A stretch of 43,309 nt of DNA from IMG/VR virus record IMGVR_UViG_3300027852_000073; one strand, 5' to 3'. Positions 1 to 43,309 of the stretch are shown one piece after another. The translations under genes were made by a program, and so were the position numbers. The notes beneath the pieces are model-generated. The model searched no databases and had not been told where the DNA came from. It saw nothing but the letters and a program-made list of their open reading frames with translations. The stretch comes from a virus. How positions within the stretch are numbered: position 1 is the first letter of the stretch; each line of letters begins with the position of its first letter.

Positions 1-127
1 CAAAACATTATAACATCTTCCATAATTTTACCTCCAGTGTTAATTGTTAATTTATCTACTTTCATATAAATATATTATATTAAATTCTTAACCAAAAGTA
101 AATATATAATGCCAAAAGAAAACAAAA
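1..127. repeat. Terminal direct repeat, copy 1 (identical to 43183..43309). This is the circular-closure overlap of the contig.
   Basis: Bases 1-127 recur base for base as the last 127 bases of the window. As a result, the first 23 nt of minus-strand gene 42930..43205 and its promoter (copy at 74..102) are duplicated here. Confidence 0.95.
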
Positions 128-151
128 ATAAGTTTAGTAAAATGTGATAAT

Positions 152-949
152 GCTGAGTCTTTTTTAAAAAATAAAATAGCAACGCCGGGTAATTCGTGTG
201 CTGAGGAAAATGAAGGAATTGGCTAAAAAAGTGCTGAATTTTTGCTGATTTCATCTGGCTACGCAAAAATTGGTATCTAAAAATAAATTGATAAAACTGG
301 ATAATTTTATGACTGAGGAAAAGCTCTTTTCAGTAAGAAAATATGGTTAAAAATAGTGGAAGTGATTGGGGGAAGAGGCTAAAATTTCGTTTTCATTATT
401 TCATTTTATGTAATAAAATCAAGTACTTATAGGCTGGAAATGGCTAAAAAAAGTGAATAGTGAAAGAGTGACAAATTCTAAAAACCTCGCATGTATATAA
501 TAGGGCCTTTTACCAACCTTGTTTTAATATAGTATACTTATCATTTTCATTTAAAAGATTATATAAGTACTTGAATTTATTAAATAAAAGAAAAGAATGA
601 CGGAACGATGGGGTAATGATAATTTGTCAAAAATTGGTTATAAATTTTTCTGGTACTGCTATTTTTTGGTGCACGAAATAATGGAGTAGTGTGGGAAAAT
701 ACCGGTACACATAAGTACTTGAATTTATTAAGTAAAAAAAATAGTGGCTGGGCTTTCTGTCAAATTCTTGAGTGCTGGATTTTTTTACCTATTTGGCTGG
801 GTTTTGCTATACAATTTGGCTGGATTGGATAGTTAAAACATCATTTTTTTCGCGTATAATTATGTGCCAGTGAATAATTGGTGATGCTGGACTTAATTTA
901 TCATTTCTTTATGTACAGTTTTGTGCTAATAAATGGTTAGTGATGCTGG
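152..949 (+). repeat. Same-strand cluster of short GCTGR motifs in ORF-free DNA
   Basis: GCTGA starts at 152, 200, 233 and 244. GCTGG starts at 433, 747, 774, 796, 819, 886 and 945. All lie on the plus strand, and no convincing ORF with an SD is present in 128..1017. Confidence 0.7.
421..740. repeat. Palindromic 8-mer AAGTACTT, three copies (421, 565, 713), two of them inside a 20-bp identical direct repeat
   Basis: ATAAGTACTTGAATTTATTA occurs at 563..582 and again at 711..730. A third AAGTACTT lies at 421..428. Spacings are 144 and 148 bp. Confidence 0.8.
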
Positions 950-950
950 A
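841..950 (+). repeat. Two diverged copies of a ~50-bp unit, each ending in GTGATGCTGGA
   Basis: 841..891 and 901..950 both begin TCATTT and end GTGATGCTGGA (881..891 and 940..950). The interiors are similar (TGTGCCAGTGAATAATTGG versus TGTGCTAATAAATGGTTA). Confidence 0.7.
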
Positions 951-963
951 AGAAAAAAGTGAA

Positions 964-1004
964 GAAAAAAAAATCCAGAAACTTTTCAGTTTCTGGATTT
1001 TTTC
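964..1004. terminator. Bidirectional rho-independent terminator
   Basis: A 12-bp perfect stem AAATCCAGAAAC (971..982) / GTTTCTGGATTT (989..1000) with a 6-nt loop. It has an A-run on the left and a T-run on the right, and sits directly 3' of minus-strand gene 1018..1371. Confidence 0.8.
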
Positions 1005-1017
1005 TTTTTAATAAATG

Positions 1018-1371
1018 TTATTCAACTTTTTCAAGTGATTCAAGAAACTTTTCAGTTTTCTTAAGTTCTTCAGATTTTTCAACTTCTTGAAGCAAAAATT
1101 TTCTTCCAGATTCATTTGTACAGATTTTATAACCGTCAGTTCTAAGATAAGTTAATTGACTTGAAACATTTTTTGTTGAAATGTTTAATTCTTTTGAAAG
1201 TTCAAGAATTGAAATTGATTCATTTGATTTTAATAATTCAAGAACTTGACTTTTTCTACCAGATTGATTATTTGAACTTTCTAATTTGATTTGCAAATCT
1301 AAAATAATTTGATCTTGATCTTCAATTAATTTAATCAATTGTTTTTTGTTTAATTCATTGTAATTTGTCAT
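1018..1371 (-). CDS. Coiled-coil plus winged-helix DNA-binding protein (candidate transcriptional regulator), 117 aa
   Basis: I prefer the ATG at 1371, preceded by AGGTG, over the upstream TTG start used in the ORF track. The N-terminus is heptad-like (QLIKLIEDQDQIILDLQIKLE). The C-terminus looks like a wHTH (ISILELSKELNISTKNVSSQLTYLRTDGYKI). The gene is monocistronic between its own promoter and terminator. Confidence 0.75.
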   Translation of the reverse strand: MTNYNELNKKQLIKLIEDQDQIILDLQIKLESSNNQSGRKSQVLELLKSNESISILELSKELNISTKNVSSQLTYLRTDGYKICTNESGRKFLLQEVEKSEELKKTEKFLESLEKVE

Positions 1372-1387
1372 AATAGCACCTATAGTA

Positions 1388-1416
1388 TATTTAAATTTTA
1401 AAAGAGCATTTGTCAA
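1388..1416 (-). promoter_or_regulatory. Candidate sigma70-type promoter for the 1018..1371 regulator
   Basis: On the minus strand: TTGACA (1416..1411), 17-nt spacer, TAAATA (1393..1388). The SD and ATG follow about 10 nt downstream. Confidence 0.35.
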
Positions 1417-1552
1417 TTAGAATTTCTCAGGTTCATAATTGACTTTATTGTTTAACATAATTTATATATATATCATAAGAAAAACACTTTGTAAACAGTT
1501 ATTTTTTATAATTGAATTCTTTTTTATTACTTATGATATAAAATAAATAGCA

Positions 1553-1632
1553 TTCATTGAGTAAAGATAGTAATAACTTATGAATGATATTCATTGAGTA
1601 AAGATAGTAATAACTTATGAATGATATTCATT
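1553..1632. repeat. 37-bp direct repeat x2.2 carrying two copies of the palindrome ATGAAT-GAT-ATTCAT (candidate operators)
   Basis: The unit TTCATTGAGTAAAGATAGTAATAACTTATGAATGATA starts at 1553 and 1590, with a partial third copy at 1627. The 6-bp-arm palindromes lie at 1580..1594 and 1617..1631, 37 bp apart. Confidence 0.75.
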
Positions 1633-1641
1633 AGATTAGTT

Positions 1642-1848
1642 TCAACAGAAATTATATCTATTGAAGTAATATCTATTGAAATAATGTCTATTGAAATAAT
1701 ATCTACTGAAGTAGTTTCAATAGAAGTAGTTTCAATAGAAGTAATATCTACTGAAATAGTTTCAACAGAAGTAATATTTACTGAAGTAGTTTCAACAGAA
1801 GTAATATCAACAGAAGTAATATCAACAGAAGTAGTTTCAACTGAAACA
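1642..1848 (+). repeat. Tandem array of about 14 degenerate 15-bp units (iteron-like)
   Basis: Units such as TCAACAGAAGTAATA, TCTATTGAAGTAATA and TCAATAGAAGTAGTT occur every 15 bp from 1642 to 1848. GAA is invariant in every unit. Confidence 0.9.
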
Positions 1849-1930
1849 AAGCCCCTATGCTCCTTTTAGTAAAAACATTTGTATAAAAATCATAAGGTCA
1901 AGCAAAAATATTTCACCATTTTATTTTTAC

Positions 1931-1998
1931 CAGCTATAAACTGATAGTCCAGCATTACTATGTCCACATTTACAGCTATAAACTGATAGTCCAGCATT
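1931..1998 (+). repeat. 26-bp direct repeat x2 with a 42-bp period, upstream of the late promoter
   Basis: CAGCTATAAACTGATAGTCCAGCATT occurs at 1931..1956 and again at 1973..1998. Confidence 0.85.
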
Positions 1999-2066
1999 GC
2001 TCTCATCAATACCACTAATACTCCTATCAAACCCAAACAAATCTGTATCCCGTCATCACTTTTTTA

Positions 2067-2095
2067 TTTACAAAGACTCAAAACTATGATACAAT
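2067..2095 (+). promoter_or_regulatory. Candidate extended -10 sigma70-type promoter for the structural operon
   Basis: TTTACA (2067..2072), 17-nt spacer, TG at 2087..2088, TACAAT (2090..2095). It lies 35 nt upstream of the first plus-strand gene. Confidence 0.5.
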
Positions 2096-2129
2096 ATAAT
2101 TAGAAGATATTATTAGATAAAGGACGATT

Positions 2130-2633
2130 ATGCAAGATACAAATTGGGACTTGGTACAGTTTAAATACGAATTCTTGGGGTTTTCGTTAGAAGATTTAGC
2201 TAGTGAACACTCAATCTCGTTCGCCGTCTTAGAGTACAATTCCAAAAGCTGGAAACAAATTTCTTTGGGACAGGATACTCTAGTAGACATGAATGATGTT
2301 AAGTCTCTTGATGATGTACTAGAAAAGTTAAGCACACAAACCATAAATCAAGCACAGGCTTTCCTAATCCTCAAACAAAAGTTTCTTGGTTCAAAGTATG
2401 TTGAACTAGAAGCCATACTCCTCCAAAAAGCAATTTCTTTAGCAGCTAATATAAAAGATGATGATCCACGATCAGCAGCAATACTGAAATCGCTGACTGA
2501 GACACTGGTGAACTTAATAAACCAAAATCCACTACTGAAGTCTAAGGAAGTTGGCGGGGCCAGTGAAGGAGATAAGGTCTGGGAGGTTAGGGTTGTAAGT
2601 GCTGAACCAAAACAAGAAAAGGAAGATGAGTAA
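2130..2633 (+). CDS. terS: Putative terminase small subunit
   Basis: A 167-aa ORF directly upstream of the terminase large subunit, with its stop adjacent to the next start. The N-terminus is HTH-like (LGFSLEDLASEHSISFAVLEY). The call is mainly positional. Confidence 0.6.
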   Translation: MQDTNWDLVQFKYEFLGFSLEDLASEHSISFAVLEYNSKSWKQISLGQDTLVDMNDVKSLDDVLEKLSTQTINQAQAFLILKQKFLGSKYVELEAILLQKAISLAANIKDDDPRSAAILKSLTETLVNLINQNPLLKSKEVGGASEGDKVWEVRVVSAEPKQEKEDE

Positions 2634-4121
2634 ATGGCGTTGCAGTTACAGATACCTGAGAAACTAACTCCCTTTGTGAGTAAACCTAAGAGGTATAAGG
2701 TTGCTTATGGTGGGAGAGGTGGTGCCAAATCAATGTCCTTTTCGGATATGTTGTCTATGAAGGCTCAAACTGAAGGGGCCTTGGTAGGCTGTTTACGTGA
2801 ATACCAAAATTCAATTGAAGACAGCGTTTTTGCGCTTCTCAAATCAGAGATTAATAAACTCAAGATTCCTGGATTTAAACATTACAACAATAAAATAGAA
2901 CATGCAAACGGTGGTGGATTTCGCTTTCGAGGACTTGCAAGGTCTATTGAAGCTATTAAATCCATGTTTGGTTTTAAATACTTTTGGCTAGAAGAGGGTC
3001 AGTTTATCTCTGAAGAAAGTCTCCGAATTTTAACTCCTACCCTCCGGGAAGCAGATTCTGAGCTATGGATCTCCGCCAATCCTATGAGTGAAGCTGACCC
3101 CTTCTCCCAGCGATTTATAGTTCCCTTTCAAAAAGAGTTAGATAAAAATGGCTTTTATGAAGATGACTTACACTATGTTGTAAAAATTAACCATAGTGAT
3201 AATCCTTGGTTCCCCATTGAACTTGAAGCTGAAAGACTCAACGACTATCAGTCTCTATCTAGAGCTCTTTATGACCACATCTGGGAAGGTAAATACAATG
3301 ATTCAGTAGATAATGCTCTAATAGATGCCAAATGGTTTGATGCATGTATTGATGCTCATATAAAGTTAGGATTTGGACCTTTAGGGGTAAAAATATCTTC
3401 ACATGACCCCTCTGATGAAGGAGAAGATTCTAAAGGTTATGCCTTTAGGCATGGTTCTGTGGTTCTTCAGATTGAAGAAAAAGTTACTGGAGATATTAAT
3501 GAAGGATGTGATTGGGCGACTGGACTCGCCATACAAAATGAATCAGATGCCTTTACATGGGATTGTGATGGTGTAGGAATTGGCCTTAACAGGCAAATCA
3601 GTAAAGCATTTGGTGGGAAAAGCATAAGATTGATGCAGTATAAAGGATCTGAAAGTGTTGAGGGTCCAAATTCAATTTATGAACCAATAAATGCTGAAGG
3701 ATCAGATATATTCTCAGTTCAGAATCAAAAAACAAATAAAGAAGTCTTTAAAAATCTTAGGGTTCAAAAGTACTTTGAGCTCAGGAATAGAATTTACCGA
3801 ACTTTTGAAGCAGTTGTAAAAAAGAAATACCACGATCCGGAAACACTAATATCTTTTTCTTCTGGCATCGTTGAACTTACTAAACTTAGAGCAGAATTAT
3901 GTAGAATACCAAAGAAACCTAATGCAAATGGGATGTTGGATTTATACCCAAAAGATGTTATGAAATCTAAGTTTAAAATTGCTTCACCAAACTTAGCGGA
4001 TTCTGTTAAAATGTTGTGGAAAGTTCCAAAAGTTATAGTTGTAGGTGGCGCTAGAAGACCACAATCTATTAAACCAATAGGTTCTACTTATAGGGACCAA
4101 AAGAGAAGAGCGAGTCATTAA
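2634..4121 (+). CDS. terL: Terminase large subunit (PBSX/Terminase_3-like)
   Basis: Walker A YGGRGGAKS, Walker B-like YFWLEEG, and a C-terminal nuclease region with SHDPSDEGEDSKGY. 495 aa. Confidence 0.93.
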   Translation: MALQLQIPEKLTPFVSKPKRYKVAYGGRGGAKSMSFSDMLSMKAQTEGALVGCLREYQNSIEDSVFALLKSEINKLKIPGFKHYNNKIEHANGGGFRFRGLARSIEAIKSMFGFKYFWLEEGQFISEESLRILTPTLREADSELWISANPMSEADPFSQRFIVPFQKELDKNGFYEDDLHYVVKINHSDNPWFPIELEAERLNDYQSLSRALYDHIWEGKYNDSVDNALIDAKWFDACIDAHIKLGFGPLGVKISSHDPSDEGEDSKGYAFRHGSVVLQIEEKVTGDINEGCDWATGLAIQNESDAFTWDCDGVGIGLNRQISKAFGGKSIRLMQYKGSESVEGPNSIYEPINAEGSDIFSVQNQKTNKEVFKNLRVQKYFELRNRIYRTFEAVVKKKYHDPETLISFSSGIVELTKLRAELCRIPKKPNANGMLDLYPKDVMKSKFKIASPNLADSVKMLWKVPKVIVVGGARRPQSIKPIGSTYRDQKRRASH

Positions 4122-6268
4122 TGGCACTTGAACTAAAACAACTTAAACAAATGCATGAAAAAGCTTATGTAGCTAATCAGATTCCCAGAGAACGATCTTC
4201 TAATGATTTGGTATTTTACTGGGTAACACAATGGGATGATGAAGTTCTTCAGTCTTCTCAATTAGCATATCGTGGTGAATTTGATGTATTACGTAAAGCT
4301 GGAAGGCAGATTTTATCAGATCTTGCCTCAAACCCTGTTCAAGTAGATTTTACTCCTCTAAATGAAACTAGACAAGATTCAGCAGAACTGGCAGATGGTT
4401 TATATAGATCTGGTCTTCAAAAAAATACCTCTATAGAAGCGTTTGAGAATGCTGAAACAGAGAATGTAGTTTGTGGGATAGGAGCTTGGTTACTCTATAC
4501 AAAGTATGAAAGTCAAAATGTTGACAATGATAAACAAGTAATACTTCGTAAACCCATTTTTGAGGCTAACAATACAGTATACTGGGATCCAAATTCAAAA
4601 CTTTTAGATAAGTCTGATGCGAAGTATTGTTCAGTTTTAACAGCATATACAGAAGAAGGTTATAAAAATTTAGTTGAAGAACTTACTGGAGAAGAACTTG
4701 AGAGTATAAATGTAGAATCTTTTAAACTACCTGAGCATTCCTATACATTTCCATGGCTAGGGGGAGAAGGTAAAAAGATTTATATAACAAGCTTCTATCA
4801 TGTAGAAGAGATTGATGATGTCATTCTTACAATGGAGGATCCGTTTGGTGAAACTCTTGATTTACAAGAATCTGATCTAATGGGCATAATGGATGATATG
4901 CTTGATGGGGGTTATTCAATAGTTTCTGAAAGAAAAATCAAAAGAAATGTTGTTACAAAATATATAGCTTCTGGAGCAGAAGTGCTTAAAGAAGAAAGAA
5001 TAGCGGGTCAATATATTCCAGTTATACCTTGTTATGGAGAACATGCAGTAGTTGAAGGAGAAGAATACTGGGAAGGTATAACAAGACTCGCCAAAGATCC
5101 ACAACGTTTAAGAAACTTTGCTTTTTCTTATATGGGTGATATACTTTCAAGATCACCGCGTCAAAAACCTTTGTTCTGGCCAGAGCAACTCCAAGGATTT
5201 GAAGATATGTATTCCGAGAGTGGTATTGATAATGCATACCCATATTTACTCTTAAATAGGAAGACAGCAGATGGTGAAGAGTTACCATCAACTCCAATAG
5301 GAATTATGCCAGAACAACCTATGCCCACTGCTCTTCCTTTGGTACTGGGTTTAACTAAAGAAGCAGTTACTGATGTAGCTAATCCTGGTGTTCCTGATAA
5401 GGTTGCTGAACCAGATATTTCAGGAAAAGCTGTTCAAAAGTTGGAAGCTAGAATTGAACGCCAGTCTATGAGATTTCAAATTCATATGAAGCACGCGAAA
5501 CGCAGGGATGGTGAAGTCTGGATTTCCATGGCATCTGAAGTTATAGATACTCCTAGAAAAGTTATGGTTGAGTTAGCTGATGGTACCAAAAAAGAAACTC
5601 AGGTAATGGATACTATAGTAGATAAAGAAACCGGTGACCTTATTACTGTTAATGACTTACGAAGAGCTGAGTTTGAGGTTTTTTCTAAAATAGGTCCAAG
5701 CTATTCAAGTCAAAAAGAACAAACAATTGACAGGTTAGAAACAATGATGGTTTTAATGGACCCACAAGATCCTGTAAGAAAAGCTCTACAACTTAAAATA
5801 CTTGCTCTTACTGATGGTGTTGAGTTTGATGATATTAGAGATTATGTAAATAAACAATTAATGATAATGGGTATTAGGAAGCCACAAACACCAGAAGATG
5901 AAGCCTTCATGAAACAATCACAAGAAAAACCAAAAGAGCCTGATGCTGCTACAATGATAGCTATTGCGGAAAATAAGAAAGGGGATGCTGATCTACTTGA
6001 ACAAAAACGTAAAGGCATTGAGATGCAGTTAAATGCACAAAATGATGAGAGACAAGCAGCTATTGATGCTTTTAATGCTGAGACAAAACGAATGGATATT
6101 TTAGCAGATATAAGGGAAACTAATGCAAAAATTGATATGACAAGTATAGAAGCTTTTGGTAAACAAGTTGATAATGCTACTAAACTCATTGATTTAAAAA
6201 GTATAACTAAAAGAATAAATAATGGATCCCATGAGAGTAGGGGTAGACAACAGAAGCAAACTGGTTAA
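4121..6268 (+). CDS. Portal protein, P22 gp1 type, with a long C-terminal helical barrel region
   Basis: Blocks matching my recollection of P22 gp1: QWDD, YRGEFDV, IAGQYIPVIPCYGE, RLAKDPQRLRNF, KPLFWPEQLQGFEDMY, YPYLLLNR, RDYVNKQLMIMGIRKPQTPEDE. 715 aa, against about 725 for P22. Confidence 0.93.
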   Translation: MALELKQLKQMHEKAYVANQIPRERSSNDLVFYWVTQWDDEVLQSSQLAYRGEFDVLRKAGRQILSDLASNPVQVDFTPLNETRQDSAELADGLYRSGLQKNTSIEAFENAETENVVCGIGAWLLYTKYESQNVDNDKQVILRKPIFEANNTVYWDPNSKLLDKSDAKYCSVLTAYTEEGYKNLVEELTGEELESINVESFKLPEHSYTFPWLGGEGKKIYITSFYHVEEIDDVILTMEDPFGETLDLQESDLMGIMDDMLDGGYSIVSERKIKRNVVTKYIASGAEVLKEERIAGQYIPVIPCYGEHAVVEGEEYWEGITRLAKDPQRLRNFAFSYMGDILSRSPRQKPLFWPEQLQGFEDMYSESGIDNAYPYLLLNRKTADGEELPSTPIGIMPEQPMPTALPLVLGLTKEAVTDVANPGVPDKVAEPDISGKAVQKLEARIERQSMRFQIHMKHAKRRDGEVWISMASEVIDTPRKVMVELADGTKKETQVMDTIVDKETGDLITVNDLRRAEFEVFSKIGPSYSSQKEQTIDRLETMMVLMDPQDPVRKALQLKILALTDGVEFDDIRDYVNKQLMIMGIRKPQTPEDEAFMKQSQEKPKEPDAATMIAIAENKKGDADLLEQKRKGIEMQLNAQNDERQAAIDAFNAETKRMDILADIRETNAKIDMTSIEAFGKQVDNATKLIDLKSITKRINNGSHESRGRQQKQTG

Positions 6269-6316
6269 AATGCAAGTACTTGTGCTTTCACAAGGTACCT
6301 TACATCAAGGAGGAAT

Positions 6317-7312
6317 ATGATGGTTGAAAGTAATCTGGATGACACAGTTGTTGATGGCATAGTTATTGATGACACAGTTGTTGATGACACAGTTGTTGAT
6401 GACACAGTTGTTGATGACACAGTTGTTGATGATACAGTTGTTGATGACACAGTTGTTGATGACACAGTTGTTGATGACACAGCTGATTGGATGAAGGAGG
6501 ATGATGACCAGACATTATCTGATAGTATGCCTGTTAGTGCACACATACGTGCAAAACGTAAGCTAAAGGGGAAAATCGAGGATAGAGATGCTGAGATTGA
6601 GAAACTCAAGAAGGAAAATGAAGGCCTTAAAAAACAAGGTTCAGCAACTCCTATTCGAGATAAAATCCTGGTAAGACCTAAACAGGATGAATTTGAATCC
6701 TTTGAGGCTTACCAAACTGCTCTGGATGAGTATGAAGACAAACGACTTGATTCTAAAATTTCTGTTATACATGGGCAAAATCAACTTCGTGATACACAAG
6801 CGAAGGCAATTAAAAAACTTAATTCAGCAGTAGACGACCATTATCTACGGGCTGATAAGTTGATTAAAGACAGTGGTATTTCAGCAGAAACTTATAAACA
6901 AGCGGATGAGATAGTAAGAAGTGCCATAGAGGCAATTAGGCCAGGGCAGGGCAACATAGTCGTTGATCAAATAATTTCTCTCTTAGGGAAAGGCTCTGAG
7001 AAAGTTATATATAAACTAGGAAGGAGCAATGCTCTTAGGGGTGAATTAATAACTCTTCTTTCAGAAGACCCCCATGGTTTGAGAGCAACTGCTTTCTTAG
7101 GTGAACAGAAAGCAAAACTATTAAGTACCACAAAAAGAAGATCAACTGCACCTGCACCTGCAAATGAATTAAATGGAGACGCTTCTTCTTCTAATAAAGA
7201 GCGAGTTTTCAAAAAGAAGTATGATAATGCTCACTCTAAAGGCAATTCTCAAGCTGCCTATAATGCTAAAAAAGAGGCAAAAGCTGCAGGTATTAATACT
7301 TCTAAGTGGTAG
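6317..7312 (+). CDS. Scaffolding protein candidate with an N-terminal (DDTVV)n repeat
   Basis: Lies between portal and coat as in P22. It is charged and helical (KLKGKIEDRDAEIEKLKKENEGLKK). An AAGGAGG RBS is present. Confidence 0.7.
   Translation: MMVESNLDDTVVDGIVIDDTVVDDTVVDDTVVDDTVVDDTVVDDTVVDDTVVDDTADWMKEDDDQTLSDSMPVSAHIRAKRKLKGKIEDRDAEIEKLKKENEGLKKQGSATPIRDKILVRPKQDEFESFEAYQTALDEYEDKRLDSKISVIHGQNQLRDTQAKAIKKLNSAVDDHYLRADKLIKDSGISAETYKQADEIVRSAIEAIRPGQGNIVVDQIISLLGKGSEKVIYKLGRSNALRGELITLLSEDPHGLRATAFLGEQKAKLLSTTKRRSTAPAPANELNGDASSSNKERVFKKKYDNAHSKGNSQAAYNAKKEAKAAGINTSKW
6341..6483 (+). repeat. In-frame 15-bp tandem repeat x9.5 (GACACAGTTGTTGAT, encoding DDTVV)
   Basis: Near-perfect units start every 15 bp from 6341. 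One diverged unit lies at 6356..6370 (DGIVI). Confidence 0.95.
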
Positions 7313-7327
7313 AAAGGAATATAAATT

Positions 7328-8605
7328 ATGGCTTCCTCAACAGGTAAAGTCGCTGAAGTAATGTTTGAAAAATTTAAGGATACTTATGAACACCAACTAT
7401 CTCTCCTTGATTTAGTTGATTTTCATGAACCAAACCAGAGTATGATGCAGAATGCCAGTAATGTGATTTGGTATCCTGTACAACAGCATGCCCCTGTAAT
7501 TGCAGGTTGGGATCTTACAGGTCTCGAAACCGGAATCATAGAAGAAACTTATCCAGCTGTTCTTGGAACTCCTAACAACGATTTTGTACAGATGAGAGCA
7601 GATGATTTAAGGAGTATGCGTTTCTGGGAACGTCGAGCTGAAACATCGGGCAAACGCCAAGCTACTGAGTTGAACTCAGATATTGCAAGTGCAATTGCTA
7701 CTCAAGCTGCTATGTTTTATAGATCTAATGCAACAAGTGGTTATGAGTTCATTGCTGAAGCCCAAGCAATGATGAATGAACGACAAGCTAATCAATCTAG
7801 TAGGTTTTTCTGTATTAATGACAGAGATAACCTCATTTTTGGAAGTGATTTAGCTGCTCGTCAAACTGTTCAAGGTAGACCTGCAGAAACTTGGAAAACA
7901 GGACAAATTGGGAAAAATGTAGCTGAATTCGATGTTTATGTCGGCTCTTTTCTGCCCAATATTACAGGGGGCGCTGATCCAGCTGTAACAATTACAGGTG
8001 ATCAACTTTTTGTACCTTCAGGTGGTTCTGTAAATGCTACTACACGAGTTGTAACAAATGTTGATTATCGTGAAGCAGATTTGGTAGTTAATAACTCTGC
8101 CCTTCTTACGGTTGGAGATAAATTTACTATCCAAAATGCTGCAGTCGACATTGAGTCAATCGGCCTCGCAGATAAAATTTCTACAGGTCAAGCAATGATT
8201 TTCACAGTAATTGAGTTAACAGATGCAACTCATATTAAAATTTACCCAAAACCAATTGCAGCAGATCAAGCAGGGATTACAACGCTTGAAGCAGCTTATG
8301 CTAATATTGATACAGCTATTCTTGATGCAGCTACTATTACTCGTATTAATATTGATGCTACCAAAAAGACCAATCTCTTTTGGGATCGGGATGCTGTTGA
8401 AGTAATTGGTGGTACAATTCCTGGTGAGCTCTTTAAACAGTATGATGGTATGAGAGTTATTACAGATACTATGTCAAATGGTCTTACACTTTATATGGTT
8501 TATGATGGTGATATTTCTACTATGAATTTCCGGTTCAGACTATTTACTTGGTATGGAATTACTGTTAACAATCCTGGGAATTGTGGTGTTGCAGTTTCTT
8601 TCTAA
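7328..8605 (+). CDS. Major capsid (coat) protein, P22 gp5 type
   Basis: Blocks SNVIWYPVQQHAPVIAGWDLTG, PNNDFVQMRADDLRS, TNLFWDRDAVEVIGGTIP and TWYGITV correspond to P22 coat blocks as I recall them. 425 aa, against 430 for P22. Confidence 0.93.
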   Translation: MASSTGKVAEVMFEKFKDTYEHQLSLLDLVDFHEPNQSMMQNASNVIWYPVQQHAPVIAGWDLTGLETGIIEETYPAVLGTPNNDFVQMRADDLRSMRFWERRAETSGKRQATELNSDIASAIATQAAMFYRSNATSGYEFIAEAQAMMNERQANQSSRFFCINDRDNLIFGSDLAARQTVQGRPAETWKTGQIGKNVAEFDVYVGSFLPNITGGADPAVTITGDQLFVPSGGSVNATTRVVTNVDYREADLVVNNSALLTVGDKFTIQNAAVDIESIGLADKISTGQAMIFTVIELTDATHIKIYPKPIAADQAGITTLEAAYANIDTAILDAATITRINIDATKKTNLFWDRDAVEVIGGTIPGELFKQYDGMRVITDTMSNGLTLYMVYDGDISTMNFRFRLFTWYGITVNNPGNCGVAVSF

Positions 8606-8636
8606 ATTTAACCTTTAAATAAGGTATAAAAACCTT

Positions 8637-8662
8637 TGGGCAGGACTTAAAAGTCCTGCCCA
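8637..8662 (+). promoter_or_regulatory. 11-bp-stem hairpin immediately 3' of the coat gene (possible RNA stabiliser or partial terminator)
   Basis: TGGGCAGGACT (8637..8647), loop TAAA, AGTCCTGCCCA (8652..8662). No U-tract follows. Confidence 0.5.
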
Positions 8663-8683
8663 ATGAATAAGGAGAAATTAAAA

Positions 8684-9052
8684 ATGGCAAATGCTAAATT
8701 TCTTGAATTTGTGCATCATAATTTGGTAACAGAAAATGAGGCAGATCTTACTTCAACTGTTGCTGCTGATGTACTTGTTATTCCGACTTCTCAACCTTAT
8801 GTTTCTAAGACGACAGGTGCTGATGCTGAAGCTCTTACTCTGGCAAATGGTGAACCAGGGCAGATTTTGGTTGTTAATCTTGTAACAGATGGTGGAGGAA
8901 CAGGAACACTTACCCCGGCTACTTCAACAGGATGGGCAACTATTGCTTTTGCTGATGCTGGTGATCAAGCTGTGTTACTATATGTTAATGATACAATGGG
9001 TTGGATTATTTTGAGTACATTTGGTTTAACTGCTCAACCAACTGTTGCTTAA
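8684..9052 (+). CDS. Hypothetical virion-module protein, 122 aa (possible decoration protein)
   Basis: ATG at 8684 is preceded by AAGGAG with a 9-nt spacing, which I prefer to the track start at 8663. The protein is rich in Ala, Thr, Gly and Val. Confidence 0.75.
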   Translation: MANAKFLEFVHHNLVTENEADLTSTVAADVLVIPTSQPYVSKTTGADAEALTLANGEPGQILVVNLVTDGGGTGTLTPATSTGWATIAFADAGDQAVLLYVNDTMGWIILSTFGLTAQPTVA

Positions 9053-9104
9053 CATTCTACCTGGTAAGTTTAATAACTTGCTATGAACAAGGAGAATAAA
9101 AACT

Positions 9105-9986
9105 ATGGCAAAAGATTTTTATCATACAGGTTTAAAAACCTCTAGAAGTCAACTTAAAGGTTTGGTGGATATGCAAAATCCATCTGATAAAATTTATGTT
9201 GCTCCTTGGGGATCTAATGGGTATGATGGGGCTAATTGGGAAAAACCTCTTTATACAATTGTTGAAGCAATCAGAAGAAATAATTTAGCAATTGACTGGA
9301 GTGCAAGTCCATGGGCTCCAAATTGGGAAATTCATATTGCTCCAGGAAAATATACAGATGCTATAACATCTATGCCTTATGGTTCTGCATTAATTGGTCA
9401 TGGAGATGCTTTTGATGCGGATGGTGAACGTAGTGTTCGTATTAAACCTGCTTCTGGTGGTGCAATTGCTTGTACTTCTATTATTAATACAGCAATGGTT
9501 AATCTTAATATTCAAGTAGCTGATGCTTCTAAAATTATTGAAGCAACTAATTTCAATAATAATCAGATGATTCATTGTTCTATCCAAGGTCCACCTGAAG
9601 CTACTACAGCTACTTGTGGTTTGAGTCTTACAGATGCTGTTTCAAATCTTATCCGTGATTGTCAGTTCTATTATATGGATTGTGGCATAGATTGGACTGC
9701 TGGTGGCGGTCCCACTTCTGTAAGAAATTGGATTGACCGCAATGTTTTTTCTTTTATTTCTGAAGCAGGTATCAGATTCCATTCAACTACTGTTTGCCCT
9801 TCAACTATGATTACCGAGAATTTTATTGATGGTGGTTCAGGTACTCTGGCAATTGGAATTGATATTAATATGGGTACTCCTACTGTTAGTTGTTATCGTA
9901 ATACTATTTCAGCTACAGACGGTATTGAAGGTGATACTACCGGCAATTTCATTGGTGGCAATTACTGTAATGGAGTATTAGAATAA
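9105..9986 (+). CDS. Right-handed beta-helix (pectin-lyase-fold / DUF1565-like) protein
   Basis: The N-terminal motif IYVAPWGSNGYDGANWEKPLYTIVEAI resembles DUF1565-type beta-helix proteins. Short repetitive turns rich in Gly, Asn and Cys follow. Confidence 0.6.
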   Translation: MAKDFYHTGLKTSRSQLKGLVDMQNPSDKIYVAPWGSNGYDGANWEKPLYTIVEAIRRNNLAIDWSASPWAPNWEIHIAPGKYTDAITSMPYGSALIGHGDAFDADGERSVRIKPASGGAIACTSIINTAMVNLNIQVADASKIIEATNFNNNQMIHCSIQGPPEATTATCGLSLTDAVSNLIRDCQFYYMDCGIDWTAGGGPTSVRNWIDRNVFSFISEAGIRFHSTTVCPSTMITENFIDGGSGTLAIGIDINMGTPTVSCYRNTISATDGIEGDTTGNFIGGNYCNGVLE

Positions 9987-9987
9987 A

Positions 9988-10164
9988 ATGGCAGATAACC
10001 TCAATGTTTATAAGTATTGTGAACGTTGTAAGGGAACAGGAGAAGTTGTTTCAAATCAACCTCCGCAAGAAGGACTTTATACACCAGTAATGGTTACTTG
10101 CAATCGCTGTGATGGTGAAGGAAAACATTTATGGGGAATTATGTTAGAAGAGGAAGATGAATAA
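9988..10164 (+). CDS. Small DnaJ-type zinc-finger protein, 58 aa (below the ORF-track size cutoff)
   Basis: Two CxxCxGxG motifs (CERCKGTG and CNRCDGEG). The ATG is 2 nt after the previous stop, and the ORF fills the gap to the next gene. Confidence 0.6.
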   Translation: MADNLNVYKYCERCKGTGEVVSNQPPQEGLYTPVMVTCNRCDGEGKHLWGIMLEEEDE

Positions 10165-10175
10165 CCTTTTAATTT

Positions 10176-10199
10176 AAGGGGAGCATTTTTGCTCCCCTT
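10176..10199 (+). promoter_or_regulatory. 9-bp GC-rich hairpin between the zinc-finger ORF and the gp4-like gene
   Basis: AAGGGGAGC (10176..10184), loop ATTTTT, GCTCCCCTT (10191..10199), followed directly by the AGGAG RBS. Confidence 0.45.
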
Positions 10200-10212
10200 A
10201 GGAGTAGTAATT

Positions 10213-10962
10213 ATGGCAGTTGGTGATACTAAAGGAGATATTTTAAATAGAGCTTTTTCAGCTCTAAGAATTTCAGGAATTACTGCTGATCCTTCTCCTG
10301 AGGATTTAGAGTTAGCTATAACCAAGCTCGAAAACATGGCTGCTGAATTTTCGGGAAGAAATATGAGTACTGGCTATGCTTTTGAGGATGACCCTGACCC
10401 TAATTGCCCACATAATTTAGATAGAAAATTCTGGCATTCATTTGATGTTAACCTAGCTGTTAGATTAATGCCAGATTATGGTAAGGGGTTTAAGCCTGAT
10501 GTTAGTCTAATAAGGCAAGCTTCAGCAGGTATTTCTTTTTTGGCATCAGCAACTGCTTTAGTTAAACAAGTTCAATACCCCGGTAGAATGCCTATGGGAA
10601 GTAGGTCAAAACTGGGTCAAAGATGGGGTAAATTTTATCGAGTGCAAAGTGAAGCTCCTAATTCATATTTGACTAAGACAATGTATATTGGGGACATAAA
10701 TGATTTTGTAGAACATTTTGACTCATACCTTAATACTGGTGAAGATGTTTCTTCTCATACAATTGAAGCAGAAACAGGACTCACAATAAATTCAGATTCT
10801 CTTGTTACTCCTGATGTTTTATATAATATAACTGCTGCAGGGACTTCTGATGGGACATCAGTTAGTATGATAAAAGTTAAAATTGTAGCAACAACTTCAG
10901 ATGGTAGGGTGGAAACAAGAATTATTAATTTTAGATTACTTGAGTCAGAAATAGATGATTAA
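10213..10962 (+). CDS. Head-to-tail adaptor, P22 gp4-like, with a C-terminal extension of about 90 aa
   Basis: KGDILNRAFSALRISG, LENMAAEF, LAVRLMPDYG and QYPGRMPMGS match P22 gp4 blocks as I recall them. I prefer the ATG at 10213 with an AGGAG RBS. Confidence 0.78.
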   Translation: MAVGDTKGDILNRAFSALRISGITADPSPEDLELAITKLENMAAEFSGRNMSTGYAFEDDPDPNCPHNLDRKFWHSFDVNLAVRLMPDYGKGFKPDVSLIRQASAGISFLASATALVKQVQYPGRMPMGSRSKLGQRWGKFYRVQSEAPNSYLTKTMYIGDINDFVEHFDSYLNTGEDVSSHTIEAETGLTINSDSLVTPDVLYNITAAGTSDGTSVSMIKVKIVATTSDGRVETRIINFRLLESEIDD

Positions 10963-10973
10963 GGGGGTTTGGT

Positions 10974-11285
10974 ATGAGCAACACAGTTAAAACTACAAAT
11001 AGAACTATTGAAGTAAGTGCAATAGATGAGGATTATATGATGGATCCAAATATCAATGTTCAGTCTGTTGTTTTTATACCAGGTGCAGCTAATGATGTAG
11101 TAGATATTATTGAAAATAGTATTCATGCTGTTAATCCTGTGAAAGTTAGATTAGTAAGTGGGGATGGTGAACCAAGAGGTTTGGTACTCAATCAACGATT
11201 GCAGTTGGGCTTTACTTTTGCTAATGGAACATTCTCTGGAGGATCAAAAGTAATTTTTAATATTGGTGAGTTAAAAGGGCAGTAA
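10974..11285 (+). CDS. Hypothetical structural-module protein, paralog A (103 aa)
   Basis: Clear similarity to the next ORF (TNRTIE.S.ID.DYMMD.NI.VQSVV.IPG ... NQRLQLGF ... KVIFNIGE). Confidence 0.8.
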   Translation: MSNTVKTTNRTIEVSAIDEDYMMDPNINVQSVVFIPGAANDVVDIIENSIHAVNPVKVRLVSGDGEPRGLVLNQRLQLGFTFANGTFSGGSKVIFNIGELKGQ

Positions 11286-11286
11286 T

Positions 11287-11670
11287 ATGGCTAATACAAT
11301 TAAAATCACAAATAGAACTATTGAAATAAGTGATATAGATTCTGATTATATGATGGATCAAAATATTGATGTTCAATCTGTTGTTCTTATACCTGGTACA
11401 GCAGCTAAACTAGATAATTATGTAAATATAATTGAGAATAGTATTCATGATACTGATCCTGTAAAAGTCTTATTAATTTCTTCAATAAGTAAAGCTGAAT
11501 CAAGAATGTGGATATTTAACCAACGATTACAGTTGGGTTTTGTTTATAATAACTGTGTTTTTGAAACAGGAGCAAAAGTAATTTTTAATATTGGTGAAAT
11601 TAAATTTGGTAATAATTATAGTACTACTCAAATGAAAATGCAATTTAGTGCAGAGAACGTTATACTATAG
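11287..11670 (+). CDS. Hypothetical structural-module protein, paralog B (127 aa)
   Basis: Tandem paralog of 10974..11285. Its start is 1 nt after the preceding stop. Confidence 0.8.
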   Translation: MANTIKITNRTIEISDIDSDYMMDQNIDVQSVVLIPGTAAKLDNYVNIIENSIHDTDPVKVLLISSISKAESRMWIFNQRLQLGFVYNNCVFETGAKVIFNIGEIKFGNNYSTTQMKMQFSAENVIL

Positions 11671-11767
11671 AGCTAAACAGACTGATAAAATGGCAATTTT
11701 CAGTAACGAGAAACAATGACGGATTTATTAAATAAATATTAGCAGAGAAGGCGTAAAAGAGGATATA

Positions 11768-12109
11768 ATGGCAATAACAGCAGAAAAAGAACTGGACTAT
11801 CCGGAAGCTGCAGATTCAGACATTAAGAAAATGGAATACCTTTACAGTCTAAAGGATAAGCTAAAAGATTTGTACAATCTATTTAGTAAGTGGGCGAGCG
11901 TCGGGATAACGAAAGCCGAACATGGTACTATCCCTGACAGGTTAAAGGCCAGTTACCCTTACACTGAGAAAATTACCAGCGAGACTTTTAAGAAATATCT
12001 AGCTGAAGAAGCTGAAGAAGTCGAGACAGTTATTTTTGCGGACATAAATGCCATCAAAGGTAGGTTTCTGGCAAGCACGACTTATGAACTAACCACAAAG
12101 GACGTATAG
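11768..12109 (+). CDS. Hypothetical protein (113 aa)
   Basis: ORF with an AAGAGGA RBS in the structural operon. Confidence 0.75.
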   Translation: MAITAEKELDYPEAADSDIKKMEYLYSLKDKLKDLYNLFSKWASVGITKAEHGTIPDRLKASYPYTEKITSETFKKYLAEEAEEVETVIFADINAIKGRFLASTTYELTTKDV

Positions 12110-12825
12110 TGGCTACAGAAGATTTTACAACTTATACTGAACAAGACCACGCTGCCAATGCAATTAGCATTGATGATGCTAACACAATAACCGTTACTGA
12201 ACATCAGCGTGATTATCAAGACGAAACATGGGTTGTGAAAGATAAAACCGCCGATCATTTTTCCAGTGATTTTACTCATACGATCAAACTTATGATAACG
12301 GCTAAAAGCGGTGAATTCCCGTTGTTTATGCCCTGGCTGATAGCAAACCAAGTGGATAGTTGGGATGATATTCGTTCAGAAAGTGATGACGACCAAGATT
12401 TAAGTATCTATAACGATAAATTCAGAATAGGTGTTGTTGAGAATGGCGGGTATACTCACAGTGACACGGCTAACAGCTATACACAGGATGTCCAATATTA
12501 TATAACCGTTGAGCGTGATGATGACGGTGGAGTGAATAATACAGGCCGACTTACAATGCGGATTCATACCGTTAATTATTACGGAGAAGCCGGTTCTGTA
12601 GAATTGGAGACTGAGACTGTTGATTGTGCGGCAGGACAGCAAAACGATTTCCAGTACATATATGCTGTTAATGGATATTATGCTGTGGCAAATACATCTT
12701 ATTACTCTTACGTTGTTGAAGATTTAGACTTGAATGAAGGTGCACCATCAGGTGCAATCCCCCTACTTGTAGGTGGCGGAATGGGGCAAACAATGGGAAG
12801 TAACTGTAATTTAATGACAGGATAA
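12109..12825 (+). CDS. Hypothetical virion-module protein (238 aa), GTG start overlapping the preceding stop
   Basis: A long ORF in the operon. It is acidic and rich in Tyr, Asp and Thr. Confidence 0.75.
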   Translation: MATEDFTTYTEQDHAANAISIDDANTITVTEHQRDYQDETWVVKDKTADHFSSDFTHTIKLMITAKSGEFPLFMPWLIANQVDSWDDIRSESDDDQDLSIYNDKFRIGVVENGGYTHSDTANSYTQDVQYYITVERDDDGGVNNTGRLTMRIHTVNYYGEAGSVELETETVDCAAGQQNDFQYIYAVNGYYAVANTSYYSYVVEDLDLNEGAPSGAIPLLVGGGMGQTMGSNCNLMTG

Positions 12826-12829
12826 AACT

Positions 12830-14047
12830 ATGAAACAGGAAGTCAAGCAAGGACAAACAGATTATACAACATTTGTACTTGTAAGAGATACCTCTGGTAA
12901 TGCAAAGACAGGACTTGCTTTTGGAGATATTGATCTTGCATATGCCAGGGTTGAGACTGACAACGACGTAACGACGACTGATGTAGCTCCAGCAGATTTA
13001 ACAACTCCGGCTCTTACAGACCCACATCTTGACTGGGGTTTTCTTGAAGTAAGTTCAGGCGATCACCCAGGACTTTACAGACTTGACTATGCTGATGCTG
13101 TGTTTGCTTCAGGAGCTTGGAGCGCTGTTGTTACGCTAACGGGGACAGGACTTGAGCCCTCTCATATGGAATTTGTGCTTGTGCCAGAAGCCCCTTATGA
13201 TGGTGTTCATGTTAATACTCTTTCCGCAGATTCAATTACAGCAGCAGCCATAGCTAATGCTGCCATTGATAATGCCACCTTTGCGGCTGATGTTGGTTCC
13301 ACGGCACATGGCACAAATATAATAGCTCTTGCTTGCCGGAAAATTCTTGAAGAACTTAACCTTGACCATTTGCTTAAAGTGGATACAACTGTTGCCGCTG
13401 ATGGAGATTTAGAAGATTATTGTGTAGCTGGAACAATATTTGCACATCTTCTTGCTGCGAGTGCAGATGCAACAGATTATAAGGCCTCTACTGATTCACT
13501 TGAGAAAATAGGGACAGAGATCGCTAAGATCGGAACCATACCAGCATTAGACGGAGGGGCACAAACAATAGGTGCTGCCATAGGAAAACTTGCTGATGAC
13601 AATGGTGGAGCTACGTTTAACGCAGGCGAAGACAGCCTTAATAAAATAAGGGATGATAGAACACTTGCTGCTGCTGATTATGTTGTGGTCGGTGACACAA
13701 TAGCAGGTGTTACGCTTTGTGGGACTACTACTACTAATACAGATATGAGGGGTACTGATGGAGCAAATACTACTGTTCCTGATGCAGCTGGTACTTTAGC
13801 TGCTTATGATCCACCAACAAAAACTGAAATGGATGCAGCTCATGCATTATTAGCTACTGAAGCCAAGCAGGACATTATAGATACAATTCTAGATAGAATA
13901 ACCATTGCTTTAGTCAATAAAATGATTATTACTGAGGCCAATGGAAATACAGAACAATTTAATGATGCAGATGGCTCTCTTGGATCCATAGCAGCAGCCT
14001 TTAGTTCTGATGGGACATTTACAACAAGAAAACGGATGGTGATATGA
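12830..14047 (+). CDS. Putative fibre or surface protein rich in Ala, Thr and Asp (405 aa)
   Basis: A long ORF with low-complexity Ala/Thr/Asp/Gly tracts following a compact N-terminal domain. G+C is higher than in flanking genes. Confidence 0.6.
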   Translation: MKQEVKQGQTDYTTFVLVRDTSGNAKTGLAFGDIDLAYARVETDNDVTTTDVAPADLTTPALTDPHLDWGFLEVSSGDHPGLYRLDYADAVFASGAWSAVVTLTGTGLEPSHMEFVLVPEAPYDGVHVNTLSADSITAAAIANAAIDNATFAADVGSTAHGTNIIALACRKILEELNLDHLLKVDTTVAADGDLEDYCVAGTIFAHLLAASADATDYKASTDSLEKIGTEIAKIGTIPALDGGAQTIGAAIGKLADDNGGATFNAGEDSLNKIRDDRTLAAADYVVVGDTIAGVTLCGTTTTNTDMRGTDGANTTVPDAAGTLAAYDPPTKTEMDAAHALLATEAKQDIIDTILDRITIALVNKMIITEANGNTEQFNDADGSLGSIAAAFSSDGTFTTRKRMVI

Positions 14048-14565
14048 ACTATAAAGAATTATTTAAGCCTTATACTCGTGATGGACATACATTAGAAGCT
14101 TCTATAGCTTACCTTAAGAAAACTGCTGCGACTAGTAATATACCAAAGGAAGTAGTAGAAGAAGCTATTTATGATATATTTAGTCGCGTATCAAAGGGAG
14201 AAAAATTTTCATTAACTAAGTGCCCTTGTGGTTGTGGGATTGATAAGGCTGGTACAGCTATTGTTCATGCCATGCGTGATCGAATGTTTGAGATACTGTA
14301 TGAAAGAATTAAAATATACTATAAAACTATAAACAAAGTACAAGGAGAAGAATTACAAATAGAAGAAGACTTATTTGATTTGCTCAATTTAATTTATGAA
14401 AAGGTGGATACTCAGAAAGATAGAGAAATAAGGCAGATACAGTTTGAGCAAAATAGATCTTCTTTGAGGCATCCAATAAAAGTAGGGTGGCCTAAATTAA
14501 AAAACAAATTGCCTGAATGGCCTAAAATAAAAACTGCATTAACTAGACAAATTAAATGGATTTAA
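14044..14565 (+). CDS. Hypothetical protein (173 aa) with a CPCGCG motif
   Basis: ATGA overlap with the upstream gene. Confidence 0.75.
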   Translation: MNYKELFKPYTRDGHTLEASIAYLKKTAATSNIPKEVVEEAIYDIFSRVSKGEKFSLTKCPCGCGIDKAGTAIVHAMRDRMFEILYERIKIYYKTINKVQGEELQIEEDLFDLLNLIYEKVDTQKDREIRQIQFEQNRSSLRHPIKVGWPKLKNKLPEWPKIKTALTRQIKWI

Positions 14566-14568
14566 ACA

Positions 14569-14733
14569 ATGGATTTTTTTGCAATAGCAAGTTTAGGAAG
14601 CTATCCTACTCCTACTCCTACTGATAGCGAACGGATGGCTTTTGCAGTTTCTTACGGTCTTTTAGATACTTTAGAAGAAGTTGTTTTTACGTGCAGTATT
14701 TTTAAATTCTGTCTTACATTAGACTTAGGTTAA
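14569..14733 (+). CDS. Possible small ORF (54 aa) filling the 14566..14742 gap
   Basis: The ATG is 3 nt after the previous stop, and the ORF ends 9 nt before the next start. There is no clear SD. Confidence 0.35.
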   Translation: MDFFAIASLGSYPTPTPTDSERMAFAVSYGLLDTLEEVVFTCSIFKFCLTLDLG

Positions 14734-14742
14734 GAGGTTTAA

Positions 14743-16158
14743 ATGCCAATAGCACCTATTACATTAATAAAAGGGGATAAAGTAAGCTCTTTAATAGATT
14801 ATAGAGATGCTTTATCAGTAAATATGTATGCAGTTGAAAAAAATATTTTAGGAGCTCAAGGGTATATGTTAGCGTATCCAGGACTCACTTCTTTTGGTAC
14901 TAGTTTAGGTGTGGATCGTGGAGCAAATTATAATGAAAGATTTAGCAACCATTTTAGAGTTTCTGGAACAAATTTAATATCTGTATCTTCTGCAGGTATA
15001 GTTACTAATTTGGGCACAGTTCCCGGAATTTCTCAATGTCGTTTACAAGATTTTTATAGTTTTAATACTCAAGGTATAATAGCTGATGGAAAAATGTTTT
15101 TGTATGATACTGTTGGTGGTTTTAGAGAAGTAATTGATGCTGATCTTGGAAATCCTATTGATGGAGTTTGGGTTGATGGTTATTATTTTTTAACAGATGG
15201 TGAATATATTTATCATACTGATATTGCCGATGAAGAGTCTATTGATCCTTTAAAATTTGCTACAGCAGAATTTATGCCAGATCCTTCTCTTGGTATTGGA
15301 AAAACATCAGATAATAAAGTTATAGTATTTGGAAGATATACAATAGAATATTTTTCAAATGATGCTTCTGTAAATTTTGCTTTCACACGAATAGTTACTA
15401 GAGCTCAAAAAATTGGCATAGTAGCTACTCATGCTAAATGTGAATCTAAAAATGTTTGGTATATTACAGGTGGAAGAAGAGAGGATGCTATATCAGTTCA
15501 TAGGTTAGCACATAGTATTTCTGAAAAAGTATCTACACGTGAAATCGATATATTGCTTAAACAGTATACAGAACCTGAATTAGCAGATATAAGAATGGAA
15601 GTACGAATGGAAGATAATATAACTTTTATACTTATTCATTTACCAAATGAAACACTTTGTTTTAATGAAACTATTTCATCAGTGATGGGTTTACAATATG
15701 CATGGTCTATTTTAAAAACTGATATAGATGGCAATGCTCCATATAGAGCAATTAATGGAGTACTCGATGCTAGAAATTCTTTATGGATATATGGTGATAA
15801 AGTAGATACACATCTTGGAAAATTAGATGAGTCAGTAGTAACCCATTACGGTGATAAAGTTGAATGGATATTATTTACCCCCTTTTTAAATTTAGATGGG
15901 ATGTCAATTGATGAGGTAGAAATAGCAATTATCCCGGGATTTAACATAATCGATGATGCTACTATAGCTATTTCACTTACAAATAATGGTTTAACTTATG
16001 GAAGAGAGTATTTGTTAAAATATAGTGAACCTTTAGATTACGGTAAAAGGTTTTTTATTAGACGTCTTGGGTATATAAGAGATTATGTTGGTTTTAAACT
16101 TAGAGGTATTTCTACATCTAAAATGGCATTTGCATTAATGAAGGTTACTTATGACTGA
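14743..16158 (+). CDS. Tail hub protein, P22 gp10-like
   Basis: 471 aa, against 472 for P22 gp10. Shared blocks as I recall them: MPI..., DY.D.L.VNM, YTIEYFS, ILIHLP, ILFTPFL, NGLTYGREY, LGYIRDYVGFKLRG. Confidence 0.85.
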   Translation: MPIAPITLIKGDKVSSLIDYRDALSVNMYAVEKNILGAQGYMLAYPGLTSFGTSLGVDRGANYNERFSNHFRVSGTNLISVSSAGIVTNLGTVPGISQCRLQDFYSFNTQGIIADGKMFLYDTVGGFREVIDADLGNPIDGVWVDGYYFLTDGEYIYHTDIADEESIDPLKFATAEFMPDPSLGIGKTSDNKVIVFGRYTIEYFSNDASVNFAFTRIVTRAQKIGIVATHAKCESKNVWYITGGRREDAISVHRLAHSISEKVSTREIDILLKQYTEPELADIRMEVRMEDNITFILIHLPNETLCFNETISSVMGLQYAWSILKTDIDGNAPYRAINGVLDARNSLWIYGDKVDTHLGKLDESVVTHYGDKVEWILFTPFLNLDGMSIDEVEIAIIPGFNIIDDATIAISLTNNGLTYGREYLLKYSEPLDYGKRFFIRRLGYIRDYVGFKLRGISTSKMAFALMKVTYD

Positions 16159-16945
16159 GCTATATTTACCAGAACTTCCTAGTTCTTCCATGTTTGTCGG
16201 ATCACAAGAAGTAATGACAATAGAATGGCAAGAGTTTTTTAGAGCACTTTTTAATAGAGTTGGTGGTACAACTAATTCTAATTCAGATGATATTTTTAAA
16301 TTTATAATTGCAGAATTATATTCAATTCCAAAAAATTATGAAAAGCGGATAAACAAATTAGAAAAACAATTACTTTCTAATCTTTTTTGGACTAATGAGT
16401 CATTTAAGTATTATTTACCCCATACAGTATGGGATGATTTACGTTTTCCAGCAAGTTCAGTTAAAGGAGGAGGGGCTTTTGATACAACTAAAACAGCATA
16501 TAGAGGCGGCATAGTTGAAGCATTTAGTACAGGTCCTAATGATGAAAGTGTACAATTTATAGGACAATTACCACATTCATATAAAGAAGGTTCTGATATT
16601 AATTTTCATATTCATTGGGTAATACCGGTAGCCGGCGCAGGAGCTGGTGTAGAGAATGTAAAATGGGATTTTACTTATTCTTGGGCTAATATTGATGACT
16701 CTTTTCCAGTAGAATCTAGTACAACTATAACTATTGATGTGCAAAGTATAGCTGCTCATAAACATATGTTAACTGATATTATTGAAATGGATGGTTCTGG
16801 AAAGAAAATAAGTTCAGTAATAATATGTTCTTTAACTCGTGATGTTAGTGTAGCAAATGATTATGCTAATGATGCGTATTTTGTAGAAGCAGATTTTCAT
16901 TTTGAAAGTGATACTATTGGGTCAAGACTAGAAGTTGAAAAATAA
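16151..16945 (+). CDS. Hypothetical tail-module protein (264 aa)
   Basis: Overlaps the gp10-like gene by 8 nt. Contains QLPHSYKEGSDINFHIHW. Confidence 0.75.
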   Translation: MTELYLPELPSSSMFVGSQEVMTIEWQEFFRALFNRVGGTTNSNSDDIFKFIIAELYSIPKNYEKRINKLEKQLLSNLFWTNESFKYYLPHTVWDDLRFPASSVKGGGAFDTTKTAYRGGIVEAFSTGPNDESVQFIGQLPHSYKEGSDINFHIHWVIPVAGAGAGVENVKWDFTYSWANIDDSFPVESSTTITIDVQSIAAHKHMLTDIIEMDGSGKKISSVIICSLTRDVSVANDYANDAYFVEADFHFESDTIGSRLEVEK

Positions 16946-16956
16946 AGGAGAATAAT

Positions 16957-17292
16957 ATGTCAGTAATAATAAAAAATGTTTATATGGCCCAACCAGCAGC
17001 AGCAAATACTACATTATATACTTGTCCTGCTAATACTCAAGCAAGGATTCTTAAATGCACTGTTACTAATGATACTATCACTGCTGCTACTATTAGTTTT
17101 AATAAAGTACCGTCTGGTAGTGCAGTAGCAGCTACTAATTTAATATTAAATCTTAAAGCCATTGGAAATAAAGAGACTTATGAATGTCCAGAAGTAGTAG
17201 GACAAGTATTAAATGCTGGGTACTTAATTAGTGCAATCGCAAGTATAGTAGATCAATTAACAGTAGCTCTAGATGTGGTGGAAATTGTATGA
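16957..17292 (+). CDS. Hypothetical protein (111 aa)
   Basis: AAGGAGA RBS. Rich in Ala, Thr and Val. Confidence 0.75.
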   Translation: MSVIIKNVYMAQPAAANTTLYTCPANTQARILKCTVTNDTITAATISFNKVPSGSAVAATNLILNLKAIGNKETYECPEVVGQVLNAGYLISAIASIVDQLTVALDVVEIV

Positions 17293-17627
17293 CGAATTTT
17301 ATATTATATTACGGGCCTACTTATGGTCTGAGAACAAATGAGAATTATTTAAATTTTAGGTGGTTACTTAAAGATACTTTAATGTTAGCTTCAATAACAC
17401 AACAAGGGAATGCAGCTGTTTGTCATTTTTATTCTGATAAAAGAGGTCTTAAGTATTTGAAACAAGCTGTTTCAGAATGGTGTGAGTATGTATTTAAAAC
17501 CTGTGATTGGTGTAAAATGATGTTAGGCGTTGTTGAAAAACCAAGTGTTGAAAAACTAATGAAGAGTTGTGGTTTTAGAAAAGTGGCTTATACAAAAAAT
17601 AAAGCACTTTACATGAAGGAGAAGTAA
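17289..17627 (+). CDS. Hypothetical protein (112 aa). The C-terminus weakly resembles the end of a GNAT fold.
   Basis: ATGA overlap with the upstream gene. The segment EKPSVEKLMKSCGFRKVA resembles the terminal N..A..LY.K.GF motif of acetyltransferases. This is a weak resemblance. Confidence 0.65.
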   Translation: MTNFILYYGPTYGLRTNENYLNFRWLLKDTLMLASITQQGNAAVCHFYSDKRGLKYLKQAVSEWCEYVFKTCDWCKMMLGVVEKPSVEKLMKSCGFRKVAYTKNKALYMKEK

Positions 17628-17628
17628 A

Positions 17629-18564
17629 ATGGGTGGAGATGGAAGTGGAGAGGTTTGGGAACAAGTATTAACACCTGGAAGACAAGTAGAATGGTTTGGC
17701 ATGGGTGGTGATGGTGGTGATGGTGGTAGTGAAGCTGCTGATGCCGCGGTAGAATCTGCAGATATTTATTCTGATGCCGCTATTGATGCTGCAAAAATTC
17801 AAGCAGGGTCTCAAAAAGAAGCTTTAGATTACCTCAAAGAAAGAGAAGAACTTCCCCAGAAACTCAGAGAAGGAGCTTTAATATCACTAGGTAGATTGCA
17901 AGGATTTGGTGGAGAATACGGAGATCAAGAAAAAATGATTCAACGTTCAATTGATTCTCCATTATACCAAAGCATTATAGAAGGTAAAGAAGCCGGTGAA
18001 GAAGCTATTTTAAGATCAGCATCAGCGACAGGGGGTTTACGATCTGGAGATACAAGTTATAATTTATATGATTATAATACACGATTACAAAATAGTGCTT
18101 TGTTAGCATCATATAATGAACAACTTATGGGACTTCAAGGGCTAGCAGGATTGCCTTCTAATTCAAATACAATTGCTAGTTCTATGGAGGGTATTGGTGT
18201 GACAAAAGCTGGGGGGACTCTGGAGTCTGGTAGAGCAACATCCCAGGGAATTACTGCTGCTGCTCAAGCAAATATTATGGCTGAACAAGCAGCAACAAAT
18301 AACTTAATGGGGTTAGCAAGTTTAGGCATTTCAGCAGTTGGTGCATTTTCAGACCGAAGACTTAAATCTAATATAAAGAAAGTTGGAACAGTAAGAGGGT
18401 TTAATTTTTACTCATTTGACTGGAATTCTGTTGCAAATATGTTAGGGCTTGAGGGTTCTACATACGGTTGTATGGCTGATGAAGTTTTCCAAGTTGCCCC
18501 AAAAGCAGTCACATTAAGAAATAACTTTATGTTTATTAATTACTCAGCAATAGGAGTGTTATAA
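17629..18564 (+). CDS. Needle-position tail protein or fibre with a C-terminal Peptidase_S74 intramolecular chaperone domain
   Basis: The C-terminus SDRRLKSNIKKVGTVRGFNFYSFDW...GCMADEVFQVAPKAV...INYSAI matches the S74 signature (SD.RLK.NI ... AQEV ... P.AV). The N-terminus is Gly/Asp-rich and is followed by a helical region rich in Ala and Gln. The gene sits where P22 has gp26. Confidence 0.75.
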   Translation: MGGDGSGEVWEQVLTPGRQVEWFGMGGDGGDGGSEAADAAVESADIYSDAAIDAAKIQAGSQKEALDYLKEREELPQKLREGALISLGRLQGFGGEYGDQEKMIQRSIDSPLYQSIIEGKEAGEEAILRSASATGGLRSGDTSYNLYDYNTRLQNSALLASYNEQLMGLQGLAGLPSNSNTIASSMEGIGVTKAGGTLESGRATSQGITAAAQANIMAEQAATNNLMGLASLGISAVGAFSDRRLKSNIKKVGTVRGFNFYSFDWNSVANMLGLEGSTYGCMADEVFQVAPKAVTLRNNFMFINYSAIGVL

Positions 18565-20279
18565 TGATGGAAGGAAATCCTTATTTTGTTAATCCAATGG
18601 GAGACTATTCTAAAGGTCTTGCTGGTCTAACAGGAGCTATAAATCAATTTGGCAAAGAAAGAAAAGCAGATCAAGCCAAAAAAGATAAAGAAACCATTTT
18701 TGAAGGAGCTGCAGAAGTTTATAAGAAAGGTGATCCTGAAGCTATAGCAGAGTATTCTTTAAAGTATCCTGAAGTTAGAAATAGTCTTATATCAGCTGTC
18801 AACTTTAGAGACCAGTCAACCAAAGAAAACTTTATAAATTCATCATTTAAAATTATACAAAATGCAGATAATCCTGAAGAAGTTGCTAATATAGTAAAAT
18901 CGCGACAAGCTTTCCTCAAAGCCAAAGGGATTCCTCCTGAAGAAACGAGAGCAACAGATTCTTTTTTAAAAGCGTATGAAGCAAACCCAGAAAATGCCAT
19001 TAAAAAGTTAAAAGGAACAGTTGCTGCCATGGCTCCTGAAAGATATAAAGCTTATAGAGAAACTTTAGGAACTGCTGATACTAAAAAGACTGGTGATGTA
19101 AAGAATTTTGAATATTATCAAAACCTTAAAGAAACCCATCCTGATTTAGCAGATAGTTTTGGTATAAAAACAGGATTTAAGAAAGATGATAAAACAGCAG
19201 CAGTAAAAAACTTTAATACTTTTATAAACCTTTTAAATACTGATCCAGAAAAAGCTAAATTATTTGGTGACTCCATTGGTATTAATAGAACTACACCTTA
19301 TACTGATATGGCAAAGTTAAAAACTGATTTAAACAATGGCCTTATAACAGAAGAAGATTACCAATCAAGAAAAGAAGCTTTACTAAACCCAACAATGAAA
19401 AACAAAACAGAGTTAACTATGGCAGCTCTTCGCGGTAATGAAGAAGCTAAAAATGTTTTAAAAGCTTTAGCATTAGATGATGTTACAACAGCTGGTAAAA
19501 GAAGTCAAGCTTCGACTGAAGGAAAACTCACAGCATTATATGCAGCCATGGATTTAGATGGAGTAGCTCAAGCTGTTTTAGAAGGCAAAGAAACTATAGA
19601 CAACGTGCGCAATACTTTTGGTGTTCCAATTCAAGAGGTTGTCCGGGAGAAAATTTTAAGTTCAGAACCAGATTTTAATTTTGTACAACCGAGAGCCATC
19701 CAAAAATCTCTTTCATCTTCTTTGGCACAGCAACAGAAAAATAGAGGTGCAATGGGTAGTTTTGTTAAGAATATAAATGGCCAACTTAGTAAAGTTGAAG
19801 ATATAATGCGAAAAGTTATTAATAGAGTTGGTGTAAGAGCCTTAGATTACCCCTGGAGAGAACTACATACAAGGTTTAAAGGTTCAGGTCATGAACGAGT
19901 TCTTGAAGCTTATATGAAGGAAATAAGTGTTGAAATATATAAATTATCTCAAGGTTCAACTGCATCAGTTGCACTGCTTCCTGAAAAAGGTAGAATAGAA
20001 TGGGAAGGAATTCATGATGTTACTTTATCTTACCCAGAACTTAAAAAAGTTCTTGTAGGCACAAATGATATGGCTAATATTCGTTTAAAATCTGTAAATG
20101 ACGAAATAAAAGAAACTATTGACAGACTTGGGAATATCCGAGAACTTAAAAACGTTTATACAGCTGGGCCAGGAGAAGCAGGAGCTGAATTTGAAGATTC
20201 GAATACCATAACAGTTACAAATCCTGATACAGGTGAAGAAGAAGTCTGGGATACAGTAACTGAAAAGAGGATTAAGTAA
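18564..20279 (+). CDS. Ejection / internal virion protein candidate (571 aa)
   Basis: A large helical ORF rich in Lys and Glu, lying between the needle-position gene and the 953-aa protein, where P22 has gp7, gp20 and gp16. Confidence 0.55.
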   Translation: MMEGNPYFVNPMGDYSKGLAGLTGAINQFGKERKADQAKKDKETIFEGAAEVYKKGDPEAIAEYSLKYPEVRNSLISAVNFRDQSTKENFINSSFKIIQNADNPEEVANIVKSRQAFLKAKGIPPEETRATDSFLKAYEANPENAIKKLKGTVAAMAPERYKAYRETLGTADTKKTGDVKNFEYYQNLKETHPDLADSFGIKTGFKKDDKTAAVKNFNTFINLLNTDPEKAKLFGDSIGINRTTPYTDMAKLKTDLNNGLITEEDYQSRKEALLNPTMKNKTELTMAALRGNEEAKNVLKALALDDVTTAGKRSQASTEGKLTALYAAMDLDGVAQAVLEGKETIDNVRNTFGVPIQEVVREKILSSEPDFNFVQPRAIQKSLSSSLAQQQKNRGAMGSFVKNINGQLSKVEDIMRKVINRVGVRALDYPWRELHTRFKGSGHERVLEAYMKEISVEIYKLSQGSTASVALLPEKGRIEWEGIHDVTLSYPELKKVLVGTNDMANIRLKSVNDEIKETIDRLGNIRELKNVYTAGPGEAGAEFEDSNTITVTNPDTGEEEVWDTVTEKRIK

Positions 20280-23140
20280 TGCCATTGCCAAAATATGTTC
20301 AAGATGCTTTTGACAGTAAAAATCTTTTTGCAGAAACTCCTCCTATGGAGAGTGGTATAGCAGAAACTCCTCCTATGGAGAGTGATATAACAGAAACTCC
20401 TCCTATGGAGAGTGATATAACAGAAACTCCTCCTATGGAAAGTGGTATAGCAGAAGATACTGTTCCTTTGGGTAGCCAAAGCCCTTTTCCACGAGGGAGT
20501 ATTCCCAAAACAGAAAGCAGTCTTCCTGATTATGTTCTTAAGGAAATGGGAAAAAGAGAACAACCTGAAGAATGGGGCACTGACTGGATGAGAGAGAACC
20601 CAACTCTTGCAGGTTTATATGGTGCAGGTAAGGGGTTACTTGAACAAGCAGTTGTTCCGACTATTGAAACTATAGGAATGATTGGTGGGAGTGCGGGTTC
20701 TCCTATTGTTGGGACAGCTCTTGGTTATGGAATGGCAAGACAACTTAGTGACTATCTTGTAGATTCATATAAGCGTCTTGGTGGAGAAGATATTGAAAAT
20801 AAAACAGTTGGCGAAGAGATGCTTCAAAGTGCTGCAGATGTTGGTACAGTTTTAGTTATGGGTAAAGCCATGGATATGGGGGTTAAGGCAGCGCCTTATA
20901 TTGAAGATTACTTATTTAAAGAGTTGCCAAAGAGATTATATGCAAGAGCAATTAAAACTCCAATGTCTAAAAAGTGGATACAAACTCTTCCTAATGAAAT
21001 AGTTTCAAAACAAACAGCTGCTATTGAAGAAGGACTTAGATCTAGGATTCCACCAAGTAAGTATGGACTTTCAAAGATAAAAAATCTTGAGAAAGAAGTA
21101 TCGGGGTATATTGATGACATTACTAAAATACTTTCTGAGGACCCTAGTAAAGTTATTAACAGAGAAGATATTCTTAAAGAGGGTTTAAAGAAAGCTTATG
21201 CTAAAGCTGCTACTAGTAGTGATCCAAAAGGAGCTAAAGGAATTGTTGATGCTATAGCTGACAGATTTAGAGCACACCCTGGTAGTTTAACTCCAGCAAA
21301 AGCAAACCAAATTAAACGTCAATTGTATAAAGAAGTAAAGTATGGGGCTTCAGAACCTGGAGCAATTAAAGCTCAAATGGATATAGTTGGAAAGAAGGGT
21401 GTGGCTAGAGAAATAATGCTAAACCTAGAAAAAACATATCCTGCATTGGCAGAACTTAATGCAACTGATGCCGCAAGAATAAGTTTAACCGAAGCTATTG
21501 AAAAATCATATGCCAGGGAAGCTCAAAAAAGCATGGTTCCCTTGGGAGCAAAAATATTATTACGTCCCAAAACTTGGCCACTATCTTTATGGGAATCGAC
21601 TATTGGGCACCCACAGATAAAAACAAGATTAGCTTTTGCTTTACATAAAGCTAATCCTGTTAAGTACCCAGCTAAGCCTTCAAAATATACTCCACCAGTT
21701 ACTCCAAAAGCTGTTTCATTAACCACAAAACCTCCTGAGTCTCTTATTGGTTTAAAGGGTAAAGCTCTACCCGAAGGAACTTATACATCAAGCCAGTTAA
21801 ACAGAATGCTTAAGTCAAAAGATGTTATTAAAGTAGATACAGCTTTAGAAAGCATCATTGAAAAAAGAATGGCTGATCATCTAGAAAGACAAAAGCATGT
21901 TACAACTGTTAATAAAATGCTGGGAATTCTTAAAAATGAAAAAGGTGCAGTTGGCCGTGACATAGGAAAAAAAAAATTAATTAAACCAGAGGTTAAATTA
22001 ACTACTAAATCAGTTGTTAAGCCAGTTGTTAAACCAAAAATTAAGTTAGCTAAACTATTAGAAAAAGAAGATTTAGGTTATAAAAACTTTCTTGAAAAAA
22101 TGATTAAAAATGCTCCAAATAAAATAATTAAAGCAGAATTAGAATCAGTTAGAGAGTTTATCCATCCTAATAGCATAGATAAAGTAACAAAAGCAGCAAT
22201 AAAACACAGTGGAGGCAAAATAGCAAAGGGTAAAAACCATGCTGAAATATATAAAGCTTTAGAATTAAAAGGCATACCTTTTAAAAATACTGAAGATATA
22301 GGTTTTGTAACAAATAAAAATAAATTTATGACTAGAGATCAAGCTGAAATTTTATATAAGTCTTATTCTGCTGATGAATTTTTTAATCCAGCTATTAAAA
22401 ATATGATAAATGAAAAAGCAGTAGAAACTATTCTCAAAAAAGGTTCAGTTAAACCAGTTGCTAAACCAACTGCTAAACCAAAAGAACCATTTGCTAAACC
22501 AGAGGTTAAACCAAAAGAAAAAATACTTTATCATACTTCTCATAAACTTTTAAAAAGTGGTAAACCAGTTAAAGATGCTTATTATGGAAATAAAGATTGG
22601 GCAAAAATGCATATAAGAGGTCGTACTGAAGAAACTCATAATTTTGGCGGTTATACTTATAAAGTAAAAGTACCTTCTAGTGCTAAAATTTTAGATTTAA
22701 GAAGTGGTTCTAAAGAATCTCGTGAACTTATGGCTAAATTTAATCATCAAGAGTATTCTTCGAATCCAGAATTTGCTAAAGATCTTTTAGCAGGTGATAA
22801 AATAGCTTTAGATGTTTTTTATGATGATTGGGCTGAATCAGCAAATAAGATTCTTAAACTTGCTAAATCTAAAGGGTACGATGGAATAAAATTTAATGAT
22901 GAATATTTTTTATCTAAAGGTTTAGTTAAAGAAATTCATGAAGTTGGACAAAGAACTTTAAAACCAATTGCTAAATCAGTAGCTGAACCAAAAATTAAAA
23001 TTTCTATTAAAGAGGAGCTTAAAAAATTAAAGGCAGATCTTAAAGAATTCAAAGAATTTGGAGATGATCTTGAATATATTGAAGATCTCAGTAAAGAAAT
23101 TAAAAAGTTAGAAGCACTTGAAAAGAGGAGTAAGAAATGA
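20279..23140 (+). CDS. Large multi-module ejection / internal virion protein candidate (953 aa) with polyvalent-protein-like architecture
   Basis: An N-terminal 10-aa repeat x4, a Gly-rich hydrophobic segment (LAGLYGAGKGLL...IGMIGGSAGSPIVGTALGYGMA), Lys/Pro-rich linkers (KPVVKPKIK and VKPVAKPTAKPKEPFAKPEVKPKEK) separating globular modules, and a C-terminal coiled coil. Confidence 0.6.
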   Translation: MPLPKYVQDAFDSKNLFAETPPMESGIAETPPMESDITETPPMESDITETPPMESGIAEDTVPLGSQSPFPRGSIPKTESSLPDYVLKEMGKREQPEEWGTDWMRENPTLAGLYGAGKGLLEQAVVPTIETIGMIGGSAGSPIVGTALGYGMARQLSDYLVDSYKRLGGEDIENKTVGEEMLQSAADVGTVLVMGKAMDMGVKAAPYIEDYLFKELPKRLYARAIKTPMSKKWIQTLPNEIVSKQTAAIEEGLRSRIPPSKYGLSKIKNLEKEVSGYIDDITKILSEDPSKVINREDILKEGLKKAYAKAATSSDPKGAKGIVDAIADRFRAHPGSLTPAKANQIKRQLYKEVKYGASEPGAIKAQMDIVGKKGVAREIMLNLEKTYPALAELNATDAARISLTEAIEKSYAREAQKSMVPLGAKILLRPKTWPLSLWESTIGHPQIKTRLAFALHKANPVKYPAKPSKYTPPVTPKAVSLTTKPPESLIGLKGKALPEGTYTSSQLNRMLKSKDVIKVDTALESIIEKRMADHLERQKHVTTVNKMLGILKNEKGAVGRDIGKKKLIKPEVKLTTKSVVKPVVKPKIKLAKLLEKEDLGYKNFLEKMIKNAPNKIIKAELESVREFIHPNSIDKVTKAAIKHSGGKIAKGKNHAEIYKALELKGIPFKNTEDIGFVTNKNKFMTRDQAEILYKSYSADEFFNPAIKNMINEKAVETILKKGSVKPVAKPTAKPKEPFAKPEVKPKEKILYHTSHKLLKSGKPVKDAYYGNKDWAKMHIRGRTEETHNFGGYTYKVKVPSSAKILDLRSGSKESRELMAKFNHQEYSSNPEFAKDLLAGDKIALDVFYDDWAESANKILKLAKSKGYDGIKFNDEYFLSKGLVKEIHEVGQRTLKPIAKSVAEPKIKISIKEELKKLKADLKEFKEFGDDLEYIEDLSKEIKKLEALEKRSKK
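20331..20456 (+). repeat. In-frame 30-bp tandem repeat x4.2 (AETPPMES[GD]I)
   Basis: CAGAAACTCCTCCTATGGAGAGTGGTATAG-type units start at 20331, 20361, 20391 and 20421. Confidence 0.95.
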
Positions 23141-25293
23141 ATATTCTCAGCAAAATGTTAAGGATTCTTAAGAATGAAGGTGGCTATATTAAAGTTGAAT
23201 TAGGACCTACTTATTTTCCACAAAGAACAATTGGTAGACCAATCTCAAATGCACAAATTTATGTTGGGGATCCTGATACTGATCCTGAAGTTGTTGGGAA
23301 TCAAATATCATTATTTGTACAGGAAGAAGATGGAACTATTGTTGAGGTAACACAGCCTATTAGAACCAATGCAGGTGGTACTCCAATATATGATAGTTCT
23401 CCTGTTACTTTATTAGTTGCAAGCAACTACTCACTTAAAGTTTTAGATTCTACTGGAGTACAAGTATATTATATTCCAAGTACAGATGTAAGTACTTATA
23501 ACACTATTCTTAACCATTGTACTCCTAATTATCTTGCAACTGACCAAGGACTTACTGGTGAATCAAACACTGTAAAATTTTGTGTAGATACAATAAACAC
23601 AAGTGAAGGAACAATTTTTTTGCGTCATAATTCTGGTGGAGCAACTACAACTTATACTTTTTCTACAAACGAAACTATACCTGTTAACATTAATCTTGAA
23701 ATAGAAAAAGGCGCAAAAATGTCTATTGATGCTGGAGTAACTCTTACTATTGAGGGTTTTTTTGGTCCAGGGTTATATCAAGTAGTTACTGGTGATGGCA
23801 ATATACAAGTAGGTACAAGAGTAAAAGAAATTCATCCACATTGGTTTGGAGCTGTAGTAGATGGTTCTACAAATGACGCAGCAGCATGGAATAAGGCTTT
23901 TGGATCAGTTGATGTATCTGATGCGAATGAAAGTGGAGCAACAATAATTGTTCCAGCAGGCACAAGTGTGGTTAATGACTCTATTGATGTACCCGGGAAT
24001 GGAAGATGGATAGTAAGAGGCCATGGTGATGTGTCAATAATAGAAGCTAATGGTCCTGATGCATTTACATTAGCTAGTGATGGTAATACTCACAGTGTTT
24101 TTGAGCATTTTAGAATGCAAGGAGATAATACAGCTGGAAAAGCAGCATTTAACTGTACTCCTGATGATCCTTTAACTGAAGTATGTACTGGAGTAAAATG
24201 GCAGCATTTGAGAATAACAGGTTTTAAAATAGCATTCAATGTCCCAAATACTCAATTATGTTTTTGGGAACATATTTCTATAGCTTTTACTGTTACAGGA
24301 TGTTCAGTATTTTATATGAATACAAGTGGGGTGTATAGTCAAAGTAATTCTAATAACGTTACTGAATCTCAATTTACTGGTGCAGATGCACAAGTATATG
24401 ATTTTACTTTTACCGCAGGTCAAAATAGAGCTACAACATGGGTACTTAAAGATACTGAAATTCAATTCTCAGGCACAACTATCCCAATTACTATTCAAGA
24501 TGTTGGTTATATAGTAGACAATTGTGGGTTTGAGAATAGTACAGCTGATAATCTTATAGACATTGTTTGTACTGATGATTTTGTACCTCACAATATAAGG
24601 ATTGAAAATAATACTTTTACTTTTACTCCTACAGGAGCTACAGCTCCTGTTAATATCAGACGAACTGGAGCAGTTCAATACCCTGCTATAATAAATATTA
24701 ATAATAATAGTTGGAATCCTGCTCTTAATATTGTTGATATAGGAGATGCCCTTCAAATTCATATTGAGGGTAATCAAGGTAAGGTTAATAATACAGGTGG
24801 AAGAGTTATTACTGAAATAAACAACAGTGATACTTTAGGGACTGTTAGAATGAGTTCTGTTAATACAGCTTCTGACATGCTTCTTGTGGGTACAGAAATA
24901 GTTGCTGGTGCTAATACTGGAGGTTATACTAGAGTATTTGAGAAAGCTTTTTATTACCAAACTACTAATGCCAATGCTACAAATTTTATAATACATAATC
25001 TAGCTGAAGGCGAAGTTGCCACTGTTTTTGTTACAGCATCTGCTTGGAATACTACAGATGATAATGCTTGGGCTGGCTATATGAAAAGGGCTACAGCTTA
25101 TAGAGCTGTAGCTGGTGCTGCCACATTACTTGGAACTGATGAAGATATTGGCACAGATAATGAAACTACTGTTGGATGGGATTTGGGTATAGGAGTTAAT
25201 GGAAATGATATAATAGTTATAATGACAGGAGAAGCAGCTAAAGATATTAACTGGGGCTTTAGCGTAAAATTAGTAGTGGTTAATGATAGTTAA
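23137..25293 (+). CDS. Tailspike with a pectate-lyase-type beta-helix (probable depolymerase)
   Basis: HPHWFGAVVDGSTNDAAAWNKAF matches the Pectate_lyase_3 N-terminal signature (FGA.GDG..DD..A). 718 aa, the last gene before the lysis cassette. Confidence 0.8.
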   Translation: MNILSKMLRILKNEGGYIKVELGPTYFPQRTIGRPISNAQIYVGDPDTDPEVVGNQISLFVQEEDGTIVEVTQPIRTNAGGTPIYDSSPVTLLVASNYSLKVLDSTGVQVYYIPSTDVSTYNTILNHCTPNYLATDQGLTGESNTVKFCVDTINTSEGTIFLRHNSGGATTTYTFSTNETIPVNINLEIEKGAKMSIDAGVTLTIEGFFGPGLYQVVTGDGNIQVGTRVKEIHPHWFGAVVDGSTNDAAAWNKAFGSVDVSDANESGATIIVPAGTSVVNDSIDVPGNGRWIVRGHGDVSIIEANGPDAFTLASDGNTHSVFEHFRMQGDNTAGKAAFNCTPDDPLTEVCTGVKWQHLRITGFKIAFNVPNTQLCFWEHISIAFTVTGCSVFYMNTSGVYSQSNSNNVTESQFTGADAQVYDFTFTAGQNRATTWVLKDTEIQFSGTTIPITIQDVGYIVDNCGFENSTADNLIDIVCTDDFVPHNIRIENNTFTFTPTGATAPVNIRRTGAVQYPAIININNNSWNPALNIVDIGDALQIHIEGNQGKVNNTGGRVITEINNSDTLGTVRMSSVNTASDMLLVGTEIVAGANTGGYTRVFEKAFYYQTTNANATNFIIHNLAEGEVATVFVTASAWNTTDDNAWAGYMKRATAYRAVAGAATLLGTDEDIGTDNETTVGWDLGIGVNGNDIIVIMTGEAAKDINWGFSVKLVVVNDS

Positions 25294-25312
25294 AATAGAA
25301 TAGGAGAACAAT

Positions 25313-25606
25313 ATGCCATTAGGTGTAACAGAAGTCCAAATAACGAACATAGAAAAAAGTATTAGCTCTATTGAAGAAAAGCTGGGCATAATGCAAGAAA
25401 CCTTAACGAAAGTCGCTGTCCAGAAAGAACGGCTTGACACCGTTGAAAAACGAGTTGATGGGCTATGGAAGAAATGGGATGACGATATTGTACCAGTACT
25501 GAAAACTTGTCCAAAAGCTCAGATAAAATGGTTGTGGTTCATTGTCATTCCGCAAGGGCTAACTTTAATAGCAATGTCAATAGCACTGCTAGTGAACAGG
25601 TATTAA
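25313..25606 (+). CDS. Coiled-coil protein with a single C-terminal TM helix (lysis-cassette component; role uncertain)
   Basis: TM segment WLWFIVIPQGLTLIAMSIALLV. The gene lies immediately upstream of the endolysin. Confidence 0.6.
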   Translation: MPLGVTEVQITNIEKSISSIEEKLGIMQETLTKVAVQKERLDTVEKRVDGLWKKWDDDIVPVLKTCPKAQIKWLWFIVIPQGLTLIAMSIALLVNRY

Positions 25607-25607
25607 A

Positions 25608-25985
25608 GTGGGTAATTTAACAGAAAACTTTGACTCAAGCGAGATGAAATGTGCTTGTGGATGTGGTATTTGTAATGTATCACCACAATTTATTGATAAA
25701 TTGCAAACCACAAGAATGTTAGCTGGTATTAGATTTATAATAGTGTCCGGATGCAGATGCCCATCACATAACCAAGTTGTTGGAGGCAAGCCAAATTCAG
25801 ACCATATCACTACAGATAGTATCCCATGCGAAGGTGTTGATATAGCTTGCCGTGAATCAATCCAAAGATTTAGAATAATCAACGCTGCTATACATGCGGG
25901 GTTTAAAAGAATAGGCATAGGCAAAACATTTATTCATTTAGGAATGTCAAATGAAAACCCACAAAATGTAATATGGTTATATTAA
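25608..25985 (+). CDS. Endolysin, Peptidase_M15_3 (zinc D-Ala-D-Ala carboxypeptidase-like) family
   Basis: LTENFDSSEMKC ... VSGCRCPSHNQVVGGKPNSDH ... GVDIA ... FIHLG matches the M15A pattern SGYR...N..GG...S.H...D...H. GTG start. Confidence 0.85.
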   Translation: MGNLTENFDSSEMKCACGCGICNVSPQFIDKLQTTRMLAGIRFIIVSGCRCPSHNQVVGGKPNSDHITTDSIPCEGVDIACRESIQRFRIINAAIHAGFKRIGIGKTFIHLGMSNENPQNVIWLY

Positions 25986-25992
25986 AGGAATT

Positions 25993-26406
25993 ATGAGCTT
26001 ATTCACAAGCATAAAAGCACTGTTTGCAACGCCTAAAACAATTGATAAAGCTCTTGATGTAGGCGAGAAAATAACAAATGGTGTTATATCTGGGCTTGAT
26101 AAACTATGGCATACCGAAGAAGAAAAGTCAGATGCAAGACAAAAAGGAACTGAAACTTTGCTTGAGTTTTGGAAGGTTATCGCAAACGAAAATACAGAGC
26201 AAAGCAAAGCTCGCAGAGAACTTGCAAAAATGACATTTAAAGTTTATTTCTTTCTTCTTTTGGCAGGGGTAACTGTTTATAAATTTGACTCAGAATATTC
26301 AAAGTTTATATTTGAGGTTGCTGGAACTTTAACAACACTTGTTATGGGTATAGCTGCCATCTATTTTGGACCAAACCAAATATCAAAAGTATGGAAGAAA
26401 AAATAG
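25993..26406 (+). CDS. Holin candidate, GTA_holin_3TM (DUF3154)-like
   Basis: The N-terminal motif LDKLWHTEEEK resembles the LDKLF.SDEE motif of that family. C-terminal TM helices FKVYFFLLLAGVTVY and GTLTTLVMGIAAIYF. Confidence 0.55.
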   Translation: MSLFTSIKALFATPKTIDKALDVGEKITNGVISGLDKLWHTEEEKSDARQKGTETLLEFWKVIANENTEQSKARRELAKMTFKVYFFLLLAGVTVYKFDSEYSKFIFEVAGTLTTLVMGIAAIYFGPNQISKVWKKK

Positions 26407-26411
26407 TATTT

Positions 26412-27758
26412 TTATCTCCTTAAAGCATTTAATAATTTTGATTGTGAAGCATCTTTATCCTTTAAAACTTTAACAACTCTTTCATCGATAGTATCTTTCA
26501 TAATCAAGTGGTTTATAGTTACACTTGCACTCTTTTGCCCCTGCCTAATCAAACGACCATTTAACTGTTTATAGTGTTCTAAACTCCAAGTTAACCCAAA
26601 CCACAACATCATATGCCCCCCAGCTTGTAAATTGACACCGTGCCCTAAACTAGCCGGGTGGCATAATAGTAATGGGAGTTCACTGTTATTCCATGCTTTT
26701 ATAAAACTGTTAGAATCTGCATTACTTGTACCTCCAGCAATACATGGAATTGATTTGTCAATAAACTCACGAATCATCTTCAATTCAAACTTAAACTGTA
26801 TAGGGCACAGAATTGGCTGGCCAGCAGATGTTTCCAGAAGTTCCTTAAGAGCATTTATCTTGATCTGATGTAAAGGATAAAAACTACCGTCTTTTAAATC
26901 AGTATATACCGCCCCTTGAATAAACTGTCGTAGCTTCATAGAAAGTGCTGCAGCATTAAAAGCTGTAGCATCTGCACCAACAAATTCAAGAAAAAAATTC
27001 TTCTCAAGCTCTTTATACTTATCTCGTAAAGACACAGGTAATACCAAAGAAATATCATTATAAATAGTTTTTGGCATTTTCAGATAATCATTAGCATCTA
27101 ACCTATAAGTTATTGGCTTAATCAAATCACGTATTAATTCATATGATCCTTGGCGTAAAGTGGTTTTATACAATGGTGGTCCAGTATAATGAAAAAATGT
27201 ATTACGAAAATGGTAAAAAGTACTGAATAAACTTTTACCTTTGTCAAGCATATAATATTGTGTCCACAATTCGTAATATCCATTTGGTGAAGGAGTAGCA
27301 GATAAACAATATCTATATTTACTCCATAATGGCATCATCTTTTTGAGAAGCTTAAATCTTTTAGTTGTTGGTGATTTAATCATAGATGATTCATCGAGAA
27401 TAAGAATTCTCTTTTGCCACTTAACACCAGGTTCAAGGACTTGTTTAGAAAACCACTTTAGCCCATCAAAATTTATCAAAAGTATATCTGCCTTCGACCT
27501 TCTAAGGACATTTCTTTTATCCGAACCATGTATAATATCATAAGTTAATTTAGGTGTCCACATCTTAATTTCATTTGGCCAAGTATTATAAATGACTCTA
27601 AGTGGCGCAAATACAATTGCTTTCAGCTTTAACTGTTGTATTATTTTCAAAGCTACTGCAGTTTTGCCAAGCCCCAAATCCATAGCAAAGAAAACAGCTT
27701 TATGCTTTATTCCAAACTTTATTGCTTTCTTTTGGTACTGATGCAACTGAAATTTCAT
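26412..27758 (-). CDS. SNF2-family (SF2) helicase/ATPase
   Basis: Walker A DLGLGKT, motif II ILILDESS, and C-terminal helicase motifs (GHGVNLQ and GRLIRQGQ). GGAGG RBS. Confidence 0.88.
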   Translation of the reverse strand: MKFQLHQYQKKAIKFGIKHKAVFFAMDLGLGKTAVALKIIQQLKLKAIVFAPLRVIYNTWPNEIKMWTPKLTYDIIHGSDKRNVLRRSKADILLINFDGLKWFSKQVLEPGVKWQKRILILDESSMIKSPTTKRFKLLKKMMPLWSKYRYCLSATPSPNGYYELWTQYYMLDKGKSLFSTFYHFRNTFFHYTGPPLYKTTLRQGSYELIRDLIKPITYRLDANDYLKMPKTIYNDISLVLPVSLRDKYKELEKNFFLEFVGADATAFNAAALSMKLRQFIQGAVYTDLKDGSFYPLHQIKINALKELLETSAGQPILCPIQFKFELKMIREFIDKSIPCIAGGTSNADSNSFIKAWNNSELPLLLCHPASLGHGVNLQAGGHMMLWFGLTWSLEHYKQLNGRLIRQGQKSASVTINHLIMKDTIDERVVKVLKDKDASQSKLLNALRR

Positions 27759-27943
27759 TGATGTACCTCCAATACCAAGTTCGTTTATGGTCTTATAAAG
27801 TCCTTAAAGCATCTTTAAAATTCAAGTATAGGACTATATAGACCTCTTATATAAAGTCGTTTATGAACGTCTCAGTATATCAATTTGATTTGTGAGAGTC
27901 TTAAGTATCGTTCAAAAACAATATCTGAGACTTTTTAAAACTT

Positions 27944-28189
27944 TTATTTTGACTCAGCAAGTTCTTTGCCAAAGAAAGAAATAGGGCGATTTTCTAGATA
28001 CCCCATAACATCATCAATGTGGTAAAGGATACATTTACTTGTTGGCTTGATATGGTTAATGAACTTGTGTTTACCGGTTATATGGTTACTACGAAGATCG
28101 CGAACTCTTTTGGTATCGACGTTTAAGAACTCTGCTAACTCACCTTCAGTTATAAACTCTTCTTTAATTTTATCAATCGCTTTTGTCAT
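27944..28189 (-). CDS. Excisionase/MerR-type HTH (HTH_17-like) DNA-binding protein
   Basis: ITEGELAEFLNVDTKRVRDL ... ILYHIDDVMGYLE fits the HTH_17 pattern. Confidence 0.6.
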   Translation of the reverse strand: MTKAIDKIKEEFITEGELAEFLNVDTKRVRDLRSNHITGKHKFINHIKPTSKCILYHIDDVMGYLENRPISFFGKELAESK

Positions 28190-28356
28190 TATACCCCCTC
28201 CTCTTGTTCTATAATTTCAAGAGCCACTTCATAATCTTCTTTTGGTGGCATGCTAACACATTTCATACATGGTGGGTTGCCTAAATGACAAGAACAAGAA
28301 GCATATTCAAGATATTCATATGCATTTACTATATCTATTGCTTGAGCTAATGTCAT
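28189..28356 (-). CDS. Small Cys-rich protein, 55 aa (not in the ORF track)
   Basis: AAGGAGGA RBS. TAATG stop-start overlaps at both ends. Contains CSCH...C..C. Confidence 0.65.
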   Translation of the reverse strand: MTLAQAIDIVNAYEYLEYASCSCHLGNPPCMKCVSMPPKEDYEVALEIIEQEEGV

Positions 28357-28505
28357 TATTTATCCTCCTTATATTTTTCTGGACATTGTCCCATTTCATA
28401 TAATCTACAAATCTTTATCCCATTACCAATAAATGGAGTAAAACATTCCCTATTATAGCATTCAGTTTCTCGTACTTGATACTTTTTTCTTTCCTTTAAC
28501 TTCAT
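28356..28505 (-). CDS. Small Cys-rich protein, 49 aa (not in the ORF track)
   Basis: GGGAGGA RBS. ATGA overlap with the ligase stop and TAATG overlap with the next gene. Confidence 0.6.
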   Translation of the reverse strand: MKLKERKKYQVRETECYNRECFTPFIGNGIKICRLYEMGQCPEKYKEDK

Positions 28506-29701
28506 TTATCCTCCCTTATTTTTTGTTTACCCATACGAGCGTGCCTAAAATTCATATCGTCAGTAAACTCAGTAACAACTACATGAATAGTTTTACCTAT
28601 TATTGTTTCTGGTTTATTCCAGAAAGTAAGTCTTTCTTGATCCGAGAACCCTCCTCCTACTTTTTGGCCTGATCTATTAAATTTGGTGGGTATTGGTTCT
28701 TTACACATATATTTAACAATAACCCCGCCTAAACACTTTTCATATTTTTTTCCATCTTTGCCCTTATATACATCAATTACTTCGAGGTCTAGGTCTACAA
28801 CGTTTTTAACTTTTTGCCAATTATAAGTTCTTTTACTTTCATATGGGTAATCTATTGGTCTAAGTATTAACCCTTCATGCCCAGCTTTTCTGACTGATTT
28901 AAAAAGATCAAATACTTCATCATGACTATGAACTAATTTATGATGAATTTCTAAAAGATGTTCCCCTAAATAAGATATTTCTTTCATAAGTTCAAGTCTT
29001 GTTTCAAAGTCTTCTTTTACAGTTGGTAATTCAATTATATGAGCTACAGCATCTGGAGTTTTATTGTGATCCCTGATTTTACCAGAACCCCATTGAAATT
29101 TACCCCCTTTAACAGCTAACTCAACATCAATTTTTACTTCTATACCGCCACTAGTTATCTCATCTACTATATGGTTCAGCCCAAAGTATTCATGACCATT
29201 GCGTGAGTAAAACTTTTTAGTAATAGGGTTATATATTCCTCTGACACAATCTATTTTTAGACCAGCATAACACGGAAACCTAATTCTATCAGGGTCATAA
29301 GTTTCTGCAAGCATTACATCATGAGTTGGTATTAATCCAGGAAATACCTTATTAATAGTTTTTACACCCATACCCATTCGTAAATCTTTATTAAGAATCA
29401 TAAGAAATAGTTTATTAGACTTATATGATAATTCACTTGTATGTATATTAATGGCAATTTGAGCTTCATCGCCTGTTACTTTACGAGTAGATAATGCATC
29501 CAAAAGAAACCAAGTATCTTTGTCAAATTCTTTAAAACCTGCACTATTCCAACCTTTAGTTGCATAATACATAGTAAAAGGGTCATAAGTAGCTAGTAGG
29601 TATGGTTTAACATCTTGCCCTTTTAAAAGGTGCTGTTTACTATTTCCACTTGTATTAGCAATTCTAGTAAATAAGTCAAAAGCTTTATCACTTGACAGCA
29701 T
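28502..29701 (-). CDS. ATP-dependent DNA ligase
   Basis: Motif I GLKIDCVR (KxDxxR), motif IV HEGLILRP, motif V NWQKVK. Confidence 0.85.
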   Translation of the reverse strand: MLSSDKAFDLFTRIANTSGNSKQHLLKGQDVKPYLLATYDPFTMYYATKGWNSAGFKEFDKDTWFLLDALSTRKVTGDEAQIAINIHTSELSYKSNKLFLMILNKDLRMGMGVKTINKVFPGLIPTHDVMLAETYDPDRIRFPCYAGLKIDCVRGIYNPITKKFYSRNGHEYFGLNHIVDEITSGGIEVKIDVELAVKGGKFQWGSGKIRDHNKTPDAVAHIIELPTVKEDFETRLELMKEISYLGEHLLEIHHKLVHSHDEVFDLFKSVRKAGHEGLILRPIDYPYESKRTYNWQKVKNVVDLDLEVIDVYKGKDGKKYEKCLGGVIVKYMCKEPIPTKFNRSGQKVGGGFSDQERLTFWNKPETIIGKTIHVVVTEFTDDMNFRHARMGKQKIREDK

Positions 29702-29984
29702 TTAATTCCTCCCTCCATATATTAATTAAAATGTCAACTTTTTCTTTGGTATCAACAACAAATACTTCATGACCAAGACTTCGTAAGTACTTGATTACTT
29801 TAGCCTGTAAGGGTGTTGGTTCTTTCCATGGAGCTTTGCATTCGACATACTTTGTCAAGCCTCGCGGGAGACAACAAATTCTATCAGGAATAGACCGATT
29901 TGATGGAGATGAAAACTTATAAGCTTTACCCCCGAGCTTAGCCACTTGTTTAACCAGATATCCCTCTACATCTCTTTCTAACAT
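29688..29984 (-). CDS. VRR-NUC domain nuclease
   Basis: E..V..YL ... IPDRICCLP ... YVECK is the PD-(D/E)xK signature of VRR-NUC. 98 aa. Confidence 0.85.
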   Translation of the reverse strand: MLERDVEGYLVKQVAKLGGKAYKFSSPSNRSIPDRICCLPRGLTKYVECKAPWKEPTPLQAKVIKYLRSLGHEVFVVDTKEKVDILINIWREELNAVK

Positions 29985-30295
29985 GTTCCTGATTCCTTTG
30001 CTATTATAATACCTGAAGTAACTTGTAGGTAAAGTTTTTCAAGTTTAGACATCCTTTTAACAGCCATAACTTCAACAATACAGTTCGATTGAATAACAAT
30101 TGGTAAGTCAAAGAAAGTATCTAATGATAAATCAAATAGTTGTGTACCTTGTTGCCCATTTTGTGACATTATACCTTTAATAACACAACCTTTTTTAAGT
30201 TTATAAACTTTTGACTTATGGAATTCATCTATGTTATCTTCACGAGTTATATAAATATTTCCATTAGACAACCTAATCTGAAATAATTTACTCAT
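29978..30295 (-). CDS. Hypothetical protein (105 aa)
   Basis: AGGAGG RBS, in the operon. Confidence 0.75.
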   Translation of the reverse strand: MSKLFQIRLSNGNIYITREDNIDEFHKSKVYKLKKGCVIKGIMSQNGQQGTQLFDLSLDTFFDLPIVIQSNCIVEVMAVKRMSKLEKLYLQVTSGIIIAKESGTC

Positions 30296-30311
30296 TTACT
30301 ACCTCCTTTAC

Positions 30312-30563
30312 TTATAGATTGTGAGTTCCTTTCCATGCATCCATTTTCTCTTTAGATCCACGACACAACATTGGAGCTTCTAAATACATAAATTTGGCAA
30401 TACTAAACATGCAAGCAGTATTAGTTTCATCAGCTAACATAAAACTATCTACAAGTTTGTCACAAATAACCGCTGTTAAAAAACTACCCGGATGCACACC
30501 TTCCTCAATATATTTTCTCATGCCTCCTCTAATGTGTTCTGGTAATAAATCATAATTAATCAT
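30312..30563 (-). CDS. Hypothetical protein (83 aa)
   Basis: ATG at 30563 with an AGGAGG RBS. The longer track ORF would overlap the polymerase 3' end. Confidence 0.7.
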   Translation of the reverse strand: MINYDLLPEHIRGGMRKYIEEGVHPGSFLTAVICDKLVDSFMLADETNTACMFSIAKFMYLEAPMLCRGSKEKMDAWKGTHNL

Positions 30564-30573
30564 TGCTACCTCC

Positions 30574-32577
30574 TTATCCTTTGCGGTATCTTTTTTCAAT
30601 GAATCCCTCTGCACCAAGAGGAAGACCTGTTGCCCATTGGGGCACATCACACATTATCCTGAAAATATCTTTTAGTGTTTTTTCTTTATTGCAATCCTTA
30701 GAAACTTCAAAAATAATCTCATCATAGACTGAACCTATAATTTTGTATCCCTGTTTTTCTAAAGCTTCTTCACCATAAAATAATAAATCTCTTGACATTG
30801 CTTGAACTATATTCTCAACGAGTCTTCCAGGAATTATACTTAGCCTCATCCACTTTTTTGTATATGGATTTATTCCAAATGCGGAAGGTTCAGGTCCAAA
30901 CTTACCTTCTCTAATAAGTGGTTTGTTATAATACATATTTCTTCCTGATGGTAAAGTTAACTGTAGCCACCTAGTTTTATTTCTATCAAGAACCACTTTG
31001 TATGAGGCACATGATGCTTCAAATTTAGTTCCTGGGTGTGTTATAGCATTTATTGCAGCATTTTTACACCTATACCACAACTTAACTACTTTATGATACT
31101 TAGTTCTGTATGCTTCAACTGCCTTACGTGCCTGTTCATCAGTAACTAGTAAGTCATTAGCTTCTGCATAGCCTATAAATCCTTTCCATCCAAGGCCATA
31201 CCCGCAGCCAAGAACTAATTGTTTACCAAAGTACCTTTGTTGACTATCTATATCATCATATGGAACCCCATACAAGTCAACCGCCATATCAATATATTGA
31301 TCAAGATCTTCACGAAATAATTGTAAAGTCTTTTCGTCTTGGGCAAGCCATGCAAGACCACGATTTTCTATTCCTGTATAATCAACTGCACATATCAGTT
31401 TTCCTTTGGGAGCTTTAATCATGGCTCTAACCAAAGATTTTGCAACATTTACAGGATTCTTTTCAATAATACTTAAATCAAAAAACCCTTGTATAAGTTC
31501 AACAGCTTCAGTTTCAGATTTGGCACCAACCTTTGACCTAGGTAAATTATATAACTGAAAACTCATACCTGCATCTCTGCCAGTATTAGCTCCATAATAA
31601 CGGATATTGTCAAATATCCTACCTTTATGCTCAAGTTCTATAATTTTTAAATATTTGGCAGTTGAAGACCTACCAAGTTCTTGCCTAAGTTCTAATACAG
31701 TTTTAGCTCTATTTAAAAAATCAAGTCTCCTTAAACTTTTTTTCTGAGCTGTATGAGAAGGGTCATCAGCTTTAAGTTTCAAAAAAGGAATTTCTACTTC
31801 CATGTTTTTCATTATTTTAGGTATAGTTTCAGCTTGTAAATTTGGAACTGTTATACCATAAGATCTAAGCCATTTAACTATACGTTGGTTTTGAGTAGCT
31901 TTAGTTATCAAACCATCTGTTAAATCAGGTAGCAATCGATTTTGTTCTTCTTTATAAACTTCAGTTACTCTATAAATTTGTTTTGCAGATTCAATATCAA
32001 TAGGCAACCCACGATTATTTTTTAAAACTGTTCGTTCCCAATGCCTTTGTTCTTCATCTGATAATTTAGAAGCAGGTAAAGCATTAAGCATCTCATACAT
32101 TGTATCAACATCACGTTTACAATATTCGTGTAACTCTATTAAATCTAAATGAGTATAAACAAATGGTGGACAACATATTAATTGGATTAATGCTTTACCT
32201 CTTGGATTTTTTTGAATTTTAAGTTTGAGGTCTTCACCTGCATTAGCAAGAGACTGATGATATGTAAATCTTCCACAAATAGCCATAACATCAATCCACT
32301 GACTAATAGAGGATTGTGGAAATTTATACTTAACACCAAGCGTATTCCATACAGCTAAGTCAAACTGCGCATTAAAAGCATAAAATTTATGGGAGTTAAT
32401 AGATTTCATAAACTTAGGAAGTGGGTTACCAGGAATCCAAAGTTGAGTTGGTTCATCATCAATTTTATACCCCATACAGATTATATCTGCTTCTTTGCCA
32501 TTCAAATAATTCATTCGTCCATGCTTAACTAAAGCAACTTCACTTTTAGTTTCAAAGTCAATTCCTATTAGTGACAT
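30574..32577 (-). CDS. Family A DNA polymerase with a 3'-5' exonuclease domain and no 5' nuclease domain
   Basis: ExoI IGIDFETKS, motif A AVDYTGIENR, motif B RYFGKQLVLGCGYG, motif C SVYDEIIFE. Confidence 0.93.
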   Translation of the reverse strand: MSLIGIDFETKSEVALVKHGRMNYLNGKEADIICMGYKIDDEPTQLWIPGNPLPKFMKSINSHKFYAFNAQFDLAVWNTLGVKYKFPQSSISQWIDVMAICGRFTYHQSLANAGEDLKLKIQKNPRGKALIQLICCPPFVYTHLDLIELHEYCKRDVDTMYEMLNALPASKLSDEEQRHWERTVLKNNRGLPIDIESAKQIYRVTEVYKEEQNRLLPDLTDGLITKATQNQRIVKWLRSYGITVPNLQAETIPKIMKNMEVEIPFLKLKADDPSHTAQKKSLRRLDFLNRAKTVLELRQELGRSSTAKYLKIIELEHKGRIFDNIRYYGANTGRDAGMSFQLYNLPRSKVGAKSETEAVELIQGFFDLSIIEKNPVNVAKSLVRAMIKAPKGKLICAVDYTGIENRGLAWLAQDEKTLQLFREDLDQYIDMAVDLYGVPYDDIDSQQRYFGKQLVLGCGYGLGWKGFIGYAEANDLLVTDEQARKAVEAYRTKYHKVVKLWYRCKNAAINAITHPGTKFEASCASYKVVLDRNKTRWLQLTLPSGRNMYYNKPLIREGKFGPEPSAFGINPYTKKWMRLSIIPGRLVENIVQAMSRDLLFYGEEALEKQGYKIIGSVYDEIIFEVSKDCNKEKTLKDIFRIMCDVPQWATGLPLGAEGFIEKRYRKG

Positions 32578-32767
32578 TAATCTTCCCTTTTTTATTTAAT
32601 AATTTTTTTAGTTCATCATGTTTTTGTTTATTACAATTTTTACATCTTCTAGGATAACCAGGAGGATTTTTGAAAATATTTAATTTTTTATTAAAAACCT
32701 CAGGCATCCAAACACCACATTCTTGACAACAAATTCCGTTTAAAACATCTTCACTCACTTGCCCCAT
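32558..32767 (-). CDS. Zinc-ribbon protein (69 aa)
   Basis: CCQEC ... CKNC. AGGAGG RBS. Confidence 0.75.
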   Translation of the reverse strand: MGQVSEDVLNGICCQECGVWMPEVFNKKLNIFKNPPGYPRRCKNCNKQKHDELKKLLNKKGKINVTNRN

Positions 32768-32784
32768 TATATTTCCTCCTATAA

Positions 32785-32830
32785 GATAACAACCATACCC
32801 CCCGGATGTAGCCCCATACCCCTTGTTATC
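32785..32830 (-). promoter_or_regulatory. Symmetric C-rich (G-rich on the sense strand) element: an 8-bp inverted repeat enclosing two 9-nt direct repeats
   Basis: GATAACAA (32785..32792), CCATACCCC (32793..32801), 12 nt, CCATACCCC (32814..32822), TTGTTATC (32823..32830). It lies between the SSB stop and the next SD. Confidence 0.6.
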
Positions 32831-32839
32831 ATTTAAGGT

Positions 32840-33403
32840 TTATTCTAACTCATCTGAAGTTTCTTCAGTTGATTCTGCAGTAAAATCTGCAAAAGCATCT
32901 TCAGCTTTTTGACGACCATCTAGACGTTCACCTTCTTTAACCATCAGAAGGTTATTAAGTCCAACACCTACACCTCTATTACCTGCTTGGTTGTAAGGAA
33001 AGAAATTGATATCTGCTCGTCCATAGCAACCACTAAAAAAATCTTCTGGATCAAAAATAGGGGCAGGTGGTCCATCTACTTGAACTTTAACTACACCTGG
33101 TTTATTTACAGATGAAGAGTTTAAAAAGAAACACCCTTGATACTCTGCTCCTCTATTTCCGCTATCAAATTCCTCATCACCATCACGAAGAGGAAGACGA
33201 AGTCCTTTAATTTGAGCTTTTGTAAATTTATTAGTATCTAAGCCCTTCTGAACAGCCAAGTTAATCACTGCTTGTATGGCTTTAATTCCAGCTTTATCCT
33301 CCTTTGGAATAAGAATGGAAGCTGAATACTTAAGATCTCCTGAAGGGTTTGCCTTTGGTTCAAAACAATTTAAATAACTGAATCTTACTAAAGTTGTTAT
33401 CAT
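32840..33403 (-). CDS. DUF2815-family phage ssDNA-binding protein
   Basis: VRFSYLNCFEPKA, YSASILIPKEDK, LPLRDGDEE, SGCYGRADINFFPYN and GVGVGLNN match DUF2815 as I recall it. ATG at 33403 with an AAGGAGA RBS. Confidence 0.88.
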   Translation of the reverse strand: MITTLVRFSYLNCFEPKANPSGDLKYSASILIPKEDKAGIKAIQAVINLAVQKGLDTNKFTKAQIKGLRLPLRDGDEEFDSGNRGAEYQGCFFLNSSSVNKPGVVKVQVDGPPAPIFDPEDFFSGCYGRADINFFPYNQAGNRGVGVGLNNLLMVKEGERLDGRQKAEDAFADFTAESTEETSDELE

Positions 33404-33428
33404 GTCTTTTTGTCTCCTTAACTTTTTG

Positions 33429-33632
33429 TCATTCATTTCTAAGTATGTTGGCAATTTTATCTTTAATATATTGCCTAAGGCCATTTACAGATTTATCAAC
33501 TTCTTCCAATAGATTGGCACTATCTTCAACCTCTTTTTCTATTGCCACATCTAACCGGATACTTTCGTATGGAGCAGGCTGACAAGTCCGGCCATAAGAA
33601 ATTTTTACTCTTCTATTAGCCACTAATACCAC
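33429..33632 (-). CDS. Hypothetical protein (67 aa), GTG start
   Basis: GAGGAGGA RBS 5 nt upstream of the GTG. Confidence 0.65.
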   Translation of the reverse strand: MVLVANRRVKISYGRTCQPAPYESIRLDVAIEKEVEDSANLLEEVDKSVNGLRQYIKDKIANILRNE

Positions 33633-33994
33633 CCCCTATCCTCCTCTTTATTATTATATCCTTCTGTTATTCTTAAATAATTGTTTTTTTCTACAGCAAT
33701 AAACATTTCATTAATTTCTCCTGGAGAAATATTTAAAATTTCACAGATTCCTCCTAGAAAGAATATACAATCTATCACTTCTCTGATCACATTACAAATG
33801 TTATATTCTTGATCTTCTATTGCTCTCCAAGGTTTCCAAGGAGTACTGTTTACTATTTCTGCTACTTCTTGATTTAATGCTAATGCAAAATCTCGAAAAC
33901 TTCTCATCTTTTCTTCAGAAGTATATCCATCAAAATTATACCCCAACTTTTTGTGATAAGTTTTAATTCTTTCAAACATCTCAATTACATCCAT
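33623..33994 (-). CDS. mazG: MazG-like / dimeric dUTPase-like nucleotide pyrophosphohydrolase
   Basis: All-alpha NTP-PPase pattern: ALALNQEVAEIVN ... WK.W ... EVIDCIFFL. Confidence 0.7.
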   Translation of the reverse strand: MDVIEMFERIKTYHKKLGYNFDGYTSEEKMRSFRDFALALNQEVAEIVNSTPWKPWRAIEDQEYNICNVIREVIDCIFFLGGICEILNISPGEINEMFIAVEKNNYLRITEGYNNKEEDRGWY

Positions 33995-34412
33995 ACTTAA
34001 TCCAAGCCTTTCCCCATAGCTCTTTTGCTTCTAGGTGTTTATGTTCAGTTAAAAATATAATTCTTTTACAAGGTGTATTCATTATCATTTTGATACAAGC
34101 CACACAGGGACTTAAAGTTGTATATATGGTGTGTATCTGTTCTGGAACTCTACATTGTATAAGTGCATTTTGTTCTGCATGAGCTGAAGAACATTTGGCT
34201 GGATTATTGGTTTCCAGTTTTATACAATGTCCAAGTTCAATACAGTGTTCATACCCTCGTGGAGCTCCATTATAGCCAGTTGCAATAATTTCATTTCTAC
34301 TATTTATAATAACACAACCTACTTGCTTATCTAAACAAGTACTTCTTTCTGCAAGAGCTTGAGCTATTTTCAAGTAGCATTCATTTTTTGAGATTCTTGC
34401 TTTGATTATCAC
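33981..34412 (-). CDS. dCMP (deoxycytidylate) deaminase
   Basis: Zinc motifs HAEQNAL and PCVACIKMI, plus AERSTC...VGCVI. GTG start with an AGGGAG RBS. Confidence 0.88.
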   Translation of the reverse strand: MIIKARISKNECYLKIAQALAERSTCLDKQVGCVIINSRNEIIATGYNGAPRGYEHCIELGHCIKLETNNPAKCSSAHAEQNALIQCRVPEQIHTIYTTLSPCVACIKMIMNTPCKRIIFLTEHKHLEAKELWGKAWIKYGCN

Positions 34413-35067
34413 AAGCCATTCTCCCTTGCTTACAATTGCCAGTCATAAAACAATCAGGACCAACTAAATTAAATAAATTAGGCCACCAACCTTTAGCTAT
34501 AGTAGACATAGCTTTTGCAAACAAAAGCATCTCAGTAACATTGCGTTCACACATGCGAAGGTTGAGAAAGTTTATTAAAGACCTAGCATTTACTGTCCAC
34601 ATAATATTAACCGCTTTAGCATTGGGAAGAATTTGTCTAGCTTCCTCTTTTGGTATGCCTCTATTAATGAGGCTTTTATAATACATATCCAAATCATCAA
34701 GTATTCTTTTAGCATCTAAGTTATCAACCATATTAGGATGAAGTATATTTGGGTATTCATCATATTCTTGATAATGCTGACTTGCTGAAGTAAATGACCC
34801 CATACGATGACGGGTTATCTGTGCCAAAAAAGACCTCGATACATTTGATATAATAACTGTTATATAACAATGCTCAAAGATTGAGGTATGATTTGCTTTA
34901 AGCAAATATTTAACCAGTCGTTCTTTTTTTTCTGGGCTATTATAAACGGCATAATTTTTCTTTTGAGTCAGATTGCTTGCTGCTACACATGTCCAATCTG
35001 GAGTTGGAGTTTTATAAACAATATTAATTTTGCAGTCCTCATAAGACTTAAATCTCTTCTTTGTCAT
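34381..35067 (-). CDS. thyX: Flavin-dependent thymidylate synthase (ThyX family)
   Basis: HTSIFEH, SRSFLAQITRHRMGSFTSAS (the RHR-x7-S ThyX motif), ARQILPN and NARSLINFLNLR. Confidence 0.88.
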   Translation of the reverse strand: MTKKRFKSYEDCKINIVYKTPTPDWTCVAASNLTQKKNYAVYNSPEKKERLVKYLLKANHTSIFEHCYITVIISNVSRSFLAQITRHRMGSFTSASQHYQEYDEYPNILHPNMVDNLDAKRILDDLDMYYKSLINRGIPKEEARQILPNAKAVNIMWTVNARSLINFLNLRMCERNVTEMLLFAKAMSTIAKGWWPNLFNLVGPDCFMTGNCKQGRMACDNQSKNLKK

Positions 35068-35344
35068 TTTCCCTCCTTTCAAACCAAAATAAAAACATTA
35101 AATTACATGCAGCATGAAGTAAATGAGATAGTCCTGATTCTTTATCCATAAGTGAACCAGCCCTCCATTCCATTAAATGCCTCATAACCGCTCCATAATA
35201 TCTGTCTTGTGGATCTCTTAAAGTTTGCCAGTTATATGGCTTATATTTTTTAGCACCAAACGTCAAAACTTTTCCAATTCCACTGATAAAAGTAGGGTTA
35301 ATTAAATCTAGCCTATTTTTATCGTTATCTAACTTTTTACTCAT
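35048..35344 (-). CDS. dGTP_diPhyd_N-like (dATP/dGTP diphosphohydrolase N-terminal domain-like) protein, 98 aa
   Basis: GAKKYKPYNW ... RHL ... DKESGLSHLLHAACNLMFL resembles PF18909-type proteins as I recall them. GGAGGA RBS. Confidence 0.55.
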   Translation of the reverse strand: MSKKLDNDKNRLDLINPTFISGIGKVLTFGAKKYKPYNWQTLRDPQDRYYGAVMRHLMEWRAGSLMDKESGLSHLLHAACNLMFLFWFERRENDKEEI

Positions 35345-35361
35345 AGATTATCCTCCAGTTA

Positions 35362-35392
35362 AAAAGGCCGTGTATTATACACGGCCTTTTTT
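35362..35392. terminator. Bidirectional rho-independent terminator
   Basis: AAAAA GGCCGTGTA, loop TTA, TACACGGCC TTTTT. It sits 3' of minus-strand gene 35423..36001. Confidence 0.85.
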
Positions 35393-35422
35393 GGAATTAC
35401 TTAAGTGAGGAGCCAGGGATTA

Positions 35423-36001
35423 TTATTTATTTTTTCCTTTCTTATTTTTTTTACCCTTGGTTATTTCATAGGGAACTTCATAAATTGGAACTTCATCAAC
35501 TGGAGCTTCATCAACTGGAGCTTCATCAACTGGAGCTTCATCAACTGGAGCTTCACCAACTGGAGCTTCACCAACTGGAGCTTCAGCAAGAATTTTTTCG
35601 GCTGCACCAAGCTCAAGTTCCGCAATCTTAAATTCCGCATCAGCTTTGATAAATTTTAACTCGTTCAGTTTGTTTGCTTTATCAGCTTCATGACGTTTCT
35701 TTGCATTGTCAAATGCGGATGCCGCTCTTGTGGATCTTTTTTCAGCACGTTCAACACGTTGGGCAGGTGTAAGGTTTTTTGTAACTGCAGTTCCTGACTC
35801 TGCCTTGTGTGCATCCCACTCCTCCCCGGTAACAATCTTAAATGTGCCATCTTCTTGCTTCATAGGGCAGTTACCCATCATCCTCATATAAGTGAATTGT
35901 GATGCAAGACCCTTTTCAGTAGTTCCTGTTAATAAAAGCAACGATTCTTTTGTTGCTCCACCCTTTTCAATTGCAATCTTAATGTCATCTCTCATTGCCA
36001 T
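35423..36001 (-). CDS. Winged-helix-like DNA-binding protein with a basic helical region and a C-terminal (EAPV[GD])n repeat; paralogous wHTH to 1018..1371
   Basis: ATG at 36001 with a GGAGG RBS. TEKGLASQFTYMRMMG aligns with STKNVSSQLTYLRTDG of the 1018..1371 protein. The gene has its own promoter and terminator. Confidence 0.75.
   Translation of the reverse strand: MAMRDDIKIAIEKGGATKESLLLLTGTTEKGLASQFTYMRMMGNCPMKQEDGTFKIVTGEEWDAHKAESGTAVTKNLTPAQRVERAEKRSTRAASAFDNAKKRHEADKANKLNELKFIKADAEFKIAELELGAAEKILAEAPVGEAPVGEAPVDEAPVDEAPVDEAPVDEVPIYEVPYEITKGKKNKKGKNK
35476..35580 (-). repeat. In-frame 15-bp tandem repeat x7 (plus-strand unit CTTCATCAACTGGAG; encodes EAPVD/EAPVG)
   Basis: Four identical units span 35491..35550 and two CTTCACCAACTGGAG units span 35551..35580. 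One diverged unit lies at 35476. Confidence 0.95.
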
Positions 36002-36065
36002 AAATAAAATCCTCCATGTTAAAGGTTCATGTTGCTTAATTGCCATATGCAATTACTTATAAATA

Positions 36066-36094
36066 ATTATATAGTTTTTAATGCCAAAAGTAAA
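36066..36094 (-). promoter_or_regulatory. Early promoter, family member D (TTTACT-N17-TATAAT)
   Basis: Minus strand: TTTACTTTTGG...TATAAT. The -35 hexamer is at 36094..36089 and the -10 hexamer at 36071..36066. Confidence 0.55.
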
Positions 36095-36110
36095 TGCGTA
36101 ATACTAAAAA

Positions 36111-37274
36111 TTATTCAGATATATCTGCAAACACATCAATCGCTTTGGAATCAGTTTGTATTGCTGGACGGCCATCTGATTCAGGAACCATAGAAATCTT
36201 ACCATCTGGAGTTTCAAAAAGCTGTTTAAATGCATCATTTTTCTTGAGAGTTCTAAGTTCCTTTTCAAGTTGACTGGGTGAACGAAGTTTAGATGTGAAC
36301 AACTCTTCAATAGACGTATTCTTGGCCAACCAAGTAATAGCAGCATTTTCATCTACCCATTTTCTATTAGCTCTACCTCTAATCAACTTCATCCCTGGAA
36401 CATCATTTCCCTTTGTTAGTTCTGTCTGTAAGTACAACCTTATACTCTTAATAGCATCTTCTACCAAAGGAGCCAATTTAATCAATTCAACTAAACTCTC
36501 CATTGACGAGCATGTAGCAAGCTTTTCTTTGGCATCAAAGAGCTTAACTGCTGTTTCTTCTGCAAATCTCATTCGTGCTTCACAATGGTTCTTAGCTTCA
36601 CACCACCTACATTGATCTATTCCAGGATTGAACTTATCAATTCCTGAAGATTGGCATTTATTTAATGCAATAGCAAGAACACCATGGACCCAATCATACA
36701 ATTCATGAATTGAGAGTTCCCATGTATCATAATGATCAATAGCTGGTTGCACAATATGTAGAGTTATTGTTTGGACACCTGTAGGCCAACTAAGAACACC
36801 CGCTGCATATGCTAACAACTGAGGATTTTCTTTGGCATAGACTGTAATACCCGCGCCAAATTTCCAATCAATAATATCTGCATGCCGTTTAATAGGGTTT
36901 ATAATGCTATAATCAAGAGTACCCCAAACATCACGGATACCCCAGGATGATAAATAAACAATTAATTCTGATTTTATTATTAAATTAGAATGCCCAATAC
37001 TTTTGAAAACTAAATCTAAATACTCTGTAGCATCCTCTATAAGAACTCTATCATCTAACTCTAACCCATCAAGAGCTTTAACATTGTGATTTCCAGGACT
37101 AATATAATGTTTTTCTATAACACTATGAAGCATAGTCCCATGAGCTGCATCTACACTAGCTTTTTTCTCTGCTATTGTAGATGTAATCATAAGATTTTCT
37201 ATTAACTCAACTGACCCCGGACAAGCAATAATCCTGGACAATCTAGACGGGCTATAATTTGAATGTTGTGCCAT
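36111..37274 (-). CDS. DUF2800-family PD-(D/E)xK (Cas4-like) nuclease
   Basis: N-terminal YSPSRLSRIIACPGS, typical of DUF2800. C-terminal Cys cluster (CRWCEAKNHC). Lies next to the DUF2815/PolA module. Confidence 0.8.
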   Translation of the reverse strand: MAQHSNYSPSRLSRIIACPGSVELIENLMITSTIAEKKASVDAAHGTMLHSVIEKHYISPGNHNVKALDGLELDDRVLIEDATEYLDLVFKSIGHSNLIIKSELIVYLSSWGIRDVWGTLDYSIINPIKRHADIIDWKFGAGITVYAKENPQLLAYAAGVLSWPTGVQTITLHIVQPAIDHYDTWELSIHELYDWVHGVLAIALNKCQSSGIDKFNPGIDQCRWCEAKNHCEARMRFAEETAVKLFDAKEKLATCSSMESLVELIKLAPLVEDAIKSIRLYLQTELTKGNDVPGMKLIRGRANRKWVDENAAITWLAKNTSIEELFTSKLRSPSQLEKELRTLKKNDAFKQLFETPDGKISMVPESDGRPAIQTDSKAIDVFADISE

Positions 37275-37280
37275 TACTTT

Positions 37281-37466
37281 TTACCTCCTTTTTCTTTTAA
37301 CTTCAGAAATTTCTGTTATTGTATATGGTAATTTTGTAAGTTTAGTATAACCACAATCACACCTTAATAAAAAATCATATTTATTTGTGCTATGAGGAGT
37401 AAAAATCAAAAGTGTTCTAAATTTATGTCTATGGAATAACTCTTTTAATTTGTTTTTTATACTCAT
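37281..37466 (-). CDS. Small Cys/His protein (61 aa)
   Basis: GGAGGGAAT RBS. Contains HRHKF ... CDCG. Confidence 0.7.
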   Translation of the reverse strand: MSIKNKLKELFHRHKFRTLLIFTPHSTNKYDFLLRCDCGYTKLTKLPYTITEISEVKRKRR

Positions 37467-37486
37467 ATTCCCTCCATTTTGAGTAA

Positions 37487-37529
37487 AAATATTCCAACCA
37501 GTTTTCTCATAAAACTGGTTGGAATATTT
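37487..37529. terminator. Perfect 19-bp-stem hairpin (intrinsic terminator or processing site)
   Basis: AAATATTCCAACCAGTTTT (37487..37505), loop CTCAT, AAAACTGGTTGGAATATTT (37511..37529). On the minus strand the 3' arm runs into TTTTT. Confidence 0.7.
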
Positions 37530-37585
37530 AATTACTATTAAAATTCTTACAATAATTTATTATATTATATTGTATTCTACTACCA

Positions 37586-37780
37586 TTATTTAATTACCTC
37601 CTTTATTTGAAAATTGTCCCTCATACCTCCAAAATAATATTTTATTGAAGCATGATTCACTTCTAATTTTGCAGCAAGTCTTTTTGTCATCAAAAAGAAT
37701 GCTTTGTTAATGGTTGAAGCATGTCTAAAGAAATTATGAAGTTCACCATAATAATTGAATTTTCCCTCATATAGTGCCAT
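37586..37780 (-). CDS. Hypothetical protein (64 aa)
   Basis: AGGAG RBS. Confidence 0.7.
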   Translation of the reverse strand: MALYEGKFNYYGELHNFFRHASTINKAFFLMTKRLAAKLEVNHASIKYYFGGMRDNFQIKEVIK

Positions 37781-37795
37781 TTATACTCCTATAGC

Positions 37796-37978
37796 TTATG
37801 TTGGTAGTCCAGTAACTGGATCTATAGTAATTCCTCTCCAATCTTTTTTTATAAAGAAACGTCCATTTTGATAATCAAAAATTAATTCATCAGTTGTTTT
37901 AGATTGTTTGATATTAGTTGCACCTATTATTTTTAACTTTTTTAATAAATCTTTAAAAATTTTAAGATCTTCAGCCAT
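37796..37978 (-). CDS. Hypothetical protein (60 aa)
   Basis: GGAGGA RBS lying inside the 3' end of the upstream small ORF. Confidence 0.7.
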   Translation of the reverse strand: MAEDLKIFKDLLKKLKIIGATNIKQSKTTDELIFDYQNGRFFIKKDWRGITIDPVTGLPT

Positions 37979-37982
37979 AATA

Positions 37983-38090
37983 TTATCCTCCTATAGCTTT
38001 AAAACACCAAAAGTAACCAAATATTGTGCCAAGAAAAAAGAAAAATAAAAACATAATAATATAATCTAATGGTTCTGTAAATAGTTTCAT
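37983..38090 (-). CDS. Small hydrophobic membrane peptide, 35 aa (not in the ORF track)
   Basis: AAGGAG RBS. The ATG is 1 nt after the stop of the repeat protein. Sequence: MKLFTEPLDYIIMFLFFFFLGTIFGYFWCFKAIGG. Confidence 0.5.
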   Translation of the reverse strand: MKLFTEPLDYIIMFLFFFFLGTIFGYFWCFKAIGG

Positions 38091-38091
38091 T

Positions 38092-38916
38092 TTACTCCTT
38101 TATGTTTTTCCAATTTGGTATTCTATTTAAAGGATTAGAAAATAATTCCCAAAAAACAGGTTGTATTACTTTTTTATAGTTATCCCGTGCAAGTTGTCTT
38201 ACTTTTTCATAGTTATCCCATGCAGGTTGTCTTACTTTTTCATAGTTATCCCATGCAGGTTGTCTTATTTTTTCATGGTTATCCCATGCAAATTGTATTA
38301 CTTTTTCATAGTTATCCCATGCAGATTGTTTTACTTTTTCATAATTATCCCGTGCAGATTTTTCTACTTTTTCATAGTTATCCCGTGCAGGTTGTGTTAC
38401 TTTTTCATAGTTATCCCATGCGAGTTGTCTTACTTTTTCATAGTTATCCCATGCAGGTTGTGTTACTTTTTCATAGTTATCCCATGCAAGTTGTATTACT
38501 TTTTCATAGTTATCCCATGCAGGTTGTCTTATTTTTTCATGGTTATCCCATGCAAATTGTATTACTTTTTCATAGTTATCCCGTGCAGGTTGTCTTACTT
38601 TTTCATATTTATACCATGCAGATTGTTCTAAAAGTTCTGGAATAATTGCTATTTGACTAAATTCACCAAGTATAATCTTTTTTACAATTTCTTGTGGAAA
38701 GTTATTTATATCTGAAAAATCAGTACATTCCATTCTTTTTCCTTGTTTACTTGATAACCCAAAATATTCACGAATGGCTCCATGTCCTTTTATTTCTTCA
38801 TAAAAATTATAATTCAGTTTTCTACAAAGTTCTTTACCATCCGGGGTATTTAATTCATAATTAGAAATATACAAAAGTTTACCTTTATATTCTATCCAAC
38901 TTATAAATTCACACAT
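38092..38916 (-). CDS. Early protein with a ~97-aa N-terminal domain plus 14 tandem 11-residue repeats (Q.AWDNYEKV.)
   Basis: AAGGAG RBS. It is in the same operon and orientation as its neighbours. The repeat length is a multiple of 3 nt and the frame is conserved. Confidence 0.8.
   Translation of the reverse strand: MCEFISWIEYKGKLLYISNYELNTPDGKELCRKLNYNFYEEIKGHGAIREYFGLSSKQGKRMECTDFSDINNFPQEIVKKIILGEFSQIAIIPELLEQSAWYKYEKVRQPARDNYEKVIQFAWDNHEKIRQPAWDNYEKVIQLAWDNYEKVTQPAWDNYEKVRQLAWDNYEKVTQPARDNYEKVEKSARDNYEKVKQSAWDNYEKVIQFAWDNHEKIRQPAWDNYEKVRQPAWDNYEKVRQLARDNYKKVIQPVFWELFSNPLNRIPNWKNIKE
38164..38625 (-). repeat. In-frame 33-bp tandem repeat x14
   Basis: 14 units encode Q[PLFS]A[WR]DN[YH]EK[VI]x. 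Units 2-3 recur as units 10-11, which indicates a higher-order duplication. Confidence 0.95.
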
Positions 38917-38918
38917 TT

Positions 38919-39146
38919 TTACTCCTTTACAAAATCTTTAAGAATTTTACGAACTTCTTTGGCTTCCTTACCTCTCCAATAAACTATGTTGTTTAAAACA
39001 TAAAGACATTGTACTTTAAGTGAATATCCTGTCATAGCCAATCCTGTTTCTGCATAATTAATGGCATAGTTTAAAGCTTTAGCCTCTTTGTTTTTCACAA
39101 TAACTTTTAATGCTTCACGAACTACATCTTCATGAGCTTTTCCCAT
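38919..39146 (-). CDS. Hypothetical protein (75 aa)
   Basis: GGAGGA RBS. Confidence 0.75.
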   Translation of the reverse strand: MGKAHEDVVREALKVIVKNKEAKALNYAINYAETGLAMTGYSLKVQCLYVLNNIVYWRGKEAKEVRKILKDFVKE

Positions 39147-39271
39147 TAGTTTGTCCTCCGCTTATCCAATTTTGCTTGAAGTTTCTTAGCTTGTTTTTAA
39201 GAATTGCCAATGGGTTACTGGCAAACTCTTTCTCCAACCTTCTAAGTTTCTTTTCTAACTCAATGATAAAT

Positions 39272-39403
39272 TTATTCCTTGTTTAACTCAATTTTAGCCA
39301 ATCTTCCAAGTTCTTCTCTATCTTCAGATGATAATTCTTTAAGCTCTGGTAAACTTACTTTTCTTCCAGAATCTCCTGCCCCTACATTTGAAATTGTTGC
39401 CAT
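39272..39403 (-). CDS. Small ORF, 43 aa (not in the ORF track)
   Basis: AGGAGGG RBS 7 nt upstream of the ATG. It is the first ORF downstream of promoter 39460..39488. Confidence 0.5.
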   Translation of the reverse strand: MATISNVGAGDSGRKVSLPELKELSSEDREELGRLAKIELNKE

Positions 39404-39459
39404 GTTTCATCCCTCCTGTTTGGTAGTTAATAGTTAACTTATTTACCTTCATATAATTC

Positions 39460-39488
39460 ATTATACTAAGTTTTCAGCTAAAAGTAAA
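39460..39488 (-). promoter_or_regulatory. Early promoter, family member C (TTTACT-N17-TATAAT)
   Basis: Minus strand: TTTACTTTTAG...TATAAT. The -35 hexamer is at 39488..39483 and the -10 hexamer at 39465..39460. Confidence 0.55.
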
Positions 39489-39521
39489 CACATAATATCA
39501 AAAGAAAAGAAATAATTCTAT

Positions 39522-39734
39522 TTATAATGAAGCTAAATGGTGACATAATTCTTTTGCTGCTATTGTAGCAGCATTACCACAATTTTCACAAAAAACTACA
39601 GTTTGTTTTAATCCTTTATCTTTAAAATATATATTATTATGAGTTATTATATCTTTAAAACTAATTGATAATCCATAAAATATATCATGACCTAAAATTA
39701 ATTCTTTTTGGCAATTGAAACATTTATATTTCAT
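39522..39734 (-). CDS. Zinc-ribbon protein (70 aa)
   Basis: CFNC ... CENC. ATG at 39734 with an AAAGGTGG RBS. Confidence 0.7.
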   Translation of the reverse strand: MKYKCFNCQKELILGHDIFYGLSISFKDIITHNNIYFKDKGLKQTVVFCENCGNAATIAAKELCHHLASL

Positions 39735-39750
39735 AATATCCACCTTTTTC

Positions 39751-39966
39751 TTATTTACTTGTATAGAGAAAACAACTTATTACTTTACAGTTATTACCTG
39801 TGACATTAACTCCACACTTAGCTGACTGTATTCTAATAGTACAATTTTTAAGTGTTGAATTAGGTCCAACTAATTTAACAGCTGCTATAATAGGCCGTTC
39901 TAATAATAGCCCAGTCAACCAACATATAATACAATAACAACAAAAAAGTAAAATCCAAGGAATCAT
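39751..39966 (-). CDS. Small membrane protein (71 aa) with an N-terminal Cys-rich TM helix
   Basis: MIPWILLFCCYCIICWLTGLLL. GGAGGA RBS. Confidence 0.7.
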   Translation of the reverse strand: MIPWILLFCCYCIICWLTGLLLERPIIAAVKLVGPNSTLKNCTIRIQSAKCGVNVTGNNCKVISCFLYTSK

Positions 39967-39979
39967 TTTTATCCTCCTT

Positions 39980-40129
39980 TTATTTAATATTTATTCGGTA
40001 TATATCGTCTCTTAATTCATCAACATCTTGATTTAATTCATCCAATTTTTCTATTATTTTATTGATAGTTTCAATTATAGTAGGAACATAAGTATTGTTT
40101 GTATAAATTGGCATATCAATTTTTTTCAT
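39980..40129 (-). CDS. Small coiled-coil ORF, 49 aa (not in the ORF track)
   Basis: AGGAGGA RBS. It fills the gap between the primase gene and 39751..39966. Confidence 0.55.
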   Translation of the reverse strand: MKKIDMPIYTNNTYVPTIIETINKIIEKLDELNQDVDELRDDIYRINIK

Positions 40130-40141
40130 TTTGTCCTCCTT

Positions 40142-42505
40142 TTATTCAAAGTCTGTATTCTTTGGTGGCATGACATATTTAACCCATTGTCCTTGTGTGA
40201 TTATCCCATTTTCAATAGAACCTTTGTATCTTCTGAGGGGTTTCATTCTGTTTGTAGTATGTGTATAATTGCCACACAACCGTTTAAGCAAGTGTTTTAA
40301 TTCTGCAGGTTTAATTTGAAGAGTGGGGTATCTTTGTTTTATGGCACCAAGTATTTCACTCATCTTTGAAAGCTCTTTATTACGTTGAATACTTATATTT
40401 TCATACTCAGCAGGTTTACTGTGAAAGTTCATATCAAAATCAAAAACATCTCTAAGTATGATTTCCATATTAGATTGAGCTCTAAATTCTTCATTTACTT
40501 TATATTGTAGTTTTATAGTTTCTTTAGATAGTTTCCAGGGATGAATGCCATTAGTCATAGCCTTTTTTCCTTTAGCTATATATTCTTTGTAAAAGTGATG
40601 CCAATTAATATTTTCCATTGCAGTTGTATTAATATATCTCACATCTATCATAGCCAATCTTCTATTACTATCTTGTTCAAATGCTAAACTTCTTCTGTTT
40701 GTTGTTCCTGCCAAAACAGCATTCTTGAATTCTTTCCTCATAGACTTCTCATAAATGGGGACATAGTCAATTACATCTGAGGTTACATAAGTCTTAAACA
40801 GTGAGTCATTCTTTTTATTGTAGAAGATTTCAAATTCATCTGTGACAACAAGAGCAGACGTTACCAAAGAAGTTGCAAAGTCTCGTATGGATTTGGCTCC
40901 TCCAAGTGTTTCTGTTGAGTTAGTAACAAATTGTCTCCTTAAATTAGGTGGAAACAGCATCGAGAAAAAGGTAGTTTTTCTACAGTTTTCTGGTCCTGTC
41001 ATAACAAGCATAAAGCTTCGCTGAGAGTATTTCCTTTCTATATTATAAAGGGGCATCATCATTTCAAAAAAGAAAGTATCAAAATAGTTTTTGGCTAATT
41101 CAATGTCTTGTGTTACATTGAACTTTATACACGACATCAGAAAATTTAAATTTGATTTCTTAATATCTGTTTTTTTTTCAATCATATCCTTTGACAACTC
41201 TTCCTCAGGAGTATCCAACCACAACTTGAGCATATTTACTGTCTTTACATTATCCATTAAATATGCACTAAACAATGGTGATATAGTTGAGTAGGTCACA
41301 TTGGCATATCCATTCTTTTGTGCAATCACCCAAAATTTAAATTTAAGTTCCTCAACTGAATAAGGTCCTATCATCCCAAAATAGTCTGATATATTTTCTT
41401 TACCAAAGAAAAACTTATTTAGTATGTCTTCGTCTGCTTTGACATAAAAGCTACCATTAAATATATCCTGACACAAATGAATATTAAAGTAGTTCATCAT
41501 ATATTCAAAGTTTTCACATGAATTTATCATGGGCTTTCCAGTAGGATTGCCTTGTTTGTCATAGGCTTCTTGTGGCCATTGAAACTTCAACATTTGAGCA
41601 AACTTGAACAATGTGTGGAATGTTATACCTGATTCCTTTTGGGATAGTGAGGACCAATGTTTTATTACATCTTCTTCACTTTCAAAGGATTTATTATCAG
41701 TTTGAGACCATTCTACAACGGCAGATACTATTCTGGTCATCTGGTTTGATTTAACTGCATAATCATGACAAGCTGATAGAATCTTTAACCAATAGTCATA
41801 ATGATTGTAGTCTTGACCCGTGATAGTTTTGTAAACTGTTTTAACCCTAGTTCTTTGGTCCAAAAAGCATGTATTCAGTGCATCAAGAGCTAAATTCAAT
41901 GGTGGAGTATCAGATTCAACAACCTCAGCTTTCTTAGTTTCTTCGGTTATATACCACTGTTTTAACTTTTCAGGTTTTATAGTTGCAATACCTTCACCTG
42001 CTACTTGATTCCCAGTAATGGTAACATATCCAGAGTTTATATACAACTCACCACCAATGCATAAATCTTTAGACAGACTAGCTCTACCAGGAAGACTATC
42101 TTTATTTTCACAGTGCATTAATATCCTGACACCACATCCCGATGGTGATATCTCCGCATATGAATTATGTTTTGCCATAAACTCTTGAAACTCTTTTGAC
42201 AATCGTGACATATCAAAGGCTCTTTTGCCAAGTTTGGCATCTTTGTCATCAACATCAAACGCTACCAAGTCAGTATGTTTATTTATCTTAATCCCAGGAT
42301 ACCCATCTTTAATGGCTTCTTCAAACGTCACACCCCATTGATCTGCATCTACAGAATGGCCTTGCTGAGCACAAGGTGGTTTGGAGAACGTACCATCTTT
42401 ATTAGGGCGAAAATAGTAAGCCAACCAAATTTTTGATTCTCTGATTTCTTTTGGAATATTTGCAGTTATTTGATTTATGACATCAGTTTTATTCAGTTTT
42501 GGCAT
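40142..42505 (-). CDS. Primase-helicase fusion: N-terminal AEP (prim-pol-like) domain plus C-terminal VirE/D5-like SF3 P-loop NTPase
   Basis: AEP motifs LVAFDVDD and ISPSGCGVRIL. P-loop VMTGPENCRKTT. Walker B LVVTDEFE. 787 aa. Confidence 0.85.
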   Translation of the reverse strand: MPKLNKTDVINQITANIPKEIRESKIWLAYYFRPNKDGTFSKPPCAQQGHSVDADQWGVTFEEAIKDGYPGIKINKHTDLVAFDVDDKDAKLGKRAFDMSRLSKEFQEFMAKHNSYAEISPSGCGVRILMHCENKDSLPGRASLSKDLCIGGELYINSGYVTITGNQVAGEGIATIKPEKLKQWYITEETKKAEVVESDTPPLNLALDALNTCFLDQRTRVKTVYKTITGQDYNHYDYWLKILSACHDYAVKSNQMTRIVSAVVEWSQTDNKSFESEEDVIKHWSSLSQKESGITFHTLFKFAQMLKFQWPQEAYDKQGNPTGKPMINSCENFEYMMNYFNIHLCQDIFNGSFYVKADEDILNKFFFGKENISDYFGMIGPYSVEELKFKFWVIAQKNGYANVTYSTISPLFSAYLMDNVKTVNMLKLWLDTPEEELSKDMIEKKTDIKKSNLNFLMSCIKFNVTQDIELAKNYFDTFFFEMMMPLYNIERKYSQRSFMLVMTGPENCRKTTFFSMLFPPNLRRQFVTNSTETLGGAKSIRDFATSLVTSALVVTDEFEIFYNKKNDSLFKTYVTSDVIDYVPIYEKSMRKEFKNAVLAGTTNRRSLAFEQDSNRRLAMIDVRYINTTAMENINWHHFYKEYIAKGKKAMTNGIHPWKLSKETIKLQYKVNEEFRAQSNMEIILRDVFDFDMNFHSKPAEYENISIQRNKELSKMSEILGAIKQRYPTLQIKPAELKHLLKRLCGNYTHTTNRMKPLRRYKGSIENGIITQGQWVKYVMPPKNTDFE

Positions 42506-42686
42506 TTATCAAATCCATTCTATCATATTTTTCAATTCCTGCAAATTCAAATCCTCTCCAAAGATTGCGAAGAGTAGCGTAACCAAAGGAAAAGAAATTA
42601 GCTGCTTCCTTTGCAGTATAATGGGCTTTAAATAATTCTAATGCTTTTTGTTTGTCTTCTATAGACATGTAATTTTTTGTTGACAT
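42489..42686 (-). CDS. Small HTH-like protein (65 aa)
   Basis: ATG at 42686 with an AAGGAGG RBS. YTAKEAANFFSFGYATLRNLWRGF looks like an HTH. Confidence 0.65.
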   Translation of the reverse strand: MSTKNYMSIEDKQKALELFKAHYTAKEAANFFSFGYATLRNLWRGFEFAGIEKYDRMDLINAKTE

Positions 42687-42720
42687 CTGTACCTCCTTGA
42701 TTGAATTGTTTAATAAAATC

Positions 42721-42749
42721 ATTATAGTTTGTTTTTATAAAAAAGTAAA
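42721..42749 (-). promoter_or_regulatory. Early promoter, family member B (TTTACT-N17-TATAAT)
   Basis: The -35 hexamer is at 42749..42744 and the -10 hexamer at 42726..42721 on the minus strand. The AAGGAGG RBS of the next gene lies about 25 nt downstream. Confidence 0.55.
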
Positions 42750-42929
42750 CAAAAAAAGAGCTGGGTTAACAAATAAGTCTGGATTGGTTAGTATTATTTA
42801 TTTATCATTTATTTATGCACAATTTGAGTTTTATAAATAGCTGGAAGTATTGGCAAGAGTATTGAGGGACATAATGATAAAGAAGTATTTTCTAATAGTC
42901 AAGATAAAAACAATGCCAAAGAAGTTGAT

Positions 42930-43205
42930 TTATTTTGTTAAAAAAATAAATAAATCATATTTACTTAAATCATCTAAATAAATATAATCTTCACCACATT
43001 CGCATTTATTACATCTATACTCATTTAAAAGATTAAAAGTACTGAATCTACAATTTTCTATATTTACAGCATCAGTACAATTTATACAAGTTATACAAAA
43101 TTCATTAGGTTCACCAAATTTATCTTGAAAAATTTCTATATCAGTATCTTCATTTGTTACAAAAACAGCTTTACAATTTGGACAAAACATTATAACATCT
43201 TCCAT
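42930..43205 (-). CDS. First early gene: Cys-rich multi-CxxC zinc-ribbon protein (91 aa)
   Basis: ATG at 43205 with a GGAGG RBS. Contains CPNC, CITCINC and CNKCEC. Confidence 0.75.
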   Translation of the reverse strand: MEDVIMFCPNCKAVFVTNEDTDIEIFQDKFGEPNEFCITCINCTDAVNIENCRFSTFNLLNEYRCNKCECGEDYIYLDDLSKYDLFIFLTK

Positions 43206-43309
43206 AATTTTACCTCCAGTGTTAATTGTTAATTTATCTACTTTCATATAAATATATTATATTAAATTCTTAACCAAAAGTAAATATATAATGCCAAAAG
43301 AAAACAAAA
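43183..43309. repeat. Terminal direct repeat, copy 2 (identical to 1..127)
   Basis: Exact 127-bp identity with the start of the window. Confidence 0.95.
43256..43284 (-). promoter_or_regulatory. Early promoter, family member A (TTTACT-N17-TATAAT); a duplicate copy lies at 74..102
   Basis: Minus strand: TTTACTTTTGG...TATAAT, about 50 nt upstream of the first early gene. Confidence 0.55.

Follow-up and report, generated by a model that had tools for sequence, protein, structure and literature searches.

The protein studied here, 953 residues encoded in a 43,309-nucleotide stretch of viral DNA (IMG/VR record IMGVR_UViG_3300027852_000073; the whole stretch is the window), is read with moderate confidence as the ejection (pilot) protein in the gp16 slot of an uncultured P22-like podovirus, in the form of a polyvalent cargo carrier with an ADP-ribosyltransferase (ART)-like module. 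This module, residues 748–893 (module 3), represents a domain family, not described before, that occurs widely among the polyvalent proteins of phages, and its fold is probably a divergent derivative of the ART-PolyVal (Tox-ART-HYD2-like) ADP-ribosyltransferase fold. The features of the locus and of the protein, with the evidence for each, are as follows.

18564..20279, + strand: upstream gp20-like ejection protein of 571 aa (phrog_2534, E 9e-11; stop overlaps the target start codon)
20279..23140, + strand: candidate ejection (pilot) protein in the gp16 slot, the target (ORF; 31 homologues, E 0 to 9e-24; synteny)
20279..20329, + strand: conserved N-terminal peptide MPLPKYVQDAFD..., aa 1–17 (consensus M.LP.YVQ among homologues)
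20330..20455, + strand: 30-nt tandem repeat encoding four [AT]ETPPMES[GD]I decapeptides, aa 18–57 (sequence and TRF)
20516..21703, + strand: conserved core, aa 80–475 (common to all 31 homologues)
20600..20758, + strand: Gly-rich conserved segment, aa ~108–160, LAGLYGAGKG...GTALGYGMARQL (Kyte–Doolittle; homologue conservation)
21641..21736, + strand: Lys/Pro-rich linker 1, aa 455–486, insertion site 2 (sequence; homologue comparison)
21746..21958, + strand: conserved helical 'C-box', aa ~490–560, YTSSQLNRMLKS...VNKMLGILKNEKG (homologue comparison)
21971..22048, + strand: Lys/Pro-rich linker 2, aa 565–590 (sequence; 12-nt repeat at 22006..22036)
22049..22441, + strand: orphan module 2, aa 591–721, AAIKHSGGKIAKGKNH...GFVTNKNKFMTRDQAE (homologue comparison)
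22442..22519, + strand: Lys/Pro-rich linker 3, aa 722–747, KPVAKPTAKPKEPFAKPEVKPKEK (sequence; 33-nt and 12-nt repeats at 22450..22519)
22520..22957, + strand: module 3, aa 748–893, candidate divergent ART-PolyVal-like fold (profile search, AF2, Foldseek, hhalign)
22532–22534, 22580–22582, 22880–22882 and 22901–22903, + strand: module 3 key residues H752, Y768, D868 and E875, respectively
22991..23137, + strand: charged, coiled-coil-like C-terminal tail, aa 905–953 (read from sequence)
23137..25293, + strand: downstream tailspike with a P22 Head_binding N-terminal domain (PF09008, E 9e-19; start overlaps the target stop codon)

The target ORF begins with ATG, includes its stop codon and is placed among late/virion genes, with the gp20-like gene on one side and the tailspike gene on the other. 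At its 5' end the start codon overlaps with the stop codon of the gp20-like ORF (TAATG), and at its 3' end the stop codon overlaps with the start codon of the 718-residue ORF downstream (ATGA). The upstream product also matches phrog_917 (E 1.5e-8), with the annotation 'released from the phage upon host infection', and gives a match to Pfam Inj_translocase that falls under the cutoff (E 0.032). The portal, coat and P22 gp10-like genes, the last of which matches Phage_stabilise with an E of 1e-53, all precede the target in the same locus; against the P22 gene order 10-26-14-7-20-16, the target is the last gene of the ejection cluster, after the equivalent of gene 20. In another phage contig, of 42 kb and with P22 coat, gp4 and gp10 genes as well, the same slot is filled by the homologue P0008, and L006 shows a similar slot arrangement. 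An earlier reading of the window, made from the sequence alone, had placed the gene at the P22 ejection-protein position, and the synteny of the gp10-like, gp20-like and Head_binding tailspike neighbours supports that placement. The 953-residue ORF and every motif which that reading had quoted are present where it had located them: AAIKHSGG at aa 639 (nt 22193), FMTRDQAE at aa 683, ILYHTSH at aa 749 (nt 22523), AYYG at aa 767, GGYTYKVKV at aa 790, KILDL at aa 803 and SKGYDGIKF at aa 864. Two antisense ORFs over the repeat region (20156..20563 and 20299..20508) were rejected as genes and are by-products of the repeat. A search of GTDB genomes for relatives in a prophage or host returned none.

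The ejection role is read from gene position only, because sequence homology to P22 gp16 was not detected: a tblastn search against 50,697 phage records gave none at 1e-3, and the core profile aligned to P22 gp16 with an hhalign probability of 0.2%. Gp13 of AH02, which occupies the same slot, likewise has no similarity to the target. Both P22 gp16 and AH02 gp13 do contain segments that are compositionally similar to the Gly-rich segment of the target. This segment is strongly conserved among the homologues and is a candidate membrane-active element; its Kyte–Doolittle 19-residue maximum of 1.05 is only moderately hydrophobic, and it is therefore not a classical transmembrane helix. The sequence-only reading had noted this segment as Gly-rich, hydrophobic and suited to membrane insertion. 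Packaging of the protein and its ejection with the DNA are inferred.

The 31 homologues have residues ~80–470 and ~500–560 in common, and the remainder of the protein varies by insertion at three sites. The inserted pieces include SLT transglycosylase domains, a PF18013 lysozyme, module 2, module 3, an HEIQH/LPD23-like module (with a subthreshold LPD23 match in P0018, 21.4 bits against a cutoff of 27) and others, in differing orders. The architecture is therefore truly polyvalent, as had been suggested from the sequence, with modules gained, lost and reordered within the family. Site 1 lies directly behind the N-terminal peptide, which is kept by homologues even where an SLT domain is inserted there. 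In the target this site holds the [AT]ETPPMES[GD]I stretch, a variable linker encoded by 4.2 copies of the 30-nt unit (94% matches, TRF score 217), in which the four decapeptide repeats described previously were found; P0001, which is 99% identical, has three copies, and other homologues carry different Pro-rich repeats or an SLT domain instead. An SLT transglycosylase or PF18013 lysozyme near the N-terminus is present in many homologues, and the query itself has no recognised peptidoglycan hydrolase and no transglycosylase. Insertion site 2, in linker 1, holds the ART-like module in P0003 and P0009. The C-box forms the C-terminus of the minimal family members of ~535 residues. The two globular modules between Lys/Pro-rich linkers that had been proposed correspond to residues 591–721 and 748–893, and the linkers are present, with a fourth at aa 893–907; the count of two fell short, since the core is followed by three units, the C-box being the additional one, and by the tail.

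Pfam, PHROGs and NCBIfam, searched with the whole protein and with five of its sub-segments, returned noise alone, such as NDK (E 0.017–0.11), Extensin on the repeats and an indolepyruvate ferredoxin oxidoreductase match with 18–21 bits against a cutoff of 816, all of which were rejected. PDB sequence searches with the whole protein and four alignment profiles gave nothing significant, and Pfam, PHROGs and the PDB contain no match to the conserved core. Module 2 has no significant match in Pfam, PHROGs, NCBIfam, the PDB or IMG/VR and is common to P0001 and P0002 only, P0011 being doubtful (an alignment with 20% identity); for residues ~630–700, one of the two segments that had been proposed for checking, no relatives beyond these were detected.

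For module 3, an exhaustive profile search retrieved a family of 50 cluster representatives, of which 42 scored E<1e-10; this family is absent from Pfam, PHROGs and NCBIfam, with no Pfam family consistently matched by 44 members. Many carriers are phage proteins of 1000–2900 residues in which the module is accompanied by ART-PolyVal, Alt-like ART, MuF, Acb1 or NUDIX domains. In a set of 48 module-bearing proteins the partners were ART-PolyVal (8–10), ADPrib_exo_Tox (three) and Phage_Mu_F (two), with Acb1/2H, NUDIX, GNAT and SAM lyase occurring once each; LPD22 is also among the partner domains. The module further occurs as stand-alone proteins of ~150 residues (P0045, P0048, P0074, P0075 and P0078), and it is dispensable for the carrier, being missing in the minimal family members and placed at a different site in P0003 and P0009. 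The possibility that it is an obligate accessory of canonical ART-PolyVal was rejected, since order and spacing vary and 38 of the 48 proteins have no ART-PolyVal. Most of its best-conserved positions are hydrophobic or structural (P763, G770, G790, P799, W851, F847 and Y848), and the conserved polar residues are H752 (46/46), E875 (47/48) and D806 (41/48).

The sequence-only reading had compared this module with H-Y-E-type ARTs, including ART-PolyVal. In the published description the triad of polyvalent ARTs is H-Y-D rather than H-Y-E, with His on strand 1, Tyr on strand 2 and Asp on strand 5 (PMC5512222), for which the query has H752, Y768 and D868, and virion-delivered polyvalent ARTs have been described (PMC5512222, PMC9503650). 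The AF2 model of module 3 (pLDDT 87.4) has the order b1-b2-a1-b3-b4-helical insert-b5-b6, and a separate model of canonical ART-PolyVal has the identical element order. Three collinear motifs, YHxS, [YFW]FG and GY[DE]G, are common to both, the last of them having GYDG as its canonical counterpart. The strand 1 His is present in all ungapped module sequences and in 36/36 canonical domains, and H752 ends predicted strand 1 (ILYHTS) in the query. The strand 2 aromatic residue, Y768 in the query (AYYG), is Y in 29, F in 15 and W in three module sequences and Y in 17, F in nine, W in seven and H in three canonical ones, followed by F in both families. At strand 5 the canonical domains have Asp in 36/36, whereas the module family has Asp in 24/48 and Asp or Glu in 34/48, the query residue being D868 (GYDGI); E875 sits one strand past strand 5, off the canonical position. 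The Gly that follows the catalytic His is invariant in canonical ARTs and is replaced by T, N, S or Q in the module 3 family.

Direct matches to ARTs were not obtained. PF18760 (Pfam gathering score 31.2 bits), the profile proposed for this check, matched neither the whole protein, the isolated module and its sub-segments nor the 44 family members, even at E<=10. Foldseek of the module 3 model against the PDB, the second check proposed, yielded 38 matches at E<=10 that included no PARP or toxin ART, whereas the canonical ART-PolyVal model gave 418 PARP/toxin ART matches at the same level (tankyrases and PARP1). In PDB sequence searches the module profile found no ART, and the canonical profile weakly matched PARP10, PARP12, PARP13 and PARP4. 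Profile–profile comparison gives indirect evidence of a relationship. Aligned with 36 PF18760 domains by hhalign, the module gave low probabilities of 3.6–8.6% (local), 28.8% (local, gap-trimmed template) and 38% (global), and the global alignment is collinear (P 5.6e-5). The local score of 26.8 compares with 17.4±2.4 for block-shuffled controls and the global score of 22.0 with 5.2±3.9, none of 60 shuffles reaching the real score in either case. The best subthreshold matches of the ART profile among ejection proteins also fall on module 3.

The best PDB match of module 3 is 9k3a_B, the ejection protein gp27 of cyanophage A4 (Foldseek E 0.16, TMq 0.52), and the canonical ART-PolyVal model matches the same chain with E 3.3e-3, as the sole non-PARP entry in its top 50; the Foldseek output comes without the aligned part, so that this common match could fall on different gp27 domains. 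By hhalign, the ART-PolyVal profile matches the C-terminal domain of A4 gp27 (P 2e-4), and the module gives nothing there (E 0.29). In BFVD, seven of the 38 top matches are named PolyVal ART or ART-PolyVal-like, which could reflect their own module 3 copy, and a Pf-WMP3 internal protein and an N4-like vRNAP are also matched. The claim of an ART-like module thus stands in part: no direct ART match was obtained, while element order, collinear motifs, hhalign scores above all 60 block-shuffled controls, the common gp27 match and the BFVD enrichment speak for it. On this evidence an ART-derived fold for residues 748–893 is rather likely, and enzymatic activity of the module is doubtful.

In the explanation that we favour, the carrier part of the protein would consist of the N-terminal peptide, the core with its Gly-rich segment and the C-box, which would serve to bring the protein into the head and, after ejection, may take part in a trans-envelope DNA channel, as do P22 gp16 and T7 gp16. 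Swappable modules would be attached by flexible Lys/Pro linkers; since the linkers tether them, the modules would follow the carrier out of the capsid and arrive in the host as soon as infection begins. The cargo in the target phage would be the orphan module 2 and the 146-residue module 3, in which strand 1 H752 (YHxS), strand 2 Y768 ([YFW]FG) and, in the query itself, strand 5 D868 (GYDG) are retained; the family-invariant E875 is present in addition. T4 Alt is a head-packaged ADP-ribosyltransferase that is injected with the DNA, and its activity is experimentally proven. If active, module 3 might likewise carry out an NAD+-dependent modification of a host target soon after infection begins. 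More tentatively, the module and its ~50 representatives may form a new clade of catalytically active ADP-ribosyltransferases that have an H-aromatic-E site and are delivered by virions, injected via the pilot proteins of P22-like podoviruses and of many phages with large polyvalent proteins.

It is unlikely that module 3 instead lacks catalysis and has a structural or scaffolding role in the packaged pre-ejectosome, no host target being modified; it might then be an ART-derived pseudoenzyme or an unrelated α+β domain, and would pack on neighbouring subunits or DNA in the capsid or oligomerise in the channel. Such a role would suit the best solved structural neighbour, a domain of A4 gp27, which is described purely as a structural, DNA-contacting part of the outer pre-ejectosome ring (PMC12002296), as well as the variable catalytic Asp, the lost Gly after the His, the missing ART structures in the Foldseek PDB search and the hydrophobic or structural nature of most conserved positions. 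However, the invariant polar H752 and E875, together with D806, are hard to explain by packing, the module is dispensable and mobile around the carrier, and its occurrence in very different large proteins and in stand-alone proteins fits an autonomous effector better. Less likely still is another enzyme with a His/Glu(/Asp) centre, for example a hydrolase of the envelope or of host nucleotide signals, the likeness to ART-PolyVal then being convergent or superficial. Envelope hydrolases are common on ejection proteins, as the SLT and PF18013 domains of the homologues and the LT plus M23 of A4 gp28 (PMC12002296) illustrate, and the query lacks a recognised one; but P0010 has both SLT and module 3, so that the module is not a simple SLT substitute. 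A six-sequence profile weakly matched the catalytic strand of Endo H GH18 (GLDGVDFDDEY against GYDGIKFNDEY, E 0.12–0.36) and 2i9i (E 0.0025), yet both matches were gone with the 44-sequence profile and a mixed α/β model of 146 residues is too small for a GH18 TIM barrel; we regard these as motif coincidences of wrong size and fold. A BFVD match to a 2H-superfamily protein (E 0.22) and the co-occurrence of Acb1/2H and NUDIX domains would also favour another kind of enzyme, but the module has a single HxS motif where 2H enzymes require two, and the likeness to ART-PolyVal is order-dependent and exceeds all shuffled controls.

That the protein is never ejected, being a tail, tail-accessory or non-virion protein of the gp20-like/tailspike locus, is very improbable. 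The undetectable homology to P22 gp16 and AH02 gp13, the absence of PHROG and Pfam annotation and the weak hydrophobic segment would agree with this; against it stand the conserved slot with start and stop codons overlapping from the gp20-like ejection gene to the tailspike gene, the N-terminal SLT of homologues, exactly as in T7 gp16 (PMC8954989), and the Gly-rich segments of the slot-equivalent P22 and AH02 proteins. The recurrence of module 3 in MuF-fused, ART-bearing polyvalent proteins also fits an ejected cargo carrier better.

Podovirus pilot proteins are usually seen as channel builders with at most one cell-wall hydrolase. The present family indicates that P22-like phages can use their gp16 slot as a plug-in platform for diverse cargo, and, whereas a review regards the transglycosylase as absent from P22-like phages, many of the P22-like homologues found here have one. 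An uncatalogued domain that recurs beside enzymes of anti-defence and host takeover (ARTs, Acb1, NUDIX and SAM lyase) merits its own profile in domain databases. If module 3 were an active ART, host takeover in the style of Alt, by an enzyme that is injected with the DNA, would apply to the pilot proteins of podoviruses too, and biochemistry would have a compact domain of 146 residues to work on. If it were a new ART clade, a podovirus trans-envelope channel protein would double as an effector-delivery vehicle, and the first structure of a packaged ART would already exist, in the related gp27 domain of the A4 pre-ejectosome, which has been solved.

Compared with ART-PolyVal (PF18760, Tox-ART-HYD2-like; Iyer et al. 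2017, PMC5512222), module 3 is similarly housed in large virion-associated multidomain phage proteins, has the same order of elements (b1, b2, a1, b3, (b4), helical insert, b5, b6) and the same sequence signatures, YH-x-[ST] on strand 1, [YFW]-F-x on strand 2 with a helix after it and GY[DE]G[VI] on strand 5, and the ART status of both families is putative. It differs in having no Gly after the His, a variable strand 5 Asp with an invariant Glu seven residues downstream, a longer helical insert of three helices, a much shorter terminal hairpin and no structural matches to PARPs or tankyrases. As a whole, the target resembles P22 gp16 and T7 gp16 (PMC8954989) in being encoded by the last gene of the ejection cluster, after the gp20 (gp15-like) gene, and in its Gly-rich, moderately hydrophobic N-proximal region. 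The minimal family members, at ~535 residues, are near the size of P22 gp16 (609 residues), and the N-terminal lytic transglycosylase of T7 gp16 (PMC8954989) is found likewise in many target homologues, whereas the target adds ~400 residues of linker-tethered C-terminal modules. Gp27 of A4 (A-4L; chain B of 9K3A, PMC12002296), a pre-ejectosome outer-ring protein with LYHGT...GTYFS at residues ~1425–1455, is, like the target, a large capsid-packaged ejection protein, but has 1717 residues and belongs to another lineage (Kozyakovvirus, family Saffermanviridae). T4 Alt differs in its R-S-E clade (Alt/VIP2), and it is an internal head protein of a myovirus, not a pilot protein that forms a channel; as would be the case for module 3, it is a head-carried enzyme that is delivered with the genome and modifies host proteins at time zero.

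The open reading frame at 20279..23140 (+) encodes 953 amino acids from an ATG start. The gene is real: 31 homologues were identified, their E-values ranging from 0 to 9e-24. Both of its ends overlap the adjacent genes, the upstream stop codon and the ATG running together as TAATG and the stop codon merging with the next start as ATGA; antisense reading frames across the repeat region were dismissed as repeat artefacts. The repeats, Gly-rich segment, linkers and motifs quoted in the sequence-only reading were all located where it had placed them:

aa 18–57, four [AT]ETPPMES[GD]I decapeptides in the translation
20330..20455, 30-nt tandem repeat encoding the decapeptides (4.2 copies, 94% matches, TRF score 217)
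aa ~108–160, Gly-rich segment
aa 455–486, 565–590, 722–747 and 893–907, Lys/Pro-rich linkers
aa 591–721, module 2, with AAIKHSGG at aa 639 and FMTRDQAE at aa 683
aa 748–893, module 3, with ILYHTSH at aa 749, AYYG at aa 767, GGYTYKVKV at aa 790 and KILDL at aa 803 in its first half and SKGYDGIKF at aa 864 in its second half

The Gly-rich segment, which had been described as hydrophobic and suited to membrane insertion, is present, but its hydrophobicity is merely moderate (Kyte–Doolittle 19-residue maximum 1.05). Apart from having three decapeptide units instead of four, the homologue P0001 (43-kb contig) matches the query exactly; the 30-nt repeat thus differs in copy number between near-identical phages, and the decapeptide repeat behaves as a variable linker. 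The Lys/Pro linkers are also short DNA tandem repeats, with periods of 12 and 33 nt (22450..22519 and 22006..22036), so that their length could vary by slippage in the same way.

The neighbours of the gene are P22-type morphogenesis genes:

14743..16158, Phage_stabilise/gp10 match (E 1e-53; phrog_578)
17629..18564 (+), C-terminal Peptidase_S74 chaperone domain (E 1e-7) with 'DNA ejection' phrog_598 (E 2e-6)
18564..20279, gp20-like, with phrog_2534 (E 9e-11) and phrog_917 (E 1.5e-8), annotated 'released from the phage upon host infection', plus a weak match to Pfam Inj_translocase (P22 gp20)
23137..25293, tailspike with an N-terminal P22 Head_binding domain (E 9e-19)

The P22 gene order is 10-26-14-7-20-16, and the query therefore occupies the gene-16 slot, between the gp20-like gene and the Head_binding tailspike, in agreement with the ejection-gene position proposed from sequence. 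In an independent 42-kb contig this slot is filled by the homologue P0008, with P22 coat, gp4 and gp10 genes upstream and a Head_binding tailspike downstream, and the arrangement is also seen in an IMG/VR contig. By coat protein, the closest cultured phage is Pseudomonas phage AH02, at 63% identity, followed by Vibrio phage 1.275.O at 48.5%. A tblastn search with the query in 50,697 phage records (cutoff 1e-3) returned no match, and hhalign of the profile of its core (aa ~80–475) gave probabilities of 0.2% with P22 gp16 and 0.3% with AH02 gp13, which occupies the same slot. Because homology to these two proteins is not detectable, it is position and composition that suggest an ejection protein; all three slot occupants carry a Gly/Ala-rich, mildly hydrophobic N-proximal region. 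That the query protein is never ejected seems very improbable.

The gene at 17629..18564, two genes upstream of the query and roughly in the gp7/gp14 slot, combines the 'DNA ejection' PHROG with a Peptidase_S74 intramolecular-chaperone domain, the usual home of which is in tail fibres and endosialidases; the same arrangement is found in AH02 (gene 11) and in L003, a related 42-kb phage contig. L003 also encodes an Acb2_Tad1_hairpin protein (20223..20513, −), resembling anti-CBASS/anti-Thoeris sponges, as well as DNA polymerase A, a ligase and an SNF2 helicase. Relatives of the query were found in none of 185,579 GTDB species genomes, so this lineage looks lytic and uncultured.

BLAST mapping of the 31 homologues and their alignment revealed a constant set of parts, namely an N-terminal peptide M.LP.YVQ, the core and a helical C-box (aa ~490–560), of which minimal members of ~535 aa (such as P0005, P0007 and P0012) exclusively consist. 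All other segments are optional and are placed at three insertion sites:

Site 1, behind the N-terminal peptide: decapeptide repeats (query), other Pro-rich repeats (P0002, P0015), an SLT lytic transglycosylase (PF01464, E ~1e-27) in many homologues, or a PF18013 lysozyme (P0024)
Site 2, core/C-box junction: module 3 (P0003, P0009)
Site 3, C-terminal to the C-box: module 2 (query, P0002), module 3 (query, P0004, P0006, P0010), a segment that contains HEIQH and matches LPD23 below threshold (P0018), and further modules (P0002, P0010, P0011, P0015, P0016)

This is a polyvalent architecture as defined by Iyer et al. (2017; PMC5512222), as the sequence-only reading had supposed. The query itself has no SLT or lysozyme domain; one or the other stands at the N-terminus of the gp16-slot protein in P0008, P0010, P0013–P0016, P0018, P0020 and P0024, and in L003 (10001..11983). 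According to a review, the transglycosylase is missing from P22-like phages. At the C-terminal site, two extra modules of P0002 (aa ~740–1039), starting KKLYFGT and TAYHGT, look like further ART-like units, the metalloprotease-like HEIQH motif of P0018 adjoins the LPD23 match (aa ~830–1047), and P0010, P0015 and P0016 have in common a C-terminal module of ~80 aa (GTKTGE.FDSPIG.IKYDA...KKHGGYNK). Module 2 is common to P0001 and P0002 alone (34% identity with P0002; P0011 is doubtful at 20%) and gave no significant match in Pfam, PHROGs, NCBIfam, PDB or IMG/VR.

Module 3 is widespread. An exhaustive search of 1.84 billion cluster representatives with a six-sequence profile gave 50 proteins at E ≤ 1e-3, 42 of them below 1e-10 and seven below 1e-30, from stand-alone proteins of ~150 aa to giants of 1000–2900 aa. 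No match to the module was found in Pfam, PHROG, NCBIfam or PDB sequences, and 44 members gave no consistent match to PF18760 or any other Pfam family even at E ≤ 10; module 3 thus represents a domain family new to the catalogues, for which 50 or more cluster representatives are known. In 48 aligned sequences, H752 (46/46), E875 (47/48) and D806 (41/48) are near-invariant, as are P763, G770, G790, P799 and W851, and position 768 is aromatic (Y in 29, F in 15, W in three). Canonical ART-PolyVal (PF18760) accompanies module 3 in 8–10 of the 48 proteins, with neither order nor spacing fixed, ADPrib_exo_Tox in three, Phage_Mu_F in two, and Acb1/2H, NUDIX, PARP, GNAT, SAM lyase, InPase and LPD22 once each, a company typical of virion-delivered effectors (PMC5512222, PMC9503650).

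The suggestion that module 3 resembles H-Y-E-type ADP-ribosyltransferases, including ART-PolyVal, met with divided evidence. Neither module 3 nor the 44 members matched PF18760; local hhalign with 36 compact PF18760 domains gave a probability of 8.6% (P 0.004), covering the GYDG strand only, and a separate profile comparison gave 3.6%. Despite the confidence of the AF2 model (pLDDT 87.4, pTM 0.83), Foldseek against the PDB at E ≤ 10 returned no PARP or toxin. The module 3 profile found no ART among PDB sequences; the canonical profile found weak matches to PARP12, PARP10, PARP13, PARP4 and a PE-like toxin, and the canonical model matched tankyrases and PARP1 (E 1e-3 to 1e-2). In favour of the suggestion, the modelled elements of module 3, b1(4–9), b2(22–25), a1, b3(47–52), b4, three helices, b5(124–127) and b6(130–133), follow the same order as those of an independently modelled canonical domain, P0112 (b1, b2, a1, b3, two helices, b5, b6; pLDDT 81.6). 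Global hhalign (probability 38%, P 5.6e-5) aligned three motifs collinearly: YH-x-S with canonical YHGT, [YFW]-F-G then helix with [YFW]-F-[TS] then helix, and GY[DE]G[VI] with GYDG[VI]. When 6-column blocks of the ART-PolyVal profile were permuted, which keeps motifs and destroys their order, none of 60 shuffles reached the real score, either locally (26.8 versus 17.4 ± 2.4, maximum 23.1) or globally (22.0 versus 5.2 ± 3.9, maximum 14.4). Among the 31 ejection proteins, the best subthreshold matches of the ART-PolyVal HMM fall in module 3 of P0009, P0001 and P0003, with others at the YHGT/LYFGT-like starts of the two extra P0002 modules. Against BFVD the best E-value was 6e-4, and seven of the top 38 are named PolyVal ART or ART-PolyVal-like, although these may match via their own copy of module 3; a Pf-WMP3 internal protein and an N4-like virion RNAP were also matched.

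The top PDB neighbour of module 3 is 9k3a_B, the ejection protein gp27 of cyanophage A4 (Foldseek E 0.16, probability 0.72, TMq 0.52; the aligned gp27 residues are not displayed), which is also the sole non-PARP entry in the top 50 for the canonical model (E 3.3e-3). This protein, encoded at 20116..25269 (−) in Anabaena phage A-4L (KF356198), reads LYHGT...GSGTYFSKSS...GVDALTDGD at aa ~1425–1610, and the ART-PolyVal profile matches aa 1424–1462 (P 2e-4). Pfam gave no match on gp27 and the A4 structure paper (PMC12002296) does not mention ribosylation; there is a hint of an unannotated ART-like domain in a solved pre-ejectosome protein.

The triad of polyvalent ARTs comprises H on strand 1, Y on strand 2 and D on strand 5 (Iyer et al., PMC5512222), for which the query equivalents are H752, Y768 and D868; the H and Y of the H-Y-E idea are therefore in place, whereas the published acid is D, not E. 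The strand-5 D is found in 24 of the 48 module 3 sequences (D or E in 34), compared with 36 of 36 canonical domains. The canonical Gly behind the His is replaced in module 3, and its invariant acid, E875, lies one strand later than the canonical strand-5 acid. Taken together, we consider an ART-derived fold more probable than not, and activity as an NAD+-dependent transferase uncertain and on balance doubtful. A non-catalytic packing domain of the pre-ejectosome, or a pseudoenzyme, would be consistent with the variable strand-5 acid and is unlikely beside the near-invariant H752; a different enzyme using His and Glu is slightly less likely again.

In conclusion, a gene in the pilot-protein slot encodes a conserved carrier with linker-tethered, shuffled cargo modules, one of which belongs to a domain family widespread in phage polyvalent proteins. 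What is new is a P22-like gp16-slot family serving as a plug-in platform, together with the module 3 family and the hint from A4 gp27. The delivery of polyvalent proteins by virions and the packaging of ARTs in phage heads are already established ideas (PMC5512222, PMC9503650), and hydrolase-bearing ejection proteins are known in T7 gp16 (PMC8954989) and A4 gp28 (PMC12002296). The query protein would be packaged in the head like P22 gp16 and T7 gp16 (PMC8954989); once ejected, its carrier part would help to build an envelope-spanning channel, and the cargo at its C-terminus, tethered by flexible Lys/Pro linkers, would enter the host at time zero. There module 3 may serve as an effector, for which a divergent ART is the most plausible identity, following a logic like that of T4 Alt.

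Follow-up and report, generated by a model that had tools for sequence, protein, structure and literature searches.

A viral 274-aa protein with a conserved N-terminal domain and a hendecad repeat array of variable length: a possible head-and-stalk architecture

The Repeat Gene and Its Surroundings

The stretch of DNA analysed here (in the following the window, 43,309 nucleotides of the IMG/VR virus record IMGVR_UViG_3300027852_000073) belongs to a P22-like podovirus, which encodes a P22 portal, an Hc3 head closure protein, ejection proteins and a tailspike and which is without a long tail. Its minus strand carries at 38092..38916 a complete gene for a protein of 274 aa, and the ORF listing bears out what the initial annotation had read from the sequence, namely a frame of this extent with an N-terminal domain (N-domain) of about 97 aa. 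The ORF is a real gene, as it is preceded by the Shine-Dalgarno sequence AAGGAG (38922..38927, minus strand, found by reading the sequence) 5 nt upstream of the ATG and possesses hundreds of homologues with conservation at the protein level. The long antisense ORFs at 38161-38645 (+) are inferred to be by-products of the repeat which the gene contains.

In the window phage the gene is located between those for a primase/VapE helicase and a PD-(D/E)XK exonuclease, and in other phages its homologues are found close to genes for SSB, ERF, DnaB-primase, N6/N4 methylases and replication initiators. ORF clustering across 79 loci revealed no conserved gene neighbour above 12 of 67 loci, and the genomic context is hence a weak functional hint. 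A putative sigma-70-like promoter (TTTACT-N17-TATAAT, 39460..39488, minus strand) was recognised at the head of the repeat-gene unit by its consensus match and a conserved upstream T-rich element; the motif, also written as TTTACTTTT-N14-TATAAT, occurs on this strand in four near-identical copies. At the other end, a stem-loop at 37487..37529, whose stem of 19 bp leads into a T-rich run, probably marks the end of the transcription unit. The earlier placement of the gene in an early, promoter-proximal unit is supported by this promoter-headed group of small genes within the early/replication arm. The roles in host takeover, superinfection exclusion or anti-defence which the initial annotation drew from this placement are guesses. 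Directly upstream, the stop codon of a 75-aa ORF lies 2 nt before the repeat-gene ATG, suggesting translational coupling of both. Downstream follows an ORF for a 35-aa peptide with a single transmembrane (TM) segment (37983..38090, minus strand; ORF listing and sequence), whose Shine-Dalgarno sequence AAGGAG is provided by the final two codons of the repeat gene and overlaps its stop codon, so that the peptide is probably real in this phage. Short TM peptides were identified among about 4 of 47 distinct ORFs downstream of homologues (3 besides the phage's own), which rules out the peptide as a family-wide partner and renders it specific to this phage; the initial annotation had regarded it as a meaningful neighbour, an idea that is not sustained by the homologues.

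The Hendecad Array

Tandem Repeats Finder identified the far strongest tandem repeat of the window at 38157-38626 (33-bp period, 14.2 copies, 88% matches, score 709). Together with the translation, the AlphaFold2 model and the hydrophobic moment this defines an array of 14 hendecad units of 33 bp each (38164..38625, minus strand; residues 98-251, 154 aa) with the consensus QPAWDNYEKVR, and the count of 14 tandem 11-residue units given earlier is thereby confirmed. With the units read in the register Q-P-A-W-D-N-Y-E-K-V-R and a tail-derived unit 15 left out of the tallies, Ala and Lys occupy their positions in all 14 units, Gln, Asp, Asn and Glu in 13 each, Tyr in 12 (His in 2) and Val in 12 (Ile in 2), while position 4 is Trp in 10 and Arg in 4 units, in the order W,R,W,W,W,W,W,R,R,W,W,W,W,R with a longest W run of five. 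Units 3 and 11 are identical in their DNA (0 of 33 positions differ) and the 28-aa stretch DNYEKVIQFAWDNHEKIRQPAWDNYEKV is present twice, at residues 113-140 and 201-228; the higher-order duplication formerly described as units 2-3 equalling units 10-11 is therefore right when a shifted register is allowed for. A sharp maximum of 0.377 in the array's hydrophobic moment falls at 98.18 degrees (360 x 3/11), the values for 100 degrees and for the heptad angle of 102.86 degrees being 0.139 and 0.038, respectively; this puts the proposed 11/3 amphipathic periodicity on a quantitative footing. Pro is found in 7 of the 14 units and may kink the helices, and the net charge of the array is +1, i.e., about zero. 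On a helical wheel at 98.2 degrees, drawn by hand for the 14 units, a narrow apolar arc V10-A3-Y7-(x11)-W4 is seen, bordered by Glu8 and Asn6, with Lys9 lying halfway across the polar face. Variant sites among the units show a ratio of synonymous to non-synonymous changes of 2 to 13, with 19% synonymous changes expected, which is indistinguishable from neutrality, and for this reason the stalk sequence may be under little selection beyond helicity.

The 11-residue period, the 3-11 helix geometry and the presence of Pro in about half of the units are shared with the 11-mers of apolipoprotein A-I, alpha-synuclein, LEA proteins and perilipin, and membrane binding or extended fibres had been considered in the initial annotation. 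Following this idea the 11-mers would lie flat on the inner membrane and might, jointly with the 35-aa TM peptide, take part in exclusion or set the time of lysis. The sharp 11/3 hydrophobic moment and the adjoining, translationally coupled TM peptide fit such a role; moreover, Pro-punctuated 11/22-mers are reminiscent of apolipoprotein A-I, Trp and Tyr are typical membrane-interface residues and some relatives possess, in place of the hendecads, MORN repeats, a type for which lipid binding has been proposed. However, class A lipid-binding 11-mers have a wide apolar face with Lys/Arg at the interface, whereas the apolar arc of the array is narrow, with Glu at the interface, Lys mid-polar and a charge of about zero, a layout that is wrong for lipid and unlike that of class A/A2 helices. 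Furthermore, no Pfam match to Apolipoprotein, Synuclein, LEA_4 or Perilipin was obtained at E <= 1 (the only related one being Phasin with 16 bits against a cut-off of 28.8), AlphaFold2 predicts with high confidence a closed hairpin that returns to the N-domain, the TM peptide is not conserved beside homologues and members without any repeat exist. A membrane-bound array is consequently judged improbable, and extended fibres are likewise unsupported.

Next to these, the tape measures of long-tailed phages come into view, for whose 11-aa repeat Pfam holds the TMP repeat model and with which the array has in common the 11-aa unit, a conserved aromatic residue, a variable unit number and evolution by duplication and loss. 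As a tape-measure-like or other virion structural repeat, the Trp-marked 11-mers would be ruler marks for chaperone binding, and the repeat region does give weak PHROGs matches (phrog_1272 with 1.3e-5 and phrog_4070 with 4.5e-5). Tape measures were reported to carry 11-aa repeats with W/F markers, whereby Pattern 1 is defined by at least seven consecutive [FW] markers exactly 11 residues apart (Belcaid et al. 2011, PMC3271669). This pattern is absent from the repeat protein, where the W run ends at five and Arg stands for Trp in 4 of 14 units; also, the PHROGs matches span the repeats only, and the protein comprises merely 274 aa, including a conserved globular domain. Tape measures are encoded in the tail module of long-tailed phages, with a length proportional to that of the tail. 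The gene of the repeat protein lies on the opposite strand within the replication/recombination module, between the primase and the exonuclease, and its phage is a P22-like podovirus; a tape-measure identity is thereby effectively refuted, and a structural role in the virion is barely conceivable.

The N-Terminal Domain, the Tail and the Predicted Fold

The N-domain (residues 1-97; 38626..38916, minus strand), delimited by conservation and AlphaFold2, is predicted to fold as beta-beta-alpha-alpha-alpha-beta-alpha. Among 336 non-identical members Met1-Cys2, Ser6, Trp7, Gly44-His45, Glu63 and Phe73-Pro74 are near-invariant, the column counts in the 332-336 aligned members being 328 for M1, 319 for C2 (with Ser in 11), 332 for S6, 334 for G44-H45, 327 for E63 and 334 for P74. 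Met directly precedes the Cys even in members with mis-called N-terminal extensions. The pattern suggests a reactive or ligand-binding centre that may make use of the N-terminal Cys. With a net charge of -3 and a pI of 5.2 the domain is mildly acidic, which argues against direct DNA binding. At the other end of the protein, alignment and AlphaFold2 define a C-terminal tail (residues 252-274; 38095..38163, minus strand; QPVFWELFSNPLNRIPNWKNIKE), whose family motif FW.LF....NR...W was found with a loose regular expression in 124 of 179 members and whose near-invariant columns in the homologue alignment are F255, W256, N264, R265 and W269. The N-domain, treated as secondary by the initial annotation, is the conserved core of the family, and it is the repeats that constitute its dispensable and variable part.

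AlphaFold2 modelled the N-domain alone with a pLDDT of 87.6 and a pTM of 0.80, and the full protein with a pLDDT of 91.7 and a pTM of 0.70. In the latter model, two antiparallel helices (residues 98-174 and 181-260) connected by a turn at about 175-180 form a hairpin of about 115 A length that brings the tail back to the N-domain, whereby a monomer model of this kind fits equally an intramolecular hairpin and an antiparallel homodimer in which the tail resides on the head of the other chain. DSSP lists residues 96 and 264 as bridge residues, which are read as pairing with each other, so that the tail is predicted to pack on the N-domain. In members without repeats, 'LL.Q' is joined straight to 'AFWDLF', and both ends of the array are hence reasoned to sit at one point of the head, which lends the hairpin independent support. 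Taken as modelled, this suggests an architecture composed of a conserved head and a stalk of variable length.

No significant match to the 274-aa protein was identified in Pfam (in a copy without PF28068.1), PHROGs, NCBIfam, PADLOC, PDB or BFVD. Profile scans of Pfam, PHROGs, NCBIfam and PADLOC with the protein, the N-domain and 30-32 members yielded only sub-threshold matches driven by the repeats (tape measure, Scy, CsgB, FliH, Phasin and Cas11), the best of PADLOC, queried for known anti-phage defence or anti-defence components, being Cas11 with an E-value of 4.9e-4 in 1 of 32 members and in the repeat region only. Neither tblastn of the N-domain and the family consensus against 50,697 GenBank phage records nor megablast of positions 36000-43309 against GenBank phages gave a match. 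When PDB sequences were compared with profiles of the full family, the N-domain and a second N-domain family, none was matched, the best one (Glr2806, E 0.12) not being credible, and Foldseek found no match of the N-domain model in PDB or BFVD (best PDB E 2.4, TM < 0.3). A described equivalent was not encountered in the literature either. The initial impression of a protein unlike any characterised phage protein thus agrees with profile libraries, structures and GenBank phages, and the Foldseek and AlphaFold2 analyses which it had proposed ended with no fold match and with the predicted hairpin, respectively.

With the full model, Foldseek returned only generic coiled coils (3g67, 2ch7, F-BAR domains and JetABC/Smc arms) at E 0.05-0.4. 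Hendecad (11/3) coiled coils and antiparallel hairpins, as present in chemoreceptor cytoplasmic domains, SMC arms, BAR domains and Streptomyces Scy, possess the same 11-residue hydrophobic period and consist of long paired helices like those of the AlphaFold2 model; for Scy, weak NCBIfam matches were obtained in 10 of 32 family members. All these matches are non-significant and reflect generic geometry, and none of the systems has the head domain of the repeat protein. To our knowledge, none of them varies by 0-17 units between close relatives.

Two further candidates were considered and rejected. An Ntn hydrolase or class II glutamine amidotransferase carries an N-terminal nucleophile on an alpha-beta-beta-alpha core that has four layers and comprises about 200 aa, as opposed to the beta-beta-alpha-alpha-alpha-beta-alpha domain of about 95 aa, and no fold or Pfam match of the N-domain to these enzymes was found. 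A cyclophane (triceptide) RiPP precursor of the AmcA type scored 16.5 bits with NF041721 (cut-off 40), no radical-SAM family was listed among the genes called around the near-identical contig, and most family members carry WAEY instead of WDN.

The Family and Its Variation in Unit Number

Next to 38 close homologues, the N-domain profile identified at least 583 clusters at 50% identity (E <= 1e-3), in nearly all of which the match begins at residue 1. All members come from metagenomes, viral contigs (IMG/VR) and MAGs, with one divergent copy being chromosomal in a Parcubacteria MAG. A single member (P0277) has a precomputed match to PF28068.1, and Pfam might have catalogued this family only very recently, as PF28068. 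N-domain and tail are both conserved, and the spacer between them ranges from 0 to about 17 units without parity preference; its length changes in steps of 11 residues and is 3 mod 11 in 106 of 183 members. The spacer repeats are of several kinds, all with the 11-aa period. Some members possess, instead of the array, a helix about as long but without repeats, and others have no spacer at all (P0058 with 115 aa, and P0108). A second N-domain family (MCQGV...GIGSHS...SIESDFS), which likewise always starts with Met-Cys, is joined to the same stalk and tail; homology of the two N-domains was not established by hhalign, which gave a probability of 0.15% and matched only a local DFS..N.F, the motifs being colinear.

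The window shares 99.97-100% identity with one further contig (L001) apart from an indel of 198 bp (six units), the arrays comprising 14 and 8 units, respectively. Where the N-domains of a pair are 95% identical or more, lengths differ in 23 of 32 cases, always by exact multiples of 11 aa, a proportion to be read with the caution that short-read assemblies can collapse repeats and thereby inflate apparent copy-number differences. The variation in repeat copy number, for which the initial annotation had suggested a search, is real. Two other contigs, 100% identical to the window, end inside the array; no further copy of the gene was found by exact DNA searches of JGI metagenomes and IMG/VR, and the exact 274-aa protein is absent from the protein index. 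The array length changes faster than point mutations build up, and the array is a recurrent cause of fragmented assemblies with contigs ending inside it. Strain-level differences among uncultivated phages could be followed cleanly at this locus, and the family would offer a natural series on how hendecad hairpins tolerate added units.

For such a variable array two functional readings may be envisaged. On the one hand, the repeats rather than the head could be the active part, each unit or pair of units binding via the same W/Y/E/K surface, so that many copies of a partner (a host protein, a nucleic acid or a small molecule) are bound and the array acts as sponge, decoy or scaffold, for instance against a defence system, with the unit number tuning the capacity and the head capping or anchoring the array. 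The fast change of unit number among near-identical genes in many lineages would be expected of such an array, as would two tandem paralogues of unequal unit number within single genomes (L049 and L053), the occurrence of this N-domain in fusions with different scaffolds of repeats (MORN_2 in L073; in L008 and L012, helical ones that we read as HEAT-like) and an aromatic residue, Tyr or Trp, held at the same position of every repeat type. Against this, members with 0-2 units are common (nine have two), the repeat sequence diverges widely among members while the head is conserved, the variant sites look neutral, and the conserved Tyr, Ala and Val are placed by the wheel and by AlphaFold2 in the predicted helix-helix core and not on the surface. 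Multivalent binding is therefore considered unlikely, though of appreciable weight.

On the other hand, the head could be the whole functional protein and the array a tolerated, self-expanding insertion into a surface loop, drifting by replication slippage or recombination. This would account for members which retain head and tail with zero units, for the broad and flat distribution of unit numbers, for the neutral pattern among units and for the concerted evolution observed within arrays. Yet unrelated repeats have in common the 11-residue period and a helix core with a small/hydrophobic residue at position 3, an aromatic one at 7 and a hydrophobic one at 10, the non-repetitive helices that replace the array in some members are of like length, and the same module occurs on the second, different N-domain family. 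As an unselected insertion would be expected to decay or vanish, a stalk devoid of function is disfavoured and appears distinctly unlikely.

A Head-and-Stalk Model

The reading that we prefer, tentatively and as plausible rather than probable, is that of a soluble cytoplasmic protein, made early in infection, with a conserved functional head, a hairpin stalk and a candidate centre within the head. The head would comprise the 97-residue N-domain and the last ~20 residues, i.e., the tail, as the conserved functional unit, and the 14 hendecads would form a straight antiparallel two-helix hairpin of ~115 A, leaving and re-entering the head at one point. Because hendecads give an untwisted hydrophobic stripe, whole units could be gained or lost by inter-repeat recombination with the head remaining undisturbed, from which a quantised and hypervariable stalk length would follow. 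The stalk would serve as spacer or interaction arm. Within the head, the near-invariant polar cluster, composed of the N-terminal Cys (after Met removal), Ser6, His45, Glu63 and the Asn-Arg pair of the tail, is inferred from its conservation to form a reactive or ligand/metal-binding centre. The genomic position, taken by itself, makes DNA replication/recombination or host takeover the likely arena. If the head-and-stalk reading is right, the protein represents a widespread, previously unrecognised family of unusual design, in which a globular head is split by a coiled-coil hairpin holding 0 to about 17 identical hendecads.

N-terminal-cysteine chemistry is hinted at by the invariant Met-Cys start and the likewise invariant His and Glu in a fold without match in PDB or BFVD, and the SRAP proteins YedK and HMCES, which cross-link abasic sites and whose domain spans about 200 aa, are among the closest analogies for it. 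The repeat protein shares with SRAP the Cys right after the initiator Met, an invariant His and Glu, and an association with DNA replication functions. It differs by its acidic head of only ~95 aa and by the Ser that replaces Cys in 11 members. YedK uses Cys2, Glu105 and His160 (PMC9436759). There is no Pfam match to SRAP, and neither YedK nor HMCES appeared in PDB HMM searches (E <= 10) or among the Foldseek matches, so that the likeness is one of residue chemistry only. By this analogy the head could be a new, minimal N-terminal-cysteine chemistry domain, in which an electrophile would be trapped covalently by the free alpha-amine and thiol of the Cys (number 1 after Met removal) with assistance from His45, Glu63 and the Asn-Arg pair of the tail, an extension of the model that we regard as very improbable. 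The target might be an aldehyde, e.g., an abasic site on replicating phage DNA trapped as an SRAP-like thiazolidine, or a thioester (E1/E2~ubiquitin-like or an acyl intermediate of host defence) captured in a manner resembling native chemical ligation, with the variable hendecad stalk setting the reach or evading recognition. Were it true, the second Met-Cys N-domain family would point to a general design of a Cys-first head with a hendecad hairpin. As a minor observation on the tail, its FWDLF was considered as a candidate sliding-clamp-binding motif, the consensus of which is QL[SD]LF, a reading that carries no weight here.

The repeat protein and its family

The repeat protein represents a large family, uncatalogued and of unusual build, in which a split head, made up of an N-domain and a C-terminal tail, is combined with a hypervariable hendecad stalk. 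In the window, the 274-aa protein is encoded by ORF 38092..38916 on the minus strand, with the Shine-Dalgarno sequence AAGGAG 5 nt 5' of its ATG and with a 75-aa ORF upstream, the stop of which falls 2 nt short of this ATG. The ORF listing confirmed the gene as quoted in the initial annotation, and Tandem Repeats Finder identified its array as the strongest of the window (38157-38626, 33-bp unit, 14.2 copies, 88% matches, score 709). Division into 11-mers starting at residue 98 yielded 14 units with the consensus QPAWDNYEKVR, of which Ala3 and Lys9 do not vary; Gln1, Asp5, Asn6 and Glu8 are each found in 13 of the 14 units, Tyr7 (His in 2) and Val10 (Ile in 2) in 12 and Trp4 (Arg in 4) in 10, a fifteenth, tail-derived unit being excluded from these counts. 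The hydrophobic moment of residues 98-251 reaches its maximum of 0.377 at 98.18 degrees, with 0.139 at 100 degrees and 0.038 at the heptad angle, hence the array possesses a true 11/3 periodicity, as had been claimed. The higher-order duplication noticed earlier is likewise present once a shift in register is allowed for, as a 28-aa stretch read from the translation occurs at residues 113-140 and again at 201-228, and units 3 and 11 are identical at the DNA level. The variant states of the window's units (2 synonymous, 13 non-synonymous) are close to the chance expectation of 19% synonymous, which argues for an array that is either young or homogenised; no selection at the variable positions is demonstrable from these variants.

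A word-indexed search identified 38 homologues, 31 of which share the order of N-domain, 11-aa repeats and tail. When 1.84 billion cluster representatives were scanned, the N-domain profile matched 583 clusters at E <= 1e-3, of which 429 reached E <= 1e-10; in almost every one of the matched clusters the N-domain starts at residue 1. Family members reside on 65 IMG/VR viral contigs and on MAG contigs labelled Dehalococcoidia, Methanoperedens, Fibrobacteres, Parcubacteria, Saccharibacteria and Portnoybacteria; a marine sediment metagenome is the named origin of one of them. No meaningful name for any member was found in the sources checked. Neither the N-domain nor the full protein has an above-threshold match in Pfam-A, PHROGs, NCBIfam or PADLOC, PDB sequence searches with both returned no match, and tblastn revealed no homologue in 50,697 GenBank phage records. 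The fold comparison proposed for the N-terminal domain was carried out with Foldseek, and its model gave no confident match in either PDB (best E 2.4) or BFVD (best E 0.9), so that the initial impression of a protein unlike any recognised one holds throughout these collections. One member (P0277) carries a precomputed match to Pfam PF28068.1, which may be a very recent entry for this family. For protein and phage specialists the interest of the family is considered moderate to high, dependent on experiments.

Variation and predicted structure of the stalk

Copy-number variation of the repeat, for which the initial annotation had proposed a test, was identified in the near-identical genome L001 (ENA ERZ27237542, 43,095 bp), which matches the window with 99.97-100% identity over the aligned flanks and encodes 8 units as compared to 14 in the window. 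At the deletion junction unit 2 is fused to unit 8, with QPARDNYEKV common to both; the ~30 nt of identity involved would not be long enough to misdirect an assembly at k=141. Two more contigs (JGI 3300002180 and Logan SRR5248754), 100% identical to the window, end within the array; the phage is thus present in other samples too, and short-read assemblies break at the array. Within the family, spacer length differs in 23 of 32 pairs whose N-domains are >=95% identical, throughout by exact multiples of 11 residues (1-7 units). Paralogues located ~2 kb apart in one viral contig also combine near-identical heads with different unit numbers, their spacers comprising 102 and 179 residues in locus L049 (1282-1965, 3291-4160) and 146 and 157 residues in L053 (3932, 6001).

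The spacers are built from unrelated repeats, all of 11-residue period (AWAEYEKVRQP, LDADYEAKRAP, VDAKWRAELNA, ALKLYEETEAQ, ARKIYDDTCDK, IDDDYDAKLKL and others), while some members possess a non-repetitive helical segment and the 115-aa protein P0058 has no spacer, 'LLVQT' being joined directly to 'AFWDLF'. Spacer length equals 3 mod 11 in 106 of 183 members and ranges from 0 to 17 units without preference for even or odd numbers, the 14 units of the window lying near the upper end. The head is conserved and the stalk is variable, quantised and dispensable.

AlphaFold2, using the family alignment, modelled the full protein with pLDDT 91.7 and pTM 0.70 and predicted an N-domain of beta5-10, beta13-15, alpha19-22, alpha25-41, alpha45-52, beta60-64 and alpha75-82, followed by an array of two long helices (98-174 and 181-260); the N-domain alone was predicted with pLDDT 87.6 and pTM 0.80. 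DSSP marks bridge residues at 96 and 264, which were read as bridged to each other in the model. Independent of the model, the existence of zero-repeat members implies that both array ends meet at one point of the head, and a predicted stalk hairpin, inserted into a head of N-domain and tail, would fit these members. With ~77 residues per arm and 1.5 A per residue, the stalk would be ~115 A long. The monomer model is compatible with this hairpin and also with an antiparallel homodimer, in which each tail would contact the head of the other chain. In the hairpin, hendecads would form a straight hydrophobic seam, allowing it to be zipped up from its base at any unit number, so that every whole number of units, even or odd, would be tolerated.

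A helical wheel drawn by hand at 98.2 degrees revealed a narrow stripe V10-A3-Y7-(x)-W4, bordered by Glu and Asn and with Lys in the middle of the polar face, an arrangement better suited to packing between helices than to a membrane surface. Assignment to the recognisable lipid-binding 11-mer proteins was rejected, as no such family matches; with this and the narrow apolar stripe, the earlier emphasis on membrane binding or fibre formation is not sustained.

Conserved head residues and further domain combinations

In an alignment of 336 non-identical members, of which each column covers 332-336, the N-terminus is near-invariant at Met1 (328), Cys2 (319; Ser in 11) and Ser6 (332), as is the N-domain interior at Gly44-His45 (334), Glu63 (327) and Pro74 (334) and at Phe67 and Phe73; the tail motif FW.LF....NR...W is also conserved. 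Where gene callers added an N-terminal extension, Met still stands immediately in front of the conserved Cys. A Cys at position 2 would permit methionine aminopeptidase to remove the Met. Cys2 (Ser in ~3% of members), Ser6, His45, Glu63 and the Asn-Arg of the tail are candidates for a reactive or ligand-binding centre in the head, which would need Cys at the very N-terminus. SRAP proteins cross-link abasic sites via Cys2, Glu105 and His160 (PMC9436759), and the head resembles them in its Cys/His/Glu residue set, while the repeat gene is found among genes for replication and recombination; the head differs from SRAP in size, sequence and fold, however, and is itself acidic, so the resemblance may be taken as a lead and not as a classification. 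The mechanistic proposal is made with moderate confidence as to structure and low confidence as to chemistry. Recurring neighbours of family genes are SSB, ERF, DnaB-primase, N6/N4 methylase, HTH_36 initiator and metallophosphatase, none being shared beyond 12 of 67 loci.

Divergent N-domain copies at locus L073 (690-1367, 1931-2668) include a fusion to MORN_2 repeats (1.6e-33), and L012 (6001-7044, Methanosarcinales MAG) joins the N-domain to other helical repeats. On a 450-kb Parcubacteria MAG scaffold (L008, 6001-6933) it is fused to ~38-aa helical repeats, read as HEAT-like, and its neighbours are genes which, judged by eye from their translations, resemble uvrC and typA; as this copy is chromosomal, the N-domain is not exclusively viral. 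A second family (43 matches, among them P0032, P0033, P0037 and P0292-P0331; none in the window) possesses a different N-domain of ~115 aa (MCQGV...GIGSHS...SIESDFS.WNKF...AHVK.CGKIDDAL), combined with hendecads of the same kinds and with a tail resembling that of the first family (AWIKLFS.K.NR...LQ). It starts with Met-Cys without exception; H29, E58 and F61 are invariant and D60, inside the ESDF motif, is near-invariant, their order being the same as in the first family. The relationship of both N-domains was not significant in hhalign (probability 0.15%), leaving common ancestry unproven, but it is striking that a Cys-first head recurs together with a presumed hendecad hairpin and an NR tail.

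Genomic setting

An exact 127-bp terminal direct repeat (1-127 and 43183-43309) and ends that are contiguous when mapped onto L001 were found, and the window seems to represent a complete genome, circularly permuted and about 43.2 kb (43.18 kb) in size. The phage encodes a P22-type portal, a terminase and the major head protein, together with Hc3 head closure, ejection proteins and a tailspike whose N-terminal domain is P22-like; it is a short-tailed podovirus without tape measure. Tape measures carry 11-aa W/F-marked repeats (PMC3271669), and the repeat protein has weak PHROGs matches to them (1e-5), confined to its repeats. This assignment was rejected, considering the podovirus type, the location of the gene in the replication arm and a departure from the published marker pattern. 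The minus-strand arm encodes a primase/VapE helicase, DUF2800 PD-(D/E)XK exonuclease, Enc34-like ssDNA-binding protein, PolA, ligase and helicase, next to ThyX, dCMP deaminase and a dGTP_diPhyd_N protein for nucleotide metabolism. The latter three cluster with a dUTPase_2-like protein at ~33600-35350 (-; L001 13375-15096), a possible pathway towards a modified or non-canonical base in the DNA.

Four near-identical minus-strand sites TTTACTTTT-N14-TATAAT (43284-43256, 42749-42721, 39488-39460 and 36094-36066), three of which share an upstream T-rich element (ttttcttttcttttg...attat), probably represent the early promoter set of the phage, splitting the replication arm into units. The repeat gene is the third ORF downstream of 39488-39460, and its earlier placement in an early promoter-headed unit is fair if worded as early or middle. 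A stem-loop at 37487-37529 (19-bp stem, then a T-rich run), classed as terminator-like for the plus strand, separates the small-gene unit from the exonuclease unit and is probably also the end of the repeat gene's minus-strand unit. Directly downstream of the repeat gene, a 35-aa ORF (37983-38090, minus) encodes one hydrophobic helix (MKLFTEPLDYIIMFLFFFFLGTIFGYFWCFKAIGG); as its AAGGAG Shine-Dalgarno lies in the two final sense codons of the repeat gene, it is probably real in this phage, and the gene caller made no call for it on L001. A role as conserved membrane partner is not supported for it, since at related loci short TM peptides account for about 4 of 47 distinct downstream ORFs, this phage's own included.

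Other in-ORF tandem repeats, which do not differ between the window and L001, render the phage unusually rich in coding repeats: in-frame arrays were found at 1642-1845 (15/30/45 bp), 6338-6482 (15 bp x 9.7; ORF 6317-7312) and 35472-35589 (15 bp x 7.9; ORF 35423-36052), and the 953-aa ORF 20279-23140 contains 30 bp x 4.2 and 12/33-bp repeats (20330-20455, 22006-22519).
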